Position numbers and translations under genes: made by a program. A stretch of DNA of 64,000 nt from an uncultured virus (IMG/VR IMGVR_UViG_3300045284_000309) (taxonomy: Duplodnaviria; Heunggongvirae; Uroviricota; Caudoviricetes): the IMG/VR virus record IMGVR_UViG_3300045284_000309. One strand, written 5' to 3'. Of the stretch, positions 1 through 64,000 are shown in pieces. Below the pieces are notes generated by a model that saw only the letters and a program-made list of their open reading frames with translations, did no database searches and had not been told where the DNA came from. Position 1 is the first letter of the stretch. Every line of letters begins with the position of its first letter.

Positions 1-2998
1 CCGACCTGTCCTGAGGAGCGAGACAATGGAATTTCACTCCGTTCTCGTCCACCATCTCAAACAGCCACGTCTTCACGCTTGCCCACGGTGACGCCTTCAG
101 TTCCAGTTTGATGCCTTCCGGAATCCAGAACAGCTTCGACACGGAGACGCGACCTACGACCGGCTCCAATCCTTTTTCACGGCCGAGATGCCGCCAGCCC
201 GAGTCTGAGCTTCGTGCCCCTGTGTGCTTCGGCTTGACATCCTTGAAAATCTGTGGCTTCTTCAGCGTGAATCCCAGCGCCTGAAATTGGACTAGATCCG
301 CGTCGTCGGCCCGCTTGACACCGAAGGACTCGAAAGCGCCAAGCTTGCCGAGATTCTCAAGCCGAGTCACATTGAGCGAGCGCCGTGTCGTACGATCTCT
401 GAAATCATCAAGCGACTGGAACGGCTGTCCCTGGAGGATCTCGTTGACGGCCACCGGGCCAAGACCATGAATCTTGCCAAGCCCGACACGAATCCCTCCG
501 GTCTTGTCGATACCGAATCCAGCACCGGATCGGTTGATATCCGGAAGAATGAAATTGTACCCTTCTGCCCTGGCTGCTGCGAGGTACTGCGAGCGCTCCG
601 GGTAGTGATCGAGCAGGGAGGCGAAGAATTCTGCCGGGTAGTGACACTTGAGATAGGCGATCTTGCCCGCTAGGACGCCATAGGAGGCCGCGTGTGCCCG
701 GTTGAAGCTGTAGCCACTGAATTCCCTCACCTGATCCCAGAAGACGCCTGCATGCGCTCCTACGGTCTTCTGGGCGGCTTTCATGAAATCAGGCTCGATA
801 GCCGAGAATGCTTCTTTGGCCCCACGGCCGACACCTTTGGCTTTTTTGATCGCCTGGTAGATGTCATCGACCCCGCCATCATCCATTCCGACCGCGTAGC
901 CAATTTCCATCGCCTGTTCCTGGAAGATCGGTAGCCCTTCTGTCGGCCCCAGGATCTTCTCCAGCATCGGATGCGGGTACGTGACAATTTCACCGCCCTG
1001 TCTCCGCTGGACGTAGAGCTTCGCCTTGTTGCTCCGTGTGTTGGCAGGACGGTAGAGGGCGGCGGCGAGAACAAGATCGTAGACATTTTCAGCTTCCATC
1101 TCTACGATCCCTTTGCGGACTTCCTTGCCCTGAAGCGTGTGAATTCCATCGACCTTCCCGGCTCGGATCATCTCGTACGTCGGCTCATCATCCGTGGTCA
1201 GGTCGAAGAATTCCAGCGGCGACTTCCCGATCATTTTCAAAACATCCGCCGCGATATCGAGCGCAGTGAGTCGAAGGAAATCCCCCTTGACCAGGCCGAA
1301 GTCTTCCAGCGACTTGTAATCGAACTGAGTCACGAGCTTGCCGCTCGACGCGATTAGGTACATGGGCACCCATTGCTTGAGTGGCCGCTCCGGTGTGCCG
1401 AAGGCCCAGGCACAAGCATGCTGTGAAATCGACTTGATGGAATCGAAGATCGAAGACGTGATCTCATATAGCTCCGGGTAGTCTTGGCTGAGAGCTTGAA
1501 ATACGTCCGTATCCTCGTCAACCATTCCCGAGTCGATCATCTGCGGGAGAAGCTTTGAAATCTCGTCCTGCTCCTCCTTGTCGATTCCAAGGGCCGACGC
1601 AGCCATGCGGAAGGCAGAGCGATTGGCGGCTGTTCCGTAATTACAGATCTGCTCGACCTGGCCCTTGCCGACCAGTGGCTCCATGTGCTCCTGCACGATC
1701 CGCATGAAATCCTCGTACCGGCTCGGCTGGATATCGATGTCGATGTCCGGGAGCTTCTTCCTGGCCGGATTGAAAAAGCGCGAGAAGATCAGATCGTGCT
1801 CGATGGGATCTATCTCATGGATTTTCAGGCAGTAGCAGAGGAGGCTCGATGCCGCCGACCCTCGCGTCCAAGTCAGTATCCCCATCTTCCTCGCCGCGAT
1901 GATGAAATCTGAAATCAGCAACAGGTAGTGAGCGAAGTCACCGATGGCCTCGATCTCGTACTCAAAACGCTCGCGAGCTTTTTCACCGTGCTTGTCGATC
2001 ATCTCCTTGAGCCGCGCCTTGCTGCGCATCCTCATCCGCTTCATCGGATCGTCGTAGCCCGAGAACGGAATCGAGTAACTGAAATTGTCCAGCGGGTCGA
2101 GAACGATGTTTACCTCGTTGACGATCTCCTCGATGTTCGTCAGAGCTTCGGCCGGTGCATCGATCTTCTCCATGCTGCGCATGTAATTTCCGAAGTAGAG
2201 ATAGTCCTTGAGATACGACGCCGAGAGAGTCTCGCTTGATCCAGTGAAATCGTCTCTCGATCTCCAGGCGGACGCCTTCATCGCTATATGCGCCTTGCGG
2301 TCTGAAATCGTCTGCATGTGCGAGTCGTTCGTAAGGATCAGCGGCGTGTCTGTCACCTTGGCCAGTCCGATCAACTGGCCACGGACAACTTCCTCGCGCT
2401 CGATCATTTCACAGTACGCAGGAAACGACTCGTCATAGCACTTCGGGATCAGGTGATTCTGGATCTCGACGTAGAAATTTGGGAACACAGATTTCATTGC
2501 CTCGATGTAGCCCACGGCCAGGTTGGGCATGTCCCGTAGAAGGACTTGATTCAACTCTGAGCCGAGACAGCCGGAAAGGACGACGTTATGGTGCATTGGC
2601 CAGGGTGCGATCTCCAGCATCCTAAAAACGGAGATACGCGGCTTCCTGTAGAAATTCTCCCGCTGCATTGCCTCGGTGCTCCAGGCCACGAGATTCTCAT
2701 AGCCCTCACGAGAGAGCGCCAGCACGGTCAGGTGAAATTGCTCAGGCATCAGGTCTTTGCCTTTTTCACCCATCGCCCAATCGGGAGTGACGTAAAGCTC
2801 ACAGCCGAGAATGGGCTTGATCTTTTCAGCCTTCGCCGCCTTGTAGAGCGCAGGAGCGGACATGAGCGTCCCGTGCTCTGTCAACGAGACGGCCGACCAT
2901 TTCAGATCCTTGGCCCGCTGCACGACGGCCTTGGGCGAACCGAACCCGTCCAAAAGTGAAAAAGTGGAATGGCAATGAAGGTCAATGTAATTTGTCAT
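1..2998 (-). CDS. dnaE: DNA polymerase III alpha subunit (3' end outside window)
   Basis: Translated by hand from ATG at 2998: MTNYIDLHCHSTFSLLDG (PHP domain), TRGSAASSLLCY, catalytic PDIDID, ALYRP, IFQEQ, GYSFNRAHAASY, HhH GLGP. No stop in the segments read; absent from the ORF track, as expected for an ORF running off the edge. Confidence 0.97.
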   Translation of the reverse strand, partial: MTNYIDLHCHSTFSLLDGFGSPKAVVQRAKDLKWSAVSLTEHGTLMSAPALYKAAKAEKIKPILGCELYVTPDWAMGEKGKDLMPEQFHLTVLALSREGYENLVAWSTEAMQRENFYRKPRISVFRMLEIAPWPMHHNVVLSGCLGSELNQVLLRDMPNLAVGYIEAMKSVFPNFYVEIQNHLIPKCYDESFPAYCEMIEREEVVRGQLIGLAKVTDTPLILTNDSHMQTISDRKAHIAMKASAWRSRDDFTGSSETLSASYLKDYLYFGNYMRSMEKIDAPAEALTNIEEIVNEVNIVLDPLDNFSYSIPFSGYDDPMKRMRMRSKARLKEMIDKHGEKARERFEYEIEAIGDFAHYLLLISDFIIAARKMGILTWTRGSAASSLLCYCLKIHEIDPIEHDLIFSRFFNPARKKLPDIDIDIQPSRYEDFMRIVQEHMEPLVGKGQVEQICNYGTAANRSAFRMAASALGIDKEEQDEISKLLPQMIDSGMVDEDTDVFQALSQDYPELYEITSSIFDSIKSISQHACAWAFGTPERPLKQWVPMYLIASSGKLVTQFDYKSLEDFGLVKGDFLRLTALDIAADVLKMIGKSPLEFFDLTTDDEPTYEMIRAGKVDGIHTLQGKEVRKGIVEMEAENVYDLVLAAALYRPANTRSNKAKLYVQRRQGGEIVTYPHPMLEKILGPTEGLPIFQEQAMEIGYAVGMDDGGVDDIYQAIKKAKGVGRGAKEAFSAIEPDFMKAAQKTVGAHAGVFWDQVREFSGYSFNRAHAASYGVLAGKIAYLKCHYPAEFFASLLDHYPERSQYLAAARAEGYNFILPDINRSGAGFGIDKTGGIRVGLGKIHGLGPVAVNEILQGQPFQSLDDFRDRTTRRSLNVTRLENLGKLGAFESFGVKRADDADLVQFQALGFTLKKPQIFKDVKPKHTGARSSDSGWRHLGREKGLEPVVGRVSVSKLFWIPEGIKLELKASPWASVKTWLFEMVDENGVKFHCLAPQDRS

Positions 2999-3389
2999 AC
3001 CACTCCGGATCATCAAGCTCGTTATGGCACAGCCTACACAATTCAGCAAAATCACTGAAGTCAGTCAGGTAGACGCCTGAAATATTGGCCCACTCAGTTT
3101 CCCCTTCACGGCCGCATGCAGAGCATTGACCCGACTTTTCATGGTGCTTCCAGAGCCGCCAGTGAAGGCCCATGTAGCCAACGTCCTCTCCCTTCCAGTG
3201 AAAACTTTTCTCGCCACTATGCGCCGCGCCTATTTTCTCTCGTACCTCTGGCAAGCGAGCATGGTGACCACGTACGAACCGAAGTGGTTTTCCTTTTACC
3301 CACCCCTTTGACCTGTTCGTACGTGGTGCCACCGGAGCAGCTTCACCACACCCGCATTCACACAATTTCAGGTCAATCAGGCTGGACAT
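2982..3389 (-). CDS. Free-standing HNH-like endonuclease (CECGCG / NUMOD3-like family), copy 1
   Basis: CECGCG, REKIGAAHSG, CSACG..EWANISG..ELCRLCH; paralogous to 4768-5118 and 29359-29763. Confidence 0.75.
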   Translation of the reverse strand: MSSLIDLKLCECGCGEAAPVAPRTNRSKGWVKGKPLRFVRGHHARLPEVREKIGAAHSGEKSFHWKGEDVGYMGLHWRLWKHHEKSGQCSACGREGETEWANISGVYLTDFSDFAELCRLCHNELDDPEWYDKLH

Positions 3390-3573
3390 ATTCCAACCTT
3401 ACATGCCGCCAGTAACCTTCGATCACCCAGCGACTTTCAATTTCATAGTCAATCATTCTCAGGGCTTCCTCCACACGCCCCGATGCGAGAGTGGCACGGA
3501 TTGCTTCCAAGCTCCGAACTGACCCCGGCTTGGGCACGACAATCCCTCCAATGATCCGCGCCGATCTCGGCAT
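3373..3573 (-). CDS. Hypothetical protein
   Basis: 66-aa ORF abutting its neighbours in the operon. Confidence 0.6.
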   Translation of the reverse strand: MPRSARIIGGIVVPKPGSVRSLEAIRATLASGRVEEALRMIDYEIESRWVIEGYWRHVRLEYVQPD

Positions 3574-3891
3574 TTACAGGCTTGCCACCCAGCGAAGCAC
3601 TTCCCGCTCGTTTTCCAATTTCACGAGCACCGGCCCGCGAACCCGTTTCCGTACCTCGATGCCGGGATCGGGCCTGAGGACGCCGTAGAGATAAAATTTC
3701 CGGCCGTCCTCCAGTACAACGTAATTGCTGTTGACACCGCCGAGACGGGAACCCCACGAATGAGAGAACCCGCTACCGGCCAGTGCGTACAGCAACGTCT
3801 CGAAAAGAGGCTTGAGCGGCTTGCCATGATGCTCCAGCGCATATTTCACACGGAGCATTGCCCGCCATGCCTTCGGGTTCTTGCTGCTCAT
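3574..3891 (-). CDS. Hypothetical protein
   Basis: Start MSSKNPK overlaps the upstream stop (ATGA). Confidence 0.65.
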   Translation of the reverse strand: MSSKNPKAWRAMLRVKYALEHHGKPLKPLFETLLYALAGSGFSHSWGSRLGGVNSNYVVLEDGRKFYLYGVLRPDPGIEVRKRVRGPVLVKLENEREVLRWVASL

Positions 3892-4148
3892 GCCGCGATC
3901 CTCAGTATTCCTTCGGCCTTGGCAATTTCCCATTCGACAATCGCCCTGGCCCACTCGATTTTCATTGCGCCGGTAAGCGCATCACGAGTGCGGGTGCCCT
4001 TCTGCTGCGCTACGAGAGTGCAATAGCCCGCAGAAATATGTACTGGAAAGACTGTAAATCCCCAATCCTCACTGAGGATTTTGCACCGTGCCCGCAGACC
4101 GGGCATGTCATCCTTCCACGTCCCAGATGAACGCAGTCTATCCTTCAT
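3888..4148 (-). CDS. Hypothetical protein
   Basis: ATGA-coupled to the HU gene. Confidence 0.6.
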   Translation of the reverse strand: MKDRLRSSGTWKDDMPGLRARCKILSEDWGFTVFPVHISAGYCTLVAQQKGTRTRDALTGAMKIEWARAIVEWEIAKAEGILRIAA

Positions 4149-4486
4149 GCCGCGATCCTCTTGCGCAGCCGCTGCACCGTGGGCGCTGCTTCCTTGAGCG
4201 CCTTGGTCGCAGTCAATTTCACACGGACGGAGGCAGGCTTCGCAGAAACCTCTACCTCCTCGCCTGTCGCCGGATTGCGACCCATGCGCTTCTTCGTGGC
4301 CTTTTTCAGAGCAGGCTCGATGATCAAGCCCGCGAGCTTCGTGCGCTTACAGTCGCCCAGGTTGGAAACTACGACATCGTTGAGCGCAATCAACATGACG
4401 CGGATTTCAGACTTGGTGTAGCCCGTCTCCCAGGCGAGCTTATCGACAAGCTCCGTCTGGGTCACCATCGGTAGCGCCATTTTCAT
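4145..4486 (-). CDS. hup: HU/IHF-family DNA-binding protein
   Basis: TQTELVDKLA...RMGRNPATGEEVEVSAKP...KALKEA HU signature. Confidence 0.93.
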   Translation of the reverse strand: MKMALPMVTQTELVDKLAWETGYTKSEIRVMLIALNDVVVSNLGDCKRTKLAGLIIEPALKKATKKRMGRNPATGEEVEVSAKPASVRVKLTATKALKEAAPTVQRLRKRIAA

Positions 4487-4686
4487 TCTCCTCGCTTGTA
4501 GTAGTAGGATGGGAACAGACTGAGTTGCTTGGCGTGACTTTGATTTCCCTTACTGGCCTCGCTCAGTTTCCGGCGATGCTCGTACGACTTGGCAACGCCC
4601 TTGTGGGCCTCACTGATTTTCCGCTTTGTCTCGTCAGTGTGTTTCATGAGAAAAGAGTAATGGGCCTGGTTGCCCAAGCCCATCAC
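4483..4686 (-). CDS. Small NUMOD3-repeat protein (possible homing endonuclease remnant)
   Basis: KHTDETKRKISEAHKG and YEHRRKLSEASKG NUMOD3-like repeats; no nuclease domain. Confidence 0.7.
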   Translation of the reverse strand: MMGLGNQAHYSFLMKHTDETKRKISEAHKGVAKSYEHRRKLSEASKGNQSHAKQLSLFPSYYYKRGE

Positions 4687-4692
4687 CCCCCA

Positions 4693-4768
4693 AGCGCTCC
4701 TACCTCGCCCCGGCTACTTACGCGCTTTCACCGGGTCGAACCACCCTTCCCATAGCCCTTGGAGCGCT
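4693..4768 (-). ncRNA. Candidate small structured RNA element
   Basis: Outer stem AGCGCUCC/GGAGCGCU; inner stem CCCGGU/GCCGGG with a GAA/AGUA loop-E-like motif; fills an intergenic gap. Confidence 0.4.
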
Positions 4769-5118
4769 CAAGCTGTTGAAAAACTGTCAAATTCACTGTG
4801 GCAGGGCTTGCACATTTCCGCGTAGTCGTCAAGATCACGCAGGTAGGCACCTGAAATATTCGCCCACTCCGTATATCTCGCTCGACCGCACACTGCGCAC
4901 CTGCCTGTCTTCTCCTTGCTGTAGTTGACCCAAACATGAAGCTGGCGATATTCAACTTCATCACCTAGCCACCGTGGATGATTTTCTCCTGTCCGTTGAA
5001 ATTGTCGAAGGTGATGAAATCTGACGAACCGAAGCGGCTGGCCCTTGATCTGACCATCCGCCGCGTGAGTGCGGGTCGCTAATTTCGTCTCCTGGCCGCA
5101 CCCGCACTCACACAACAT
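4768..5118 (-). CDS. Free-standing HNH-like endonuclease, copy 2
   Basis: MLCECGCG...KTGRCAVCG..TEWANISG..EMCKPCH. Confidence 0.75.
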   Translation of the reverse strand: MLCECGCGQETKLATRTHAADGQIKGQPLRFVRFHHLRQFQRTGENHPRWLGDEVEYRQLHVWVNYSKEKTGRCAVCGRARYTEWANISGAYLRDLDDYAEMCKPCHSEFDSFSTA

Positions 5119-5124
5119 TTTCAG

Positions 5125-6240
5125 CTACTTCTTGGTAGTGCGAGGCCGACCGCGAGAGGCTTTCGGCTTGATGGCTGTAATTATCCAGTCGCCCTCGTCA
5201 TCCTTCGCTGCATCGACCACGACAATTACACCCTTCTTGATCTTGTCGTAGTCAACCTCGATGCCGTCACCGAGCCACATCTTCACCGAGCCGTCGTCGT
5301 TCTTGAGGTTGAAGATTTCATCGCGGCGCTGGATGGAGACGATCTCGTAGACGCCAGCCGCGATTTCATCGGCCTCGTCTTCGTCTTCCTCGTCTTCATC
5401 CTCGTCTTCGTCTTCATCCTCGTCTTCGTCTTCGTCGGTGATTTCATCCTCGTCGTCGTCTTCGTCCTCGTCGTCCTCGTCGTCGTCTTCGTCGTCCTCG
5501 ACTTCTGCCTCGTCCTCGATTTCATCCTCGTCGTCTTCGTCCTCGTCGTCGTCTTCGTCTTCCTCGACGGCGGGCTTGCCACGGCGGGTTTTCGTCTTGG
5601 TCGCGGTCGCAGTCGTCGTCTCCTCGTCTTCATCGTCGTCCTCGTCTTCCAGGAGATCGATGGCCTTGAGGCGCTCCAACTGGCGGCGAAGCTGCGAGAG
5701 GACAAGCCCCTCCAGACCCTTGCCCTGGAGAATTTCCTTCTCCAGCCTCGCGAGCAGAGAGGAAGTCTGCTTCGCGGTCAGCTTCTTGTCCGGTAGCACC
5801 TTGACCTTGTAATTCCCACGGTCGTCCAGGCGCTTGATCCGGATTTTCTTGCCGAGAACACCATCCTCCTCCTCGGACTCGTCTGTAATGTCCTCGATGG
5901 TGCCGTAGTTCATCGTGAAAAGCTTGATCTGCTCCTTCACGTCTGCCGCCTCCGGGAAATACCATGCGGTCAACGCACGAGTGGAGGGGTTGTCGTTCGC
6001 GGCGCAGAACGGGCAATCTTCACCCGCACACGGCACGTACGTATTTCCCTGCTGATCCCAATGGTCGTAATACTCCAGGTAGCCGGGATTGTTTTCAGCC
6101 TCGGGGTCAGGCTCGAAAAGCGCCACGCCCCGGAAGCTCTCGTCCTGCTTGAGCCGCATGAAAACTGACGGCCGCTTGCGATCTTCCTTGGATTTCACCA
6201 TGCGAATCCGCATGGACGGCTGCTTACGCCTTGTAGCCAA
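5125..6240 (-). CDS. ssDNA-binding protein-like (Zn-binding) with long acidic tract and C-terminal beta domain
   Basis: Probable TTG start at 6240 after GAAGGAG; H..CAGEDCPFC motif; long D/E tract; lies next to primase and helicase. Confidence 0.65.
   Translation of the reverse strand: MATRRKQPSMRIRMVKSKEDRKRPSVFMRLKQDESFRGVALFEPDPEAENNPGYLEYYDHWDQQGNTYVPCAGEDCPFCAANDNPSTRALTAWYFPEAADVKEQIKLFTMNYGTIEDITDESEEEDGVLGKKIRIKRLDDRGNYKVKVLPDKKLTAKQTSSLLARLEKEILQGKGLEGLVLSQLRRQLERLKAIDLLEDEDDDEDEETTTATATKTKTRRGKPAVEEDEDDDEDEDDEDEIEDEAEVEDDEDDDEDDEDEDDDEDEITDEDEDEDEDEDEDEDEEDEDEADEIAAGVYEIVSIQRRDEIFNLKNDDGSVKMWLGDGIEVDYDKIKKGVIVVVDAAKDDEGDWIITAIKPKASRGRPRTTKK
5368..5650. repeat. Low-complexity GAC/GAG/GAA codon run encoding poly-Asp/Glu
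   Basis: tcgtcttcgtcctcg iterations on the + strand. Confidence 0.9.
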
Positions 6241-7324
6241 ACTTACTCCTTCCTTCGTCGGTCGAAACGTACGGACTGCGAGCCAGTGTATCATCCCTGG
6301 GCCGATTCCGCAACCCTGATTTTGCAGGCTTCTTTCGGATCTTCTCGCGCCAGAGAACCGCAGGTATAGCACGTTGTACGGCCCTGTGCGCCTGTCTGCC
6401 GGTCAACTCGGCCGGATCTGACTTCCCGGCAGGGTAGCGGCAGATGAACAGCGGATACCGTCTAAGCTTGTTTGATGCTATTTCAATGTTTTTGATCCCG
6501 CTGAGATCCTTGTCGTACATGAGGTACACACGTCGCGGGCGCAAGCTGGAGAGAATCCTCACCTGGGCATCCGAGATACCCGTTCCAAGGATCCCGGCGA
6601 CCGGAATACCGTGCTGGCTGATCGCGATTACATCGAGCGATCCCTCCACGAGCACGATATCCTGCCCCATGCGAAGCTTGTCGGCCCCGAAAAGAATCTC
6701 GGTTTTCACTGCACCCTCGGAATAGAGATATTTCGGATGCTGCGACGGCAAGACTGCTCGCCTGATTAGAAACTTGAGCTTGCCGTTTTCATCATGGGCA
6801 GGAATGATGATCCGCTTCTCCTCAGAATCCCAACCAAATCCCCAGAGTGAAATACTGTTGCTGGAGATTCCACGGCCCGCTAGATACTCCTGGCCCACTT
6901 GCGGCAGGTATGTGTCGTAATCGAGGGAAATGTGCTTCTTCTTCCGTGGCACACGAGCCATCTCACGCCGTGAAAATCCGGTAGCACCTTTGAGGATGAC
7001 CTTCTTGGCCTCGCGGTGCGCTCGATTCGTACGGCGCACCCGCTCCTGCCGGTTGGGAGACTTGTCTACCTGAAATTTGTCGTAGATCCCTTCCACAACG
7101 CAGATGGCATGTTCGTACGTCCCTGAGATCCCGCAGTCTGAAAAACAATGCACGAGCGGATGCCGAAGGTTGACCTGAAACGCGGGCGAGCGATAGTTGT
7201 CATGGGCAGGGTGCGGACAATGCACGAGTGGCGCAAACTCCTCATCCCTGCCCATGTGCGTCGGAAACTCCACGTAGCTCGACCAAAACGCTACCGGGTC
7301 GATGTTGCGGCCGTGAAAGTTCAC
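6224..7324 (-). CDS. dnaG: DNA primase (Zn finger + TOPRIM)
   Basis: CPHPAH..HCFSDCG, PKYLYS, LVEGSLD, YDKD..G, KSDPAE. Confidence 0.92.
   Translation of the reverse strand: MNFHGRNIDPVAFWSSYVEFPTHMGRDEEFAPLVHCPHPAHDNYRSPAFQVNLRHPLVHCFSDCGISGTYEHAICVVEGIYDKFQVDKSPNRQERVRRTNRAHREAKKVILKGATGFSRREMARVPRKKKHISLDYDTYLPQVGQEYLAGRGISSNSISLWGFGWDSEEKRIIIPAHDENGKLKFLIRRAVLPSQHPKYLYSEGAVKTEILFGADKLRMGQDIVLVEGSLDVIAISQHGIPVAGILGTGISDAQVRILSSLRPRRVYLMYDKDLSGIKNIEIASNKLRRYPLFICRYPAGKSDPAELTGRQAHRAVQRAIPAVLWREKIRKKPAKSGLRNRPRDDTLARSPYVSTDEGRSKFGYKA
6285..6313 (-). promoter_or_regulatory. Promoter for the SSB-like gene with CCCAGGGATGA spacer box
   Basis: TTGCGG-17 nt-TACACT; spacer nearly identical to the one at 60881-60897. 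Confidence 0.65.
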
Positions 7325-7647
7325 TTGCCGTTGCCCTTCAGTAGAATTTCACGACCAAGCACTTCCGGATCCCGATTGTCTCGCCGGTCGGGAGTGCTGT
7401 TGTCGAACGTCATCGGCTTTTCACGAGGTATTTGGCCAAAAACCTCCCTAAGCTCGCGCTCCAGTGGTGAGAATTTCGCGGAGTCGAAATCACGAGCATG
7501 CGGCAGTGAGCGCCAGCCTTGACGACGGCTGTTGTGCTTGACGCAGATGAGAAATCCATCCCGGTCTGTGCCGACTTCTTTCCACCAACCGAGATCCTCG
7601 ACCGCTATGTCATCCTCACAGCCGCATATGAATTTCACCCGTGTCAT
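7321..7647 (-). CDS. Hypothetical protein
   Basis: Coupled ORF containing Cys/His residues. Confidence 0.65.
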   Translation of the reverse strand: MTRVKFICGCEDDIAVEDLGWWKEVGTDRDGFLICVKHNSRRQGWRSLPHARDFDSAKFSPLERELREVFGQIPREKPMTFDNSTPDRRDNRDPEVLGREILLKGNGK

Positions 7648-7889
7648 TCGTCGTCTCCTCGCTTGATCTTGTCCCAGGCGGTCGTGTCACCTATGCGGAT
7701 CCGGATTTCAGGATCGCCAGGCTTGCGCTTCTCGACGCGGAGCTTGTCGTCCTCGACCACCAACTGCTCGTGCAGCCGAACCTCCACGTTTTCAACGCCC
7801 GTCTCCGTGCTCAACCGCTGGATCTGTTGTGTCTGTTCCTGCGGAATCGGATTGGGCTTGCTGAAATCTCTGACTTCGCCAGTTCCCAT
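7644..7889 (-). CDS. Hypothetical protein
   Basis: GGGGGTG RBS; coupled to the downstream ORF. Confidence 0.65.
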   Translation of the reverse strand: MGTGEVRDFSKPNPIPQEQTQQIQRLSTETGVENVEVRLHEQLVVEDDKLRVEKRKPGDPEIRIRIGDTTAWDKIKRGDDE

Positions 7890-7902
7890 GATTCACCCCC
7901 TC

Positions 7903-9255
7903 TCAAGAGTACGTGTCATTTTCATTGTCCAACTCCTCGGCAAGCTTCACGGCAGCTTCTGGATCGAACCCTCTCGCGTATTCGTCCTGAAGCGGAGTCA
8001 CATCCTGGAGGATGCCGTGATTTGGCAAGAATTTCGCAACGAACCGGAAACGATCTCCGTAGCGGTTCTTCGTACATGAAAACTTGAGGATGTGATCGTC
8101 AGAGAAGTGCCTCACTCCGACTACCACGTCCGCTTCCTGTACCGGCGTATCCGAGCCGTAGCTGGAATTCATCGAGGGAGCATCGTCTTTTGCTCCGACC
8201 ATTGCCCGGTTTGCCTGGTTGGAGAGCACGACGGGCACGTTGAATTCGTGAGCTATGTCCACGAGTCCGTCTGTGATTTCAGAAAGCTCCTCCCAGCGCG
8301 TTCCTCTGCGTCTTGGTGGAGAGAGCTTGTAAACCGGGTCGATGATTATGAGATCGGCACCGACTTCCTTGGCCCGGTTCTTGATGTAATTTATCGTCAT
8401 CTTCTCACGCCGGTACTTCTGTGTGAAAAGAACGATCTCCCCTTGCTGCTCCGACCACCATTGCAGGAAGCGCTTGTAATTCTTGAGATTGAACCCACGT
8501 CCTTCACGCAGAGCGCGGTTCCTGAATGGCTCTTTGAAGCCGAGAGCTTCCTGCACTTCTTCCTTGGCCGAGAGGAGTGTATGAAATCTTGCGTAGTGCT
8601 GATGCTCAGACATCTCGGGTGAGAACACGACGGCTCTGTAGCCGTGCCAGGCGCACTCGACGGCAAGCTGTGCGAGTGAAAATGATTTCGCATCTCCAGG
8701 CCGACCGAGGTACAGATGGGCCGTCTCCCCCTGGAGTCCTCCCCAATGAAGATCGAGATGTGCCAGCCCTGTGGGAATTCCCGGAATATCTCCGTTGTCC
8801 CGAAGGATAGAAAGATTTTTCATCCGGTTGTAGTGATCCTCCCAGCCAGCTTTGATGAGAACCTCCGAATGAACGCCAGCAGAACGCTGAACCTGCTCCA
8901 GAATTTCACTCAATTGCGCAGATTTTTCCAGAGCATTGTCCGGTTCTAGCGGTTCTTCTCCTCCCAGCATTTCATCGATGGCAGAGGATATGGCTACGTA
9001 CGCTCGTTCCTTCTTGAATTCTGAAATCAGGTCTGAGAGTGACTCATCCGCAGTGATGTAGTCAAACTCCGGAAATTTCTGCTTGAAGAAAAGTGGTGTA
9101 ATCGGCTGTTTGCTCTCGACTCTCTCGATCATCCAGGCGAATTCTTCGTCAAAAACCTCGAAATCGTCCGGAGAGAGATTCTCCTCGAAAGCTTTTTTCA
9201 AGGATCCTTCCTGCACGAGACTCGCAATAAGGAAGCTCTCGTAACTCAATTTCAT
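7903..9255 (-). CDS. dnaB: DnaB-like replicative helicase
   Basis: GIPTGL..LD, Walker A GRPGDAKS, SPEMS, IIIDP, SNQANR, QEADVV, KNRYG. Confidence 0.95.
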   Translation of the reverse strand: MKLSYESFLIASLVQEGSLKKAFEENLSPDDFEVFDEEFAWMIERVESKQPITPLFFKQKFPEFDYITADESLSDLISEFKKERAYVAISSAIDEMLGGEEPLEPDNALEKSAQLSEILEQVQRSAGVHSEVLIKAGWEDHYNRMKNLSILRDNGDIPGIPTGLAHLDLHWGGLQGETAHLYLGRPGDAKSFSLAQLAVECAWHGYRAVVFSPEMSEHQHYARFHTLLSAKEEVQEALGFKEPFRNRALREGRGFNLKNYKRFLQWWSEQQGEIVLFTQKYRREKMTINYIKNRAKEVGADLIIIDPVYKLSPPRRRGTRWEELSEITDGLVDIAHEFNVPVVLSNQANRAMVGAKDDAPSMNSSYGSDTPVQEADVVVGVRHFSDDHILKFSCTKNRYGDRFRFVAKFLPNHGILQDVTPLQDEYARGFDPEAAVKLAEELDNENDTYS

Positions 9256-9546
9256 CGCCCCCTATCCATATAGGAAGGAGAGGAGGAGGAGTATCGCGCA
9301 GAACCACCCCTTAGAGAGTTATGTGAATTTCTGTTTTTATTACTCTTACTGTGCAGGGAAGAAAGAAGCATGTAAGCAGGGAGGATGTAAACAAGAAACA
9401 TAATCCCTGCAACTATGGAGATACGATCTTCCTCTTGTAAGGAGCTAGCAGAGGATCGCGCACACGATCCCAGCATATCCTCATGGACTCGGTTGAAATT
9501 CATCTGGGCGAAGCACCTTTCTCTGTCGGTTTCACATCATCGGATG

Positions 9547-9575
9547 AAAAAGACAGGAGGGTCTTTCGACCCTCC
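9547..9575 (-). terminator. Intrinsic terminator ending the late/lysis transcript
   Basis: GGAGGGTC-GAAA-GACCCTCC followed by TGTCTTTTT on the - strand. Confidence 0.7.
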
Positions 9576-9858
9576 CATCCACCTTCACCCAGAGAGAAAT
9601 TCCCGGACTCGTCACAGCAACAGGAAGACTCTCGACGCGAGAGCCTACACCCGATTCGATATGGAGTCAAGGAAGAATCGGCTCTGCCGCCCCCCAGAGG
9701 CAAGTCCAGGAGGCGACAGGAGCCGGTCTGACGGCCTGAGAGTGCTCTAGGGGGGTCTGCGCAGCCCCCTGACTTCAGAAACGCTCTCAGAGCGTCCTAC
9801 GACCTCGCGCAACTGGAGGTGTCGCTGCAAGATCGCGGCGTGAGCCTAGCATGAAAAT

Positions 9859-10215
9859 TCATGTCGCACATCCGGGAGGTTCGTAGTTCAACCACGGGCC
9901 AAACCCAGCGTCTCTGAAATACGCATAAGCCGCCTTCGCCTGCGCCCAGACGTTGTTTCCGTGCCCGTAGGTAGCTCGCTCGTGCGATCCCATCTGGAAG
10001 ATCCCCAGATATTGGCCGTTTGCCGTCCAAGGGACGTATGTACCCCCGGTTTCGCACTTCACGATTTTCATTGCCATATCGCAGTCTTTGCCGAAGTAGT
10101 GGCAGACTGCTTGACGTGCTGATTGGTAATTCGATCTAGTTCTCTCTGCTTGTGCGGCCGAGCTACAGCTTCCAAAGACCGAGACGGCCGTCATTGTCAG
10201 TAGAGCAGATTTCAA
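9859..10215 (-). CDS. Secreted lysozyme-like / Rpf-like transglycosylase
   Basis: Signal-peptide-like N-terminus; CETGG...NGQYLGIFQM...AYAYF..GFGPW. Confidence 0.7.
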   Translation of the reverse strand: MKSALLTMTAVSVFGSCSSAAQAERTRSNYQSARQAVCHYFGKDCDMAMKIVKCETGGTYVPWTANGQYLGIFQMGSHERATYGHGNNVWAQAKAAYAYFRDAGFGPWLNYEPPGCAT

Positions 10216-10272
10216 GACGACTCCTTATGTCGATGACTAGACTCGGTGAAATTCCACCGCGTAGCTAGTTAT

Positions 10273-11043
10273 TTATCCTCGTACCTCCTTTTCTTGCTTG
10301 ATGTCAGTGATATGAGGGTACATCCTGGCGAGCGTATGAAGATCGAGAACCTGCGAACCCCAGTAATCGAGCGCTTCTATAGAGATCCATGCCTCGTCGC
10401 TGTAGTGATCAACGAATCTGTTGGAAACCTGGATGCGCTCCCCCCACAGAATAATTTCATACGATGTCCGGTTGTACGCCTTGCAGTATGCGAGCACACC
10501 GAGCGGGCCTGGTTTCCATTCCTCGCCGCTCTGCCCGTCGAAATCCCAGACGCGCTCCAATTTCTTCACGGCATCTGGAATCATGAGTCCGATATGGACG
10601 CCCCTGAAGACGTAAATGGCCGTCCTGAGAAACTCGTGCTCGTTCGGCTCGATCTCACCGTAGAGTGAAATCTTGTAATTCTTGCCCTTGACGTTCCAAC
10701 CGTCCTTGCTCCAGCTTTTCATCGCGTCGAGCACGGTGATGCCTGGTTCCTCTTTACCCCCTGTGCGAGCCTGTATCGCCCTGTACCGCATCGTCACATT
10801 CTCCGGGCGCATCTCTATCGTCCGCCTCTGATCGATCCTGCCGAAGCGCAGAAGCTGGTTGGCCATTGACGCGGTTACATCACAAGCTACGCGAATGCCG
10901 CCAGCTTGAATAGGAATTTCAGCGCGACCTTTGTCGAAATCAAACTTCGACGGTGCGCGGAACTGTGAATCCATGAAGCGTGAAAAAATGACCGTCTTCT
11001 CGTCAAAGACGTGAGGCTTCTTCCCGCAAAGGTAGTTCATCAT
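10273..11043 (-). CDS. Papain-like peptidase homologue, possibly inactive
   Basis: GKKP..D N-terminus, GITVLDAMKSW, AIYVF.GV.IG, ILWG, F...YSDEAW pattern; no His at the expected GGH position. Confidence 0.45.
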   Translation of the reverse strand: MMNYLCGKKPHVFDEKTVIFSRFMDSQFRAPSKFDFDKGRAEIPIQAGGIRVACDVTASMANQLLRFGRIDQRRTIEMRPENVTMRYRAIQARTGGKEEPGITVLDAMKSWSKDGWNVKGKNYKISLYGEIEPNEHEFLRTAIYVFRGVHIGLMIPDAVKKLERVWDFDGQSGEEWKPGPLGVLAYCKAYNRTSYEIILWGERIQVSNRFVDHYSDEAWISIEALDYWGSQVLDLHTLARMYPHITDIKQEKEVRG

Positions 11044-11108
11044 CTTCGGCTTTCCCAGATGATCACGACGAATAGAATGACCATGAGCGCAATTACAACC
11101 CAGGTCAA
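11040..11108 (-). CDS. 22-aa single-TM peptide (below ORF-track cutoff)
   Basis: MTWVVIALMVILFVVIIWESRR; overlaps the endolysin stop (TTGA) and the next start (ATGA). Confidence 0.6.
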   Translation of the reverse strand: MTWVVIALMVILFVVIIWESRR

Positions 11109-12031
11109 GGTTCTTCGACGCGAACGAAAACCGTCCCTTGGTCGGGAATCCGGCGGGTACGGCGCATCACTTCACCGCCGTTGCTGTCGTTTGAAATTCC
11201 TGTATTCCCTTCGACGGCCAAGAACGTGCTTCCCGATCCGCCAGCCCAGGACTCGAAAATTCCAACATGATCATATGTCCCGTCGAAATTCCAGTCATAG
11301 CAGACGAGATCACCCGCTACCGGGGTCGCTACTGAGCGCAGACCGTTGCGACCGTTGCGAGCGTCCTGGACGATGTACGGGACATAGGAGTAGCTACGCC
11401 CTCTGACGAAGCTCGGAGAGCCGCCCGCTTCGATTTCATAACAGTACGTCGCGAACATGGCGCACCACGGCTGTCCGTCAATGCCGTACCACTTGCCGAA
11501 TTTCGTCCCGTTTGATCCAGGCGGACTTTCCTTGACACCGAGGTACTTGATCGCACCATCGAGCGCCTTCTGCCGTGTCGTTTTCGTCGGCCGTGGGGGA
11601 GGCTCTGGCGTAGGCTCGCTCCCGTGGAACTGTTCCCAGGCCAATGAAATCAAATTCAGGGCATTGGCGTCCATGCAATACTCGCCCTTGTGCGGGCCAT
11701 CTGGCACCTTGATCGTGCGGAACGTGTTGAATGTCCCATCTCCGATCCAGCCAGTCGGGTCGATCCCCATTTGGCGCTGGACTCCAGCAACACCCGTCTC
11801 GCCTACGTTGCCGCTCTTGCCGTGTGAAAATCCGTTTGAAAACGCACGGTCGAATGCAGAAGCTGGCCCTTGCCATCTCTGTGCCCGCCAGACCGTCCGC
11901 TTATATGCCTCTACGTCCGGGCCATCCGCCGACGGCGTTTTTCCTTTTGCGTCAGGAGGATAGAGCGGACGCGGAAACCCTGGAACAGGAACTGGCTTGC
12001 CGGTCTTGTACGGTTCGTCATACCATGCCAT
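11105..12031 (-). CDS. Endolysin: peptidoglycan-binding-like N-domain + CHAP domain
   Basis: QPWCAMFA, GDLVCYDW, DHVGIFE, AVEGNT; VQRQMGIDPTGWIG binding-like motif; Pro-rich linker. Confidence 0.9.
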   Translation of the reverse strand: MAWYDEPYKTGKPVPVPGFPRPLYPPDAKGKTPSADGPDVEAYKRTVWRAQRWQGPASAFDRAFSNGFSHGKSGNVGETGVAGVQRQMGIDPTGWIGDGTFNTFRTIKVPDGPHKGEYCMDANALNLISLAWEQFHGSEPTPEPPPRPTKTTRQKALDGAIKYLGVKESPPGSNGTKFGKWYGIDGQPWCAMFATYCYEIEAGGSPSFVRGRSYSYVPYIVQDARNGRNGLRSVATPVAGDLVCYDWNFDGTYDHVGIFESWAGGSGSTFLAVEGNTGISNDSNGGEVMRRTRRIPDQGTVFVRVEEP

Positions 12032-12065
12032 GAAATTCTCCTTCCAGGGTTCCGCGTTGCTCGTT

Positions 12066-12293
12066 TTACACGACCGAGATCGTGCCAGTCTCCTCGCCAG
12101 ACTTCGAGCCGACGATGGTCACTTCGATATCGCCGGTGAAATTGGTGGGGAAATACAGATTGGCTGCGCCGTCGTTGTCCACGTTGCGCTTCTCCTCGTC
12201 CTCGACCTGCATCGAGGCATGCATTCCCTTGACGACTTCGGTGTCCCAGCCGACCACGACGACCTTGCGAGTGCTCTTGATTGCGACTGTCAT
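12066..12293 (-). CDS. Hypothetical protein
   Basis: AAGGAGG RBS before MTVAIK. Confidence 0.7.
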   Translation of the reverse strand: MTVAIKSTRKVVVVGWDTEVVKGMHASMQVEDEEKRNVDNDGAANLYFPTNFTGDIEVTIVGSKSGEETGTISVV

Positions 12294-12316
12294 TTTCTCC
12301 TCCTTGGTTGGATTTT

Positions 12317-13306
12317 TCAGACCCACTGATACTCAATATGCGACTCGTGAATATCAGTCCACTGTGGGTTACCGCCAGGCTCGTTACAAATTCGGAACCT
12401 CCCCACGATCTGGGCCGCTGCGGGCACACCTGAATTCCCGACGTTGAACCACGGACTGTAAACGTCGTAATCTCCACCCGCCAGGCCGGTGTCCCAGGCG
12501 TCTCCACGGTACTCGGTCGAACCGTCATGCGAGAAGTCCGCCTCAATCATCGGCGGCTTCCCATCGGCGGTGTAATTCATGTGGCCACGCCACTGCAACG
12601 TGCGGCCTTTGTTTACCCATGCTCCGTAATCGAACCATGCGCCCCACGGACTGGTTCCGAAATAGCCAAGCCCCGATGCCGTCGAGCCGCTGCAAACCAT
12701 GTTCGCGGAGTTGGGCGGATTTGTCGGCTGATTGTTCACGTTTGCACTGTTAGTTCCAGTCCCTGAATTTCCATGATTGTCCGTAGCAGTCGCCCCAAAT
12801 GAGTGCGCGGCATTGGACACGGCCATCGTGTCGTACGCAATTGCATGTGGCCCTGCGCCACCCTGCGCCCCTCCGTAATTTCCTCCATCGATCTTGAACT
12901 GCACGTTGACGGAGGAATCGTAAGACGTGACATTTGCCGTGATGTTGATAACGCCTGAAACTGTTGCACCCTGAGCAGGAATGGAGACGGTAACGACCGG
13001 AGAATTTACCATCGTGACGGCCTGATTCAGCGTCGTCTTGTTGCCCGCTCGATCTGAGACTACCGCTGTAATCGTATGGGCACCATTCAGGACGTTGCGA
13101 GTGTCGTAGCTGATCGAGTAGGGCGCTACCGTGTCAGGTGCGCCGATGTTCGCTCCATCGATCTGAAATTGAACACTCGCAATCTGATCGTTATCGCTCG
13201 CATTCACTGAAAGAGTGATCGTGCCCGAAACGTTTCCAGCGGCCGGATTGGTGAAGTTGGCGACAGGTGCGACGGAATCGCCGCAGAGGATTCCGGTTGG
13301 GATCAT
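12317..13306 (-). CDS. Ig-like domain minor tail protein
   Basis: Two bacterial Ig-like repeats (VSGTITLSVNASDN..VQFQIDG..NGAHTITA..D.AGN). Confidence 0.85.
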   Translation of the reverse strand: MIPTGILCGDSVAPVANFTNPAAGNVSGTITLSVNASDNDQIASVQFQIDGANIGAPDTVAPYSISYDTRNVLNGAHTITAVVSDRAGNKTTLNQAVTMVNSPVVTVSIPAQGATVSGVINITANVTSYDSSVNVQFKIDGGNYGGAQGGAGPHAIAYDTMAVSNAAHSFGATATDNHGNSGTGTNSANVNNQPTNPPNSANMVCSGSTASGLGYFGTSPWGAWFDYGAWVNKGRTLQWRGHMNYTADGKPPMIEADFSHDGSTEYRGDAWDTGLAGGDYDVYSPWFNVGNSGVPAAAQIVGRFRICNEPGGNPQWTDIHESHIEYQWV

Positions 13307-14127
13307 GGCACGATATTTCCCGCGACGTACCACTCGTCCGTGCCGCGCTTGATGACGGAGGCAATCGCATACTGACCGGCCAATTTCAAAGCATTGTTGT
13401 ACGCCCTGAGCGTGACCCCCGCGCCGGGTGCGATGTTCGTCTGCCCAGTGCCCAACTGCGAGATTTCAACGCTTGACCCGATGGGAAATGCAACCGCGCT
13501 GTTCGGCGGAACGGTGACCGTGTTTGCACTACCGACGTTCATCTCGACCACGGCATTTCCATCCGTGAGCGCGAGTGTGTAGCTCGCCGCACGACCGTTG
13601 AATGCCAGAAGCGAGTACGACCAGGAGCCGTCTCCGTTCAACTGCTTGCGAACGTCGTTCGGATAGCCCGCGAGCTTGCTCGATGAAATCGGCCCGGTAA
13701 GATCTGCGTCTGAAATCGAAGTTCCGTTGGCCGGTGCGTATCCCATCGACTGCCACTGCCGTACAGCGTCCGTGCCCTTATTGAATTCGTACTGATTCGT
13801 CGTCGTATTCAAGATGATCAAACCGTACGGTGCCAGGCCGGTCGGAATTGCATTTCTCTGTGCCGTCGTGAAAGCTCCAGCAATGATTCCACCAAGCCCT
13901 CTGAGGGTCTGATCGACCCTGAGTGCGCCTGAAAGCCGTGCCTCTCCAGGCCCGTAACGCAGAAGCTGAAGCGTTGACTCTCCAATTCCGAAGACAGCCG
14001 CGTCTACCTCTTGGCTGAAATTTGACTGATCCGCGTACTTGTCCTGAATCCCATTCAGGTCACCCGCGTAGAGCCGACCGTTGGGAGCCAGTCCTGTGCT
14101 CTCAAAAACCTTTATGCGTGTTCCCAT
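13303..14127 (-). CDS. Tail fibre / baseplate-associated protein
   Basis: TTAQRNAI..GLIILNTT and SYTLALTD..VTVPPNSAVAFPIG..DEWYVAG fibre motifs; follows the baseplate genes. Confidence 0.75.
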   Translation of the reverse strand: MGTRIKVFESTGLAPNGRLYAGDLNGIQDKYADQSNFSQEVDAAVFGIGESTLQLLRYGPGEARLSGALRVDQTLRGLGGIIAGAFTTAQRNAIPTGLAPYGLIILNTTTNQYEFNKGTDAVRQWQSMGYAPANGTSISDADLTGPISSSKLAGYPNDVRKQLNGDGSWSYSLLAFNGRAASYTLALTDGNAVVEMNVGSANTVTVPPNSAVAFPIGSSVEISQLGTGQTNIAPGAGVTLRAYNNALKLAGQYAIASVIKRGTDEWYVAGNIVP

Positions 14128-14135
14128 CGATCCTC

Positions 14136-14771
14136 CTACGGATGGACATTCGTGATCGTGAACGAGATTCCTGCGGGTGTAATTCTTTTCAACTCTGCCG
14201 TCAGCGCGACCAGATCCGGCGTGTTCGTGGAAGCAATCCAGACCAAGTAGCTGAAACCAGGAATGTTTTCAACGATCAAGTAGAGCGTCGAGACATCTCC
14301 CGATTCACCATAGATCGGAACACCGCCAGATACCATTGCAACGCCTGCCGGAACCAACTGAATTGGATTTCCGAACGTCGTCCTCACGTAGCGCTCGACA
14401 ATGTTCTTGCGCCGTGTGCGTGTAAATGGCCCGTGTTGCAGGCGAGCGAGTACGTTTGCACGGCGGTCTGAAATCGACTGATCTGCCGGATTTGGTGGAA
14501 GCCCTACCTCGATCTCCCACTGATCGAGAAACTGTGTCGAAGTTTCCACGAATTTCTCGTTGTAGAGCGTGTTCTGCCAGTCGCTTATGTTCTGCGCAAG
14601 GTCGCAGAAAATCTTCCGGATGATGAAGCCGAAGTTGGAGTTTTGGTTTTCAGGAAAAAGTCCCGCAGGACTCTCATCCATGAAAATGAATTCAGCCTCG
14701 GTGAACTGTACCTCGGCAGGAAGAACCGGCTGGTGCGGCGTCTGAATTACGGTGGAGTCAGTTGTGCTCAT
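14136..14771 (-). CDS. Baseplate wedge protein (P2 gpI / YmfQ-like)
   Basis: LDQWEIEVGL..RRANVLARL..ITPAG; follows baseplate J. Confidence 0.85.
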   Translation of the reverse strand: MSTTDSTVIQTPHQPVLPAEVQFTEAEFIFMDESPAGLFPENQNSNFGFIIRKIFCDLAQNISDWQNTLYNEKFVETSTQFLDQWEIEVGLPPNPADQSISDRRANVLARLQHGPFTRTRRKNIVERYVRTTFGNPIQLVPAGVAMVSGGVPIYGESGDVSTLYLIVENIPGFSYLVWIASTNTPDLVALTAELKRITPAGISFTITNVHP

Positions 14772-16177
14772 GAGACAGTGATGGTTCCTGGAATCCTCTT
14801 GCTACCGGCAGGAGTGGTTTGATTGGCGCTAGGAGTCGTGACGACAACATCGGCAATTCCAGAAAGGCCGAAGACAGCATCGACAATTCCAGCTACGCGC
14901 AATGTCTCTCCCGCACCAAGCCCGGTGATGTAATTCGAGATTGCCGTCTGAACGGAAGAAGTGACTGCCGCGAGTGTAATTCCGGTCTGGAGAGTCGTCG
15001 TGACTGCGACATTCGTAGCGAGAGCCGTGAACGAACTGACGACAATCGTCATGTTCGCATAATCCTGATCGTCCAATACGGTTTGTACCGCAGCAACGGT
15101 GTCAGGAGGAGCCACCGATCCGTTTGGCCCTGTAATTCTCACCGTGACCGTTCCGTTTGTCGGCGTGTTTTCAAAGACGGTTGCCGTCTCCACGCCAGGA
15201 ACGCTCAAGGCCCATGCCTCGATATCACTGACACTGCCAGTCTGAGGATTCTGAATGAAATCGAGAAGCCGCCTTCTGTAATCCTCAGGATCTTCCGGAT
15301 CAGACCCTCCAGTGAAAGCCGTGATGTTCGTGACATCGGAGAGCGTTGCTGGCCCATCCGAGATCACTGTAATTGCGCCCGTCGTGACATTGCCATCGAC
15401 ACCCGGATCTACCGCCACGCCCTGAGCGGGAACACGATGCGCCGTGTCTGTCAGCGGAAGCGTCTGCGCCGTCGCGAGAGATGCGTCAGCGATGTTGTCC
15501 GTGTAAAGCGCCGTCGTGTTTTCAGGGAATTCCATCACCAGACGATAATTTCCTTGAGCATTGACATCACGGTAGAGCCGTCTGCCGTTCGTGCCAGGCC
15601 CGCCGATTGGAATTGTCGTGAGGTTCACTTGCCCAGCATTTACGACGACGATCTGAGAGGGATCGGACGGAAGCGTCTCACCCTGTGCAGTGAGAAACGT
15701 GACGACGTATTCGTACGCTCCAGTCAAATTTCCAGCACTGCCCTGAACTGCGACATTTGGCGGCTGCGGATCGCCAGGGGCCGGGATCGTGACATCTACT
15801 GTCGTCTCGAAAGGAATCGGGTCAATTCCATTTCCTGGATCGTAGGAGACGAGTGTCCCTTGTGGAACGAATGTCGCGTCCTCTCCTGAAAACATGAGCG
15901 TCCCGATTGCTCGCGTTCCGACTTTCATCGGAAGCCCGTACTGATCGCCGTGACGAATTAGCGCCTGAGAGCTTGCCGTCGAGACGAACATATCCTCAAG
16001 CAGAAGCTGGAGCGCTAGATACAGGCTCTCAAACTGCCCCGACTCGATATCGAAGACGATCCGAATTACACCATCCTCGCCCGTGTAAACGTCCGGAATC
16101 GCTCCCACGAGTTGGGAGAGCATGCTGGCAAGGATGTCCTCACGGCTGCGGTAAATGCTCAGCATTGAAATTGGCAT
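14768..16177 (-). CDS. Baseplate J-like protein
   Basis: VPQGT..G.DGN..GGSDPED..YRRR..WALSVPGV..GTVTV. Confidence 0.93.
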   Translation of the reverse strand: MPISMLSIYRSREDILASMLSQLVGAIPDVYTGEDGVIRIVFDIESGQFESLYLALQLLLEDMFVSTASSQALIRHGDQYGLPMKVGTRAIGTLMFSGEDATFVPQGTLVSYDPGNGIDPIPFETTVDVTIPAPGDPQPPNVAVQGSAGNLTGAYEYVVTFLTAQGETLPSDPSQIVVVNAGQVNLTTIPIGGPGTNGRRLYRDVNAQGNYRLVMEFPENTTALYTDNIADASLATAQTLPLTDTAHRVPAQGVAVDPGVDGNVTTGAITVISDGPATLSDVTNITAFTGGSDPEDPEDYRRRLLDFIQNPQTGSVSDIEAWALSVPGVETATVFENTPTNGTVTVRITGPNGSVAPPDTVAAVQTVLDDQDYANMTIVVSSFTALATNVAVTTTLQTGITLAAVTSSVQTAISNYITGLGAGETLRVAGIVDAVFGLSGIADVVVTTPSANQTTPAGSKRIPGTITVS

Positions 16178-16178
16178 G

Positions 16179-16592
16179 CTATACCTCTCCGATCACGTAC
16201 GGAATGGTCACGGTCGTTGACTGAGTTGCGTTGGGCAAATTTACATCCGCTTCGCCAACTTCGGGGTTCTGTGAATATTGCACCTGGACTACAAGAGATT
16301 TCAAGTCTTCGCGGTACTCGGTGATGACTTCTTCGATGGTAATTTCAGTCATCGGCCTCAGAGCCTCGCGCACATACGAGTCGATTTCAAGCGCACTTTG
16401 CGGAGCCTGGCCCAGGACGCGATACAGGAAGCTGCCGAGCGTCCCGTCTGTGTCGAAGAACCACGTACCTCGATGGATCGTGAGTCGAACGACAATCCGC
16501 TGGTTGATCAGATCGATTCCCGAGACACCGGCAAGATCCCGGTTCCCGGCCACGATCAAATCACCATGCTCTGAAATCGCGAGATCGTACAT
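16179..16592 (-). CDS. Baseplate gp25/GP46-like protein
   Basis: DLA...GDL..V.G...QRI..RL....G.W......GS.L. Confidence 0.8.
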   Translation of the reverse strand: MYDLAISEHGDLIVAGNRDLAGVSGIDLINQRIVVRLTIHRGTWFFDTDGTLGSFLYRVLGQAPQSALEIDSYVREALRPMTEITIEEVITEYREDLKSLVVQVQYSQNPEVGEADVNLPNATQSTTVTIPYVIGEV

Positions 16593-16955
16593 CTAATCCT
16601 CCGTCGTAATCCACTTTTTGCCTTGCATCACGCCAAGGCATCGGGGGAGACGTGAAATTCCTGACTCGTACGCAACGAACACGGTCTGCCCGACCTTTGG
16701 CACGACCGGCGTTACCTTCGCCTTTCTCACGATCACATTTCCATCGGAGTCGGTGTCATAGTATTTCACTTCGTAGTCGAAGGCCACGACTGGAATGGGG
16801 TCATTTGAATACCCCTTGAGCCAGATGAGGCGGTTGACTTCATCGCGCTTAGCTACAGTTCCCGTCTCGAAGAATTCAGAGCGGCGTCCTGAAATCCTAG
16901 CACAAACTTTCTCGCAAGCAGTGCGGATCGAATTCCATTCCTGCTCTGAAATCAT
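16593..16955 (-). CDS. Baseplate spike (gpV/gp45-like OB fold)
   Basis: PKVGQTVFVAYESG..PRCLG; position between hub and gp25. Confidence 0.65.
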   Translation of the reverse strand: MISEQEWNSIRTACEKVCARISGRRSEFFETGTVAKRDEVNRLIWLKGYSNDPIPVVAFDYEVKYYDTDSDGNVIVRKAKVTPVVPKVGQTVFVAYESGISRLPRCLGVMQGKKWITTED

Positions 16956-17479
16956 TAGAAGTCATACCTCCGTGCTCCAAAGAGAGGCTTATTGTATTTT
17001 GCCTCATCTTGGAAGTTTATTACTAGTGGGCCTTCGTCGGATCCCATCGAAACCACCATACCGTCACTGATGTAAATGACGACATGCTCAGAATTTCCTC
17101 CATGTAACGGGCCGTCGTAGGCATAAAAAATGAGATCTCCGGGCTGCAATGCACTCTCTTTTACATTTGCATCTCCGATGATCGTGCCGTGCGACCAGAG
17201 GATACCCGTATGAGTCTCTCCGTCAAATGACCGCCCGTTTGGATCCGGGCACCCCGCAATGTCATAGCAATAAGTTACATATGCGGAGCAGTCCATTGAC
17301 GAGGGAATTATAGGAGGAGGTTTACACTCACTCAGATAATCGCGCCCGCGCACACTGGAATATGTAATTTGGTCTTTATGGTAGTAGCCCCAGAGCGCAG
17401 CACAGATCACCTTGTATTGCCGCTGTTCACTCGGCGAGAGTCCAGCCAGAGAAGTCGTATTGATCGTCTGGAGAGTCAT
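16955..17479 (-). CDS. NlpC/P60 peptidase
   Basis: MDCSAYV, LQPGDLIFY, HVVIYI. Confidence 0.92.
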   Translation of the reverse strand: MTLQTINTTSLAGLSPSEQRQYKVICAALWGYYHKDQITYSSVRGRDYLSECKPPPIIPSSMDCSAYVTYCYDIAGCPDPNGRSFDGETHTGILWSHGTIIGDANVKESALQPGDLIFYAYDGPLHGGNSEHVVIYISDGMVVSMGSDEGPLVINFQDEAKYNKPLFGARRYDF

Positions 17480-20400
17480 AGGCTGTTATATGCGTCGTTT
17501 ACCAATTGCATGTATTGCGCCCAGGGGAAATTTGATCCAGGATCAACATGGCCACCAGGCGTAGAGAACGCAGTCGTGAAATCTCCATGTCCTGCAAATC
17601 CGCTTTGTCCTCCTGCAAGTCCTCCAGGCGTAACATGAACACACGGAATTCCCCACTCTTTTGCCTTTTTTGCAGTCAGCTTGGCAGACATTTTCAACAT
17701 TGCGGTTGAAAATTCGTCTTGCCAGTCGGCAAGTGTTTGCGAGGCATATCCAGCATGCTCGAAATGGAGAGTCTGTTGGTCGATCTTGCCACCGACCGCA
17801 GCGGATCCATCTGTACCGTCTCCCAAAACACCGTAGGCCATATCTATGTCCTTGACGCATTGAACAATGTTTTCATTATCAAGGCAGTAATGCGCAGAAG
17901 CGGGGCCATCAGTTCTTCCACCCGCGAACATATTTGCAACGTTCTGCGCAGTCTCGTTGGATTCAGGGGCCTCCATATCATGAATTACAATCCACTTGAT
18001 ATCCATGGTACGGCCCTCTTTGTAATACTTTGCCTGGAGGAATGGGATCGTTGGAAGCGGAGCAGCAGGCGAAGGATCTGTAGGTGCATTTCTCCCAATC
18101 CACGAGCCGCTCGTAAACGCTGCCAGACAATCGGCCTCGCTCGGCCAATTCCCATGCAAGAGAGAACTGCTTGTCGTTCCACTCGTATTTCCATCTGCCG
18201 CCGAATTGCTGTTTGTGCGAATTGCTGAAATCGCAGCCTGGGCGAGCTTCAAGAAGCCGGGAGAGATCATCACGGCCCGTCTCAGCTTGTTCGAGAAAAT
18301 TTCACCTGTGGCATTTCCGAAATTGCCGTCATACCGCGCTCCTGCCTCCCACATCGCGCTTTTCTGATCTCCGTCTGTAGGATCGCGTCCTCCAGCGTCG
18401 AGCGCGGCTGCAAATGCCTCTCCACCGATCCAGATATTCGACTCAGGATCCCAGCGTCCGCCCGAGTATTCATCGTGGGACGCTGAAGCTTTTGGCGCAG
18501 CATCCGGAGTGCTCTTGTACGTGACATCGTTCGGATTTCCACCAAGGTCTTGCAGGAATTTCGTTACGTTTCTTGTCCAGTTGTTATTCAAACCATCGGG
18601 ATCATTGGCCGCGCCACTAGGTGCCCAATGAATCTGAATTTGAGCAACAGTCGTTAGACCGCCGCCAATGTAAGTAGGGCCACCGAGGTTCGCTGCTGTT
18701 GCCTCGATTCCTTCCGGCCACGAAGAATATGGAATGTTATTGCTGTGATCATCGAACATTCCCCAGGCGTTATGAACCGCTATTCCTGCGGCAGCGTTTG
18801 GATCGGTAGCAAAGCTTGTCTCCGCTCCTGAAATTGCAACGATCAACCTTGGATCGACGTTATGCTTTTTTCCAGAGGCGACATGCTCATTTCCAAACCC
18901 CGACAGAGGAGAGTTGCTTTTCGATTTCAGGTAGGAGTCAATTTTCGTAGCTGTGATCGAGGTAGTGGTTACCCCTCCTGAAACCATGCGGTCGTCAGCC
19001 TCGTTCTTGAGCTTCCGGTTGACCAATTGCATCGGCCCAACACCAAGCTCTCTGTGAGCTATGTCGTATGATTCAACGGTGTCGATTTGATTTGCAAACG
19101 TATCTTCATATTCTGGAACAGGCGTACCCGGTGCAGGCGGCTGACCGCGATAGAGACTCGACTCCCTTGGATCTACGGTACTTTCCCTCGCATGCCACTC
19201 AGTGCCGTCGTGATGGCCGGTATTTTCACGGATGTTTGTAATTCGAGTATCCACCCATGAGATCCCGAGCAGGCAGGCGAGGAACAGATCGCCGTCCCAT
19301 TTTCCGTGAAAATTCATCGCGGCCTTGTAGAAGAAATCCGCCCAATCACCATGATTGCCAGTTGGAATCAGCCCCGCGAGGAGATCGTTGACTTCTTGCT
19401 CTGTAAGCGCACTTGTAGCCCCATCCTTTGGAAGTGACTTGGGCACTGGAATTACAGGCTCATGCGGAACCCGGCGCGACAAAGCAATCAGCTTCTCGCG
19501 CAGCCGAATTTCCTGAACATACCCAGACAAATCCGCCTGCATCCTCCAGCCGACAACGAAGAATTCTCCACCATAGCCAATTTCAGGAATCCGTACTCTA
19601 GCGATCTTGTTCGTCTGGAAAATGTGCGTGGGATCTGAAACGGTCAGCCTGATTTCAAGACTCCCGACCTTGCCCTCGAAAATCTCCTCCCAGGCTGATT
19701 TACGCCCTCCAGCGTCATCGTGTGAAGTCGTGTCCTGAATGATCTTGAACGGCCTTTTTAGCCAGCCGTCCATCGTCGGATCAGTCACACCTTTTACCCA
19801 GAAGGTCTTCTTGCCGTCCTTGACCATGACCCAGACAGAACCGAGACGGCCCTGAGTTGACTTGCGAATTTCAACCGCTTCGACAGGGATGTGCATTGAC
19901 TGGACAAGCCGCGTATCCGTCTGCATCGGTGTTCCGAAGTAGTATGAAATGTGTTGATCGTAATTCAGCTTATTTCCGATCAACGCACCGTTCGGCCCGA
20001 CCCAGAGCCACATCTTTTCATTGCGGTAGAGCCTGTACCAGAATTCCCAGAATGTCTCTGAGCCGTCCGTCTTGATCGTCTTTTTCACTTGACCAGTCTT
20101 GGCCAGTGAAATATTCGTAAACCCGAGCTTGCGAGCCTGATTTGCGACAACGTATCCCGCCTTGACACTCTTGAAGCGCACAGGAGGGCATGTGGAGTCG
20201 AGCGCGAGAGATGAGTAGTCGCGGCCGGTGACAACCATCAAGCCCGTCTGATCAAATACAATATCGTCTGAAATTCCAGTGAAGATGTGCCCAGCCGCGC
20301 CCGGTGCCGAAGTGACTAACTCGATACGAACCTCGTGATTACGTTCAAGCATCGCGAGGAATTCGCCGGTAGAATCGCCAATTTCAACCTGCCAGTTATC

Positions 20401-20547
20401 AGCATCATTGTCCAGGGACGAGTCGATGTAAAAGCTCTCGATATTGCTGATCACGCGCTGCGAGTAACCACGACTCCACTTCGTGGTTACGAGCGCCCTG
20501 ACGTTTTCGAGGGGCTTGTTTAGCTCTCTAGACAGTATGCTTGACAT
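17476..20547 (-). CDS. Baseplate hub fused to lysozyme-like and amidase domains
   Basis: N-terminal hub (FTGISDD, VTGRDYS, ETFWEF); VDPRLIVAISGAETSF..NAWG; C-terminal IVIHDME, SAHY, HVDPG. Confidence 0.85.
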   Translation of the reverse strand: MSSILSRELNKPLENVRALVTTKWSRGYSQRVISNIESFYIDSSLDNDADNWQVEIGDSTGEFLAMLERNHEVRIELVTSAPGAAGHIFTGISDDIVFDQTGLMVVTGRDYSSLALDSTCPPVRFKSVKAGYVVANQARKLGFTNISLAKTGQVKKTIKTDGSETFWEFWYRLYRNEKMWLWVGPNGALIGNKLNYDQHISYYFGTPMQTDTRLVQSMHIPVEAVEIRKSTQGRLGSVWVMVKDGKKTFWVKGVTDPTMDGWLKRPFKIIQDTTSHDDAGGRKSAWEEIFEGKVGSLEIRLTVSDPTHIFQTNKIARVRIPEIGYGGEFFVVGWRMQADLSGYVQEIRLREKLIALSRRVPHEPVIPVPKSLPKDGATSALTEQEVNDLLAGLIPTGNHGDWADFFYKAAMNFHGKWDGDLFLACLLGISWVDTRITNIRENTGHHDGTEWHARESTVDPRESSLYRGQPPAPGTPVPEYEDTFANQIDTVESYDIAHRELGVGPMQLVNRKLKNEADDRMVSGGVTTTSITATKIDSYLKSKSNSPLSGFGNEHVASGKKHNVDPRLIVAISGAETSFATDPNAAAGIAVHNAWGMFDDHSNNIPYSSWPEGIEATAANLGGPTYIGGGLTTVAQIQIHWAPSGAANDPDGLNNNWTRNVTKFLQDLGGNPNDVTYKSTPDAAPKASASHDEYSGGRWDPESNIWIGGEAFAAALDAGGRDPTDGDQKSAMWEAGARYDGNFGNATGEIFSNKLRRAVMISPGFLKLAQAAISAIRTNSNSAADGNTSGTTSSSLLHGNWPSEADCLAAFTSGSWIGRNAPTDPSPAAPLPTIPFLQAKYYKEGRTMDIKWIVIHDMEAPESNETAQNVANMFAGGRTDGPASAHYCLDNENIVQCVKDIDMAYGVLGDGTDGSAAVGGKIDQQTLHFEHAGYASQTLADWQDEFSTAMLKMSAKLTAKKAKEWGIPCVHVTPGGLAGGQSGFAGHGDFTTAFSTPGGHVDPGSNFPWAQYMQLVNDAYNSL

Positions 20548-20710
20548 TTTTCCTATTCAACATTTCATTTAGCATCGCACCGTCAACAAAGGCATCGAAC
20601 ACCTGAATTTGACGATTGAGCTTGGCCTTGGGATGCTCGTCCCTCCATTGCAGGTAGGCATGGATTGCCGCATTGTGTCGCTTTCTGACTTTGGCCTTTG
20701 CCTCTGGCAC
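20528..20710 (-). CDS. Hypothetical protein
   Basis: GGAGGA RBS; 60 aa. Confidence 0.6.
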   Translation of the reverse strand: MPEAKAKVRKRHNAAIHAYLQWRDEHPKAKLNRQIQVFDAFVDGAMLNEMLNRKNVKHTV

Positions 20711-20718
20711 TTGTCCTC

Positions 20719-21531
20719 CTAGACCCGGAATTTCGTTCCAATCGGGAACCGGAAATAAGGAAGTTGAAATGAAGCCTGCTTGTTGATGCTGGCGTTACCC
20801 TGGTAACTGGACAAGGAGCTACGATTCAATTGGACGATCTGTTGCCACTTGGTCGCATCTCCGTAAACCTTGGCCGCAATTCCACGGAGTGTCCTGACAC
20901 TTCCTGTCGTTGTGAAAATACGCGCTGGCTTACCCTTCGGCATCGTCTTCGCCGTTGGGTTGCGAGGAGGCGGTGTTCCCTTCGGATCTTTCACCTTGTG
21001 CCCCTCACCGATTCTCACGAATGTAATCGTGTAATCAATCGAGTGAGTCCTGTCATCTGCGTCATGCGTGAAATCCCAGTTTTCAGGAAGAACATACTGC
21101 TCGCGGTTGAACACGCCTGGAGCATAGAGCACAAGCCCACGCTCTTTTGTATGGCTGCGAAGCATGTTGATGCACTCCACCATGTTTTGCTGCGATGTCG
21201 TTCCTGGGAAAGTGCCAGAGAGTGTAATCCTGGCCTCCTCATAATGCATGGTGATTCCATCGACGGTATTGTCACCGATGAAATGTCGCAGACCGAGTTG
21301 TGCCTGACCGCTTCTGCGAAATCCCTCGATGCCGGTCGGGAAGGCGTAGAGCTTGCTGCCGTTGACGATATACGGGCGAGCATGGCGCAAATTTCCAGGA
21401 GTGGCCTTTCCTGGAGCGTTGACCGTCCCTGGATAGACAAGATACGCGGCAGGATCCATCCCCTGTCCGGGCTTCCAGATCGTGGGATCGAAAGCCGTCT
21501 TCTTGTTCTGAATTGTTGGTGGATGCGCCAT
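20719..21531 (-). CDS. Tail tube initiator-like protein with C-terminal LysM-like domain
   Basis: TLRGIAAKVYGDATKWQQIVQLN; directly after the tape measure gene. Confidence 0.85.
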   Translation of the reverse strand: MAHPPTIQNKKTAFDPTIWKPGQGMDPAAYLVYPGTVNAPGKATPGNLRHARPYIVNGSKLYAFPTGIEGFRRSGQAQLGLRHFIGDNTVDGITMHYEEARITLSGTFPGTTSQQNMVECINMLRSHTKERGLVLYAPGVFNREQYVLPENWDFTHDADDRTHSIDYTITFVRIGEGHKVKDPKGTPPPRNPTAKTMPKGKPARIFTTTGSVRTLRGIAAKVYGDATKWQQIVQLNRSSLSSYQGNASINKQASFQLPYFRFPIGTKFRV

Positions 21532-23567
21532 TATCGCCTTCCGCTAGGCTTGCCCTGGAACGAAGGGATGTTCCCGTTTGTAAAGAGGTTGGCCGGTACG
21601 TGAATTTTCCTGTTCGTAACCGTTCCATCCGGGTTTTTTAGGTTGATGTTCAACGTCAGCGTTGCGTCATTTCCTTTGCCCGTAACTCTGCCCGCTGTCA
21701 TACCTACCAAGCTACCAACCTGCTTTCCAAGTGCATGCTGAATAGCCACAAGCTGATCAAAACTGAAATTTCCTTTGCGGCCACTGATTGACTTCGGAAG
21801 GTCGAAATTCCAGAAGCCTCCCTCCATCGGCCCATAGCCTAGCTGCTTCGGTGAAACATCTGCAATTGCCTGAGTAGCCGCGCCTGCAATAGCCACAGGC
21901 CCACCGAATTTGAGAACATTACGACCAAGCCTCGTGAAAAGTCCAGCCTTCGCCGTTTTCTCTACATCCCTTTCTGCTTGGCGAGAATTTGGAATCAGCG
22001 GATTTCCAGTGCTGAGCGGCCCGCCGAGAACGCGAACGTAGAACGGATTTTCAATTTGGCCAGTCGGCATCTTCCCGGCAAGCGACTCAAGCGCTTGAGC
22101 GCCACCGGCTGTCTTGCCAAGAATTCCAAGCCCGCCCAAAGCTCTACGACCGCCCAGAAGCGCCGCGAGGCCCACACCGCCGAGAACGATATCTCTCGTA
22201 GCGTCTCGATGATGCTGAGCCACTTTGACGCCTGATGTAATTCCAGTTGCTGCAAGGTTGAGCAACGGCTCTAGCGCCTGCGCAACCTGAAGTGAAAGCG
22301 TGTTCACTGCAACACTTGCCTCTTGCAGCTTCGACCGCTTCTGAAAATTCGCCCACATATTCGTGAGAGAGTGGGTATCGTGTATTTGATCTTGTTGATA
22401 TCCCAGCATCTGATCCAGGTCTTCTTGAAGGCTCGTGATATTCGCGCTCGGATTCGACTGCAACTGAGCCGCGAGTGTAATTGCTGCACGAACCGCATGA
22501 ATTCTTCCCAGGGCCGTGCGCATGAAAGCCATCCGACTCGGACTGACGCCTGGAATTGTGTTCGACGTTTCCAGTTGATCATCTGGAATTTGTCCAAGCG
22601 CCCGAAGCGAATCTGGAGTCATTCCCTTCGTGTCGGGCGAAATGTAGCGAAGAAATTTCATGACTGCGGCGTTGATCCCTTGACGACGCACCGTTTGCGG
22701 TGTAATTCCAATGCCCGCCAGTGCCTCTCGTGAAGCTTTCGATGCAGGCGTCTCGATTTGCTGCACGAGATACTGAAGCCCGCGCATCGCTGTCGCGGGA
22801 GGAGCGCCGAACCTCAGGGAACCCATCACGAGCGCCATCTCCTGAGCTTGCGCAGTTTTCAGAGGAACGTTCGGTGAAAGTCCTCCTCTGAAAAGCGTAG
22901 AAAGCTGCGGCATCTGCTGTGCCAACTGCGGAGCGGCTGCAATTCCACCAGGCACAATTGAAATCATCGCTGCCCACATGCGAGAAAATTCTCCGATGGT
23001 CTTCGCATTGTTCGCACGGCCGAACGCGAGGTTCATCGACGTTGCCGCCTGGGTCAGATCTTGGATAGGCGTTTGTGAAACTTTTGCTGCCCGACCAATG
23101 TCTTCCATGATCGTGGGAATGTCACTCGGCTTGACATTCTGAATGGTCGAGAGAAGGTTGACCGTCGCATCGTTGATTTCATTGATCGGCGTGATCGTAT
23201 TGATCGCGGTCTTCTGAAGATCAGCCTCAAGCTTGTCCACCTGAGAAGTTGAAAACGAAACGGATGGCCCGCCAGGTCGCAGTTGCTGTGTGCCGATGGC
23301 CTGAATGAGGCCAAGCTGTTGCTGCACATCTTTCAACTGGCCGACCATCCGTGTGAGTCCAAAAACCGCCTGTCCTGCAATTGCATACCGAATCGTCGTG
23401 CCGAGCGCCCTCCATTGGTTATTCAGGACGCTGCTTTGATTCGTAACGTCTCGGACTTTTCCGTACCACGATTGGGTCTGAGCACCCATCTCGCGGGTCG
23501 CTGAAATAATCGCGCTACTGCCCGATGCGCGAAATTCCGTTGCGACGACGTTAGTGAGTGAAGACAT
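21531..23567 (-). CDS. Tape measure protein
   Basis: 678 aa, Ala/Gln/Gly-rich and helical-looking, between chaperone and baseplate genes. Confidence 0.85.
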   Translation of the reverse strand: MSSLTNVVATEFRASGSSAIISATREMGAQTQSWYGKVRDVTNQSSVLNNQWRALGTTIRYAIAGQAVFGLTRMVGQLKDVQQQLGLIQAIGTQQLRPGGPSVSFSTSQVDKLEADLQKTAINTITPINEINDATVNLLSTIQNVKPSDIPTIMEDIGRAAKVSQTPIQDLTQAATSMNLAFGRANNAKTIGEFSRMWAAMISIVPGGIAAAPQLAQQMPQLSTLFRGGLSPNVPLKTAQAQEMALVMGSLRFGAPPATAMRGLQYLVQQIETPASKASREALAGIGITPQTVRRQGINAAVMKFLRYISPDTKGMTPDSLRALGQIPDDQLETSNTIPGVSPSRMAFMRTALGRIHAVRAAITLAAQLQSNPSANITSLQEDLDQMLGYQQDQIHDTHSLTNMWANFQKRSKLQEASVAVNTLSLQVAQALEPLLNLAATGITSGVKVAQHHRDATRDIVLGGVGLAALLGGRRALGGLGILGKTAGGAQALESLAGKMPTGQIENPFYVRVLGGPLSTGNPLIPNSRQAERDVEKTAKAGLFTRLGRNVLKFGGPVAIAGAATQAIADVSPKQLGYGPMEGGFWNFDLPKSISGRKGNFSFDQLVAIQHALGKQVGSLVGMTAGRVTGKGNDATLTLNINLKNPDGTVTNRKIHVPANLFTNGNIPSFQGKPSGRR

Positions 23568-23575
23568 CTAGCTCC

Positions 23576-24130
23576 CTATGGCTTGGCAGGATTTGATCCG
23601 CCGCAGTCGGTCGTGCAGTCGGGATTTCCACCTGTGTTATTTCCACCGCAGTTGCTCGTACAGGCCGTGGTAGTAGTTCCACCCTGGACAGTAGTGGTTG
23701 TAATTACAGTCGTGGTCGTTCCCGGCATTCCAGTCGTTACGGTTACGGTCGCTCCGGGCGCTCCAGGTGCCCCCTGTGCGCCTTGGGCACCGTTGGTGCC
23801 ATTGGTACCGTTAGCACCGGCTGGGCCTTGAGCACCTTGTGGCCCTTGTGGGCCGGGTGTACCAGCTTTACTTTGTAGTGTGTTGATCTGATCCTGCAAA
23901 CCTTTGAGCAGGTTGGCGAGCGCGGTCAGGTCGATGATGTGCTTGATCCGAACTTCCTTCTTGTGACAGGGCTGCTGAGTCTTGACGCCACGGATGATTC
24001 CATTCTGCGTCGAAATACAGAACGGCCCAAATTTTGCGTTGTGCTGGATTCCTGGAATTACATCCGCCGTTGCGATGCCAGCAACCCCCAACAGGACAAA
24101 GCAGAACACGACCAAAACAATGCGTTTCAT
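23576..24130 (-). CDS. Secreted or membrane collagen-repeat protein
   Basis: Signal peptide, short coiled coil, G-X-Y run, Thr/Cys-rich tail. Confidence 0.8.
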   Translation of the reverse strand: MKRIVLVVFCFVLLGVAGIATADVIPGIQHNAKFGPFCISTQNGIIRGVKTQQPCHKKEVRIKHIIDLTALANLLKGLQDQINTLQSKAGTPGPQGPQGAQGPAGANGTNGTNGAQGAQGAPGAPGATVTVTTGMPGTTTTVITTTTVQGGTTTTACTSNCGGNNTGGNPDCTTDCGGSNPAKP

Positions 24131-24142
24131 CTCAACCCCTTT

Positions 24143-24451
24143 TTAGGTTTTCACACAAGTCCAGATTTCAACCTGTCCGCCAGGTGAATTCAGCACGACA
24201 GCCTGAAAAGTCGAACCGACCGGACATTTTTCAACACCGCCAGTTCCAGGATCACCCTTTGGGCCTTGTGGCCCTGCTGGGCCTGCTGGCCCCTGTGGGC
24301 CTGTTGCGCCAGTACCAACATTTACAGTTGTTGTTTTGGTCGGTGCCTGCGTAGTAGCGCCTGTCAAAGCAACGGCACCTAGAGCACCCGACGTTCCCGC
24401 GAGTACCAGGCCACTAGCCATCAGTGCTACTGCTTTGTTTGGCAATTTCAT
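24143..24451 (-). CDS. Membrane-anchored collagen-repeat protein
   Basis: Hydrophobic N-terminus, GATGPQGPAGPAGPQGPKGD, C-terminal Cys pair. Confidence 0.8.
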   Translation of the reverse strand: MKLPNKAVALMASGLVLAGTSGALGAVALTGATTQAPTKTTTVNVGTGATGPQGPAGPAGPQGPKGDPGTGGVEKCPVGSTFQAVVLNSPGGQVEIWTCVKT

Positions 24452-24575
24452 CACCTTTTTTCTCCTTACTCGCTCGTGCAACACGCAGAGCAGCTATTCC
24501 ACTCAGTAGCCCTCCGACTCCAGCAAAGAACGCGCCCAGTCCGACCAGCCAAGCTCCAGACGCCGCGACCAACAT
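24414..24575 (-). CDS. Small TM protein (not in ORF track)
   Basis: MLVAASGAWLVGLGAFFAGVGGLLSGIAALRVARASKEKK; TGATG-coupled to the holin-like gene. Confidence 0.65.
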   Translation of the reverse strand: MLVAASGAWLVGLGAFFAGVGGLLSGIAALRVARASKEKKGDEIAKQSSSTDG

Positions 24576-24772
24576 CAGGCATTTGGCGTCTCGGAATTGT
24601 TGGGAATATTCGGCACTGTGAAAACGACCCCGCCACCGACCACGAGAGCAATTACTGCTTGAACCCAGTCTTGTGCGGTTAGGGTGCCGTCTTCGAGCGA
24701 CACACTAATGGCAGTCAGAAACGGAATGAGCGCTCCCGCGACTGCCTTGTAGTATGGCGAGATCTTGTTCAT
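24575..24772 (-). CDS. Holin-like two-TM protein
   Basis: YYKAVAGAL..DGTLTAQDWV..GVVFTVPN, resembling small actinophage holins. Confidence 0.7.
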   Translation of the reverse strand: MNKISPYYKAVAGALIPFLTAISVSLEDGTLTAQDWVQAVIALVVGGGVVFTVPNIPNNSETPNA

Positions 24773-24780
24773 GATCCTCC

Positions 24781-25137
24781 TCAAATTTCCACTTCGATGG
24801 GCGGGGGTTCGATCCTGCCGCCACCTTTTTCAAGATGGATGTCATCGATCATCCCGTCCCGTGACGGCACGTAGACCTTACTACGAATTTCTTCTGGAAG
24901 CTTCTTCACGTCTGAGACAGCCTCCCCACAGACTTCACAAAGCTCTCTGTGGAATTTCGGCAGACAATGGACATGGATCCTTCTCAGTCTGTCTTCGTAG
25001 TCGCAGAGTTGATTGAGGTAGACCCATGTGAGTTGTCCCGAAGTTGCTCTGGCGAAATCGTTGAAAGGAAGCGTTTGGCTGCGTACCATGATCTGCCAGA
25101 GAGCGCGTTCCAGTCCATTGTCTGAAAGACTTTTTTT
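24781..25137 (-). CDS. Tail assembly chaperone, -1 frameshift extension (gpGT-like)
   Basis: -1 frame is open from slippery A AAA AAA at 25137-25131 to the stop at 24781. Confidence 0.8.
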   Translation of the reverse strand, partial: KKSLSDNGLERALWQIMVRSQTLPFNDFARATSGQLTWVYLNQLCDYEDRLRRIHVHCLPKFHRELCEVCGEAVSDVKKLPEEIRSKVYVPSRDGMIDDIHLEKGGGRIEPPPIEVEI

Positions 25138-25541
25138 AGGTCTTCGATCTCCTCCTCTGTAATTCCGTCGAGAGAGGGTGACGACTTGGCGATCATCTCG
25201 TTATAGCCGTCGATCAGGGCATCAATATCCGCAACTTCCAGGTCTTCCAGCATTTCCTCCGTCGAGGAATAGACCCTCATCGTGAGATCGTGCTCCTCCC
25301 GAATTGCGCGGACAAGAATTTCCTGAGCTTGAACACGGTCGCGAATCGCCATCCCAGGCAGGTCATCGTTTGCCCTCGTGTCACGCACTTTTTCAAGCGC
25401 CTGGAGATACTGAGCCTCCGTCAGAGGGACGATGCACAGCCGTATTTCATCATCTGACGGAATCTCTACGATGTCACATACCGTTTGTCCGAGACGCATC
25501 CGATCCAACCGACGCTCCCGGATTTTCTCTTTCGTGCTCAT
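24984..25541 (-). CDS. Tail assembly chaperone (gpG-like)
   Basis: Between tube and tape measure genes; ...EEIEDLKK slippery site. Confidence 0.8.
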   Translation of the reverse strand: MSTKEKIRERRLDRMRLGQTVCDIVEIPSDDEIRLCIVPLTEAQYLQALEKVRDTRANDDLPGMAIRDRVQAQEILVRAIREEHDLTMRVYSSTEEMLEDLEVADIDALIDGYNEMIAKSSPSLDGITEEEIEDLKKVFQTMDWNALSGRSWYAAKRFLSTISPEQLRDNSHGSTSINSATTKTD

Positions 25542-25851
25542 ACCCACCTATTCGTAGTTTGTCTGAAATCACGTTACGGGCATCTTCCTGCGTTTTCACG
25601 CAGTCGGACTGGAGCGGGATCATGTAGAAGATGTTGTTGCAATTCATGCAGAACGCTTGAACCACAAATTCCGCCAGGCGTCCTTGCGTTGACGACTCAC
25701 TCACTCGCACGGTCGGGTTCATCGTGTCGCAATGAGGGCAGACGGGCGGCTTTGTCTCCACCTGAAATTCAAACTCGTCCTGAGCGAGTTTTTCGAGCGC
25801 ATCGACTCCACGCTCCAGTAGATTTTCAAGCCGCCTGTCCATTTCGGTCAC
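25474..25851 (-). CDS. Zn-ribbon hypothetical protein
   Basis: CPHC...CMNC; GTG start overlaps the tube stop. Confidence 0.65.
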   Translation of the reverse strand: MTEMDRRLENLLERGVDALEKLAQDEFEFQVETKPPVCPHCDTMNPTVRVSESSTQGRLAEFVVQAFCMNCNNIFYMIPLQSDCVKTQEDARNVISDKLRIGGYEHERENPGASVGSDASRTNGM

Positions 25852-26261
25852 TGATTGATGCGTACGCCCGGAGCGGCGTACCCAGGAATGCTCACGTCGC
25901 AGTCGAGCGTGACCTGATCGAGGGTGGAGCGAACTGAAATCCTGTTCCAGTTGCATCCCCGGTACGTCGTGATCAAGCTGCCGCGCTTCGTCTGAATGTC
26001 GAAGTCCCGCATCTGCTTCAGAAGGGCTTCGTTGTTCATCTGATTCGACACGCCCTGCTTCAGCAGAATTACACTGAAACTGACGGTGCCCTCATCGGCA
26101 GGACGGATCCGCCGCAGGACAGGGCCATCGGTGCCAAAAGCGCCCTGATAGGCAACCTCTTGCCGAAGCTCCTCGGACATCTCCTGTGTGGCTGAAAAAT
26201 CCTTGCCGTTCTCGAATGAAATCCCGAGATCGACAGCCGTGAGTCCTTCGAGCCATGCCAT
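25848..26261 (-). CDS. Tail tube protein
   Basis: 137 aa directly after the sheath; GTVSF..TYRGC pattern; strong RBS. Confidence 0.8.
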   Translation of the reverse strand: MAWLEGLTAVDLGISFENGKDFSATQEMSEELRQEVAYQGAFGTDGPVLRRIRPADEGTVSFSVILLKQGVSNQMNNEALLKQMRDFDIQTKRGSLITTYRGCNWNRISVRSTLDQVTLDCDVSIPGYAAPGVRINQ

Positions 26262-26276
26262 AATTTCCTCCTTTCC

Positions 26277-27422
26277 TTAGACCGGGATCGTGAGGTTGCC
26301 AGCGACCTTGACCGTGCTGATGCCGCGAACCACGATGCCCTCGTAGCCGACCGTGACCTGACGCATGTCGGCGGACGGAACGACGGTGACGTTGTAGCCG
26401 AGCGATCCGTCCGGCTGCGTGACAGGAAGAACCCAGGTGCTCCGCTCCTGAATTACAGCCTGAATGCCGGACTGCATCCGCGACCGAGTTGTCTCGGTAT
26501 TTCCTGCGCGGAAGAAATTGTTGTCGTAGATGTACGCCTTTACGTCGATGAAAAGCTGATCCACGATGATCCGTGTGTAAAGCGCATCGAACGACGTGTT
26601 GGTGATGTAGCAAGTGCGAAGGTGCGTCGTGGAGACTCCACCGGCAACACGAGACGGCTGAAGCGGCGAGACGCCACCCTGAAGGAGATCCTCGAAATCG
26701 TCCTTCGGGAGTCCTGCAATTACCTGCCGTCTGAAAACCGGAAGCGCCGAAGCGTCCAGTTCGATGGCGAGCAGGGAGGGCATGTCCCAAAGGTCGAGAT
26801 CGTTTCCAGGATCGGCGTTTTTCGCAACCTCTGCCGCGACACAGGCCGCTGCGTAGGAACCGCTCTGGAGCGTTCCTGTGCCGTCGTACACACCTGGGCC
26901 GACCAGACACGTACGCGAGGCCGGATCGGTTCCTCCAGATGAAATTGAAGTTGCCGCCGCAATCAGGTTCGCCTTGGTCGTTCCCGAAGCGAGGCCGACA
27001 AATGCGATCTGCTTGTTGTAGAGGAGGTTTGCATTTGCACACGAGACGGCGAGCGCCGCATGATCGGACTGGACGACCGAATCGGTGAGCCGGATCCGAA
27101 TGTTTTCATTCGACTCCAGCTTCTGCCATGCGGCCTGCCGTTGCACGAGCGTCGGAACGGTCGCCTTGGCCGATGCAATTGCAATGATCGGCCCAGCACC
27201 ACGACTGAGCAGAGCGTTGATGATTCCGAACAGAGGAGAATCTGCACCGAAATTCACCGCCGCTTCGTCCAGCCGTGTAATCAGCGTCGGAACGCCGATG
27301 TTGGCCGTTCCACTCGCCGTCATCTGACCTTCGACCGCTGGCTGAAGGTAAATCGTTGCTGTCGCCTTCGGCGTCAGCGTTGATGCATCGATAACCTGTG
27401 GATCGAGCAGTACCGTGGAAAT
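26277..27422 (-). CDS. Tail sheath protein (probable non-canonical start at ATT 27422; first ATG at 27323)
   Basis: AAVNFGADS.L, LLQGGVSPL, TRIIVD, C-terminal V..I..V.V sheath motifs. Confidence 0.85.
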   Translation of the reverse strand: MSTVLLDPQVIDASTLTPKATATIYLQPAVEGQMTASGTANIGVPTLITRLDEAAVNFGADSPLFGIINALLSRGAGPIIAIASAKATVPTLVQRQAAWQKLESNENIRIRLTDSVVQSDHAALAVSCANANLLYNKQIAFVGLASGTTKANLIAAATSISSGGTDPASRTCLVGPGVYDGTGTLQSGSYAAACVAAEVAKNADPGNDLDLWDMPSLLAIELDASALPVFRRQVIAGLPKDDFEDLLQGGVSPLQPSRVAGGVSTTHLRTCYITNTSFDALYTRIIVDQLFIDVKAYIYDNNFFRAGNTETTRSRMQSGIQAVIQERSTWVLPVTQPDGSLGYNVTVVPSADMRQVTVGYEGIVVRGISTVKVAGNLTIPV

Positions 27423-27441
27423 TCAACTCACCGCCTTCCGT

Positions 27442-28110
27442 TCATTCGATTGGGATTAGACCTTGGTCTTCGCGGATGGAGAGATCCGGGTCTTGGTCGA
27501 TTTCAAGGATTGCAGGCCCGCTCAGCGCGTCGTCCAGAGGAACGCGGCTGAAAACTCGGATGATCAACGTGCATTCGGCCATCCTGTAGACCGTCATGTC
27601 ATTGATCTTGTCGAGAACGAACCGCCCGCCTGAAAAGCTCAGTAGCTCAAGCATCCCATCGCCACCATCCGTGAAATTCCTGAGCTTGATGATCCCGAGC
27701 GCACCCCCAAGGCAGTTCTGGAGGATCTGCTTAGCCCTGAGACGCGCTGTAGTGCCCCCAGACGCATCGGAAGCCCAGATCCCTACATCGAGGTTGATCG
27801 TGTGGACTTCACCCGTACGGCCGACGAGAGTGTTTGTGGCCTCGTCGTACGTTGAAGTGAAAATATTGTCGCCCAATCCGACCATCGCGCTTGTGATGTC
27901 ATCAATTTCAAAGTGGATGATCGTCTTCTGCATCGGCATCTTGCGCAGTTCAAGATCCGTAGCAGGAAACTCCGCGACAACCTCGTAGACATCTTCACCG
28001 ACGAAATTTTCACCGTCGTCCACAGCGACGTGGAATTCATGCTCCAAATACGCCTTGAGACAGCGAACCGTAGACTCCAGAAACTTTTCAGGATTGTAAG
28101 CAACAGTCAC
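27442..28110 (-). CDS. Tail completion/terminator-like protein
   Basis: Synteny: immediately upstream of the sheath gene. Confidence 0.55.
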   Translation of the reverse strand: MTVAYNPEKFLESTVRCLKAYLEHEFHVAVDDGENFVGEDVYEVVAEFPATDLELRKMPMQKTIIHFEIDDITSAMVGLGDNIFTSTYDEATNTLVGRTGEVHTINLDVGIWASDASGGTTARLRAKQILQNCLGGALGIIKLRNFTDGGDGMLELLSFSGGRFVLDKINDMTVYRMAECTLIIRVFSRVPLDDALSGPAILEIDQDPDLSIREDQGLIPIE

Positions 28111-28856
28111 GGCAAATGCCTCCCCAGCATCGGGCCAGTGTACGAGCCGCCACCCCTATTCGGCTTACGAATCTGAAATCTTCCGTTACGCGCCCGAACA
28201 TGCGGCGAGAACATTCCCTTTCTGGCGTTGCGCACCACTTCGCCAACTGCCTCGTGCTCCGAGACGTTTTCCCAGACGTTGTGCCCGCCTGCGGGAGATT
28301 GGATAATCTGTGTAAACCCGGCGTGTGTATGCCGCGATCTGAAAATGTCTACCCAGATTCGATGATACGCCTGAGTCGTCGCCATGAATTGCATCGTTTT
28401 CAGAACCGAGAGCTTCCGCACCGGCCTGCGAATTCTCCTACTAGGCACACTTCTGTTGCCGGATCCTCCAAACCCGACCTCTGAAATCCCATATTCGATG
28501 AAGTATGCCTCGCGAGTATCGTTGTAGACGATGTAATGGGCGAAATTTCGTTTCTTGATTCGCCAGCCGAGGTAGTACGCCTGTGAAATCCGCCTGATTC
28601 CTTGTGAAGGTGTTCTCCAGGCCAGGCTCGTGTCCTTGCCCGACGGATCGTACGGCCCGTACGCCATTTTCCTCGCATCCGACTGATTGATCAACGCCAT
28701 GTAGTGAACTAGCTGATCCATCGCATACGGGACACGCTGCGGAACCTCGATTTCACACCAACGGACATACGCCTCGACGCCCGAGATCGTCCTCGGAGTA
28801 ATTTCAGTGAGTCCTTTGAGGTTTCCACGCGGCTGAAATCCAACGAACCGTGCCAT
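28107..28856 (-). CDS. Neck protein (HK97 gp10-like)
   Basis: Basic; VYN...AYFIEYG motif; synteny. Confidence 0.6.
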   Translation of the reverse strand: MARFVGFQPRGNLKGLTEITPRTISGVEAYVRWCEIEVPQRVPYAMDQLVHYMALINQSDARKMAYGPYDPSGKDTSLAWRTPSQGIRRISQAYYLGWRIKKRNFAHYIVYNDTREAYFIEYGISEVGFGGSGNRSVPSRRIRRPVRKLSVLKTMQFMATTQAYHRIWVDIFRSRHTHAGFTQIIQSPAGGHNVWENVSEHEAVGEVVRNARKGMFSPHVRARNGRFQIRKPNRGGGSYTGPMLGRHLP

Positions 28857-29359
28857 TACTCCAACCCGTCCGATCTGATCAAGCGCAGGCCAACCTCGAA
28901 ATGGTGCTTTGGATTTCCGTCTCCCGGATCGGGAATGATGTTGGAGTTGATCACGAAAAACCGTTTGCCGTCATATTCGATGAAATCATCCCCGCTCTGT
29001 GACCACATATCGAATCTCAGGGTTACACCGCCCCAGGAGATCGGGAAGATTCCAAGATGATCGTCGGCCTCCACATGCCCAAAAACCTCCTGGATGTATT
29101 CCGTTGAAAGTCTCGTGGCTCGTGTTGACTGGATCGGCTGCACGAACGCCTTCACAATTACATCGATAGGTGCTGTAGGAAGCATTCCGGCCTCGTTGCA
29201 AACCGGAGTGTCAGGAGGCGCAGAGAGATGCCAGCTTGGATCCCTGAAACCTTCCGGTGTCCTGCACGGGCACGGTACCGCCGTATCGGATGACCTGAAA
29301 TATCGCGCCGACGATGCGTGAGTATTCAGGAGCGCAGTGAAGGATGGGACGGTTGACAT
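28856..29359 (-). CDS. Head closure protein
   Basis: VKAFVQP, DFIEYDGKRFFV, HFEVGL; synteny. Confidence 0.6.
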   Translation of the reverse strand: MSTVPSFTALLNTHASSARYFRSSDTAVPCPCRTPEGFRDPSWHLSAPPDTPVCNEAGMLPTAPIDVIVKAFVQPIQSTRATRLSTEYIQEVFGHVEADDHLGIFPISWGGVTLRFDMWSQSGDDFIEYDGKRFFVINSNIIPDPGDGNPKHHFEVGLRLIRSDGLE

Positions 29360-29763
29360 TACGCTACCGCCTTCAACCTATCGAAATCTGTGTGGCATCG
29401 CTTGCAAAGCTCGATGAAATCATCGGTGTCACGACGATACTCCTCAGAGATATTGGCCCATTCGGTTACACCCTCGAAACCACAGAAGGAACATTCGCCG
29501 GTTTTCGTGGCATGTCGCTCAATCCAGTTGTGAAGGCCACGATACTCAATTTCATCACCACTCCACCGGGGATTTTTTTCACCCTTCCAATACTCGCCTA
29601 TCTTGGCCTTGTGCTCAGGACTGAGCACTCTCCCTCGTGACTCATGGCCTTTGACAAACCTTCTCGGTTCGCCTTTTACAACACCCTCGGCTTTGCTCGT
29701 CATCGTAACGATGGAGGTTTTCTCTCCACAGCCGCATTGACAGAATCCAGAAGGGTTTCTCAT
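29359..29763 (-). CDS. Free-standing HNH-like endonuclease, copy 3
   Basis: CQCGCG, SPEHKAKIG, KTGECSFCG..TEWANIS..ELCKRCH. Confidence 0.75.
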   Translation of the reverse strand: MRNPSGFCQCGCGEKTSIVTMTSKAEGVVKGEPRRFVKGHESRGRVLSPEHKAKIGEYWKGEKNPRWSGDEIEYRGLHNWIERHATKTGECSFCGFEGVTEWANISEEYRRDTDDFIELCKRCHTDFDRLKAVA

Positions 29764-30470
29764 GGGCTAATTACAGCCTCGGCCTCGTAGTCGATGCTCG
29801 TTCTGGTCAGATCGACTCCATGAAGTTGCGCTGGCCTACATCCGGAGTCGATATTCGCCATCAGTAGAATTACACTGTAATTCAGGTTGAGATCGCCGTT
29901 CGCGGATGCTATCAGAGCTTCGATGGCTTTGGTGGGATCGGCCGTCGTCGCGCCTGTCTGGAGTGAAACAAGGCCAGCCGTGAATTTCGATACTGTTCCT
30001 CCAGCCGCCAGGTACGTAGCTACGAGCGAGCGAGCCAGAGTGAGGTTCGTCATCCCTCGAAGCTGGACGTAGGTGGCTTCTTCCACAAGGACGGAATTCG
30101 GATCTTGTGTGTGCATGACATCCGAGACAACAGCCTGTGCTTCCTGAGTGACAATTACCTCATTCAGCGCAGGGTTCCTGAGCAGGCAGCGGTCAACGAT
30201 CTCCTGCACGAGTGTTTTTGTCCCGCCCTGGATCGAGCCGGAATACGGGCTGAAAATCCCGTCCTCGCCTTCCCAGCGGATACGGAACCAGTCGGTTTCG
30301 TCCTGGGCCTCGGGCGTCGTGTAGCTCGAAATGTAATTCGGGTATACGCCAATCGCAATCGCACGTTCGATCTCGGTGAACACCCCATCTTGCGCGGGCG
30401 ACTCCTCGATCCTGAGCGCGACCATTCCCGCTTGGGTTGGCGGGACGAAATCAAGCCGAACAGTTGCCAT
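29760..30470 (-). CDS. Head-tail adaptor-like protein
   Basis: Synteny; VSKFTAGLVSL motif. Confidence 0.5.
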   Translation of the reverse strand: MATVRLDFVPPTQAGMVALRIEESPAQDGVFTEIERAIAIGVYPNYISSYTTPEAQDETDWFRIRWEGEDGIFSPYSGSIQGGTKTLVQEIVDRCLLRNPALNEVIVTQEAQAVVSDVMHTQDPNSVLVEEATYVQLRGMTNLTLARSLVATYLAAGGTVSKFTAGLVSLQTGATTADPTKAIEALIASANGDLNLNYSVILLMANIDSGCRPAQLHGVDLTRTSIDYEAEAVISP

Positions 30471-30483
30471 CAGTCTCCCCCAT

Positions 30484-33400
30484 TCACCAGGCTACCGAAA
30501 GAAGCTCTGCTTTTTCATTTTTTTCAGCCGAAAGTAATTCGGCGTCAGTCCCTGCTGAAAGTAGCTCTGCACTCTCGACGTGCTCTGCCGACAGAAGTCT
30601 TGAAATTTCGGACTTTGCCGAAAGCAATGCGGTCGGGTCTAGGCTGGCGCTGAATAGTATCGCAATTCGCACACCGCTGTCCGTCTTCAGCACCGCAGCT
30701 ATCTCGTAGGTAGTTCCTCTGTCCTGGACGAGTAGCCTTATAGGAAGAATATTTTCAGAGGCAGTTCCTGTATCGCTCGTATATAGGAGAAAGAGATAGC
30801 TAGCACCCTCAGAGATGCTCCCGAAATCGCTCCCAGCGAGCTTGACGGCCAGGAACTGGATCTCAGAGGCTGTGGAGGTATCGCTGGAAGCCCCTGAGAA
30901 GCGCTGTGAGGCGCTCTCACCCCCTGATCCTTGGTCAGACACCCTCTGAGCGATCTGAGCGCTCTCAGAGGCTCCCAGAGCGTCGGTCGAGGAGAGGCCC
31001 ATTCCGGCCAAAAATCCGGAATCGGTAATAGTCCCAGAGTCTGTAGAGGAAACGACCGCTTTGAGCGCAGCGGATTCCGTTGTGACCGAGTTGGAATCCG
31101 ACGATGAAATTATGTTTATCTGGGCCGTCGTGCCGTTCTCTGTAGCCGTCCCATTCGTGTCCGTTGTCGAGACGAGTGCCTTCGGAGTCGCCGTCTCGCT
31201 CGCTCCACCGGAATCCGACCCTGAAATTTGATTGGTCGATACGATAGAGCCGTTCTCTGTAGCCGTCCCATTTGAGTCAGACGTAGAGACGAACACTCGC
31301 GGAGTTGCAGTGTCAGAAGCAGAGCCTGTGTCCGACCCTGAAATCTGGTTGACCGCAGCGTTTGAGGCATTTTCAATGATCGCCCCATCGCTATCGAAAG
31401 CGGGTATGGCGGCAACAAGCGCCGACGCCTCGGTAGTCGTACCGTTCGCATCAGATCCGGCAATCTGGTTTGTTGTAACCAGAGTTGTAGATTCTGTAAT
31501 TGTGCCATTTGTGTCGCTGCTTGAAATCTGCGCAACAGGAGTGGCACTCTCCGTAGACGAACCATTTGTATCCGACCCGGAAACCTGAAGGAACGTAGCA
31601 GTCGATCCAAATTCAGTGGTCGTCCCGTTGGATTCAGAGGCTGAAATTTTGGCCACATTTGCAGCAGCCTCCGAATCCGTGCCCACATCGCTGGATGGAA
31701 TTTGCGCAGTGACCGTAGCGCCAGCCCCGACCTGAATACTGCCGCCGTTCCAGTTGTCGCCAGTCGAGTTGCCGTTCATCCGGACGCCCGGAGAGCCGCC
31801 AGAAGGGACAGATGCATCGCTAATGGCGGTCAGTCCTGTGACCGGATTTCCATTCAGCTTGACAGTGATCGAATTACCGGTAACTTCCAGGCGCAGAACG
31901 TCGGTCGAGGCAGGCTGAGTTGTCGGGACGCTGCTCGCTAGTTGCGAAAGAGCGCCACTTGCTACACGCTTGTAAACCTGAATAACCGGGCTACCAGCAT
32001 TTCCAAACCAACGAGCATGGTAGAAATCGCTGCCATTGCTCGTCATCCGAACTGTCACGCCGACAACATCGCTGGCGGTGGTGCCTAAGAAGCTCGGACT
32101 TATTTCAGCAAACTGATCGTTGCCAAACGTCCCTACCCAGGCCGCGCTCGCAGGCCCGACGGATGCAGTTACCGTGTTCGTTGAAACAACCAGCGAGTTT
32201 TCACCGGCTGACCAGTTCGGCCCGAGAGCACCGTTAGCTCTGTTGAAATTGTCGGTAGCTACACTACCGCCACCGCCGCCATCACTCCCTGTTCCGGAAT
32301 CGGCGGAGGAAATTGGGCTAGCAACGGCAGCAATTTCCGTTGAGGCTGTGGCGCTGTCCGTTCCAGAAACAATCGCTTTGACAGTTGGAGTCTCTGTGCT
32401 CGTGCCAGAGTCGGAGACGCTTGTCGTCGTCTGAAAAGTTGCTGCTTCAGTCAGTGATCCTGAAAAATCACTCGCTGAAAGAGCATAAGTAAAAGAAGCC
32501 GATTCGGTTGTTGTCCCATTTACATCAGAACCAGAAATAGGTGTCAGTGTCGAGACGCTTGCGCTCTCTGTAATTGTCCCATTCGCGTCTGATACGGGTA
32601 TGAGAGAACCAACAGTCCCAGTTTCCGTTTCATTGATCGGACTCGTGTCAATGAGAGATACATTCGGGTTCGCGGATTCAGTAATTGCCCCATTCTGATC
32701 CGTCCCGGAAACTTTTACAACAACTGAAGCTGATTCCGTGACCGTGCCATTTACATCGGCACCTGGAACAGAAGCAATAGCATTCGCACTCTCGATCTCG
32801 TTGATCGGACTCGTGTCAGCGAGCGCCACCGCAAGCGAAACCGCCTCAATTTCATTTATCGGACTTGTGTCAACAAGCGATACTTTCGTGCTTGTGTTTT
32901 CGGTAACCGTGCCATTGTCCGAAGATGAAACAAGAACAGGAGGAAAAGAAACAGTTGCGTTCTCCGTGAGTCCTGGAAATGGTGAGCCAGTTGAAAGTAG
33001 CTGGTAAGTCGAGACACTAGCCGGAATCGCCGCATATGTCGCAAACCTATTGGGCAGAGCCGTATACGTACCAGGATCAGGTTCAACGACAAGTAGTTGA
33101 ACCTTTACATCGACAGAAGCATTTTCAGCAATCGTCCCTGAATCAGTTCCTGAAATCAGACCAACGGTTGTGGATGTCTCAATTTCATTTATCGGACTCG
33201 TATCGGCTATTTGAACCGCCATCGCGGTTGCCTCAGTAACCGCCCCGCTCGTATCTGTGCCTGAAATTGGAGTACCGGCGGCAACGACGACCGAGGCCGT
33301 CTCGCCCCCCGCTGCCACCACATACGTACCGCCGCCGAAGTCGTCGAACGAGTCGAGAGAAGAAGCGCCGAGAGAAACGCCGATGTACCCCGCCGCTGAG

Positions 33401-34611
33401 TAGGTCGAATCAGTCCTTGTGGTGATTACGGCCCACGCACCGTTCGTATATCCCCAAGCACTGATCGTGTTGCCGACCACCGAGAGGCCGATCTTCGTCG
33501 TGTTCGCCGGGATCTGGAATGAACCACCACCGATGGTGGTAACAGCGTCGTTCGTGATCGACTGGATGAACCCGGCAGACATGCCTTGAGCCTGAAATAA
33601 GTAACCGGAGACGTTCGACGCACCGGGGTTCTGCACACGAGCAAACAATGTGGGAGCTATGTTTCCGGTGACAACAGTCGCGTAGGCTTCGCAATCGGGG
33701 CCGAAGCTCGACTGATTCCACCAGGCGGTCGAAGTCACACTACCGGCAACCATCGCGTTGCCGGTGATCACTGGTGCTGTCGCCGCACTTGGGCGAAGTC
33801 CTCCCGTCCAGTTCGCGCCGAGTGCTCCATTCGCCCTGTTGAAATTGTCAAGGACGCCCGTGGACGGGAACGCCCCACCACCAATAGGAACGCCACCGGA
33901 GTCAGAGTCAACCGCCACGACTTTCGTGATCGAGGCCGACTCGGTTGTAGTCCCATTCGAGTCGGTGCCCGAGACAAGTGTGTTCGCCACAAAGTTGGGA
34001 GTGAGAAGTACGGAACCGGCAGGGCCGGTTGATCCAGTCCTGATGACAACATCGCCGCTATTGCTACCGCTTGCTGTTGTAATCTCCCAGGCGATGACAA
34101 AGAACAGATACTCGTTGTTCAATGTGATTGACGCGCCGGGATTCCAGTTCACGGAAGCGCCTATATCAGTTGTCGTCGAGATAGAAGAGTTTATGCCGCC
34201 GACAACAGTTGATGCCGTTAGTTCAGTCGCACTTGCACCGCTCGCGTTCACGCTCTTGAATACGCGCATCCTGAAACGCCCTGCCTGAGCCGACGCCGTT
34301 GTTGCTCTTATGGCAAAGGAAAATGACCATGCCAACGCATTGTCAAAGGTTCCCGTCACCGGAGCAGGCGTCTTGAACGCATTGGCAGTTGTGCCAGTCA
34401 GGAACGATGCAGGCTTGGGTGTCGTCGTCTGTGAGCTAAACGATCCTGATGCCTGCTTCGTACCCGCATCAAACTCACATGAGTTGCCTGATGCGATTTT
34501 GGCAACTGTCCAGCCATCGGCGCGTGAAGCAGCCGTCTGAGCCACACCATCAACAAGTGCAGCGAAGTTGCCGTCAGCACCCGAAGCGACATAATAGGTT
34601 TTTTGAGCCAT
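30484..34611 (-). CDS. Large Ser/Thr-rich repetitive virion protein with two lectin-like modules
   Basis: Many ~20-aa (V/I)SG(T/S)DxNGxxTExA repeats; two DNFNRANGALG.NW domains. Confidence 0.8.
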   Translation of the reverse strand: MAQKTYYVASGADGNFAALVDGVAQTAASRADGWTVAKIASGNSCEFDAGTKQASGSFSSQTTTPKPASFLTGTTANAFKTPAPVTGTFDNALAWSFSFAIRATTASAQAGRFRMRVFKSVNASGASATELTASTVVGGINSSISTTTDIGASVNWNPGASITLNNEYLFFVIAWEITTASGSNSGDVVIRTGSTGPAGSVLLTPNFVANTLVSGTDSNGTTTESASITKVVAVDSDSGGVPIGGGAFPSTGVLDNFNRANGALGANWTGGLRPSAATAPVITGNAMVAGSVTSTAWWNQSSFGPDCEAYATVVTGNIAPTLFARVQNPGASNVSGYLFQAQGMSAGFIQSITNDAVTTIGGGSFQIPANTTKIGLSVVGNTISAWGYTNGAWAVITTRTDSTYSAAGYIGVSLGASSLDSFDDFGGGTYVVAAGGETASVVVAAGTPISGTDTSGAVTEATAMAVQIADTSPINEIETSTTVGLISGTDSGTIAENASVDVKVQLLVVEPDPGTYTALPNRFATYAAIPASVSTYQLLSTGSPFPGLTENATVSFPPVLVSSSDNGTVTENTSTKVSLVDTSPINEIEAVSLAVALADTSPINEIESANAIASVPGADVNGTVTESASVVVKVSGTDQNGAITESANPNVSLIDTSPINETETGTVGSLIPVSDANGTITESASVSTLTPISGSDVNGTTTESASFTYALSASDFSGSLTEAATFQTTTSVSDSGTSTETPTVKAIVSGTDSATASTEIAAVASPISSADSGTGSDGGGGGSVATDNFNRANGALGPNWSAGENSLVVSTNTVTASVGPASAAWVGTFGNDQFAEISPSFLGTTASDVVGVTVRMTSNGSDFYHARWFGNAGSPVIQVYKRVASGALSQLASSVPTTQPASTDVLRLEVTGNSITVKLNGNPVTGLTAISDASVPSGGSPGVRMNGNSTGDNWNGGSIQVGAGATVTAQIPSSDVGTDSEAAANVAKISASESNGTTTEFGSTATFLQVSGSDTNGSSTESATPVAQISSSDTNGTITESTTLVTTNQIAGSDANGTTTEASALVAAIPAFDSDGAIIENASNAAVNQISGSDTGSASDTATPRVFVSTSDSNGTATENGSIVSTNQISGSDSGGASETATPKALVSTTDTNGTATENGTTAQINIISSSDSNSVTTESAALKAVVSSTDSGTITDSGFLAGMGLSSTDALGASESAQIAQRVSDQGSGGESASQRFSGASSDTSTASEIQFLAVKLAGSDFGSISEGASYLFLLYTSDTGTASENILPIRLLVQDRGTTYEIAAVLKTDSGVRIAILFSASLDPTALLSAKSEISRLLSAEHVESAELLSAGTDAELLSAEKNEKAELLSVAW

Positions 34612-34904
34612 TACACGACCCGCTCAAACTTGTAACTGCAACCGGGGTGATCAAGCAAATGCGAGGGGTGCGTTGGAAATACGTTGCAGCCATTCAGGTA
34701 GTACGGATTTTCACGATCGGCGCAGATGTGTAAACCATCGCTGTGTAAACGCAGTAATGGGCAAGCTCCCGAAATTTCAGGTTTTCCCATCTCACCCTGA
34801 AAAGGATCGCCAGTCTTACAACACTCGCCACATTGACAACATTCACCCGTTCGAGCAAATGTGATAAACGAGCCATCTGGCTGCTCGTGAGTGAATTTCA
34901 GCAT
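34611..34904 (-). CDS. YkgJ-like Cys-cluster (Zn or Fe-S) protein
   Basis: CCQCGECC..CPLL..C..C..FP..GC. Confidence 0.7.
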   Translation of the reverse strand: MLKFTHEQPDGSFITFARTGECCQCGECCKTGDPFQGEMGKPEISGACPLLRLHSDGLHICADRENPYYLNGCNVFPTHPSHLLDHPGCSYKFERVV

Positions 34905-35491
34905 TATGATGCCGAGTAAACCTCTGTGACCGCAGGGCCATATGGCGGGTTTGAACCTGTGCCTGCTCCACCCGCCCCGTACCAGAGGTTACCCTGATTC
35001 GCATTCCATGACTGGAAATTTGGCGTGAAAGTGTATGAGTTTCCCGGCGTCAAGCCCGTATAGACTTGTGAGAAATTGAGCCGGACTTGAGGTGATATGA
35101 CAGTCCCTGTTGATCCGCTCTGATGTAGAAGTTGCTCTGTATACCCGATGGCAACACCAGCCGAATACATGCTGCAAGAGATGATGCCATCCCCGTTAGC
35201 GTTCTGATACCGAGTTTGCCCCAGGATCGAACATTTCACAAGGACATTGCCCGATGGTGGCGCAATGAAAGTCACGGCCAGACCTGTTACCGCGATGACC
35301 GCACTCGCAGTACCCAGGTTGATAGATATTCCTGATGATGTCAGTTGCGTATAGCCTATCAACGTCCCTACTGGCGGAGCCGGGGCAGGGATATTGTCAA
35401 CGTCGGTAGCGAGGTTCTTGATGTCCTGTTGGACGTTTGGTGGATCCGCTAGCTCCGGATACCTCAGAGCGTATTTCGTAGTTGTTCCCAT
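34904..35491 (-). CDS. Minor structural / fibre-like protein
   Basis: MGTTTKYALRYP..D.P....DIKNLA.DVD N-terminus; YTGLTPGNSYTF. Confidence 0.65.
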   Translation of the reverse strand: MGTTTKYALRYPELADPPNVQQDIKNLATDVDNIPAPAPPVGTLIGYTQLTSSGISINLGTASAVIAVTGLAVTFIAPPSGNVLVKCSILGQTRYQNANGDGIISCSMYSAGVAIGYTEQLLHQSGSTGTVISPQVRLNFSQVYTGLTPGNSYTFTPNFQSWNANQGNLWYGAGGAGTGSNPPYGPAVTEVYSAS

Positions 35492-35551
35492 AATTTCACC
35501 CCAAAGAGATTACGGGGGATCCATCTGCGGTAGATGAAATCCCCCGTATTT

Positions 35552-36211
35552 TTACGAGAACGTGATCTGGGCGGTCAGCGTCCATGTCCCGGAGGATTTC
35601 GTACCGAGTGCCGCAACCTTGCGATTCAGGTTCGTCGTACCGACCGTGAACCCTGCACCGGACGCCGTTGTCGCACCGGCCGAGATCGACCACTCGCCCC
35701 AGACCTGGTTCGCTTCCGCGCCTGTGAAATCCGACTGAAAACTGACCGTCTGGTTGGAGCGCGATGGGTATGTCGCGTTCATCGCCTTGTAGAAGCCGCC
35801 AGCCTGAAGATCCGTCTGTGTCGCGGCCTCTGCCGTAGCCGAAGTACCGACGCCTGTAAATGCGTTGGCGTTCGACCACGGGTTTCCAGCCGTCTGGTTG
35901 GTCAGGACGGTGGCGATCATCGTCATGTCCATCAACCGCTGGATGCCCTCGTTGAGAAGCAGGTTCCCGTGAATTTCCTCGAGAATTTCAGCTTCTCCGA
36001 CAAGCTCGCGTAGAACCAAGCTTGGAATTCCCTCGTGAATCGGCATCATTCTCGGCACGAGCAATTTCCGTACCGGAGTGATGATCTCACGAAGCTCTGC
36101 CGGGACGTGTGAAATCCCTTGATGGTCGAGCTTCTTCGCTGCGAAGTCACACGCTTCCTCGCTCCACTTCTCGCAGAGCCAGGTCGTCTCGTGCTTTATC
36201 GTGTCAAGCAC
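35552..36211 (-). CDS. Virion structural protein (collar/fibre-attachment-like)
   Basis: NLLLNEG, GVGTS.TA....QTDL, EAN..W.E, LNRKV..LGTK. Confidence 0.65.
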   Translation of the reverse strand: MLDTIKHETTWLCEKWSEEACDFAAKKLDHQGISHVPAELREIITPVRKLLVPRMMPIHEGIPSLVLRELVGEAEILEEIHGNLLLNEGIQRLMDMTMIATVLTNQTAGNPWSNANAFTGVGTSATAEAATQTDLQAGGFYKAMNATYPSRSNQTVSFQSDFTGAEANQVWGEWSISAGATTASGAGFTVGTTNLNRKVAALGTKSSGTWTLTAQITFS

Positions 36212-36566
36212 TCATGTCACCCCCAACGGCTGCATCGCCAGAAGTAACCGGCGTGTAATCCAGGTCAGCCACCGCCTGTAGCTCCGGTGGAATGTCCTCC
36301 CCTGCCTCCGTCATCTGCGCGACAACCTCTTGAGCGCTCGCCACGACAGATGAAATTGTCGGCATGTTTGGACTGGGGATGATGTTCTGCGGGTTGATGT
36401 CGTCGTCCATGCCGCCGAGTGCCCCGCCACTGACGAGTGTTGCGATATCTTCGGCCGTCTGATTCGCTGCGTCCAGATCGTCCTCTGAAATCTCCTCGCC
36501 AGGTGCGAAGTTTTTCTCGATCACCGGCAGGTTGATATACGTCAGAGCCTTGTACGGCCCAGCCAT
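36204..36566 (-). CDS. Hypothetical head-associated protein
   Basis: GGGAGG RBS before MAGPYKAL; follows the major capsid gene. Confidence 0.7.
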   Translation of the reverse strand: MAGPYKALTYINLPVIEKNFAPGEEISEDDLDAANQTAEDIATLVSGGALGGMDDDINPQNIIPSPNMPTISSVVASAQEVVAQMTEAGEDIPPELQAVADLDYTPVTSGDAAVGGDMSA

Positions 36567-36583
36567 CTGTTCCTCCCTTCGGT

Positions 36584-36622
36584 AAATTTCAGAGGGGCAT
36601 GGCGAGTGCCCCCCTGAAATTT
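36584..36622. terminator. Hairpin downstream of the major capsid gene
   Basis: AAATTTCAGAGGGGCAT..GTGCCCCCCTGAAATTT inverted repeat; poor U-tract. Confidence 0.55.
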
Positions 36623-36636
36623 CAGAGCGGCATGGA

Positions 36637-37830
36637 TCATGTGCTTGATGTTGCCAGCGTGACTTCTTCGACCGAATTCGGGATATCGAGGTAGAGGCCG
36701 CGACGAACGCGAGCGACTTGCTGCCCCTCGATGAGCCGTGAAATATCGGCAGGCCCGATGTCGATGCGAAGATCGTGATGGACAAGCTCCTTCATGCGGA
36801 AATTCGGCATGATGAAATAGCACTTGCCCGCCGTGACGCCGGGGTACACGTACGACTTGACGCCGTTCGTGACCGTTGCGCCGTTGTAGTAGATGATGCC
36901 GGTGAGCGGAACGCGCCGAAGCGGGTTGCCCTGGGCATCGATGACCGGAGTGAGCAGAGCGTCCTCGATCTGAAAACGATCTGCCTCGTTCGCGAGGATC
37001 CAGGACGGGACACGCTGCGGAACTGCAACCGCCGCATGCCGGTACGCCTGTTGAAAACCGACAAGCGTGTTCGCCTGGAGCGAGCCGTTGCCAGCCACCG
37101 CCGCCGTCTTGTTCCCCGCCGCGTAGGTGTACGCGATGATCGGAGACAGGTGAAGGTGATTCAGAAGGTAATTGTACGCCCTCCCGAAGGCACGGCTGTT
37201 CATCGAGATCTCGTACGAGCGGTCGTACTCGATCATGTCCTCTGTCCACTCGAAACCAGCGGCGTACGTGGAGATCGGGACGAAGCTCGGGACTCCAGCC
37301 TTCGCGAGCGAGCCGAAGATGATTTCCCCTGCCTCGAATTTCTCCATGAAAACGACGTTGGCGTCGAAGATGACATCCCCGCCGATCTGCACTGACCCGC
37401 CGGGGAACGGCCCATTTACACGCTCGTACAGCGACGTGTAAAGCACCGGCACCTGAGCAAGGCCCACATCGATATCGATGCGCACCTTGGTCAGGAGATC
37501 CATCGCCCCGTCGGACGTGGTGATCATCTCCGAGACAGGCTGAAGAAGGTCGATCTCCAGCGCGTCCTTGAGAAATTCATCCGACTGGGTTTCCATCTCA
37601 GAAGCCGAGACGAGTTGCACCGAGGCGATTTCACCAACCATCCGGCTCGGCGACCACCGGCGATGCATCAGGTCTGAAAATTGCGTCGGCTCTGACAGTG
37701 ACTGAGCGCCCGACAACGGGCCGAAGCGCCCATCGTGCCCGATGAACATGCGACCGTTCTCCCGCCGCGTGATCTTGTCGATGGTCAGCGCGTCGGGAAT
37801 CAGGACGGACGACTGATTTCCTTTTGCCAT
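36637..37830 (-). CDS. Major capsid protein
   Basis: 397 aa, strong RBS, after protease and decoration genes; E.GE...G, YAAGFEWTEDMI.D. Confidence 0.85.
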   Translation of the reverse strand: MAKGNQSSVLIPDALTIDKITRRENGRMFIGHDGRFGPLSGAQSLSEPTQFSDLMHRRWSPSRMVGEIASVQLVSASEMETQSDEFLKDALEIDLLQPVSEMITTSDGAMDLLTKVRIDIDVGLAQVPVLYTSLYERVNGPFPGGSVQIGGDVIFDANVVFMEKFEAGEIIFGSLAKAGVPSFVPISTYAAGFEWTEDMIEYDRSYEISMNSRAFGRAYNYLLNHLHLSPIIAYTYAAGNKTAAVAGNGSLQANTLVGFQQAYRHAAVAVPQRVPSWILANEADRFQIEDALLTPVIDAQGNPLRRVPLTGIIYYNGATVTNGVKSYVYPGVTAGKCYFIMPNFRMKELVHHDLRIDIGPADISRLIEGQQVARVRRGLYLDIPNSVEEVTLATSST

Positions 37831-37848
37831 GAATTTCCTCCCTCCTGA

Positions 37849-38217
37849 TTACCCGATGTTGAGGGCACGAACTGCGGCGTACCCGTTGGCGTCTTTCACT
37901 TCTTCGACCTTCGCACAGGCTGCGCCTGTCGGCGTCACGGTAATGTCCGTGTCGCCACGCTTGAAGCCTGCCCCGGCCGTCCAGAAAAGCGGATCCCCGA
38001 TTGCGGGAGCCGCCCCTGCCGGAAGCTTCACGTACCAGATCCGATCCGGGGCAATTTCCATGTCCATCACGCGGAGCGTGTCGCTCGCGCCGATGGTCTT
38101 CAGGGCGAATCCCGTCCACCCGTTGATGCGGTAGAGATCGCCCTTGACGATGGCCTGAGCCGCAGGAACGGTGACGCCGTTCTGCGTTGCCCGACCGTCA
38201 TGCTTCAACTGGCCCAT
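37849..38217 (-). CDS. Capsid decoration/cement protein (DUF2190-like)
   Basis: DG...VTVPA....KGD..GFA, AIGD.LFW, GYAAV; adjacent to the capsid gene. Confidence 0.75.
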   Translation of the reverse strand: MGQLKHDGRATQNGVTVPAAQAIVKGDLYRINGWTGFALKTIGASDTLRVMDMEIAPDRIWYVKLPAGAAPAIGDPLFWTAGAGFKRGDTDITVTPTGAACAKVEEVKDANGYAAVRALNIG

Positions 38218-38264
38218 CTCCCAACTCCTCTCTTGCTCATCAGAGAATGATTTTCAGGATTTCA

Positions 38265-38864
38265 CTACTGCGCTGCGTCGTCCTCCTCCAGGGCCGCAAC
38301 GATGTCGGCCTTGGTTGCGCCCGAAGGAATGTCCAGGCCACGATTTTCAGCCTCGGTCGTGAGATCGGCCTTCGTCTGTTCGTCGTAGCTCGTGGCAGTG
38401 TCGCCGGACGTGTCCTCGCCCTTGAGATCGCTCTCCAGGTCGGAACCGCTGGACGTGCCGGGGAAGCTCTGGCCGACGTTCTCGGCTGAAATCGTGCCCT
38501 CGTAGCCCTTCCCGTACTCCTCATCGATCCGTGCAGGGTGATCCTCGGGAAGGCTCTCGGGATTGAACGGGTGCTGATCGAGCGGAAGTAGCCGACCCGC
38601 CGATGTAATTGCGGCCGGTGAACCGTAACCTGGCGGGCCGACAACGACGGGCTGCATGTCCATGCTCTGTTCCTCCTCGCTCATGCCTGCGACCTTGAGA
38701 GCGGACTGGGGAGTCTCGACTAGCTCCTCCGGATCCGGGTTCTCCTCATCGAGCCACGAGCCGTCTGAAATTGCCTCGTCCTGGGGCTGGATTTCCGCGT
38801 CTTCCTCGACAAGCCCAGCCTCGGCACGAGATGCCGGGTTCTTCTTTTGTGGCGTTGTAGCCAT
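38265..38864 (-). CDS. Acidic protein with C-terminal HeH/LEM/Rho-N-like motif
   Basis: YDEQTKADL..EAENRGLDI...ATKADIVAAL. Confidence 0.7.
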   Translation of the reverse strand: MATTPQKKNPASRAEAGLVEEDAEIQPQDEAISDGSWLDEENPDPEELVETPQSALKVAGMSEEEQSMDMQPVVVGPPGYGSPAAITSAGRLLPLDQHPFNPESLPEDHPARIDEEYGKGYEGTISAENVGQSFPGTSSGSDLESDLKGEDTSGDTATSYDEQTKADLTTEAENRGLDIPSGATKADIVAALEEDDAAQ

Positions 38865-38875
38865 TTTCCTCCTCC

Positions 38876-40033
38876 CTACCTTGCAGAGCGGACGCGAATC
38901 CGCGATGTCACGAGTCCGGGCTTCAACTCGCGCTGGCCACCGCGACCGTGCTCGGTGCTCGGAGGCGAAACAGGAGTGCCTTCCATCTCCGAAACCTGAG
39001 CCTTGATCGCGGGATCGGTGTCAATGAAATTGTTGACCATTTCACTGACGACCTTCAGATCCTTGTCGTCGTCGCCCGACGCCTGGAAGCTGCGGAGATC
39101 TTCCTGCTCGGACACGATGAGCCGCTTGACGAGCGAGCGGGTTCCCTCGTCCTTGAATTTCTTGACGAGAACCGACTCCAGAAGCGTGTCGCGCACGGTC
39201 TTGCCCGCGTCACGAATCGACTCCAGCGCCTTGGAGAGCACGGTCACATCGTCTGTGTCGTCTTTCAGTCCCAGCATCCTGCGAAATTCCGGGATCAGAT
39301 CGAGCGACGGCTTGACAGTCGATGCGTCCGTCTCCATCTCGGAAACCTTCGTTTCGAGAGGAGTCTTCACGGCCGTCTCGATGGTGACAACGAGATTCGG
39401 ATTGTGCGCCCGAAGCTCGTTTTCACTGAGAGCGGCAATTTCCTCTGGCTTCAAGTCGTTTCCTCCTTCCATTTCACTCGTGAGCGAACCGACAAGGCGA
39501 GCGTTCATCCCGGCAGAGCGCGGGCGGGCCAGATCGATGGACTCGATGATGAACTGCTTGATTTTCACACCCTGCTCGAAACGCTCCTGGGAAACCTTCC
39601 CTCTCCAGGAAACGTTTTTCACAAGCCCACGGCCAAGGTAATCCCTGCCCTTGGTTCCAGGAAGGACGTACGCCTTGACCGCGAGCTTTGCCTTGTCACC
39701 GACCTGGGAGAGCTTCGCACCAAGCCACTGAAGCTGAATTTCAGGGAAGACGTACGGATCGTCTTCTTCCTTGATGTGCCCCATGTAGCCGACAATCGGC
39801 TCTCCGCTCGCTGCCGAATTCATCTCGGCGGCTACATCCGTGAAAAGCTCTGGCCCCCAGAAGCGCTTGCTCTTGCTCCAGCCGGACTCGATCACGAATG
39901 TTGCGAAACGTGGATCATCGTCGCCCTCGGTGACACGGGCGAGGATTTCAGGTGAAATCCGGACGACGGCATTCGGATCGGTCGTCATCTCGACGAACGT
40001 CTCGAATACCTCGGTAATTAGATCGTCGTCCAT
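38876..40033 (-). CDS. Prohead protease / scaffold fusion
   Basis: SKSKRFW, GYMGH, VSWRG, SIDLA; helical C-terminus with recurring VSEM. Confidence 0.75.
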   Translation of the reverse strand: MDDDLITEVFETFVEMTTDPNAVVRISPEILARVTEGDDDPRFATFVIESGWSKSKRFWGPELFTDVAAEMNSAASGEPIVGYMGHIKEEDDPYVFPEIQLQWLGAKLSQVGDKAKLAVKAYVLPGTKGRDYLGRGLVKNVSWRGKVSQERFEQGVKIKQFIIESIDLARPRSAGMNARLVGSLTSEMEGGNDLKPEEIAALSENELRAHNPNLVVTIETAVKTPLETKVSEMETDASTVKPSLDLIPEFRRMLGLKDDTDDVTVLSKALESIRDAGKTVRDTLLESVLVKKFKDEGTRSLVKRLIVSEQEDLRSFQASGDDDKDLKVVSEMVNNFIDTDPAIKAQVSEMEGTPVSPPSTEHGRGGQRELKPGLVTSRIRVRSAR

Positions 40034-40036
40034 GAC

Positions 40037-40429
40037 CTACGTGAACTGCTTGCGCTTGAGCGTCTTGCCGCCGGTCTGCATCTGATTGCTGTACGGAATT
40101 ACCTTCTGATGCCCGGAGGTAGCCCCCTTCGGCGACTGCGGGGTTCCATCGAGCTTCGTGACCGCGCCCGGAGCCTTCGACGGGTCGTAGCGCGGATTGG
40201 CGTTGTTCGTGAATTGATCCATAACGGGTGAAAACAACGCCGGGGCAGGAGTCGCCGGGTTCTGCGGATCCGTCACGACATGCTTCCGCTGCACAGACGC
40301 CTTGGATTTCACGGTCTTCCGAGTCAACTGTGACTCATCGTGAAAACTCCCCGCCTTCTGGTTCGCCGTCGCACCCTTCGGCGTCGTCTTGCTTTGCGGG
40401 TTGAACGCTCTCTTGATTTGAACCATCAA
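40037..40429 (-). CDS. Lys/Pro-rich hypothetical protein
   Basis: GAGGAGG RBS; basic, low complexity. Confidence 0.7.
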   Translation of the reverse strand: MMVQIKRAFNPQSKTTPKGATANQKAGSFHDESQLTRKTVKSKASVQRKHVVTDPQNPATPAPALFSPVMDQFTNNANPRYDPSKAPGAVTKLDGTPQSPKGATSGHQKVIPYSNQMQTGGKTLKRKQFT

Positions 40430-40440
40430 TTACCTCCTCT

Positions 40441-40542
40441 CTACTTGCGCTTGCGAGTCAAAATCCGGTAGACGGATTTCTTCTGGAGAATCTTGCCGGA
40501 CGGCCGGTTACGGTTGTCCGGGAACATCACGATTCTCGCCAT
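40441..40542 (-). CDS. 33-aa basic peptide
   Basis: MARIVMFPDNRNRPSGKILQKKSVYRILTRKRK; AGGAGG RBS. Confidence 0.65.
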   Translation of the reverse strand: MARIVMFPDNRNRPSGKILQKKSVYRILTRKRK

Positions 40543-40552
40543 GAATTTCCTC

Positions 40553-40702
40553 CTAACCGCGCAGGAGACGTAACCCGCGCATTGACGGAATTGCAAATGT
40601 GAGAATCGTGCGACCTGGCGGCGTCAGACCCGTCGGCGTAGTCGAGATCAACTTGTGCCGTCTGACCAGCGGCGTGATGTTCGTGAATTTCCTGAGTGCC
40701 AT
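40553..40702 (-). CDS. 49-aa basic peptide
   Basis: MALRKFTNITPLVRRHK...MRGLRLLRG; TGATG-coupled. Confidence 0.65.
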   Translation of the reverse strand: MALRKFTNITPLVRRHKLISTTPTGLTPPGRTILTFAIPSMRGLRLLRG

Positions 40703-40812
40703 CACTTCCCTTTCTTCTTGGTTCCCTTGGCCGTCTTGGTCGATGTGGGCTTGCGCTTGCCACCTTTGGAAAACGGAGCAGCCTTCTTGCCCTTGAAATT
40801 CGAGAGAGGCAT
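40702..40812 (-). CDS. 36-aa Lys-rich peptide
   Basis: MPLSNFKGKKAAPFSKGGKRKPTSTKTAKGTKKKGK; TGATG-coupled, GGAGG RBS. Confidence 0.65.
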   Translation of the reverse strand: MPLSNFKGKKAAPFSKGGKRKPTSTKTAKGTKKKGK

Positions 40813-41009
40813 CACTTCCTCCTTCTGGCTCTTGCCCGCCTTCTTCTACCCGCTGCGGCCAGCTTTGCCATTTTCCGTTTTCCGTATTTCTTTCTGCCAG
40901 CCGCTGCCGCAATAGCCCGACCCTTCCTGCCGCCGCCTGCTGCCTTCGCAACGGCACGAAATCTCGCGCCCGATCCGAGCTTCGGTTTTCTTGCTCGCTT
41001 CCGTGCCAT
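40812..41009 (-). CDS. 65-aa Arg/Lys/Ala-rich protamine-like protein
   Basis: MARKRARKPKLGSGARF...RRRRARARRRK; AGGAG RBS. Confidence 0.8.
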   Translation of the reverse strand: MARKRARKPKLGSGARFRAVAKAAGGGRKGRAIAAAAGRKKYGKRKMAKLAAAGRRRRARARRRK

Positions 41010-41010
41010 T

Positions 41011-41145
41011 TCACTTTCTCCTACGCCTCTTGGCCCTAGCTGCGGTCATTTTCATCGGGTTCTTTGCTCCACTGCGCTTCTTGAGCTTCGGCTTGCGAAT
41101 TCCCTTGCGCCTTCCAGTTCTAGGTACGTGCGGCCGTGTTCTCAT
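41011..41145 (-). CDS. 44-aa Arg/Lys-rich peptide
   Basis: MRTRPHVPRTGRRKGIRKPKLKKRSGAKNPMKMTAARAKRRRRK; ATGA overlap with the portal stop. Confidence 0.65.
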   Translation of the reverse strand: MRTRPHVPRTGRRKGIRKPKLKKRSGAKNPMKMTAARAKRRRRK

Positions 41146-42728
41146 TGTCCTGGCGGCACTGGCTGCAACTGCGGCGAGAGATGTGCTGAAATCGGATGAC
41201 GTGGATTCGGACTGAGGCTTGGTGAAACCAACGGTTGTGGCAGAGCAGCTTGAGCCTTTGCCGCCTCGTCTGCTGCCTTCTTCTTGTCGGCCTCGATATC
41301 CTTCTGCTCCTGCTCGATAGATTTCATCGCCGGGAGGAATTCCTTGAGCATCCGCTTGTACGTCTCCTCTGAAATTTGACCACGATCAACTGCAACCTCC
41401 AAGCCCATGACGAGTTGCTGAAATGCCTGAGCGTAGACGACGAGATCGTCCACTCTCACCATCTCCCACGAGAGCTTCGCCCTCGTCGGGATCTGATTGC
41501 TCATCACGAGCACCATTTTCAGAAGCTCCTGGATCGGCCTCTGAAAAGCTCTACGTTTGCGCTCGACCTTTTTCAGGAATGGAACCGTCTGAGCGTTGCG
41601 GTCTGAGTTGGCCGTGCCGCTGGAGACGCGCAGGAAGGCCCACTCGGGGGTCTGAGACGCGACACAGATACAGTCGATGAGGAATTCCAGAAGCGTGTTC
41701 GTATCGCCCAATACGGATTTCGCTTCCAGGAACGCCATCTCGTCCTGTTGCTGAAGGAACAGAATTTCACGACCGCGCCAGGAGATCTCCGCATGCGGCA
41801 TGATCTCTCCCGTCGTCGGATCGACAGCCTCCGGGAAGTTGTTCTTGATGAATGGGGCAACATCGCCCAATTTCATGACAACCTTCGGAGTCGAATGGTA
41901 TTTGTGCGCAGTCAGACCCTGCTTGAGAACATCGTTGAACGCCTGCATGAAAGGCAGGACGGCCTCGAAATCGCTCTGGCCGGATTGCAGAGCACTGTCC
42001 CACTCGTTGTAAACCTCCAAGAGCGGCACGAAGCCCCAGCGGTTCGGAGCTTGCATGCTCGTGAGCCACTTGTTGTCCGTCTGGTCGTAGAACCTGAAAC
42101 TATTCTGGTCGATAATTTCAAGTACGTCGTGCTCCTCGATGGTCGGATCTGTTCCTGTCGCCGGATTTCCCTCGTCCTTGACCACGGTGAAAATGTGGCG
42201 AATTACAGCCCGCTCGATCACACGCTTGTTCCGCATGTCGCGCTCGATATCGACAAGCTCGGGCGGCACGATTTCAAGTGCGCAGTGCTCTGCCTCATCA
42301 AGCGTCATGAGCGGATCGAGAATGTCCGGCCGCTGGACACGGACGACTGTCTTGGAATCCCTGATCGAATCCCTGAGCATCTGCTGGATTTCATCGACCC
42401 AGAAATTGCTCAAACAGTCGTTGAGGAAATCGTTCATCGTCTCGTCTTCGGTCGATGCGACTGGAATTCCAATGAAACCGACCTGGAGATCGATCATTGG
42501 CTTCGCGAAGCCCGCGCCCAGATTCAGGTCGCCGTCGTTCCTGTAAAGCTCTCGCGTAAGCTTGTAATTCACTTCCGAAGAAGTCGGCCGCTTGTCCGTC
42601 CAGAAACTGAACGTGAACGAACGAGGCAACCACGAGCGCAGAGTATTTCCTAACCGCGCCGGGAAGATGTAACGGGTGAGATCCGTCACCTGTTCTCCGA
42701 CTTTTCTGAAAATGTTCATCTCATTCAT
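41142..42728 (-). CDS. Portal protein (SPP1-like)
   Basis: AKPMID..VGFIG, PNRWGFVPL, GQSDFE, SQTPEW, ISEET; synteny. Confidence 0.88.
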   Translation of the reverse strand: MNEMNIFRKVGEQVTDLTRYIFPARLGNTLRSWLPRSFTFSFWTDKRPTSSEVNYKLTRELYRNDGDLNLGAGFAKPMIDLQVGFIGIPVASTEDETMNDFLNDCLSNFWVDEIQQMLRDSIRDSKTVVRVQRPDILDPLMTLDEAEHCALEIVPPELVDIERDMRNKRVIERAVIRHIFTVVKDEGNPATGTDPTIEEHDVLEIIDQNSFRFYDQTDNKWLTSMQAPNRWGFVPLLEVYNEWDSALQSGQSDFEAVLPFMQAFNDVLKQGLTAHKYHSTPKVVMKLGDVAPFIKNNFPEAVDPTTGEIMPHAEISWRGREILFLQQQDEMAFLEAKSVLGDTNTLLEFLIDCICVASQTPEWAFLRVSSGTANSDRNAQTVPFLKKVERKRRAFQRPIQELLKMVLVMSNQIPTRAKLSWEMVRVDDLVVYAQAFQQLVMGLEVAVDRGQISEETYKRMLKEFLPAMKSIEQEQKDIEADKKKAADEAAKAQAALPQPLVSPSLSPNPRHPISAHLSPQLQPVPPGQ

Positions 42729-42910
42729 CCAGGAAGTGGTGGAGGCGCTGGCAGGCTTCCTACTGTTCCGCTCGCGTTGATGGCGACGGTAGCCATATCT
42801 TTTTCAGGATCGCCGCCGAGTGCGTCGAGAATCTTCTGGGCAATTTCAGCCGGTGTATCAGCGATGCCCTCATCGTTTGCCCCAATGGTGATTATTACTT
42901 GAACATTCAT
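42725..42910 (-). CDS. Hypothetical protein
   Basis: AAGGA RBS before MNVQ; coupled to the portal gene. Confidence 0.6.
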   Translation of the reverse strand: MNVQVIITIGANDEGIADTPAEIAQKILDALGGDPEKDMATVAINASGTVGSLPAPPPLPG

Positions 42911-42914
42911 GTTT

Positions 42915-43679
42915 TCATCCTTCCGCGTAGAAGGTGACACCGCTCAGAGTTACCCAGTTGGCAGGCCCAAGCGAAACTGTTACCTGTCCCGACGAGTCCA
43001 CCCGCCACGTCTCGGGGTACGTCCCAGCACCATTGGCAGTGTTGAAAATAATTCCTTTGCCAGCACCAGGCCGACAGTCAACCGGGAGTGTGAAAACACC
43101 AGTACCTGCCCCGCCACCAATTGAAATAAGCCCCTCGCAATAGACGACTCCTGCTCTCTTACAGATCCGTCCCGGCCCCCAGTGGCTCGTGTCGTAATCA
43201 CCACAACCACCGCCATAGCCAGAGAAATTGTTGATGTTCGCCCACGGCGCATCAAGTAGCTGCCACGGCTGCCATCCACCATTTTGGCATGTCCGTCTCC
43301 ACCGTCTTGCCGGATATTCTGTAAATGCCCAAACTTCCTGAGTCGGCCAAGACGTGTTATGACAGACGACCCAGCCAAGAAGCCAGCCAGGAGCACCCCA
43401 CGCCGCATTTCCTCCAGGCGCGTTTGCAGCATTTGGAGATGTGTACCAGCCATTCGTGGTGCAGGCGTTCCAGTCGGTGAAATTGGTATTTGCGGTTGGT
43501 GCGAGCCGCCCACTCGCAACAGCGGGCACGTCGGCATCTAAAATTGCAGACCAAACAGGTACGCCACCTTGACCTTTGAGCCACTGGCCATTTACGACGG
43601 GTGGAATTTGTGGGCCAGCGCCACTGCCGCCATTCCAGATTGGAACCCACTTCGTTGCGACAGGATCGGGAGAAGTCAT
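42915..43679 (-). CDS. Fibre/receptor-binding-like protein
   Basis: DWN....GWY..NAP..W..R..NGGWQPW (pyocin-knob-like) and VYCEG..FTLP..CRP C-terminal module. Confidence 0.75.
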   Translation of the reverse strand: MTSPDPVATKWVPIWNGGSGAGPQIPPVVNGQWLKGQGGVPVWSAILDADVPAVASGRLAPTANTNFTDWNACTTNGWYTSPNAANAPGGNAAWGAPGWLLGWVVCHNTSWPTQEVWAFTEYPARRWRRTCQNGGWQPWQLLDAPWANINNFSGYGGGCGDYDTSHWGPGRICKRAGVVYCEGLISIGGGAGTGVFTLPVDCRPGAGKGIIFNTANGAGTYPETWRVDSSGQVTVSLGPANWVTLSGVTFYAEG

Positions 43680-44407
43680 GACACCCTCACCGGCAAAATC
43701 CACAGTGAACGCGCAGAGAAATTGAAAGTATTTGGGACTCCAGCGGCGTTGATTGCGGCCAAGATAAGCTGTTGACCTTGGTTTGCCGTGATGATCGACT
43801 CTGAAAAAAGTTGGTAATTCCTTGTATTTGCCATGGTACCATCGGCGAAATCTGCCGAATCACCAACCGGCCCGGTAGTTTGGTTGTAGATCTGGACTGA
43901 TGAAATAAACGCACCAGGCACACACGAGGCAATGCAGGCGAACCCGGCCTGGTAGCGGCCGGTGCGCGGAAAGAATACAGTCGGCGTACCTGGAAGCCCC
44001 TGCCAGCTACTGCCCAGAGCCAGCGGATTACTTCCTCCCGGTTGGCTCAAGATTTTCGCCCCACCGACGAATTCCCATTTGTACGCATCGCCCGTATGAC
44101 CGGCGTTGTAGCGGAACCGCAACTGGTACGTCGGATTGGAAATTGAGTCCACCAGGATATGCTCCATGCCATCGGCCGGACTAGCCGGAAGGCTCGTGCC
44201 GTAACTGGGTGAAGTTGTTGGTGGTGCCCAAGGCGTCGGAGAATCCGTTGTCGGCGCTACGCACAGATAGGTGACACCGTTGTAAACCACGATGTCGCCG
44301 TCTGTGTAATTTCCAGCGGCCCAGTCGCCACGATATCTGAAATCTGGCATCGGGCCAGGGCCAACAGGAACCCATTTTGTAGCTGCGGGGCTAGGAATGG
44401 TACTCAT
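43676..44407 (-). CDS. Fibre-like protein
   Basis: YRGDW...YTDGDIVVYNGVTYLCV carbohydrate-binding-like motif; TSLPASPADG. Confidence 0.7.
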   Translation of the reverse strand: MSTIPSPAATKWVPVGPGPMPDFRYRGDWAAGNYTDGDIVVYNGVTYLCVAPTTDSPTPWAPPTTSPSYGTSLPASPADGMEHILVDSISNPTYQLRFRYNAGHTGDAYKWEFVGGAKILSQPGGSNPLALGSSWQGLPGTPTVFFPRTGRYQAGFACIASCVPGAFISSVQIYNQTTGPVGDSADFADGTMANTRNYQLFSESIITANQGQQLILAAINAAGVPNTFNFSARSLWILPVRVS

Positions 44408-45438
44408 GGTGGCCCAAACGCAATCCAGTTGATTCGGACAACCCAGTTCGTGAGCAAGGCACCACCTACGCAGTTGCGAAGCTCCGGAACCCAATAGGTA
44501 TCGTAATTTCCACGAGTGCCGATAGTGAACTGGGCGGCATTCGCGTCACCATTTATTCCAACCACTCCGTAAGCAGGGCCACCAAACGGGACTGGGTAAC
44601 CAATTGTGCAGAGTCCTGCGCTGTCACTCTGCATGACGTTTGAGCCGTACTGGACTTTTGCGTTCGCGCCGTAAGTGTTGACACCGCCTGAAATATCGGC
44701 AGGTGTAATTGGTGCCCACACTGCCGCACCGCCAACGCCTTTGATCCACTGCCCGTTGACAACGGGTGGAATTTGTATCCACGAGCCGGACGACCAGGCG
44801 GTTGGTGCAATTCCAACGGTGCCGTTTACGACGCAGACGTAGGTGATTCCGTCAGGGCCAATTACATAGTCGCCGTCGTTGTACGTCGTCGCGGGATTGT
44901 ACGCGCCAACGTATTGCATTCCACCTGAGCCACCGCCTGAGCCTCCTCCACCGCCAGTGTAATACGTGAAGGCGACTCGCACGTCGGCGTTGTTACTCGG
45001 AAGCGCTCCCGTGAAGCTGTCGCATTCAACGGGGAACGTGATCCAGGTTCCATTGTCGATTGGAGCGGCTGTAATTGTGTAGCGACCGACCTTGCTGGCG
45101 TCGTTCTGATCCTGGACGACGATGTTGTCACCGATTCCCGCATTCGTGAAAACGTTCGTCCAATCGACGCCCGAGTACGTCGTCTTGTTCACGTTGATCT
45201 GAGTCGCGGAATTCCAGTCGGCCGCGTTGAGGCCGAGCCTGCCGGATGTAGCCGCAGTAGTCTGGCTCGTTGTAAATCGCCACGACTGAAGAAGCGTCGT
45301 GCTCAGGCCAGAGACATCATCGGCTGAAATTTGATCCCAGGTCGGCCCGGAAATCGTGGATTTCAGAAACTTCCCTGGATCCGCAGGAGGGATTCCCCGA
45401 AGTGCGCCTAACCCGTTTGTCGTTTCCGTCGTGCTCAT
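44404..45438 (-). CDS. Fibre-like protein
   Basis: YVGAYN..TYNDGDYV..GITYVCV; C-terminal VQYG..YPVPF..INWIAFG (gp53/H-lectin-like). Confidence 0.7.
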   Translation of the reverse strand: MSTTETTNGLGALRGIPPADPGKFLKSTISGPTWDQISADDVSGLSTTLLQSWRFTTSQTTAATSGRLGLNAADWNSATQINVNKTTYSGVDWTNVFTNAGIGDNIVVQDQNDASKVGRYTITAAPIDNGTWITFPVECDSFTGALPSNNADVRVAFTYYTGGGGGSGGGSGGMQYVGAYNPATTYNDGDYVIGPDGITYVCVVNGTVGIAPTAWSSGSWIQIPPVVNGQWIKGVGGAAVWAPITPADISGGVNTYGANAKVQYGSNVMQSDSAGLCTIGYPVPFGGPAYGVVGINGDANAAQFTIGTRGNYDTYWVPELRNCVGGALLTNWVVRINWIAFGPP

Positions 45439-46049
45439 TCGGTAATTTCAGCTTCCTTCGGCTCTGATGCGGTGGTCAGGAGGTTCTCAAGCTGCTCGAT
45501 CACCTGTGCAGCCTGCTCCTGGACTTCAGGGGAAGCTTTCCGTAGTTGCTCGATGATCCCGTCGTCCGTGAAAACCGTGCGGTTCTCGTTGACCTGAAGC
45601 CGTTCCGACTTGGTGGCCTTGCCGAGGCCAGCGCGGTCAAGAATTTCACCAGCGGCCTGAAGGACGATCTTGTCGTCTTCGGCAGAGCGCATGATGTCAA
45701 CCAGGGTCTGCACTGCTTCGATCATGTAATCCTGGAGGAGGTCAAGCGCGGCGGCAGGGAGAGCGGCCCTGAGCATCACGAGCTTCTCTGAGACGGCCGG
45801 ATCGTTGAGCAATTCCGCGATCTGGCTCAGTCCGACATTGAGGATGCGGGCGATCTGCTGTTTTTCATAGCCAGCGATCCTGAGCACGACAACGATGTCG
45901 ATTACGTGATCGCGCTCGCCCGGAAGGAATTTCCGAGAGAGCGTCAGGTTCTTCTTGTACCGACGCCGGATCTTGTCGGCTTCGCGTGATTTCGCTTTGG
46001 CCCGGACTTCCGGCGATCCATTTCCTTTTCTGTAATACTGTGTGGGCAT
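45435..46049 (-). CDS. HTH protein, putative terminase small subunit
   Basis: GYEKQQIARILNV HTH; AVQTLVDIM..LQAAGEILDRAG. Confidence 0.6.
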   Translation of the reverse strand: MPTQYYRKGNGSPEVRAKAKSREADKIRRRYKKNLTLSRKFLPGERDHVIDIVVVLRIAGYEKQQIARILNVGLSQIAELLNDPAVSEKLVMLRAALPAAALDLLQDYMIEAVQTLVDIMRSAEDDKIVLQAAGEILDRAGLGKATKSERLQVNENRTVFTDDGIIEQLRKASPEVQEQAAQVIEQLENLLTTASEPKEAEITE

Positions 46050-46050
46050 T

Positions 46051-47754
46051 TTACGCTCCTGAGATGATCGATTTGTTCATCGCAGATGAAAGTGCGGAAG
46101 GGATCTGAAGCTGCGGGCTTTGAATTGCGGCGACCGAGGCGAACATCCCTGCGTGATGCCAGTGGTCTGCATTTCTGTTCTTCCTCCAGCGGGCTACAAC
46201 GTTCCCTCTGAGGTTCTCCTCCTCCACCCTCACCATCTGCGTCAGTTGATGGTAGAGGCCGTTGTACGGCTTCCCAGGCATCTCCTCGCCAAGCTCTCTC
46301 GCGTCCATCGGAAAGACGGTCACACCGTCGATCATGTCGCGGATGAAACCGTCGAGCGCCATCGTCTTGTCGATGGTCACGTAGCCAGGCTCTCCATATT
46401 TCAGGATGCTGAAATTTGCGGCTTCGTGGGCTTGAGGACGGTCGTCTGAGAATCCGATCCAGAGTCGTCCGTGGTATTTCTGAGCAAGATCGTAACTCTT
46501 GCTTTTTTCAGGGTGCGCATCGATCACTCCTACCCACGATGAGAGAGACATGAGGAATTTGTCGAGATCATCCCACTTGCGGAACGTTTTCAGGTTCCAC
46601 AGCATTTTCCTTTTGTTCTGGCCGAAGTGCCAGCACCAGACGTGAATGACAGTGCCAACGTCGATCCCGACCGAGACGGAGGAATTCGGAAGCCCGCCGA
46701 TCTTGTAGCCCGGTGCCCTGATCTTGTCGAGAAGCTCCGGTGTAATTCTGTCGCCCGAGGCCGTGTAGGGCAGGCCCATGTTTTGATTCCAGAAGCTCCG
46801 GAACATCCGCTCGTCTCTCTGACCCTTGAAATATCCTTGCATGATCTCACGCAAGGGCTGGGTCGGAGAGTTGAACTGTGAAATGTGATAGCCACGGATC
46901 TTCCCGTCGAGGCGCATCGGAGTCCAGCGGCCGTTCGCGTTCAAGCCCGCTCTCTCGTTGTCGGAGATTTCACGATGGCAGAACGCGCACTCAAGGACGC
47001 ATTCGTCGGCGGTGTCACCGAGCTTCAGGTTTGAGTAGTCGAGCGAGGACTCCGTGAAATTCAGAACCTGAAATCTGCCGCATCCGGGACAAGGGACTTC
47101 CCAACGGTGCTGATCGGAGTATTCCCAGGCGTCATCGCCATAGACCCCGTAGCCATCGACGGTCGGAGTCGAGAGAATCACGATCCTTTTGAACGTCGAG
47201 CCATCCATGCGGTGGCGGGCATCGGGGAGATTTTCCTCAACCATGTGATCGCGCTCATCCCAGACCTCGAAATCGACAGGGACTTCCTGAAGCTCGCGGA
47301 GGATGTTCGTCCCTCGGATGTAGAAATTCACTCCGTCGATGGTCTGCTTATGGAGGCGGTTGTCCACTGAGGCGAATTTCATGGAAAGCTGGGGGTTGCT
47401 CTCGATGATGGGGTCGATTCTGGCTTGAACAAACGGGACTGCTCCTGTTTTCAGGGGCAGGAGGTAGAGTCCGTTCAACCGGCGCTCTGCGACGTTGTGC
47501 AAGCTCTTGGTCAGAAAGGTGACCGTGAAGGCCATCTGAGCGGCCTTCGGAATTACAATCTCCGGGCTGTAATCCCGGATCACCTGGCGGACGTACTCTC
47601 GACCTGTAAGGCTGAATGGCTTCCCATCCACCTTCAATTCCATACCGACGGCCCACTCGTCCGGCCTGGCCATCGAGCGGAGAGATGAAAATGAGGGAGG
47701 GGTTGACGCCTGGGGTTCGCTGGAACGCTTCCTACGTGAGGAAACCGGCGACAT
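46051..47754 (-). CDS. Terminase large subunit (lambda GpA-type)
   Basis: PKAAQMAFT, WDERD, LSTPT, VPCPGCG..CAFC, GYHISQF, GIDVG, ADHWHHA. Confidence 0.93.
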   Translation of the reverse strand: MSPVSSRRKRSSEPQASTPPSFSSLRSMARPDEWAVGMELKVDGKPFSLTGREYVRQVIRDYSPEIVIPKAAQMAFTVTFLTKSLHNVAERRLNGLYLLPLKTGAVPFVQARIDPIIESNPQLSMKFASVDNRLHKQTIDGVNFYIRGTNILRELQEVPVDFEVWDERDHMVEENLPDARHRMDGSTFKRIVILSTPTVDGYGVYGDDAWEYSDQHRWEVPCPGCGRFQVLNFTESSLDYSNLKLGDTADECVLECAFCHREISDNERAGLNANGRWTPMRLDGKIRGYHISQFNSPTQPLREIMQGYFKGQRDERMFRSFWNQNMGLPYTASGDRITPELLDKIRAPGYKIGGLPNSSVSVGIDVGTVIHVWCWHFGQNKRKMLWNLKTFRKWDDLDKFLMSLSSWVGVIDAHPEKSKSYDLAQKYHGRLWIGFSDDRPQAHEAANFSILKYGEPGYVTIDKTMALDGFIRDMIDGVTVFPMDARELGEEMPGKPYNGLYHQLTQMVRVEEENLRGNVVARWRKNRNADHWHHAGMFASVAAIQSPQLQIPSALSSAMNKSIISGA

Positions 47755-47814
47755 TGGCCCTACGAGTAGGGACTGGGCTGGGGGCGAAAATGGAGCAAGC
47801 TGAGAAGTCTAACG

Positions 47815-47852
47815 AAAAAAGGGCCGAGCCTGGAATTACCCAGACCCGACCC
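47815..47852 (-). terminator. Intrinsic terminator upstream of the terminase gene
   Basis: GGGTCGGGTCTGG..CCAGGCTCGGCCC followed by TTTTTT. Confidence 0.75.
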
Positions 47853-48064
47853 AGTTCCAGTCCGTGCCGTCTGACCGCGAGGAGAAGCGCCGTCTGACGA
47901 GGGGATCCTAGCAGATGGAGCGAAGCTCGCCCAACGTACTCCTTCTATATAGGAGGAGGATAAAGAAGGATGAAATTAGAAGGGGGCAGGTTCCCTTCAC
48001 GAGCAGCGGACGGATGTGGTTTGGTGCTCATGTCGGGAACCTGCTGGGGCTGAGCATATAGAGA

Positions 48065-48280
48065 CTAGCTGCTTTTCAGGTGCCCGCCTTTCTTGTAGAT
48101 CGAGTTGGCCTTCTGGCGGACTGTATTTCCTGTTCCTTTCTCCTCGGCCTTGGCTATGAAAATCCGGGTGCCCTCCTGGTAGCCGTACTCTGAGATGAAA
48201 TTCTTGAAGGCTTTCTGAGTGCCTCTGGGTTGGGCTGAAATCAGGAAAGGCAGGCGCGGGGTTTTCTTTCTGGTTTTCAT
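48065..48280 (-). CDS. Basic hypothetical protein
   Basis: AGGAGG RBS; 71 aa, Lys/Arg-rich. Confidence 0.7.
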   Translation of the reverse strand: MKTRKKTPRLPFLISAQPRGTQKAFKNFISEYGYQEGTRIFIAKAEEKGTGNTVRQKANSIYKKGGHLKSS

Positions 48281-48354
48281 TTTCTCCTCCTGGGCCAGGT
48301 GAGGACGAGTGCGCAGGCGAGGCAGAACACGAGCAGGATGATGAGGACGGTCAC
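48277..48354 (-). CDS. 25-aa TM peptide
   Basis: MTVLIILLVFCLACALVLTWPRRRK; overlaps both neighbours by 4 nt. Confidence 0.55.
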   Translation of the reverse strand: MTVLIILLVFCLACALVLTWPRRRK

Positions 48355-48587
48355 TTGGGCGGCGGGAGGATCTTTGTGATTTCAGTGTCCTCTAGCTCGT
48401 CCGTGAGGAACCAGCCGACGATCTTGTTGAGCCGTTTTCCCATCTCTTGACATTCGGGGTCTTGTTGAATTTGAAGCCAATGGGAGATCATTTCAGAAGC
48501 ACCCATGAGACGGCCGACGTAGAAAGGAAAATGAGGGTCTTGCTGAAGATCTTCTAGGTCGCGCTGTTTTCTTCTTCGTCTCATCAT
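48351..48587 (-). CDS. Hypothetical protein
   Basis: Probable start MMRRRRKQ just after the upstream stop. Confidence 0.6.
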   Translation of the reverse strand: MMRRRRKQRDLEDLQQDPHFPFYVGRLMGASEMISHWLQIQQDPECQEMGKRLNKIVGWFLTDELEDTEITKILPPPK

Positions 48588-48591
48588 GGGG

Positions 48592-48807
48592 TCATGAAAG
48601 GGGGAAATTAGGCGTCTGGTCGAAATTGATGAAATATTCAAAGCCGTCCACGAGTTTTTCATCCGGTGGTAGCACTCGGCCGGTCTTTGTTTCTTGAATA
48701 TGGCTCGTGAAATTGATTCCCCAGCAATTTTGGAGAGACTGCCGGATTGATTCTGGCGTCTCTCCAGGCTCGATCTGAAATACACCGAGAGGGTACAGCT
48801 TGATCAT
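48592..48807 (-). CDS. Hypothetical protein
   Basis: ATGA-coupled 71-aa ORF. Confidence 0.6.
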   Translation of the reverse strand: MIKLYPLGVFQIEPGETPESIRQSLQNCWGINFTSHIQETKTGRVLPPDEKLVDGFEYFINFDQTPNFPLS

Positions 48808-49061
48808 GAGGCTTTTTCCTGGAGAGTCGTGCGCTGGAGGACTTGCAGGGCGATGTCGAGATCATGCAAAGCCCTGGCGTAGTTTTCAGAAGCACCAGGA
48901 GAGGGCGATTGCCGCTTGTCCTTCGAGGCTTTGAAGGCGGTGTGGGCTTTCTTGACGTTTTCAGATGCGTCCTGGTAGTCATTTTGTGGATTTCGCTGGC
49001 CGGATAGGACGCTATCCACTCTGCGAGCGATCTCCCGTTCGTCACTGTTCATGTGAATCAT
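48804..49061 (-). CDS. Hypothetical protein
   Basis: First ORF of the leftward unit after the non-coding gap. Confidence 0.55.
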   Translation of the reverse strand: MIHMNSDEREIARRVDSVLSGQRNPQNDYQDASENVKKAHTAFKASKDKRQSPSPGASENYARALHDLDIALQVLQRTTLQEKAS

Positions 49062-49930
49062 GGTAGCAAAAGGGTCAAATCCCAGATTTTTTCCCCAAAA
49101 ACAATTTCCTCGGATGTAATTCTAAATAGACCCAGGGTTCCAGTGTAATTGCAAATAGTCCCTGGGCCTCGGTTATGAAAATACGGTGTTCATAAGTGCC
49201 CCGCTGAACGAGCCGCCGGTACATCTCGTGAAATTCACATTCTGATAACATTTTTTTGGCTCAACCATGCGGTTGTAAAGACGAAATTCATGATTCTTTA
49301 CAATTTCATTACGACCAAAGTGCCTGCAAATCGATGGTTTCGGTCGGAGGACGGGATTTCAACACGGGGATTGCCAGTGCGTTACCGGGAATGAAAACAC
49401 CCGCTCTGGGAAGGGTGAAATTCGAGGGTTCTGGACGGGGTTTCCAGAGGGTGTTGCCAGTGATGAAATTGGTAAGTGTCCTAGGGTCGTAACCCTGATG
49501 TTTCCTAGGGATTCAGGTAGGGATTTCGGGGGATTGCCCGGAGAGGTGAGACTACGTTTCCCGATTTCAGGGTTCAGGAGATTTCACTACGGCCGTCCTA
49601 GGGGTTCCCATAGGGTCGCAGAGGGTTCTATCAAGTCTTCCGGCCCGGTAGGTTTCGATGAAATCTAGGGGGGATTTCAGGGGTTCTGGCGCATGGATAG
49701 ACGGTAACGACCCTAGGCTACTTTCAGGGGTTCGGCGCCGATGAAATCTAGCCTAGTTGCCGACTGGGGAAACAGGGGTTCTAGGACGGTGAAATCCGGT
49801 TATCGTCCTACGGTCGTTTCCAGATACCGGATCCGTAGGGGGGATGAAATTCGGAAACCCATCGGGGGATACCGGCCGGAATCTTCGCGCATGGAAAACA
49901 CGGGGAAGACTTGACACGGTACAATGCAGC
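49062..49930. other. Long non-coding divergent region with short imperfect repeats
   Basis: No credible ORF; TTTCAGGGGTTC x2, GATGAAATCTAG x2, several CCTAGGG. Confidence 0.6.
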
Positions 49931-49957
49931 TTCGCTGCACTTTTGCAGCGGGGCGAA

Positions 49958-50078
49958 CTTTGAAAACTCAGGTAGCGAATCCGGGCGAAACCCCGCCTGT
50001 TGACCACGGCCGAAAGTAGGGGGTTACTAACCCCCATTTGAACCGGCTGATGCGCGCTATCTGACTGACCTTTGAAAA
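49958..50078 (+). ncRNA. Structured leader RNA between two boxA-like CTTTGAAAA motifs
   Basis: Closing stem TCAGGTAGCG (49968-77) / CGCTATCTGA (50055-64); internal GGGGGTT/AACCCCC hairpin. Confidence 0.55.
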
Positions 50079-50089
50079 TTACGAATAGA

Positions 50090-51463
50090 CCTGAAATCCT
50101 GCCCTAGCGTTTCATTGAATCCCCCTACGGCCGGAACGATCCAGTTCCCCCGAATCCATCCGGATCCGGGTTTCCTAGATCCATCCGACAAAAAAGGTGG
50201 TTACATGAAAACGTACGGCAGAAACACTCACCAGGGGTTCATCGCCGAACAATGCGAAAGTGGCAAGTCTCAATCGGAGGCTTTCGCCACACTTGAACCG
50301 CTGGTTCTGGCTCAGATTGAGCCGATGATTTTCACGCGAAACCCTGATCGTTCTATGGGGGAATCGCATCGCATGCCGAAGCCGATGGCGCAGCAATTGC
50401 TAGACCTTCGCAACGCTATCGGCCGGATCTATTCCGCGATTGAGCGGGATAGGGCCGGAACGGGTTCTACCCGCCAGACTCGGACGATTGTTGAAACCGT
50501 GGAAACGGCCGAAACTGAAATCGTCGAATCACGGCCGGTAGCGTCAGGAAAGCGCCGGATCGAGACTGAACTGGAAAAGATGGAACGTCGTCTAGATGAA
50601 ATCTCCAGGTTCTGTCAGTCTCGCAACGAAACGGATCCGATCGATGAAATTGGAATGCGGCCGTATGAAGCGGCAGGCAGACTGATTCCCCGTGGTGTTC
50701 CGGCCGATGCGATCCTATCGGCTATCTCGATTCACTGGTCTAGAGATGCCCGGCAAGATGCGGGTATCGCAGACTTCGATTTCACTGCGTTGTCCAGGCG
50801 GTTCATGGATGAGCAAAACTGCGAATCCTACTGGCGCAATGAACGTGGCCAGACTGAACCGCTACACGAGATGTTCGGCTACGTGCTAACGCTTGCGCAA
50901 GCTCGCCAGCCGATCTATCTCTACGGAATCAAAGGTACGGGGAAATCCCATCTTGCGAGACAGCTTGCAACGTACCTAGACCTGCCGTACGGGGAAACCC
51001 CGCTATCGGCTGGCGCAAGCCGTGGCGACCTGCTAGGCAGGCTTACGGCAAGCTCTGAACGGCCGTTCATCCCGGCGAAATTCACGCAATGCTACTCAGG
51101 TGGCGGCGTGTTCAATTTCGAGGAAATGGACGCGGCTCTAGCCGAAATGATTATCGTCCTGAATAACGCATTGGCCGGTGATTATTTCGAGAATTCCATG
51201 TCCGGGGAAGCGCTCAATAAGAGCGAGAATTTCATCCCCGTGGCAACGGCCAATACCCTCGCAATGGGGGCGAATTCAAAGTACATCCGCGAGCGTTTGG
51301 ACGCGGCAACTTTGGACAGATGGAACCCCGGCCGTGTCGAAGTGAAATTCGACAAAAAACTCGCGAAGCACATGCTTTACAAGCATAGTGGCGGAGTGAA
51401 AAACAGCTAGATCATTGCGGCTGTAGGGGGATTCAATAAAACGCTAGTAAGCGGGATTTCAGG
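50090..51463 (+). repeat. Long imperfect inverted repeat (50090-50146 / 51405-51463) enclosing the AAA+ gene
   Basis: CCTGAAATCCTGCCCTAGCGTTTCATTGAATCCCCCTACGGCCG versus the reverse complement of CGGCTGTAGGGGGATTCAATAAAACGCTAGTAAGCGGGATTTCAGG. Confidence 0.9.
50205..51410 (+). CDS. MoxR/CbbQ/CobS-like AAA+ ATPase
   Basis: GIKGTGKS, FNFEEMD, LNNAL, ATANT, LDAATLDR; AAGGTGG RBS before ATG 50205. Confidence 0.9.
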   Translation: MKTYGRNTHQGFIAEQCESGKSQSEAFATLEPLVLAQIEPMIFTRNPDRSMGESHRMPKPMAQQLLDLRNAIGRIYSAIERDRAGTGSTRQTRTIVETVETAETEIVESRPVASGKRRIETELEKMERRLDEISRFCQSRNETDPIDEIGMRPYEAAGRLIPRGVPADAILSAISIHWSRDARQDAGIADFDFTALSRRFMDEQNCESYWRNERGQTEPLHEMFGYVLTLAQARQPIYLYGIKGTGKSHLARQLATYLDLPYGETPLSAGASRGDLLGRLTASSERPFIPAKFTQCYSGGGVFNFEEMDAALAEMIIVLNNALAGDYFENSMSGEALNKSENFIPVATANTLAMGANSKYIRERLDAATLDRWNPGRVEVKFDKKLAKHMLYKHSGGVKNS

Positions 51464-52423
51464 CTGAATTACACTGGATTGGGAACCCCTTCCGACTAGA
51501 AGGGATTTTCCAATGACTAAGAGCAATGAGAGCTACTTTCAGATCGATTGGTTCGATTACAAAAAGATCTTGAAATCGACCGTCCTAGACGGTAAGGCTC
51601 CGACACTGAATAACGCAAACACGACGCGGAGTTTCGCAACTCATGTTGCGGATTCCGGTAGCTGGCGCGGCTATTCAGATGGGCAATTGAAGCGGTGGAT
51701 TTCAGAGGGTTACACTCCCCCTGAAATGGTCGGTGGTTTGAGTAACCTCATCCCCCCGATGCGTGAAAAGAGTCGCACGATTTGGAACGAAGATGGCGAT
51801 GAATTTCATGTTGACCGCGCGATGAGTGGAACGGACAATTTCATGTCCTCTCAGTCTCGCCGGGAGGTTATCCCCGGTCTAAAGATTGAGGCCGGAATCA
51901 TGTTTAGTTCGGCCACGAATCACACTGTCGTCAACAATTACACTATCTGGCTTTGCAAGGTATTGTTCTCACTCGAACAAAGTGGAATTGATACTCAGCT
52001 TACGCTCGATTTCCCGTCATGGGAAAGTGTAAATGACTCGTCGCGGAAACGTGCCGGAACGTCAGGCGCGACCCTATATCACTCAGTAGTCAGAGTGAAA
52101 AAAGAGGGTGAGATTTCCGATTTCAAGTCATGGTCGGCGATGGTATCCCCGGCAGCGCTGCGCAACTTCGGTTTCGGGGCTATCTGCCTACATGCGAATG
52201 AAATAAATGGAACCCCTAGCGGTTCGATGGGTAGGGGGGTTCCGGAACGTCACGAATGGAAACTTGTATGGAATGAGGAGAGGCGAGTTTTGATCGTTGA
52301 AAACGCCTACACTTCTTCATCGTTTCCGGAATCCAAAATGACGGCCGACTTGAAAGCCGTCATGCAAAAGGTTAGCGGCAAGACTCAGTAATTTCATCGG
52401 GGTTTCCATCCAGTGTAATTCGG
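51464..52423 (+). repeat. Inverted repeat (51464-51489 / 52399-52423) enclosing the partner gene
   Basis: CTGAATTACACTGGATTGGGAACCCC / GGGGTTTCCATCCAGTGTAATTCGG: 25 pairs including 2 G-U, plus 1 bulge. Confidence 0.9.
51513..52391 (+). CDS. AAA+ partner protein (vWA/CobT-like, divergent)
   Basis: Follows the MoxR-like ATPase; GDEFHVDRAMSG, LEQSGI, VKK, P...R..GF pattern. Confidence 0.6.
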   Translation: MTKSNESYFQIDWFDYKKILKSTVLDGKAPTLNNANTTRSFATHVADSGSWRGYSDGQLKRWISEGYTPPEMVGGLSNLIPPMREKSRTIWNEDGDEFHVDRAMSGTDNFMSSQSRREVIPGLKIEAGIMFSSATNHTVVNNYTIWLCKVLFSLEQSGIDTQLTLDFPSWESVNDSSRKRAGTSGATLYHSVVRVKKEGEISDFKSWSAMVSPAALRNFGFGAICLHANEINGTPSGSMGRGVPERHEWKLVWNEERRVLIVENAYTSSSFPESKMTADLKAVMQKVSGKTQ

Positions 52424-52441
52424 ATCTATCTTCAAGATTTC

Positions 52442-52477
52442 AGGGCGGCTCTCGCGAGAGGGTCGCCCTTTTTTTTC
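52442..52477 (+). terminator. Intrinsic terminator
   Basis: AGGGCGGCTCTC-GCGA-GAGGGTCGCCCT followed by a T run. Confidence 0.9.
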
Positions 52478-52500
52478 ACGATTTCACGAATTACCTTCCG

Positions 52501-52524
52501 CCCGGTGCCAGCCGGGTTTTTTTT
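52501..52524 (+). terminator. Second tandem terminator
   Basis: CCCGG..CCGGG followed by T8. Confidence 0.7.
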
Positions 52525-53078
52525 GTGCTTTCATGTTGTCAGAACGGGCAATTACCAATTACAGGATCCTGTTGCCAAGCCTGGCGATTATCGATTTCAA
52601 GGATCGAATGGGAAACCGATTTCAGGGTGGAATCCGTTTTCAATCCAAAGTGAAATGTTCGCATGTCGGTGCTCGTGAAATTTCACAATCGATTCGTCGC
52701 GGGTTGTCTGGCAATGAAATCCTGGTTATTCTGGGCCGGTGGGCGGGAGTTGGTGGGCCTCGTGGGGAAGCCGTGAAATCGCTTCTACCGTGCTCAGGCT
52801 CGTGGCCAGGTGGGAACCCTCACCAGACGGCCGGAAGCCGTTAGACGGGCTTAGAGAGGCTTGCAGCCATGCGGGTTTGCGAAGCACTTGCCCCTGTGAG
52901 GCTCTGTAAGCCGTTCTAAGAGGCTGGGTTGGCCGGATGACCTGGGAGTCGCATAAGGTGGTCAGAGGCGCTTAGAGAGGCTTACAGGGGCTTGAAAAAG
53001 GTGGGCGGCATGAGCGCTGGCGTCCGGCGTGAAACTCGGCGTGGAAAGGTGCCGCACTCGTTTTGATAGTTGGGCGCG

Positions 53079-53112
53079 AAAAATAAAAACCCCCGGCGTG
53101 AGCCAGGGGTTT
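53079..53112 (-). terminator. Intrinsic terminator of the leftward early region
   Basis: AAACCCCTGGC..GCCGGGGGTTT followed by TTATTTTT. Confidence 0.8.
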
Positions 53113-53138
53113 CGATGAAGCCGGGATGCAGAACGGGC

Positions 53139-53660
53139 TTAGATCAGCCGCGCTCCGGACGGCCTTCTGAAAAAGCCGAAGTGCGGATTATCGGGAGAGG
53201 GCTTGAGCGTGGCGGTGAAAACGATGTTACGGCCGTGAAGCTCGGAGGGCATCTTGATTTCGGCCGACTCGTGAATGTTCGCCGGGACGGTTCCCCAAAC
53301 CTTGTTACCGTCGATCAGGCGCACCGTCATTTTCAGCGAGTCGCCGTAATCGCTGCTGTGCCACTTGGTCGAAAGGATCTCGCCGCTGAATTCCCGCTTG
53401 CCTGCCACGAGATCCGGCGCACCCTGTGAAATCTCCTCGTCGGCCTTCTTCGTCTCCGCATGATGCTTCGCGGTGCGCATCCACTTTTCAGTTGCGGCCT
53501 TCTGCCCTTTAGTGAGCGAGCCGAACGTCTTGACCGCCGCCTGCATGTCGCGCAGAAAATCGTGGCAGTCGTCACCTTGTGAAAACAGCCAGGAGACAAG
53601 CTCGATATTTTCGAGCCGCCACTCATTCGTATCCTGCATCCTCTGTTCGTGCCGTGTCAT
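53139..53660 (-). CDS. Hypothetical protein with C-terminal OB-like region
   Basis: F..DM......GSLT.GQ motif; KVWGTVP..FGFFRRP; own promoter and RBS. Confidence 0.75.
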   Translation of the reverse strand: MTRHEQRMQDTNEWRLENIELVSWLFSQGDDCHDFLRDMQAAVKTFGSLTKGQKAATEKWMRTAKHHAETKKADEEISQGAPDLVAGKREFSGEILSTKWHSSDYGDSLKMTVRLIDGNKVWGTVPANIHESAEIKMPSELHGRNIVFTATLKPSPDNPHFGFFRRPSGARLI

Positions 53661-53697
53661 GAGTCAAATTTCCTTTCGCGTGTCGGAAGCTGCGACC

Positions 53698-53726
53698 ACC
53701 ATACAGGCAATTTCCTTTCCTGTCAA
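53698..53726 (-). promoter_or_regulatory. sigma70-type promoter
   Basis: TTGACA-17-TATGGT. Confidence 0.8.
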
Positions 53727-53754
53727 GAGCAATCTTGAAGGTTTCCTAAGAACG

Positions 53755-53779
53755 AAAAGAGCCGCCTTGCGGCGGCTCT
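53755..53779 (-). terminator. Intrinsic terminator
   Basis: AGAGCCGCC-GCAA-GGCGGCTCT followed by TTT. Confidence 0.75.
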
Positions 53780-53807
53780 CGTGGAGCGGTGGAGCGTGGG
53801 AGGGATT

Positions 53808-54044
53808 TCAGAAGCCGCCCTCCATGAGATGACCGCCGTAGGTTCCGATCTTTTCATCGCGAGCCGCGAAGTGATCGGACGTTCCCATGACGGCCTTGTA
53901 AAACTTGCCACGGTCGAAGCGGGGATTGTCCTGGGCGAACGTGTCAGCGAGTGAAAGCGTGAGGCACCACACGACGCCGGTTTTGTCCTGGGCGAACGCG
54001 GGAGCGAGAGTAGCGGCGATCTTGGCGTAATCCTTCATGGTCAT
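53808..54044 (-). CDS. Hypothetical protein
   Basis: MTMKDYAKIA..LADTFAQDNPRFDRGKF; AAGGAG RBS. Confidence 0.75.
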   Translation of the reverse strand: MTMKDYAKIAATLAPAFAQDKTGVVWCLTLSLADTFAQDNPRFDRGKFYKAVMGTSDHFAARDEKIGTYGGHLMEGGF

Positions 54045-54079
54045 TGCAATTTCTCCTTGTTGTCGGAAGCGATGGAACC

Positions 54080-54109
54080 ACCATAGCACGAATTTCCTTC
54101 CGGTGTCAA
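54080..54109 (-). promoter_or_regulatory. sigma70-type promoter
   Basis: TTGACA-18-TATGGT with TG extension. Confidence 0.8.
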
Positions 54110-54427
54110 GGGCGATTGCAAATTACCGTTCCGGCGTCTGAGAGAGCCGCATCGGGATTGCTGCAAAGCTTCGGAGCGCTGCAAAGCCATTCGCGCCAGG
54201 TGCCGACGAAGTGCGAGCCGTACGGATGAATTTCAGACCAGCAATGCCAGCCGAGCTTCATCGCCTGGATGACGTGAAAAAGAGTCATAGCAGGCCCGCT
54301 ACATACAAGCTCAGGACTGCAATGATGAGCGAGAGCAATCCGAGTGCGAGCGATTGCGTTGTCTTGTTTCCCGGCCTCACGCAAACAAGGAAAAGAGCGG
54401 TGAGACAGGAAAGAACGATGGCGATTT

Positions 54428-54622
54428 TCATGACCGGCCCTTCATGTCAGAGAGTGAAATTACAGCCTCGCGCATTGCCTCATGCTCCGCTGCCGCGCTT
54501 GACGGCTCCAAGAGCATCACCGGCTTTTTGCGCTGCCGGTAGCGCCAGTCGATTTCAGCCACGACGCCGACCATGACGACGGCTGCGACAACAACCAGGA
54601 GAGCGGCGAGGGAGGCGGTCAT
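54428..54622 (-). CDS. Small membrane protein
   Basis: MTASLAALLVVVAAVVMVGVV hydrophobic N-terminus; ATGA-coupled. Confidence 0.6.
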   Translation of the reverse strand: MTASLAALLVVVAAVVMVGVVAEIDWRYRQRKKPVMLLEPSSAAAEHEAMREAVISLSDMKGRS

Positions 54623-54792
54623 GCCCGCCCCCCTGAAAACGCCTTTGGCGCTATCGCCGTGCTCGTGTCGATAACGAGCCAATCGCCCTTGATGTTGTAA
54701 TTCGCAAAATCAAGCGCGGCATTCTCGCTTGAAAACGGGCCGACTAGCTCCGGAAGATCATACCCTCCGGTGAGTAGGATGAACCAGGTCAT
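54619..54792 (-). CDS. 57-aa hypothetical protein (not in ORF track)
   Basis: MTWFILLTGG..LVGPFSSENAA; ATGA overlaps at both ends. Confidence 0.6.
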   Translation of the reverse strand: MTWFILLTGGYDLPELVGPFSSENAALDFANYNIKGDWLVIDTSTAIAPKAFSGGRA

Positions 54793-55199
54793 GCCCGCCC
54801 CCCGTGCTTCTTTGAAATTGTCGGCATCGACCGGCGAACCTGCTCGCTTGAAAACGAGTAGGTATGCATGAAATCGCGCTCGCGCCGTGTGAGCTTGGCA
54901 GTCGTCTTCCTGATCGCGGCTCGCGCAACGCGGGCGAGATCGGCCAGGTATTCCATGCGGATCTGAAAAGCCAGAGACGGCTTCGGAAGCTCGCCGTTTC
55001 CCTTGACCGGCTCGCGGTCGATGTGTGAAAACGTCTCGCGGTTCTCGATCACGCCGAGAAGGTCGAAGCGCACCGGCTGCTTAGCGGCCAGCTTGCGGGC
55101 CTTCTGAGCCGCCAGGTGAAGCTCGCAGGCGTAGACGAAACCGCCGCCGTACGTGAAGGTGCATCCGCACCGCTTGCCTTTGACCATTAGCTCTACCAC
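54789..55199 (-). CDS. Hypothetical protein
   Basis: CGC..CELH; GAAGGA RBS. Confidence 0.7.
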   Translation of the reverse strand: MVELMVKGKRCGCTFTYGGGFVYACELHLAAQKARKLAAKQPVRFDLLGVIENRETFSHIDREPVKGNGELPKPSLAFQIRMEYLADLARVARAAIRKTTAKLTRRERDFMHTYSFSSEQVRRSMPTISKKHGGRA

Positions 55200-55234
55200 T
55201 TGAATTTCCTTCCTGTCGGAGTGCTATCTCCAAC

Positions 55235-55264
55235 AGCGTATCAGACCCTGGGCCTATTGCGCAA
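55235..55264 (-). promoter_or_regulatory. Promoter with CCCAGGG spacer box
   Basis: TTGCGC-18-TACGCT; shares CCCAGGGTCTGATAC with 57786-57814. Confidence 0.6.
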
Positions 55265-55284
55265 GGGCAGTTAGGAAATTCGTA

Positions 55285-55710
55285 TCAGGGGAAGGGAAAC
55301 GGCTCTCTCGCCCCGCTGTGGCAACCGGAAGCTTGAGAGCCGTACCCTCCCCCCTTTTCCCCCCAGCCCCTCCGGAACGGGTCGGTGAACCCGGAGGACG
55401 GAGGGAACCTAGCAGCTTTTCAGGGCAGATACAACTTCCCCTGGTTGGGCGGTGTTTGACTTCTGTCCTCTGAGTCCGGGGTTTGGAGAGAAAGCGCCCT
55501 GTTCGCATATGGAATTTCAGCCCCCAGCCGGTCATCGTGGCGTAAACCGCTCGATCTGCCACCGGCCACCGTCTTTTACGATTTTGCCCATACCTACGGT
55601 GCCTGCTTGAAATTCCTTATCTGTCGGCCCGACTCTCTCGGAGGTTGTCGGGCATCAATTGAAATTCATGGTGAGCCTCGCGTGTTGCGGGTTTATTCTT
55701 GTCGGAAGTG
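55285..55710 (-). ncRNA. Candidate ~430-nt structured non-coding RNA
   Basis: Own promoter at 55716-55744; several stems; no convincing ORF. Confidence 0.45.
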
Positions 55711-55715
55711 ATGCG

Positions 55716-55744
55716 ACCCTACAGGATCGCTCAGAGCGTGTCAA
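55716..55744 (-). promoter_or_regulatory. sigma70-type promoter
   Basis: TTGACA-17-TAGGGT. Confidence 0.7.
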
Positions 55745-55747
55745 GGC

Positions 55748-55825
55748 AAAAAGAAAGGGCCGGGGGAGTCTCACCTTGAACCCCGGCCCTTCCGCCTAGC
55801 TCCTTCCGACAAGAAAGGATTTCGT
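55748..55825 (-). ncRNA. Candidate trans-acting antisense sRNA
   Basis: Promoter at 55831-55859; seed AUCCUUUCUUGUCGGAAGG; 11-bp terminator stem (55755-65 / 55781-91) plus U-tract. Confidence 0.7.
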
Positions 55826-55830
55826 TGACC

Positions 55831-55859
55831 ACGGTAGCAGCTTACGGGGATTGTGTCAA
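55831..55859 (-). promoter_or_regulatory. sigma70-type promoter for the sRNA
   Basis: TTGACA-17-TACCGT with TGn extension, overlapping the 3' end of ORF 55842-56117. Confidence 0.75.
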
Positions 55860-56117
55860 CCCCTGCTGCTCGATCACATGCAGAGCGGCCGTGAAACCGT
55901 CCAGCCACAGGGATGCAAGCGTAGCGGCGGCTCCGACTGTCGGCCGGATTTCAGGGGATGCCATCAGGATCATTCTGGCCCGCTGAGTCGCGCAGTATTG
56001 AGCCGATTCCATATCCACACCCATCGCCTCGATCCCCTTGAAAAGATCCTGGGAGGCGTCGGCCAGGGCATCATTCATGCGGACGGCCGCAAAGATTTCC
56101 TCGCCGGTGATTTTCAT
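55842..56117 (-). CDS. Hypothetical protein
   Basis: ATGA-coupled 91-aa ORF. Confidence 0.7.
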   Translation of the reverse strand: MKITGEEIFAAVRMNDALADASQDLFKGIEAMGVDMESAQYCATQRARMILMASPEIRPTVGAAATLASLWLDGFTAALHVIEQQGLTQSP

Positions 56118-56467
56118 GACTTGCGCTCCATGTTGAAGCTCTCGGCCAGGCCAGAAGTCAGCGCCTGAATTTCAACGAGCATACGCTCGTCATCCGTGAG
56201 CGTACGCCAGCCTACCGGCTCCGGTGAAAACATCGTTCGGTCAATGGCCACGACATCGCCAATTGAAATCGAGCGGCCTTCATAGCCCTTGGGCGGCGTC
56301 ATGACTTCATCGACCCGCTGAAAACGACGCCAAACGTCGTCAACGGTGAAGCTCCGATCCGGGAAAGCGTCTTGGCTGTCCTCGACCCAGACAAGCTTGT
56401 AATTCGCGCTGTCCTTGAACCCCATGCAGGTCTGAACAAACGGGGCTTGATAGATTGCGATTTTCAT
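56114..56467 (-). CDS. YodL-like domain protein
   Basis: IYQ..YKLVW..F...P.GYEGRSISIGDVV..VGW. Confidence 0.8.
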   Translation of the reverse strand: MKIAIYQAPFVQTCMGFKDSANYKLVWVEDSQDAFPDRSFTVDDVWRRFQRVDEVMTPPKGYEGRSISIGDVVAIDRTMFSPEPVGWRTLTDDERMLVEIQALTSGLAESFNMERKS

Positions 56468-56599
56468 TTAGGCTTCCTTTGCGCACGGCTCGCAAACGCA
56501 AGCCGTGGTGAGTAGGGGAGTCTTGAAAAAGAACCAGTTGCGCAGGGTGAAGGTGCCGCACCCATCGCATCGCGCTCTTTTGTTACAGAGTTTCCACAT
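56468..56599 (-). CDS. 43-aa Zn-finger-like protein
   Basis: MWKLCNKRARCDGCG...CVCEPC; GAAAGGG RBS. Confidence 0.65.
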   Translation of the reverse strand: MWKLCNKRARCDGCGTFTLRNWFFFKTPLLTTACVCEPCAKEA

Positions 56600-56600
56600 T

Positions 56601-57008
56601 TCAACCCTTTCGCTGTCGGAGGTTCTTGCACTTGCGGCATTGCCTTGTGCCGGTGTCCGGACGAATGTAGACGTTTTCATCCGAAAGCAAATGGCCATTG
56701 ACGCAATGCGTTTGTCGAGCCTTCATTGCCACGAAATTTTCACCACGTAGAAGGTTCTCCTGGTGCGTCACAGGCTCGCAGTGAAAAGGATTGGCGCAAG
56801 CTCGCTGTCTGCACAGATGGTCAAGCTCCAAGTCTTCCAGGATCGGCCCGATAACAATTTCATACATGACTCGGTGAGTCAGACACGTTCGCCCTTCGAC
56901 GCTTATCGTGCCGTAGCCCCTGTCAGACTTCGCGCCGCGCCATAGCCAGCAGTCCCATTCGCCACTGGCTACTGAAATTCCCTCCACTATACGAGCTTCC
57001 AGATTCAT
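56601..57008 (-). CDS. HNH endonuclease
   Basis: CWLWRG..GYG..HRVMY..LDHLC..CANPFHCEPVT.QEN; THCVNGH..RQCRKC. Confidence 0.92.
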   Translation of the reverse strand: MNLEARIVEGISVASGEWDCWLWRGAKSDRGYGTISVEGRTCLTHRVMYEIVIGPILEDLELDHLCRQRACANPFHCEPVTHQENLLRGENFVAMKARQTHCVNGHLLSDENVYIRPDTGTRQCRKCKNLRQRKG

Positions 57009-57048
57009 CAATGGCACCTTGCCCGCTTCTCGCAGAGCTTCCACATTT

Positions 57049-57426
57049 TCAGTAGTCGCTCGGTCGGAGGATTGTGGTCGTTTCGCGCAGCCAGACCTTA
57101 TCCGTCCAGGCCGCATCTGAAATTACCCAAAGCTCGATACCCTTGACCGTGAACGAGCTTACGATCCTTGCGCCGGATTTCACGGAAAGATCGTTCTGCC
57201 TTGCGTCGTGGGCATCGACCTCGCCCCAATCGCCGTTGACGTGGCGAAGGAGAAGACCCTGCATCGCTGTCTGAAATTCTTGCGTGTCCGGGATTGCATC
57301 GACAATCTCGTTGTAGGCTCCGCTCGCCATCGTGACGCCAGACTTGAGGATCGAAAACCGCGAGCCTGAGACGACGCTGGAATTGCGGCGGATTGCCCTG
57401 GGATCGTTCGGCCCTAGAACAGTCAT
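57049..57426 (-). CDS. Conserved mobile-element-type hypothetical protein
   Basis: LLRHVNGDWGEV..D..N..G.RI.S.F..LWVI..TTILRPSDY. Confidence 0.75.
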   Translation of the reverse strand: MTVLGPNDPRAIRRNSSVVSGSRFSILKSGVTMASGAYNEIVDAIPDTQEFQTAMQGLLLRHVNGDWGEVDAHDARQNDLSVKSGARIVSSFTVKGIELWVISDAAWTDKVWLRETTTILRPSDY

Positions 57427-57749
57427 GATGCGAACACCTTGCGGCACTCGCCCGCGATCTGAAATTCGTTGCAGCGCTCTTGCGAGCCAGCGGCACCGCA
57501 GACGTTGCAGACGACTTGACCGACCTCGGTCTGAAATGCTTCAAGCTCTCCGCGCTTCGTCGGAAACGCACCGTAGACGATGCCGGACGTGGAAACGAAA
57601 TACTCGTCCGCTTCGTCTTCGGTGTTGTAGGCCCACCATCCGGAATCGTACTGATAGCACGACGGATCGACGGGCACCCATGCGTCCAAGGCTAGCTCGA
57701 CGGTAGCACCGTCCTTGAGCGCCGCCTTGACCGTTGCGCCTGTATCCAT
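57423..57749 (-). CDS. Hypothetical protein
   Basis: GAGAGG RBS before ATG 57749; C-terminal Cys motif. Confidence 0.7.
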   Translation of the reverse strand: MDTGATVKAALKDGATVELALDAWVPVDPSCYQYDSGWWAYNTEDEADEYFVSTSGIVYGAFPTKRGELEAFQTEVGQVVCNVCGAAGSQERCNEFQIAGECRKVFAS

Positions 57750-57785
57750 GAGGATTTCCTCTCTGTCGGAAGTGTTCATGCCGAC

Positions 57786-57814
57786 AAGGTATCAGACCCT
57801 GGGATGATTGTCAA
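57786..57814 (-). promoter_or_regulatory. sigma70-type promoter with CCCAGGG box
   Basis: TTGACA-17-TACCTT. Confidence 0.8.
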
Positions 57815-57831
57815 GAGGAAATTGTAAATGT

Positions 57832-58215
57832 TCACTCGCTCATGTCCCACTTGGCGAATTCGTCTTCCAGCTTCTGAAATTCACTCTGGGCTTCGGCAAT
57901 CGTGCCGTAGATCCAGATATCACGAAAACCGCGATCATCGGTCGTGACAATCCAGCGATCAACGCGGTAGAAGTGTCCGGTACTCGGGCAATCGACGTTC
58001 CCGGAGATTTCATCGGTAAAGCCGTGCCCGTAGAAGGCTTCCAGAGCGTCCATGATCGTTTTCACGGCCGGATCCAGCTTCTGGGCCTCGGCTACGATCT
58101 GGGCCTTCGTGGTGGCAGGAGTGCGGCTCTTGAAATCAGCCGCACTCTCTGCCTCGCTCGCCCACTGATGAGCGTCCTTTGAAAACTGTGCCCAAGGATC
58201 AGGCATCGTCGTCAC
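57832..58215 (-). CDS. Hypothetical protein
   Basis: 127-aa ORF overlapping the upstream gene. Confidence 0.7.
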   Translation of the reverse strand: MTTMPDPWAQFSKDAHQWASEAESAADFKSRTPATTKAQIVAEAQKLDPAVKTIMDALEAFYGHGFTDEISGNVDCPSTGHFYRVDRWIVTTDDRGFRDIWIYGTIAEAQSEFQKLEDEFAKWDMSE

Positions 58216-58483
58216 TCATCGCTGCGGCCATTTCCTTCCGCGCCCATTGCGCGAAGACGATGGCCACCGGAGCACCCTGCATCGGCCCTGGCGCGATCCG
58301 CGTCACCTGTGCGCAGTGAAAAGCGATCAACTGCGCGATCAGGGATTCGCGATCCTCAAGCGGAAATTCGGGGTTCTCGGCAATCATGCGGTCGATGTGC
58401 TCCGTCGCAGGCCCGTCGTTCAAGACTAGCTGGCGGACTTCCGTCCAAATCTGATCGAGCATCTTATCTCTGTCGTCGCTCAT
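58199..58483 (-). CDS. Hypothetical protein
   Basis: GAAGGAG RBS. Confidence 0.7.
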   Translation of the reverse strand: MSDDRDKMLDQIWTEVRQLVLNDGPATEHIDRMIAENPEFPLEDRESLIAQLIAFHCAQVTRIAPGPMQGAPVAIVFAQWARKEMAAAMSDDDA

Positions 58484-58510
58484 GTCAATTCTCCTTCGTG
58501 TCGGAAGTTT

Positions 58511-58915
58511 TCAGAGTGAGTCGCAGGAACCGTAGATGATTGCATCGTAGTAGTAGGATGATGTGGAAAGGACGCGAAACTTGTCCGCATGGATGAAACC
58601 CATGTCCAGGACGCGGAGCTTGGTGCCCTTAGGAAGATTGAAAATCTGCCCGGTGTCATAAAGCTGCGCAAACCCCTCGCGGTCGTTCGCCGCTGCCGCA
58701 CTCGTGGCTGCATCGAAATCGTCACGGGTGACCGCAAATGTCACGTCCGGCTTTCCAACCCGCGTGACGTTGCCAGTTACACAACTGTCGCTGCTGGATC
58801 CGCTGGCGTTTGAATCGCCGCCGCCCGAAACGTGAGAGAAAACGATGATCATGAGAACGATGAAGCCGATGATGACAAGCGTTCCCTTGGTTGTATCGGA
58901 GTCCTTCTGAGTCAT
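58511..58915 (-). CDS. Membrane-anchored hypothetical protein
   Basis: N-terminal TM LVIIGFIVLMIIVF; LPKGTKLRVL SH3-like motif. Confidence 0.7.
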   Translation of the reverse strand: MTQKDSDTTKGTLVIIGFIVLMIIVFSHVSGGGDSNASGSSSDSCVTGNVTRVGKPDVTFAVTRDDFDAATSAAAANDREGFAQLYDTGQIFNLPKGTKLRVLDMGFIHADKFRVLSTSSYYYDAIIYGSCDSL

Positions 58916-58958
58916 TTGAATTACCTTCCTGTCGGATTGAATTTCCTTCGATGCAGCC

Positions 58959-58989
58959 AAGGTAGCATAATCGTCCTAGGGTCTGTCAA
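58959..58989 (-). promoter_or_regulatory. sigma70-type promoter
   Basis: TTGACA-19-TACCTT with TGn; 20 bp at and upstream of the -35 identical to 57809-57828. Confidence 0.65.
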
Positions 58990-59006
58990 GAGGAAATTGT
59001 AAAGGT

Positions 59007-60011
59007 TTACCTGTCCCACTGCCAGACCCGCTTCTTGATGATGAGTGGAGCATCGTCCGGCCCCTTCACGTAGTCAGCGATGTACTTCTGCCGGTGCATG
59101 CCCAGAGAAGGGTACCACTGGTTGCGCCAGAAGCCATGAACGATGAAACGATGGCTGAAATTCCGCTGTTCGCCCGAAGGCTCGCTCGCCTGCGTCTTGC
59201 GCCGTAGCTCGACTACCAGGATTTCACTGACCGGGAGATTGAGCCGCAGAGAATGCCTCCTGAGGCTCCGTGCGGCCTTGTAACGCGAGCGCGTGACCAG
59301 CTTCTCCCCCATGAGCCGGTTCATCACACGGATGAACAGGAGCGTCGAGGAATGCTTGCCGCCTGTCGTATCCTGCGTCCTTGAAATATCCTCCAGAGGA
59401 ACCGTGAGCGCATGAGCCACAAGCCAACTCGTCTTGGCGATTGAGTCAATTTCATGGAAGGTGTGCGAGTAGTCGTCCTCGTCATCGATGCTCGACCACA
59501 TGATAAAGCGGATACCCATTTTTACTTCCACTGAAATTTCCTCACCGGCCAGTGCCCGCTTGTTTACCTCGCGGTACTCGGCGTCACCTTTGACCTCTGA
59601 AAACGTCATCTCCTCCAGGTGCCATGAAATCGCTCTCCAGGCGACCTTCTTGCCCATCTGATCGATCACAACAAACGGCTCCTCCAGGTAGGCGAAGCCT
59701 GAGCGCAGAAAGAAATCCGACTCGACCACTGTCTCGCGCTCGTTGAAAGAATCCATTGCGTTGTAAACCAGTTCCTGCATTTCACCCGTGACGTAGATCG
59801 GCTCTGCCGCCATCATGTCGGGAAGCGCGTTGACGAAGCAAGCTGCCGACGTGCTCGCTTGAGCCGTCCCATACTTGCCCATGCGATCATCGAGCCAGTA
59901 TTTGAAATATTTTTTTCCCCACTCGGAGGAGACGAAGCCGATGATTTCATGCTGCGCGGAGAGAGCCTTCTCCCACGGCTGCGGAACGTGAGGTTGATTC
60001 ATCGCGCTCAT
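59007..60011 (-). CDS. Conserved phage hypothetical protein
   Basis: C-terminal HRFIVHGFWRNQWYPS..H...YI..YVKGP motif. Confidence 0.8.
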   Translation of the reverse strand: MSAMNQPHVPQPWEKALSAQHEIIGFVSSEWGKKYFKYWLDDRMGKYGTAQASTSAACFVNALPDMMAAEPIYVTGEMQELVYNAMDSFNERETVVESDFFLRSGFAYLEEPFVVIDQMGKKVAWRAISWHLEEMTFSEVKGDAEYREVNKRALAGEEISVEVKMGIRFIMWSSIDDEDDYSHTFHEIDSIAKTSWLVAHALTVPLEDISRTQDTTGGKHSSTLLFIRVMNRLMGEKLVTRSRYKAARSLRRHSLRLNLPVSEILVVELRRKTQASEPSGEQRNFSHRFIVHGFWRNQWYPSLGMHRQKYIADYVKGPDDAPLIIKKRVWQWDR

Positions 60012-60487
60012 GCTGCGATCCTCTCACTGATAATGAAATCTTCGAGATTGAGCCGGTTCTCGAAAATGATCGTGAGGAAGCTGCCCGACCATGAATCGTG
60101 ATAGTGCTTCATGAGCGGTTGCCAGTCAATTTCAACACCGATGTAGCTCCACTCGGTTTCATCCATCTTGACGATGGAATTTCGCCATGTCGGATCGCAG
60201 ACGATGCCATCGCGAAGCAACCAGGCGTGATGTACCGGCATGAAGCCTGAAAAGCCGTAGCCCTCGCAGTAGGTCACGTCATCTCTGAAAGCTGCGTAGG
60301 TGAGGCAGTTTGAAAAACAGCGGCCCATCGGCATCTTGCGCAGGCCGGTGCCGCGAAAGCTCGTCCACTTCGATCCTGTCCACTCTTGCCCGTATTTCAG
60401 GATCGTCCGCTCGTGGATCCCATGCTCTGGAAATCCGAGCTTGTCGTAAGCGTCTACGTGCTGCTGTAGGCAGTCTTTAGCTGTCAT
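60008..60487 (-). CDS. Hypothetical protein with Cys-His-Asp (transglutaminase-like) motif
   Basis: GRCFSNC..YCEGY..HHAW..DPTW. Confidence 0.7.
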   Translation of the reverse strand: MTAKDCLQQHVDAYDKLGFPEHGIHERTILKYGQEWTGSKWTSFRGTGLRKMPMGRCFSNCLTYAAFRDDVTYCEGYGFSGFMPVHHAWLLRDGIVCDPTWRNSIVKMDETEWSYIGVEIDWQPLMKHYHDSWSGSFLTIIFENRLNLEDFIISERIAA

Positions 60488-60752
60488 GACCGAACATTTC
60501 ATTGATCTCGCGAGAAAGGTCGGGGTTGCCGCTGTCGAACAGGGGAAGCTTCGGCTTGCGCTTGGCAAGATCGATCTGCTCGTAGTGAAATCTCCACTCG
60601 GGATGATCCTTGTAATATTTGTCGATCTCCCAGTTGACCTGAGCCTCGGTAGCGAACAGGCCCAGAACCTCGATCCCACTGAAAACGCTGTCCGTGTCGA
60701 TCACAGCCTCGGGCCGGTAGACCTGGAGAATGTATGTCTTGAGGATAGTCAC
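60477..60752 (-). CDS. Hypothetical protein
   Basis: GTG start with GAAAGGA RBS; VLGLFATE. Confidence 0.7.
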   Translation of the reverse strand: MTILKTYILQVYRPEAVIDTDSVFSGIEVLGLFATEAQVNWEIDKYYKDHPEWRFHYEQIDLAKRKPKLPLFDSGNPDLSREINEMFGHDS

Positions 60753-60775
60753 AATTTCCTTTCTGTCGGTTTACT

Positions 60776-60868
60776 GCTACCCGCCCCGCTCTCAGGAATC
60801 GAACCTGAGCCTCCACCGTATGTTTCTGGCGGCGCTCTACCTAGCTGAGCTAGAGCGGAGCGGGTAGC
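60776..60868 (-). ncRNA. tRNA-like RNA with aberrant 10-nt anticodon loop and acceptor stem extended to 16 bp
   Basis: TCCGCTC-TA-GCTC AGCTAGGTA GAGC-G-CCGCC AGAAACATAC GGTGG-AGGC-TCAGG TTCGATT CCTGA-GAGCGGG; no CCA. Confidence 0.8.
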
Positions 60869-60874
60869 CAGACC

Positions 60875-60903
60875 ACTCTATCATCCCTGGGTCGATTCGT
60901 CAA
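60875..60903 (-). promoter_or_regulatory. Promoter for the tRNA-like RNA with CCCAGGGATGA box
   Basis: TTGACG-17-TAGAGT. Confidence 0.75.
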
Positions 60904-61144
60904 GGGCAATTTCCTCGACCGTGACAATCGCTACCAGGCGAGCGTATGGAACCTCGTTCACCTTGCCGACGCGGTTGATGATTCCGTTGCGCGGGACAAA
61001 GCGAACAAACTTCTCGCCGTCGTGCTCCACGATTTCAGGCTTGTCTTGCGTGTAGTATGTAGCGGTGTCGTTCACGCTCACACCCTCGTTCACGATAACC
61101 TGAAATTCAGATGACACTATTCTCCTCTCCGACTTCCTCGGCAT
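60881..61144 (-). CDS. Hypothetical protein
   Basis: Probable start MPRKSERR with GAGG RBS. Confidence 0.65.
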   Translation of the reverse strand: MPRKSERRIVSSEFQVIVNEGVSVNDTATYYTQDKPEIVEHDGEKFVRFVPRNGIINRVGKVNEVPYARLVAIVTVEEIALDESTQG

Positions 61145-61394
61145 AGCGGGCTTCCTCGGCGGCTGCAAGCTCTTTGAATTTCCTTGCCCGCCGACGCCAA
61201 TGCCCCGCCATGAGGTTTGTCTTGCGCTTGACTTGCCCTTTTTCATGCTTGGCCATCTGCTCGTAGATCCAGCATTGATCTTTCGCATTGTCCGAGAGCA
61301 CGACTAGCTCATCGGGAATCAGGCCCAGAAGATCGACGGCAATTTCAAGATCGTCGGCCTCCTTGCTCATGCCGTGCGTGTTCCACAAACCCAT
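61107..61394 (-). CDS. Hypothetical protein
   Basis: AGGAGG RBS; TAATG-coupled. Confidence 0.7.
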   Translation of the reverse strand: MGLWNTHGMSKEADDLEIAVDLLGLIPDELVVLSDNAKDQCWIYEQMAKHEKGQVKRKTNLMAGHWRRRARKFKELAAAEEARYAEEVGEENSVI

Positions 61395-61726
61395 TACCGC
61401 TGTCCTCCTTTGAGCCGTACTGTAATTAGCCCTGCGAAATCTTCATCGGTCGGCCGGGTCGGATCGACGTTGTTCCAAGTGCCCTCGATATCGGGATGGC
61501 CCTGGATCGTCTCGCCCTTGTAAACCGTGAGGTTGACATTCTTCGGCTTGGCCGGATCGAAGAATTTCACGAAACCGATGGTCATGTCCTTGAGCGCGTA
61601 GTAGATGAAGCAGGTGAATCCCCAGATCATCCAGCCGTAGAAGATACCGGATGGCCCGTCCTCGTGAAATCCCCACCAGGCGCATAGCGCCAGAAGCGAG
61701 AGTGGAATTATCCTGTGCATTATCAT
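61394..61726 (-). CDS. Membrane protein (two TM)
   Basis: Two hydrophobic segments at the N-terminus. Confidence 0.65.
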   Translation of the reverse strand: MIMHRIIPLSLLALCAWWGFHEDGPSGIFYGWMIWGFTCFIYYALKDMTIGFVKFFDPAKPKNVNLTVYKGETIQGHPDIEGTWNNVDPTRPTDEDFAGLITVRLKGGQR

Positions 61727-61748
61727 CCCTGGGTCGATAAAAGGACTG

Positions 61749-61788
61749 AAAAAAGAGGGACGGAACCATTTCTGATTCCGCCCCTCTC
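61749..61788 (-). terminator. Intrinsic terminator after the histone-like gene
   Basis: AGAGGGGCGGAA..TTCCGTCCCTCT followed by TTTTT. Confidence 0.8.
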
Positions 61789-61796
61789 TAGGAATT

Positions 61797-62636
61797 TCAC
61801 CGGCGAGCCGTCGTCTTCTTCTTGACGGGCTTGCTGGCCGTGCTCCTGGCCGTCGTCGTCGTGGCCTTCGGCTTGTTCTTCGATCCAGGCGGACGACCGC
61901 GCCGCTTGGGTGCCGCTGCGGGCTTCTGTGCGGCCTTCTGCGGCTTTGCCTTCTGCGGGGTGGTCTTCCGGGTAGTCGAGCGCTTCGCCGTGCTCCTGGC
62001 GGCTCCTGTGGCTCCGGACTTGCGGTACGTGCCCTGAGTGCCGTACTCGGCGCGGTTGGTGGACTTCTCGTGCTGGCCCGTCTTCATCGCGAAATCCCAG
62101 GCCGTCCGTGAAATCCGGTACTGGAGCATCGTCTCAGCAGACGCTTGAGTGCGCTTGCTGCCGTCCTGCATCTTCCGGCCGACGAAATCCCAGATCTTCG
62201 GAAGCAGTGCCGTGAAAACCTTGGCCCGGTTCCCACGGTATTTCCGAAGGGACTTGACGATCAGGTCGGGCGGCGATCCGACGCGGGCGTTCCAACCGTC
62301 CGTGACGTTGAAATCCACGTCCTTGAGCATCTCACGGCCGGACTCGTCAGCGGTCGAGCGCTTCGCCTTGCCCGTCGTCGCGGACTTTGCGGCAGGCTTC
62401 GACTTGACGGCCGTCTTCGTTGCGGCCTTCGGAGGGCGACCCCGGCGAGCAGGCGTCTTGGTTGCCGTGCGAGTCTTCGTCGCGGGCTTCCGAGTCGTCT
62501 TGGTCTTGGTCGATCCACCGTTCATGAATTGCACGATGAGCGCCTGAAGCTCGTCAGCGCTTGTTGCGCTGCGAATGTCACTGGCCGGGATACCCAGCCC
62601 CTTCGCGCTCTGTCTCAGTTGTCCGAGAGTTGGCAT
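61797..62636 (-). CDS. Histone H1/HMGA-like basic protein with two AT-hook motifs
   Basis: K/A/T/P-rich flanks; ARRGRPPK and KRRGRPPGSKNK; globular middle region. Confidence 0.8.
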   Translation of the reverse strand: MPTLGQLRQSAKGLGIPASDIRSATSADELQALIVQFMNGGSTKTKTTRKPATKTRTATKTPARRGRPPKAATKTAVKSKPAAKSATTGKAKRSTADESGREMLKDVDFNVTDGWNARVGSPPDLIVKSLRKYRGNRAKVFTALLPKIWDFVGRKMQDGSKRTQASAETMLQYRISRTAWDFAMKTGQHEKSTNRAEYGTQGTYRKSGATGAARSTAKRSTTRKTTPQKAKPQKAAQKPAAAPKRRGRPPGSKNKPKATTTTARSTASKPVKKKTTARR

Positions 62637-62691
62637 CTTGTGTCTCCTGTTTTTGTTGCTTGCTTGGACTGGAAATCTGTGCTGCCCCTCC

Positions 62692-62719
62692 AGAGTAGCA
62701 GCCCAAAAGGAAATGTCAA
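62692..62719 (-). promoter_or_regulatory. sigma70-type promoter
   Basis: TTGACA-16-TACTCT with TGn. Confidence 0.7.
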
Positions 62720-63081
62720 GGGGTGGAGGAAATATTTTTTCGGTAGGAAATAATCACTGTGCCAGAGCCATTTTTCTCGTCTATCTCGGTCACGGCCGCT
62801 GCCTCGATCCCGATTCGCCCGGAGTCAATGAGCCTGGCCAGTCGAGCAGCCACGTCGCGAGCGATGTAGCCGATGTGCATGTCCGGCCGTATCTCCGTGA
62901 GAACGACTTTCAACGCATTCGGGTCGAACCGATTTTCAGGTTCACGCTCAAGCCGGATGGCCAGCGGGGTATGGTCAGCCAGTTCACCTTGAAGCTGAAC
63001 CCCGACTCTGTAGTTCATGCCGACCAGCGGAGCGTAGATATTTCTCTCTGGGTGAAATTTCTTATGCGGTGGTTTGACCAT
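62716..63081 (-). CDS. HIRAN domain protein
   Basis: LVGMNYR..LEREPENRFDPNALKV..HIGYIARDVA. Confidence 0.9.
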   Translation of the reverse strand: MVKPPHKKFHPERNIYAPLVGMNYRVGVQLQGELADHTPLAIRLEREPENRFDPNALKVVLTEIRPDMHIGYIARDVAARLARLIDSGRIGIEAAAVTEIDEKNGSGTVIISYRKNISSTP

Positions 63082-63082
63082 G

Positions 63083-63409
63083 CTATTCATCCTTGGGTGG
63101 CCGTCCGACTCGGTGGTTTCGGATGATCTCCACAATTTCATCCCTTTGGGCAGGACTCCAAAGACGGATTGCCAGCGTTCCACGTTGGACTCTCTGGGCC
63201 TCTGGAATCCTGCCCGCTCTTTCAAGCTTGCGCAACCAAGACGGATCGCAGCCGACTTCACGCGACATTTCAGCAAGGGTCAGATAGTCCTTGTACCGCT
63301 TTGGCTTGAAATATGTGATGTCTCTGGGCATTGTTCCACCTGGCTTGATGTGTGTGTTGGGAATGGCCGGTCTGCTTCGGCGTTTCTTTGTCGGCCTCCC
63401 CATTTTCAC
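63083..63409 (-). CDS. MerR-like HTH DNA-binding protein
   Basis: LTLAEMSREVGCDPSWLRKLERAGRIP..RLWS. Confidence 0.8.
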   Translation of the reverse strand: MKMGRPTKKRRSRPAIPNTHIKPGGTMPRDITYFKPKRYKDYLTLAEMSREVGCDPSWLRKLERAGRIPEAQRVQRGTLAIRLWSPAQRDEIVEIIRNHRVGRPPKDE

Positions 63410-63927
63410 TTCTTTCCATAGACGATCAGGAATGGTGCTTTTTCCTTCTCGTAGAAGGCAGGCGCGATCTCCTCTGCCGTCAACAGTCCTTCTCTGACAA
63501 CGCGATCAAGCGCGTCCTGGTCAACGGTACGCTTCGTGATCCGGTTCCAGATTTCAGAGCGTTCCGTCTTGTTCTTGAACTTCTGGCGCAGAATGAAAAG
63601 CAACGGAATCACACTGACCGGCGTGTTTGCATCAATGTCGTCACTCGATGCGATCCACGTTCCGCCATACTTGTCACGCCGCAGAAGCGCGTACGGCTCG
63701 CCCTGCCTTCCGTTGCCAAGATCGATTCTCGGAGTGTCTGTGTTCGCAGCCCAGGCCGTTGCCGCCTTTTTCATTTCAGCCGCGTCCTCCATCATCTCCG
63801 TGATCCCGTGCTCCTGCATCAGAGCCTGGACTTCCTCTTTCAGGTTTTCAGAACCGATGAGGGCTTCCCTGGCCTCCTCAACGTTCTTGACCTGAAATTG
63901 CCCGTTCTTCAGCCGCTTGAGTGCCAT
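63406..63927 (-). CDS. Hypothetical protein
   Basis: GGAGG RBS; 173 aa with helical N-terminus. Confidence 0.75.
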   Translation of the reverse strand: MALKRLKNGQFQVKNVEEAREALIGSENLKEEVQALMQEHGITEMMEDAAEMKKAATAWAANTDTPRIDLGNGRQGEPYALLRRDKYGGTWIASSDDIDANTPVSVIPLLFILRQKFKNKTERSEIWNRITKRTVDQDALDRVVREGLLTAEEIAPAFYEKEKAPFLIVYGKK

Positions 63928-64000
63928 GCTAGCTCGCTACCTCCACGGGCGTCTCGGTGTCCGCGATCATGCGGTCGATCACGTCCGCGTCAATTACGAT

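Follow-up and report, generated by a model that had tools for sequence, protein, structure and literature searches.

A candidate small RNA unit of uncultured soil phages that is antisense to a shared ribosome-binding-site box

Introduction

Within the accounts cited here, the closest described system to the locus analyzed below is the start-associated sequence (SAS) of the Cluster K mycobacteriophages. This motif is short and asymmetric, takes in the Shine-Dalgarno (SD) sequence and stands in one orientation, a few nucleotides ahead of the start codons of 11–19 non-structural genes (PMC3203893). The K1 phages have in addition a single SAS copy on the other strand that is unlinked to a gene start, and the authors leave open whether the reader of the motif is an RNA or a protein, of the phage or of the host (PMC3203893). 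What SAS does has remained unsettled from 2011 (PMC3203893) to 2025, when its function was still described as unverified (PMC12699233), the motif being covered by later surveys as well (PMC12699233; PMC11373665), and the passages on SAS in the original paper do not mention antisense RNA. The box described here resembles SAS in kind and not in sequence, as it too overlies the SD a few nucleotides before the starts of non-structural genes and in one orientation, but the phages and the host are unrelated and the 13-bp SAS consensus GGGATAGGAGCCC has no match in our sequence with up to two mismatches, compared to 16 in the right arm of phage Anaya. The reversed SAS copy of Anaya was considered as an equivalent of the unit described below and was rejected, since it lies in a promoter-like context (TTGACC-17-TATCCC) and itself resembles a piece of a promoter, with no hairpin and T-run seen behind it.

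Translation can be blocked by a small phage RNA that base-pairs across the ribosome-binding site, as with P22 sar and P1/P7 c4, and in the case of c4 the complementary stretches are thought to lie in loops (PMC12197685). More generally, the phage RNAs treated in the parts of that review drawn on here either have a single message at their own locus as target (sar, c4, OOP, and aQ) or regulate host genes (PMC12197685). By these accounts sar and c4 have one target message (ant) at the same locus, whereas in the present case there are eight dispersed candidate targets that share a motif and the predicted RNA is encoded away from them. Moreover, sar is a cis-antisense RNA and the present unit is not, as there is no conserved gene on the strand opposite to it.

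The control of many early messages by one phage product is known from the RegA protein of phage T4, an RNA-binding translational repressor that occupies the initiation regions of its targets. A similar dampening of many early messages is proposed here, with an RNA as the effector and base pairing as the means of recognition. In enterobacteria, MicL and DapZ are 3′-UTR-type small RNAs whose promoter lies inside the upstream ORF, which share the terminator of the operon and which have the seed near the 5′ end; they are encoded by the host, require Hfq and act on host targets. The unit analyzed here is like them in that its promoter is located in the end of the preceding coding region, its terminator is also that of the operon and its candidate seed is close to the 5′ end, and differs from them in that theirs is an Hfq-dependent regulation of host targets.

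Our subject is a locus in what we refer to as the window, the whole stretch of 64,000 nt of DNA from an uncultured virus that was analyzed. A first-pass annotation, made from the letters alone, had proposed that one phage small RNA encoded at this locus shuts down a dispersed set of early genes whose leaders share a seed site. The minus-strand interval 55859–55748 has counterparts throughout a family of soil phages, and from our analysis we judge the chances to be about even that it encodes a small non-coding RNA, or else forms the 3′ end, with a promoter, of the leftward early operon.

Results and Discussion

A Minus-Strand Unit Bounded by a Candidate Promoter and a Terminator

The DNA of the window belongs to a phage genome and encodes a large terminase (46051–47754; PHROG 675, E = 1.5e-78) with <25% identity to that of any deposited phage, and the sequencing runs that contain its sequence are soil metagenomes. 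Long minus-strand ORFs for structural proteins lie to the left of the terminase gene, and from ~64000 down to 52700 there is a block of small minus-strand genes without assigned function, which is faced by a short plus-strand cluster encoding an AAA_5 ATPase and its DUF7192-like partner (Table 1). A blastn search of 53000–59000 against phage records gave no match, and the nearest phage record (G001) is 22.6 kb in length and ends short of the unit. The whole window likewise gave no Rfam 15 match at gathering thresholds, the best score at the unit being 18.1 bits compared to thresholds of 41–88.

The TTGACA-17-TACCGT promoter and the 11-bp hairpin with U-tract that the first-pass annotation had claimed for the minus strand can be read directly in the sequence. 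The 17-nt promoter spacer contains the TAA stop codon (55844–55842) of the preceding ORF, and the GC hairpin of the terminator has perfect 11-nt arms (55791–55781 and 55765–55755) with 15 nt between them, followed by CTTTCTTTTT to 55748. The absence of a coding region was also as claimed, since the only minus-strand ORFs over the unit are of 33 and 45 codons with GTG starts, and they cross the terminator or begin inside the −10 hexamer. The 78-nt stretch has a minimum free energy (MFE) of −35.7 kcal/mol compared to −27.7 ± 3.7 kcal/mol for shuffled sequences (z = −2.15), with 7 of 200 shuffles as stable. A generic consensus scan missed both the promoter and the terminator of the unit because the −10 hexamer has only three of the six consensus letters and the loop of the hairpin exceeds the limit of 8 used in the scan. 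Judged by its sequence, it nevertheless belongs with the other promoters of this phage, of the form TTGAC[AG]-16..18-TAnnnT. The window has 10 such sites, whereas 200 shuffles averaged 1.86 (maximum 6), and the minus strand between 53.7 and 62.7 kb accounts for 8 of the 10.

Table 1. Coordinates of the unit, of the box-bearing leaders and of related units.
Feature	Position	Strand	Remarks
−35 hexamer TTGACA	55859–55854	−	Inside the 3′ end of ORF 55842–56117
−10 hexamer TACCGT	55836–55831	−	GGT follows, as at several other early promoters of this phage
Predicted ~78-nt RNA	55825–55748	−	Start inferred from the −10 hexamer, end from the U-tract
Anti-box, 24 nt	55822–55799	−	Reverse complement of the full leader box including its SD part
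5′ hairpin SL1	55819–55801	−	7-bp stem, 55819–55813 with 55807–55801; loop UUGUC, 55812–55808
Intrinsic terminator	55793–55748	−	13-pair hairpin 55793–55753, 15-nt loop region, U-tract
Leader, AAA_5 ATPase gene (50205–51410)	50182–50204	+	Box at 50184, degenerate
Leader, AAA+ partner gene (DUF7192-like, 51513–52391)	51486–51512	+	Box at 51491; best predicted target
Leader, gene 53139–53660	53689–53661	−	Box at 53687; 9 nt behind TTGACA-17-TATGGT promoter
Leader, gene 53808–54044	54069–54045	−	Box at 54067; behind TTGACA-18-TATGGT promoter
Leader, gene 54789–55199	55222–55200	−	Box at 55220
Leader, gene 57423–57749	57772–57750	−	Box at 57770; behind TTGACA-17-TACCTT promoter
Leader, gene 58199–58483	58507–58484	−	Box at 58505; no promoter; a few nt past the upstream stop codon
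Leader, gene 58511–58915	58938–58916	−	Box at 58936
Orphan box	55708–55696	−	13/13 complementary to the anti-box; no SD or ORF behind
Strain-variable segment	55399–55743		345 nt just past the terminator; 24 nt instead in contigs of three soil runs
Unit in G002	17609–17703		Follows a homologue of the window's 91-aa gene
Unit in G003	58131–58069		
Units in G009/L042, G007/L044, G008/L045			
Units in metagenome contigs L064, L068, L087			
Unit in L092			Weaker

A Box over the Shine-Dalgarno of Eight Early Genes

The leader box consists of TCCGAC, 4–8 nt and GGA, followed by the start codon, and it overlies the SD. The pattern TCCGAC-N3-8-GGA has 15 matches in the window compared to 5.8 ± 2.6 expected, and none of 100 shuffles reaches 15, while the 13-mer CTTCCGACAAGAA has 6 matches with up to two mismatches compared to 2.06 expected, a result that is weak alone (3 of 100 shuffles reach 6). 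Eight of the boxes lie 13–21 nt upstream of the start codons of ORFs of 78–401 codons, six of them on the minus strand and two on the plus strand (Table 1). The box is thus real, but the number of box genes given in the first-pass annotation, about ten, becomes eight genes plus one leader that lacks an ORF. This last, orphan box lies at the 5′ end of a predicted transcript from a second promoter, TTGACA-17-TAGGGT (55744–55716). The distance from the −10 hexamer to the box varies from 8 to 22 nt and that from the box to the GGA is 4–8 nt, and three boxes in the window have no promoter at all (58505, 51491, and 50184), which indicates that the box goes with the start of translation and not with the start of transcription. 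The reversed box of the unit (55805–55819 on the plus strand) is, as had been noted, the sole reversed copy in the window.

Complementarity of the Anti-Box to the Leaders

The best leader match to the anti-box had been assigned to the AAA+ partner gene, and this is borne out, as 21 nt of its leader (51488–51508) pair with the anti-box with one U:U mismatch and one G-U, and the same leader is the strongest predicted target (−31.5 kcal/mol). The orphan box pairs with the anti-box at −17.9 kcal/mol, and the proposed targets are situated 0.1–5 kb from the unit on the same or on the other strand. Scoring of 42,648 windows against the anti-box of 24 nt placed all nine box sites between 2nd and 26th rank among non-overlapping sites. 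In terms of structure-corrected energy the eight leaders of the window average −9.5 kcal/mol compared to −4.0 kcal/mol for 41 other gene starts (Mann-Whitney p = 9e-5), two of which score −10 or lower, although this enrichment is partly circular because the anti-box mirrors the motif by which the leaders are defined. The prediction that box-bearing leaders would be the top targets is supported by the ranking and by the comparison with other gene starts, but not by the number of strong sites, as there is no excess of sites at or below −20 kcal/mol with the real seed (74, compared to 22–105 for six shuffled seeds). Contiguous runs allowing G-U were also not discriminating (395 for the real seed vs. 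346 for the reversed seed), and when the seed was lengthened to 34 nt so as to take in the GC-rich linker, the background in duplex folding averaged −15.8 and the top matches were random.

In the four relatives whose own RNA was compared with their own leaders, the preference is evident in G002 (p = 1e-4), G003 (p = 4e-4), and G008 (p = 1.5e-4), with a value of p = 0.068 in G007. Covariation of seed and target, which the first-pass annotation had named as a check in relatives, is seen at a single position, the last base of the seed, where GUCGGG in the units of G002 and L068 goes with CCCGAC leaders (3 of 8 and 3 of 5, respectively) and GUCGGA in the other units goes with TCCGAC leaders. It does not extend to the units as wholes, since the cross-phage matrix is not diagonal and the leaders pair best with the anti-box from the same phage in only three of eight cases. 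Moreover, the AAA+ tree leaves the independence of G002 and L068 unsettled, and a single covarying position would be equally expected from a shared protein reader or from the concerted evolution of copies.

One Unit per Genome in Related Soil Phages

Relatives were collected by searches anchored on the terminase and on the AAA+ protein (26, 7, and 46 loci), and four complete ones, G002, G003, G007, and G008, were analyzed whole. The leader box is present in relatives as well and is therefore older than this phage. The unit has a shared build, in which a pyrimidine run and UGUCGG are followed by a linker of 6–13 nt and a GC hairpin with U-tract, and it is located on the strand opposite the AAA+ cluster, 1–5 kb beyond it. 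Loss of the antisense copy from relatives that keep the box, named in the first-pass annotation as a finding that would speak against its proposal, is not what is seen in eight related soil-phage contigs, each of which retains one unit, but it does apply to the more distant L075, which has two box-like leaders by pattern and no anti-box at its two operon-end terminators. TGTCGG is invariant across the units and a GC hairpin with U-tract is present at the 3′ end of all nine. The nine sequences contain 114 YTGTCGGR sites, of which 11 have a terminator within 30 nt, whereas the baseline at random positions is 55 of 2160 (binomial p = 1.7e-4), and nine of these 11 are the units, exactly one per sequence. 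The unit is found in all eight sequences with at least five box leaders and in none of the 10 with no leader, and among 10 short contigs with one to three leaders, to which L075 also belongs, L087 has the unit and L069 has a TGTCGG and terminator match. The divergence that is spanned is considerable, with branches of ~0.3–2 changes per site in the AAA+ tree and a flanking gene product of the window that is 32% identical to that of G002 and has no detected homologue in G003. The conservation and synteny of the unit across divergent phages, as read from these sequences, is a new observation.

A promoter directly upstream is clear, by eye, in four of the nine units, those of the window, G002 (TTGACG-18-TACATT), G009 (TTGCAA-18-TAGTTT), and G008 (ATGACG-18-TATGAT). 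In G003, G007, L064, and L068 such a promoter is weak or absent, and in L087 it is located ~50 nt further up, again by eye. About half of the units thus lack a recognizable promoter, and for this reason an origin in a 3′ UTR or an action in cis is possible. The leftward operon ends with the unit in G003, G007, G008, and G009, and release from the 3′ end is therefore as likely in these phages as a separate start.

In wider scans of viral contigs, the 21-mer of the box gave no match, a gapped 18-base pattern gave four of which only that in G002 is real, and a 15-mer common to G003 and G009 gave 41 with a terminator of the right kind only in those two. Scans with the proteins of neighboring genes recovered G002 only (173-aa protein) and one weak locus (91-aa protein). 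There are also seven other places where TGTCGG is accompanied by a terminator, which are located at 44249 in the window, 57125 in G003, 50962 in G007, 17866 and 63457 in G008, 13754 in G009, and 5610 in L069.

Predicted Folds of the RNA and of the Leaders

The 5′ part of the RNA had been described as antisense to the leaders, and while the complementarity is real, this stretch is predicted to be folded into a small hairpin, SL1, and not to be a free linear seed. In the window SL1 has a predicted energy of −7.5 kcal/mol (z = −1.59; 17 of 200 shuffles as stable), and it is predicted in all six units that were folded separately (−5.0 to −11.3 kcal/mol), although it is not significant in any single one (z = −1.06 to −1.73; 17–30 of 200 shuffles as stable). 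The stems of SL1 vary in sequence and still pair, with UUUCU/AGAAA in G007 vs. UUCCU/AGGAA in others, and L068 can form GUCUC/GAGAC as read by eye from the sequence and not from a computed fold. RNAalifold on a MAFFT alignment gave only a spurious consensus of five pairs with zero compensatory pairs, as such alignments do not bring the stems into register and are therefore unsuitable for the purpose. Among 57 pattern-called leaders from nine phage sequences, 43 have an MFE structure that pairs the SD with a UUCC further upstream and keeps GAC free in the enclosed loop. The mean energy is −4.9 kcal/mol compared to −3.2 kcal/mol for shuffled sequences, a weak difference. With the anti-box folded in SL1 and the GAC of the leaders unpaired in hairpins, recognition from loop to loop is favored over a linear seed.

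A Proposed Mechanism and Its Alternatives

We propose, tentatively and with somewhat less than an even chance of being right, that the UGUCGG loop kisses the CCGACA loops of SD-sequestering leaders, and that one master antisense RNA of ~60–80 nt sets the translation of the whole regulon. From its 5′ end the predicted RNA would consist of SL1, a short unpaired linker and the intrinsic terminator. The loop and the 5′ arm of SL1 (the pyrimidine run and UGUCGG) are the complement of the CCGAC(A)-purines-GGA leader box over the SD of the eight early genes. In the hairpin of most leaders UUCC would pair with the SD and leave GAC exposed, so that the first contact would be between the loop of the RNA and that of the leader, as in the kissing of classical antisense RNAs, and the helix would then extend across the SD. 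As the RNA accumulates, the translation and probably also the stability of all box-bearing messages would fall together. A discrete RNA, its action in trans and repression as the outcome are all what we infer from the sequence.

A different reading, which we regard as unlikely, is that the anti-box is a cis element in a 3′ UTR that acts only within read-through transcripts by pairing with a box or box-like sequence just downstream, thereby masking the next ribosome-binding site or forming a long stem for RNase III, such that only transcripts from downstream promoters would be translated. The best Watson-Crick partner of the anti-box in the window, the orphan box, is indeed only 94 nt downstream on the same strand, the next leader box in G009 is ~45 nt past the terminator, and second copies of the anti-box in G003 (~15592), G002 (~62361), and G007 (~63948) are situated at the base of a long hairpin that is closed by a box-like sequence (z = −4.2 to −7.6). 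The four units that end leftward operons and the half that lack a clear promoter of their own are as this reading would have it. However, a downstream partner is not conserved, none being seen by eye past the terminator in the first units of G002 and G003 or in G007 and G008, and the partner in the window lies in a segment that is missing from three strain contigs that retain the unit. Furthermore, the partners are separated by a strong terminator, so most transcripts would never hold both, and the promoters of four units place the start of the RNA 0–25 nt before the anti-box.

Pairing of RNAs would be dispensed with altogether if the box were the site of a DNA-binding regulator of the phage or the host just past early promoters and the reversed copy one more operator, active in either orientation, which we consider quite improbable. 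Five of the eight minus-strand early TTGAC[AG]-N16-18-TAnnnT sites do have a box or anti-box within 25 nt downstream, the change of GUCGGG with CCCGAC fits an altered protein specificity equally well, and the Cluster K paper, in leaving the reader of SAS as protein or RNA, favors DNA-binding proteins for the extended SAS (PMC3203893). On the other hand, the spacing of the box is tied to the SD and the start codon and not to the −10 hexamer, boxes are found in intercistronic gaps that have no promoter (the three in the window and four in the AAA+ cluster of G003), and the SD itself is part of the box. In all nine sequences, moreover, the reversed copy stands 6–13 nt before a terminator and its hairpin is kept despite changed stems, neither of which an operator needs, and it is retained in units without a nearby promoter. 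That the reversed box has no function at all, as a relic of an inverted leader duplication or as the leader of a small plus-strand gene beside an ordinary terminator, strikes us as very improbable. The plus strand does carry the box followed at the usual distance by a TTG start and an ORF of 53 codons (55825–55986), and its GC3 of 0.67 might suggest a gene, although this is not independent evidence because the ORF and the minus-strand gene share their third codon positions. But no plus-strand promoter was seen for this ORF in the window, and a single syntenic unit per genome over a deep divergence is unlike a relic. The gene-leader version was rejected, as a start codon and ORF behind the complement of the box are found only in the window, in one of nine units, which means that the reversed box is not a gene leader.

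The small-RNA interpretation is plausible as judged by the sequence, and it would be new in kind. A search of the literature, in which papers were judged mostly by titles and abstracts, turned up no paper on a phage RNA that recognizes a motif common to a set of leaders. If the interpretation is correct, early genes would be under a new layer of control, exerted in trans by an RNA that recognizes a common tag on many leaders of its own phage. Such an RNA would be a counterpart of T4 RegA, and it would offer a possible explanation for the start-associated motifs of other phages by providing a concrete and testable reader for them. Since the parts are short, the promoters are sigma-70-like and the SDs are ordinary, the proposal can be tested with reporters even though the phage is uncultured.

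Variation of the Unit among Strains

Contigs of one soil RNA run (X12) include four in 54500–57500 and none over 55748–55830, which has no bearing either way, and contigs in any case cannot reveal the ends of transcripts. Strain contigs from three other soil runs retain the unit, and what they lack is the segment just past the terminator that contains the second promoter and the orphan box (Table 1). Among the differences listed there is no change in 55793–55844, but with 67 more in the 3-kb stretch an unchanged seed in these strains is not thereby proven. The changes that are listed inside the unit consist of a deletion of 4–5 nt and two changes in the loop region of the terminator, together with three changes in its stem, one of which (at 55781) opens the loop-closing pair while the other two keep the pair, from C-G to U-G at 55786 and from G-U to A-U at 55792.

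Further anti-box copies in relatives

A second element with an anti-box, the reverse complement of the box (TCCGAC, 4–8 nt, GGA) that lies over the Shine-Dalgarno (SD) sequence of early-gene leaders, is present in the complete related phages G003, G002, and G007, and in each case it is different from that phage's copy of the unit, the predicted small RNA. All three form a long hairpin with the anti-box at the base and a box-like sequence closing it, and a box-bearing leader is located directly 3′ of each hairpin. The related metagenome contig L064 contains a tandem anti-box pair (at about 5463 and 5431 on the minus strand, with a spacing of 32 nt) with one terminator after both. The unrelated Mycobacterium phage Anaya has a sole reversed copy of the start-associated sequence, the SD-overlying motif of the Cluster K mycobacteriophages, and this is found within the 385 nt that separate gp96 from gp97, where its TATCCC is situated 17 nt past TTGACC and resembles a −10 hexamer.

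Coordinates of the additional elements, neighboring features, and strain differences
Feature	Location	Strand	Remarks
Second anti-box element, G003 (L028)	about 15505-15625	-	z -4.2
Second anti-box element, G002 (L035)	2335-2425	+	z -4.4
Second anti-box element, G007 (L051)	3850-3980	-	z -7.6
Reversed start-associated sequence, Anaya (L102)	29871-29883		
Loop of unit's terminator	window 55766-55780		15 nt; partner at 55665-55679
Indel 1	window 55399-55743		345-nt segment after unit
Indel 2	window 54617-54786		170-nt skip
Indel 3	window 56562-57011		450-nt skip
GCGCCGA-rich repeat region	G003 57900-58060; L075 (more distant related contig, no unit at the expected place) 4330-4420		also G007 (L044), G008 (L045), and L092 (contig with weaker unit)
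Motif CCCAGGGTCTGATAC	window 57795-57809 and 55245-55259	-	also in G002, G003, and G008
tRNA-like gene	window 60783-60859	-	ARAGORN

Strain variation and sequences around the unit

The loop of the unit's terminator is complementary at 13 of 15 positions to a part of the downstream ORF-less leader that contains an SD-like GAGG and an AUG, a match that by a rough estimate would occur by chance in about one in eight such regions, and a deletion makes the loop 4–5 nt shorter in those strain contigs (from other soil runs) that lack this leader. Compared with the window, the soil strains differ by three indels. The first breaks into ORF 55254-55562, which is probably not a gene since it is interrupted in this way and is without relatives, while ORF 56601-57116, an HNH endonuclease, looks like a mobile HNH gene because the third removes most of it in two runs. 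A box-like TCCGAC is followed by a reading frame starting MWKLC at both 56599 and 57045 (minus strand), inside and just past the HNH ORF, which suggests that HNH-type genes are repeated in this part of the window; G002 has six HNH-like matches.

In several relatives, the interval just past the unit, between the converging operons, contains GCGCCGA-rich repeats, accompanied in G003 by a repeated TGTAAGCCTCTCTG motif; this interval may function as an origin or in packaging. The phages also share a second motif, CCCAGGGTCTGATAC, which occupies the spacer and the extended −10 element in some of their early promoters. The tRNA-like gene, to which ARAGORN assigned a four-letter anticodon (aaca) and no amino acid, has a promoter (TTGACG-17-TAGAGT, at 60903) just upstream.
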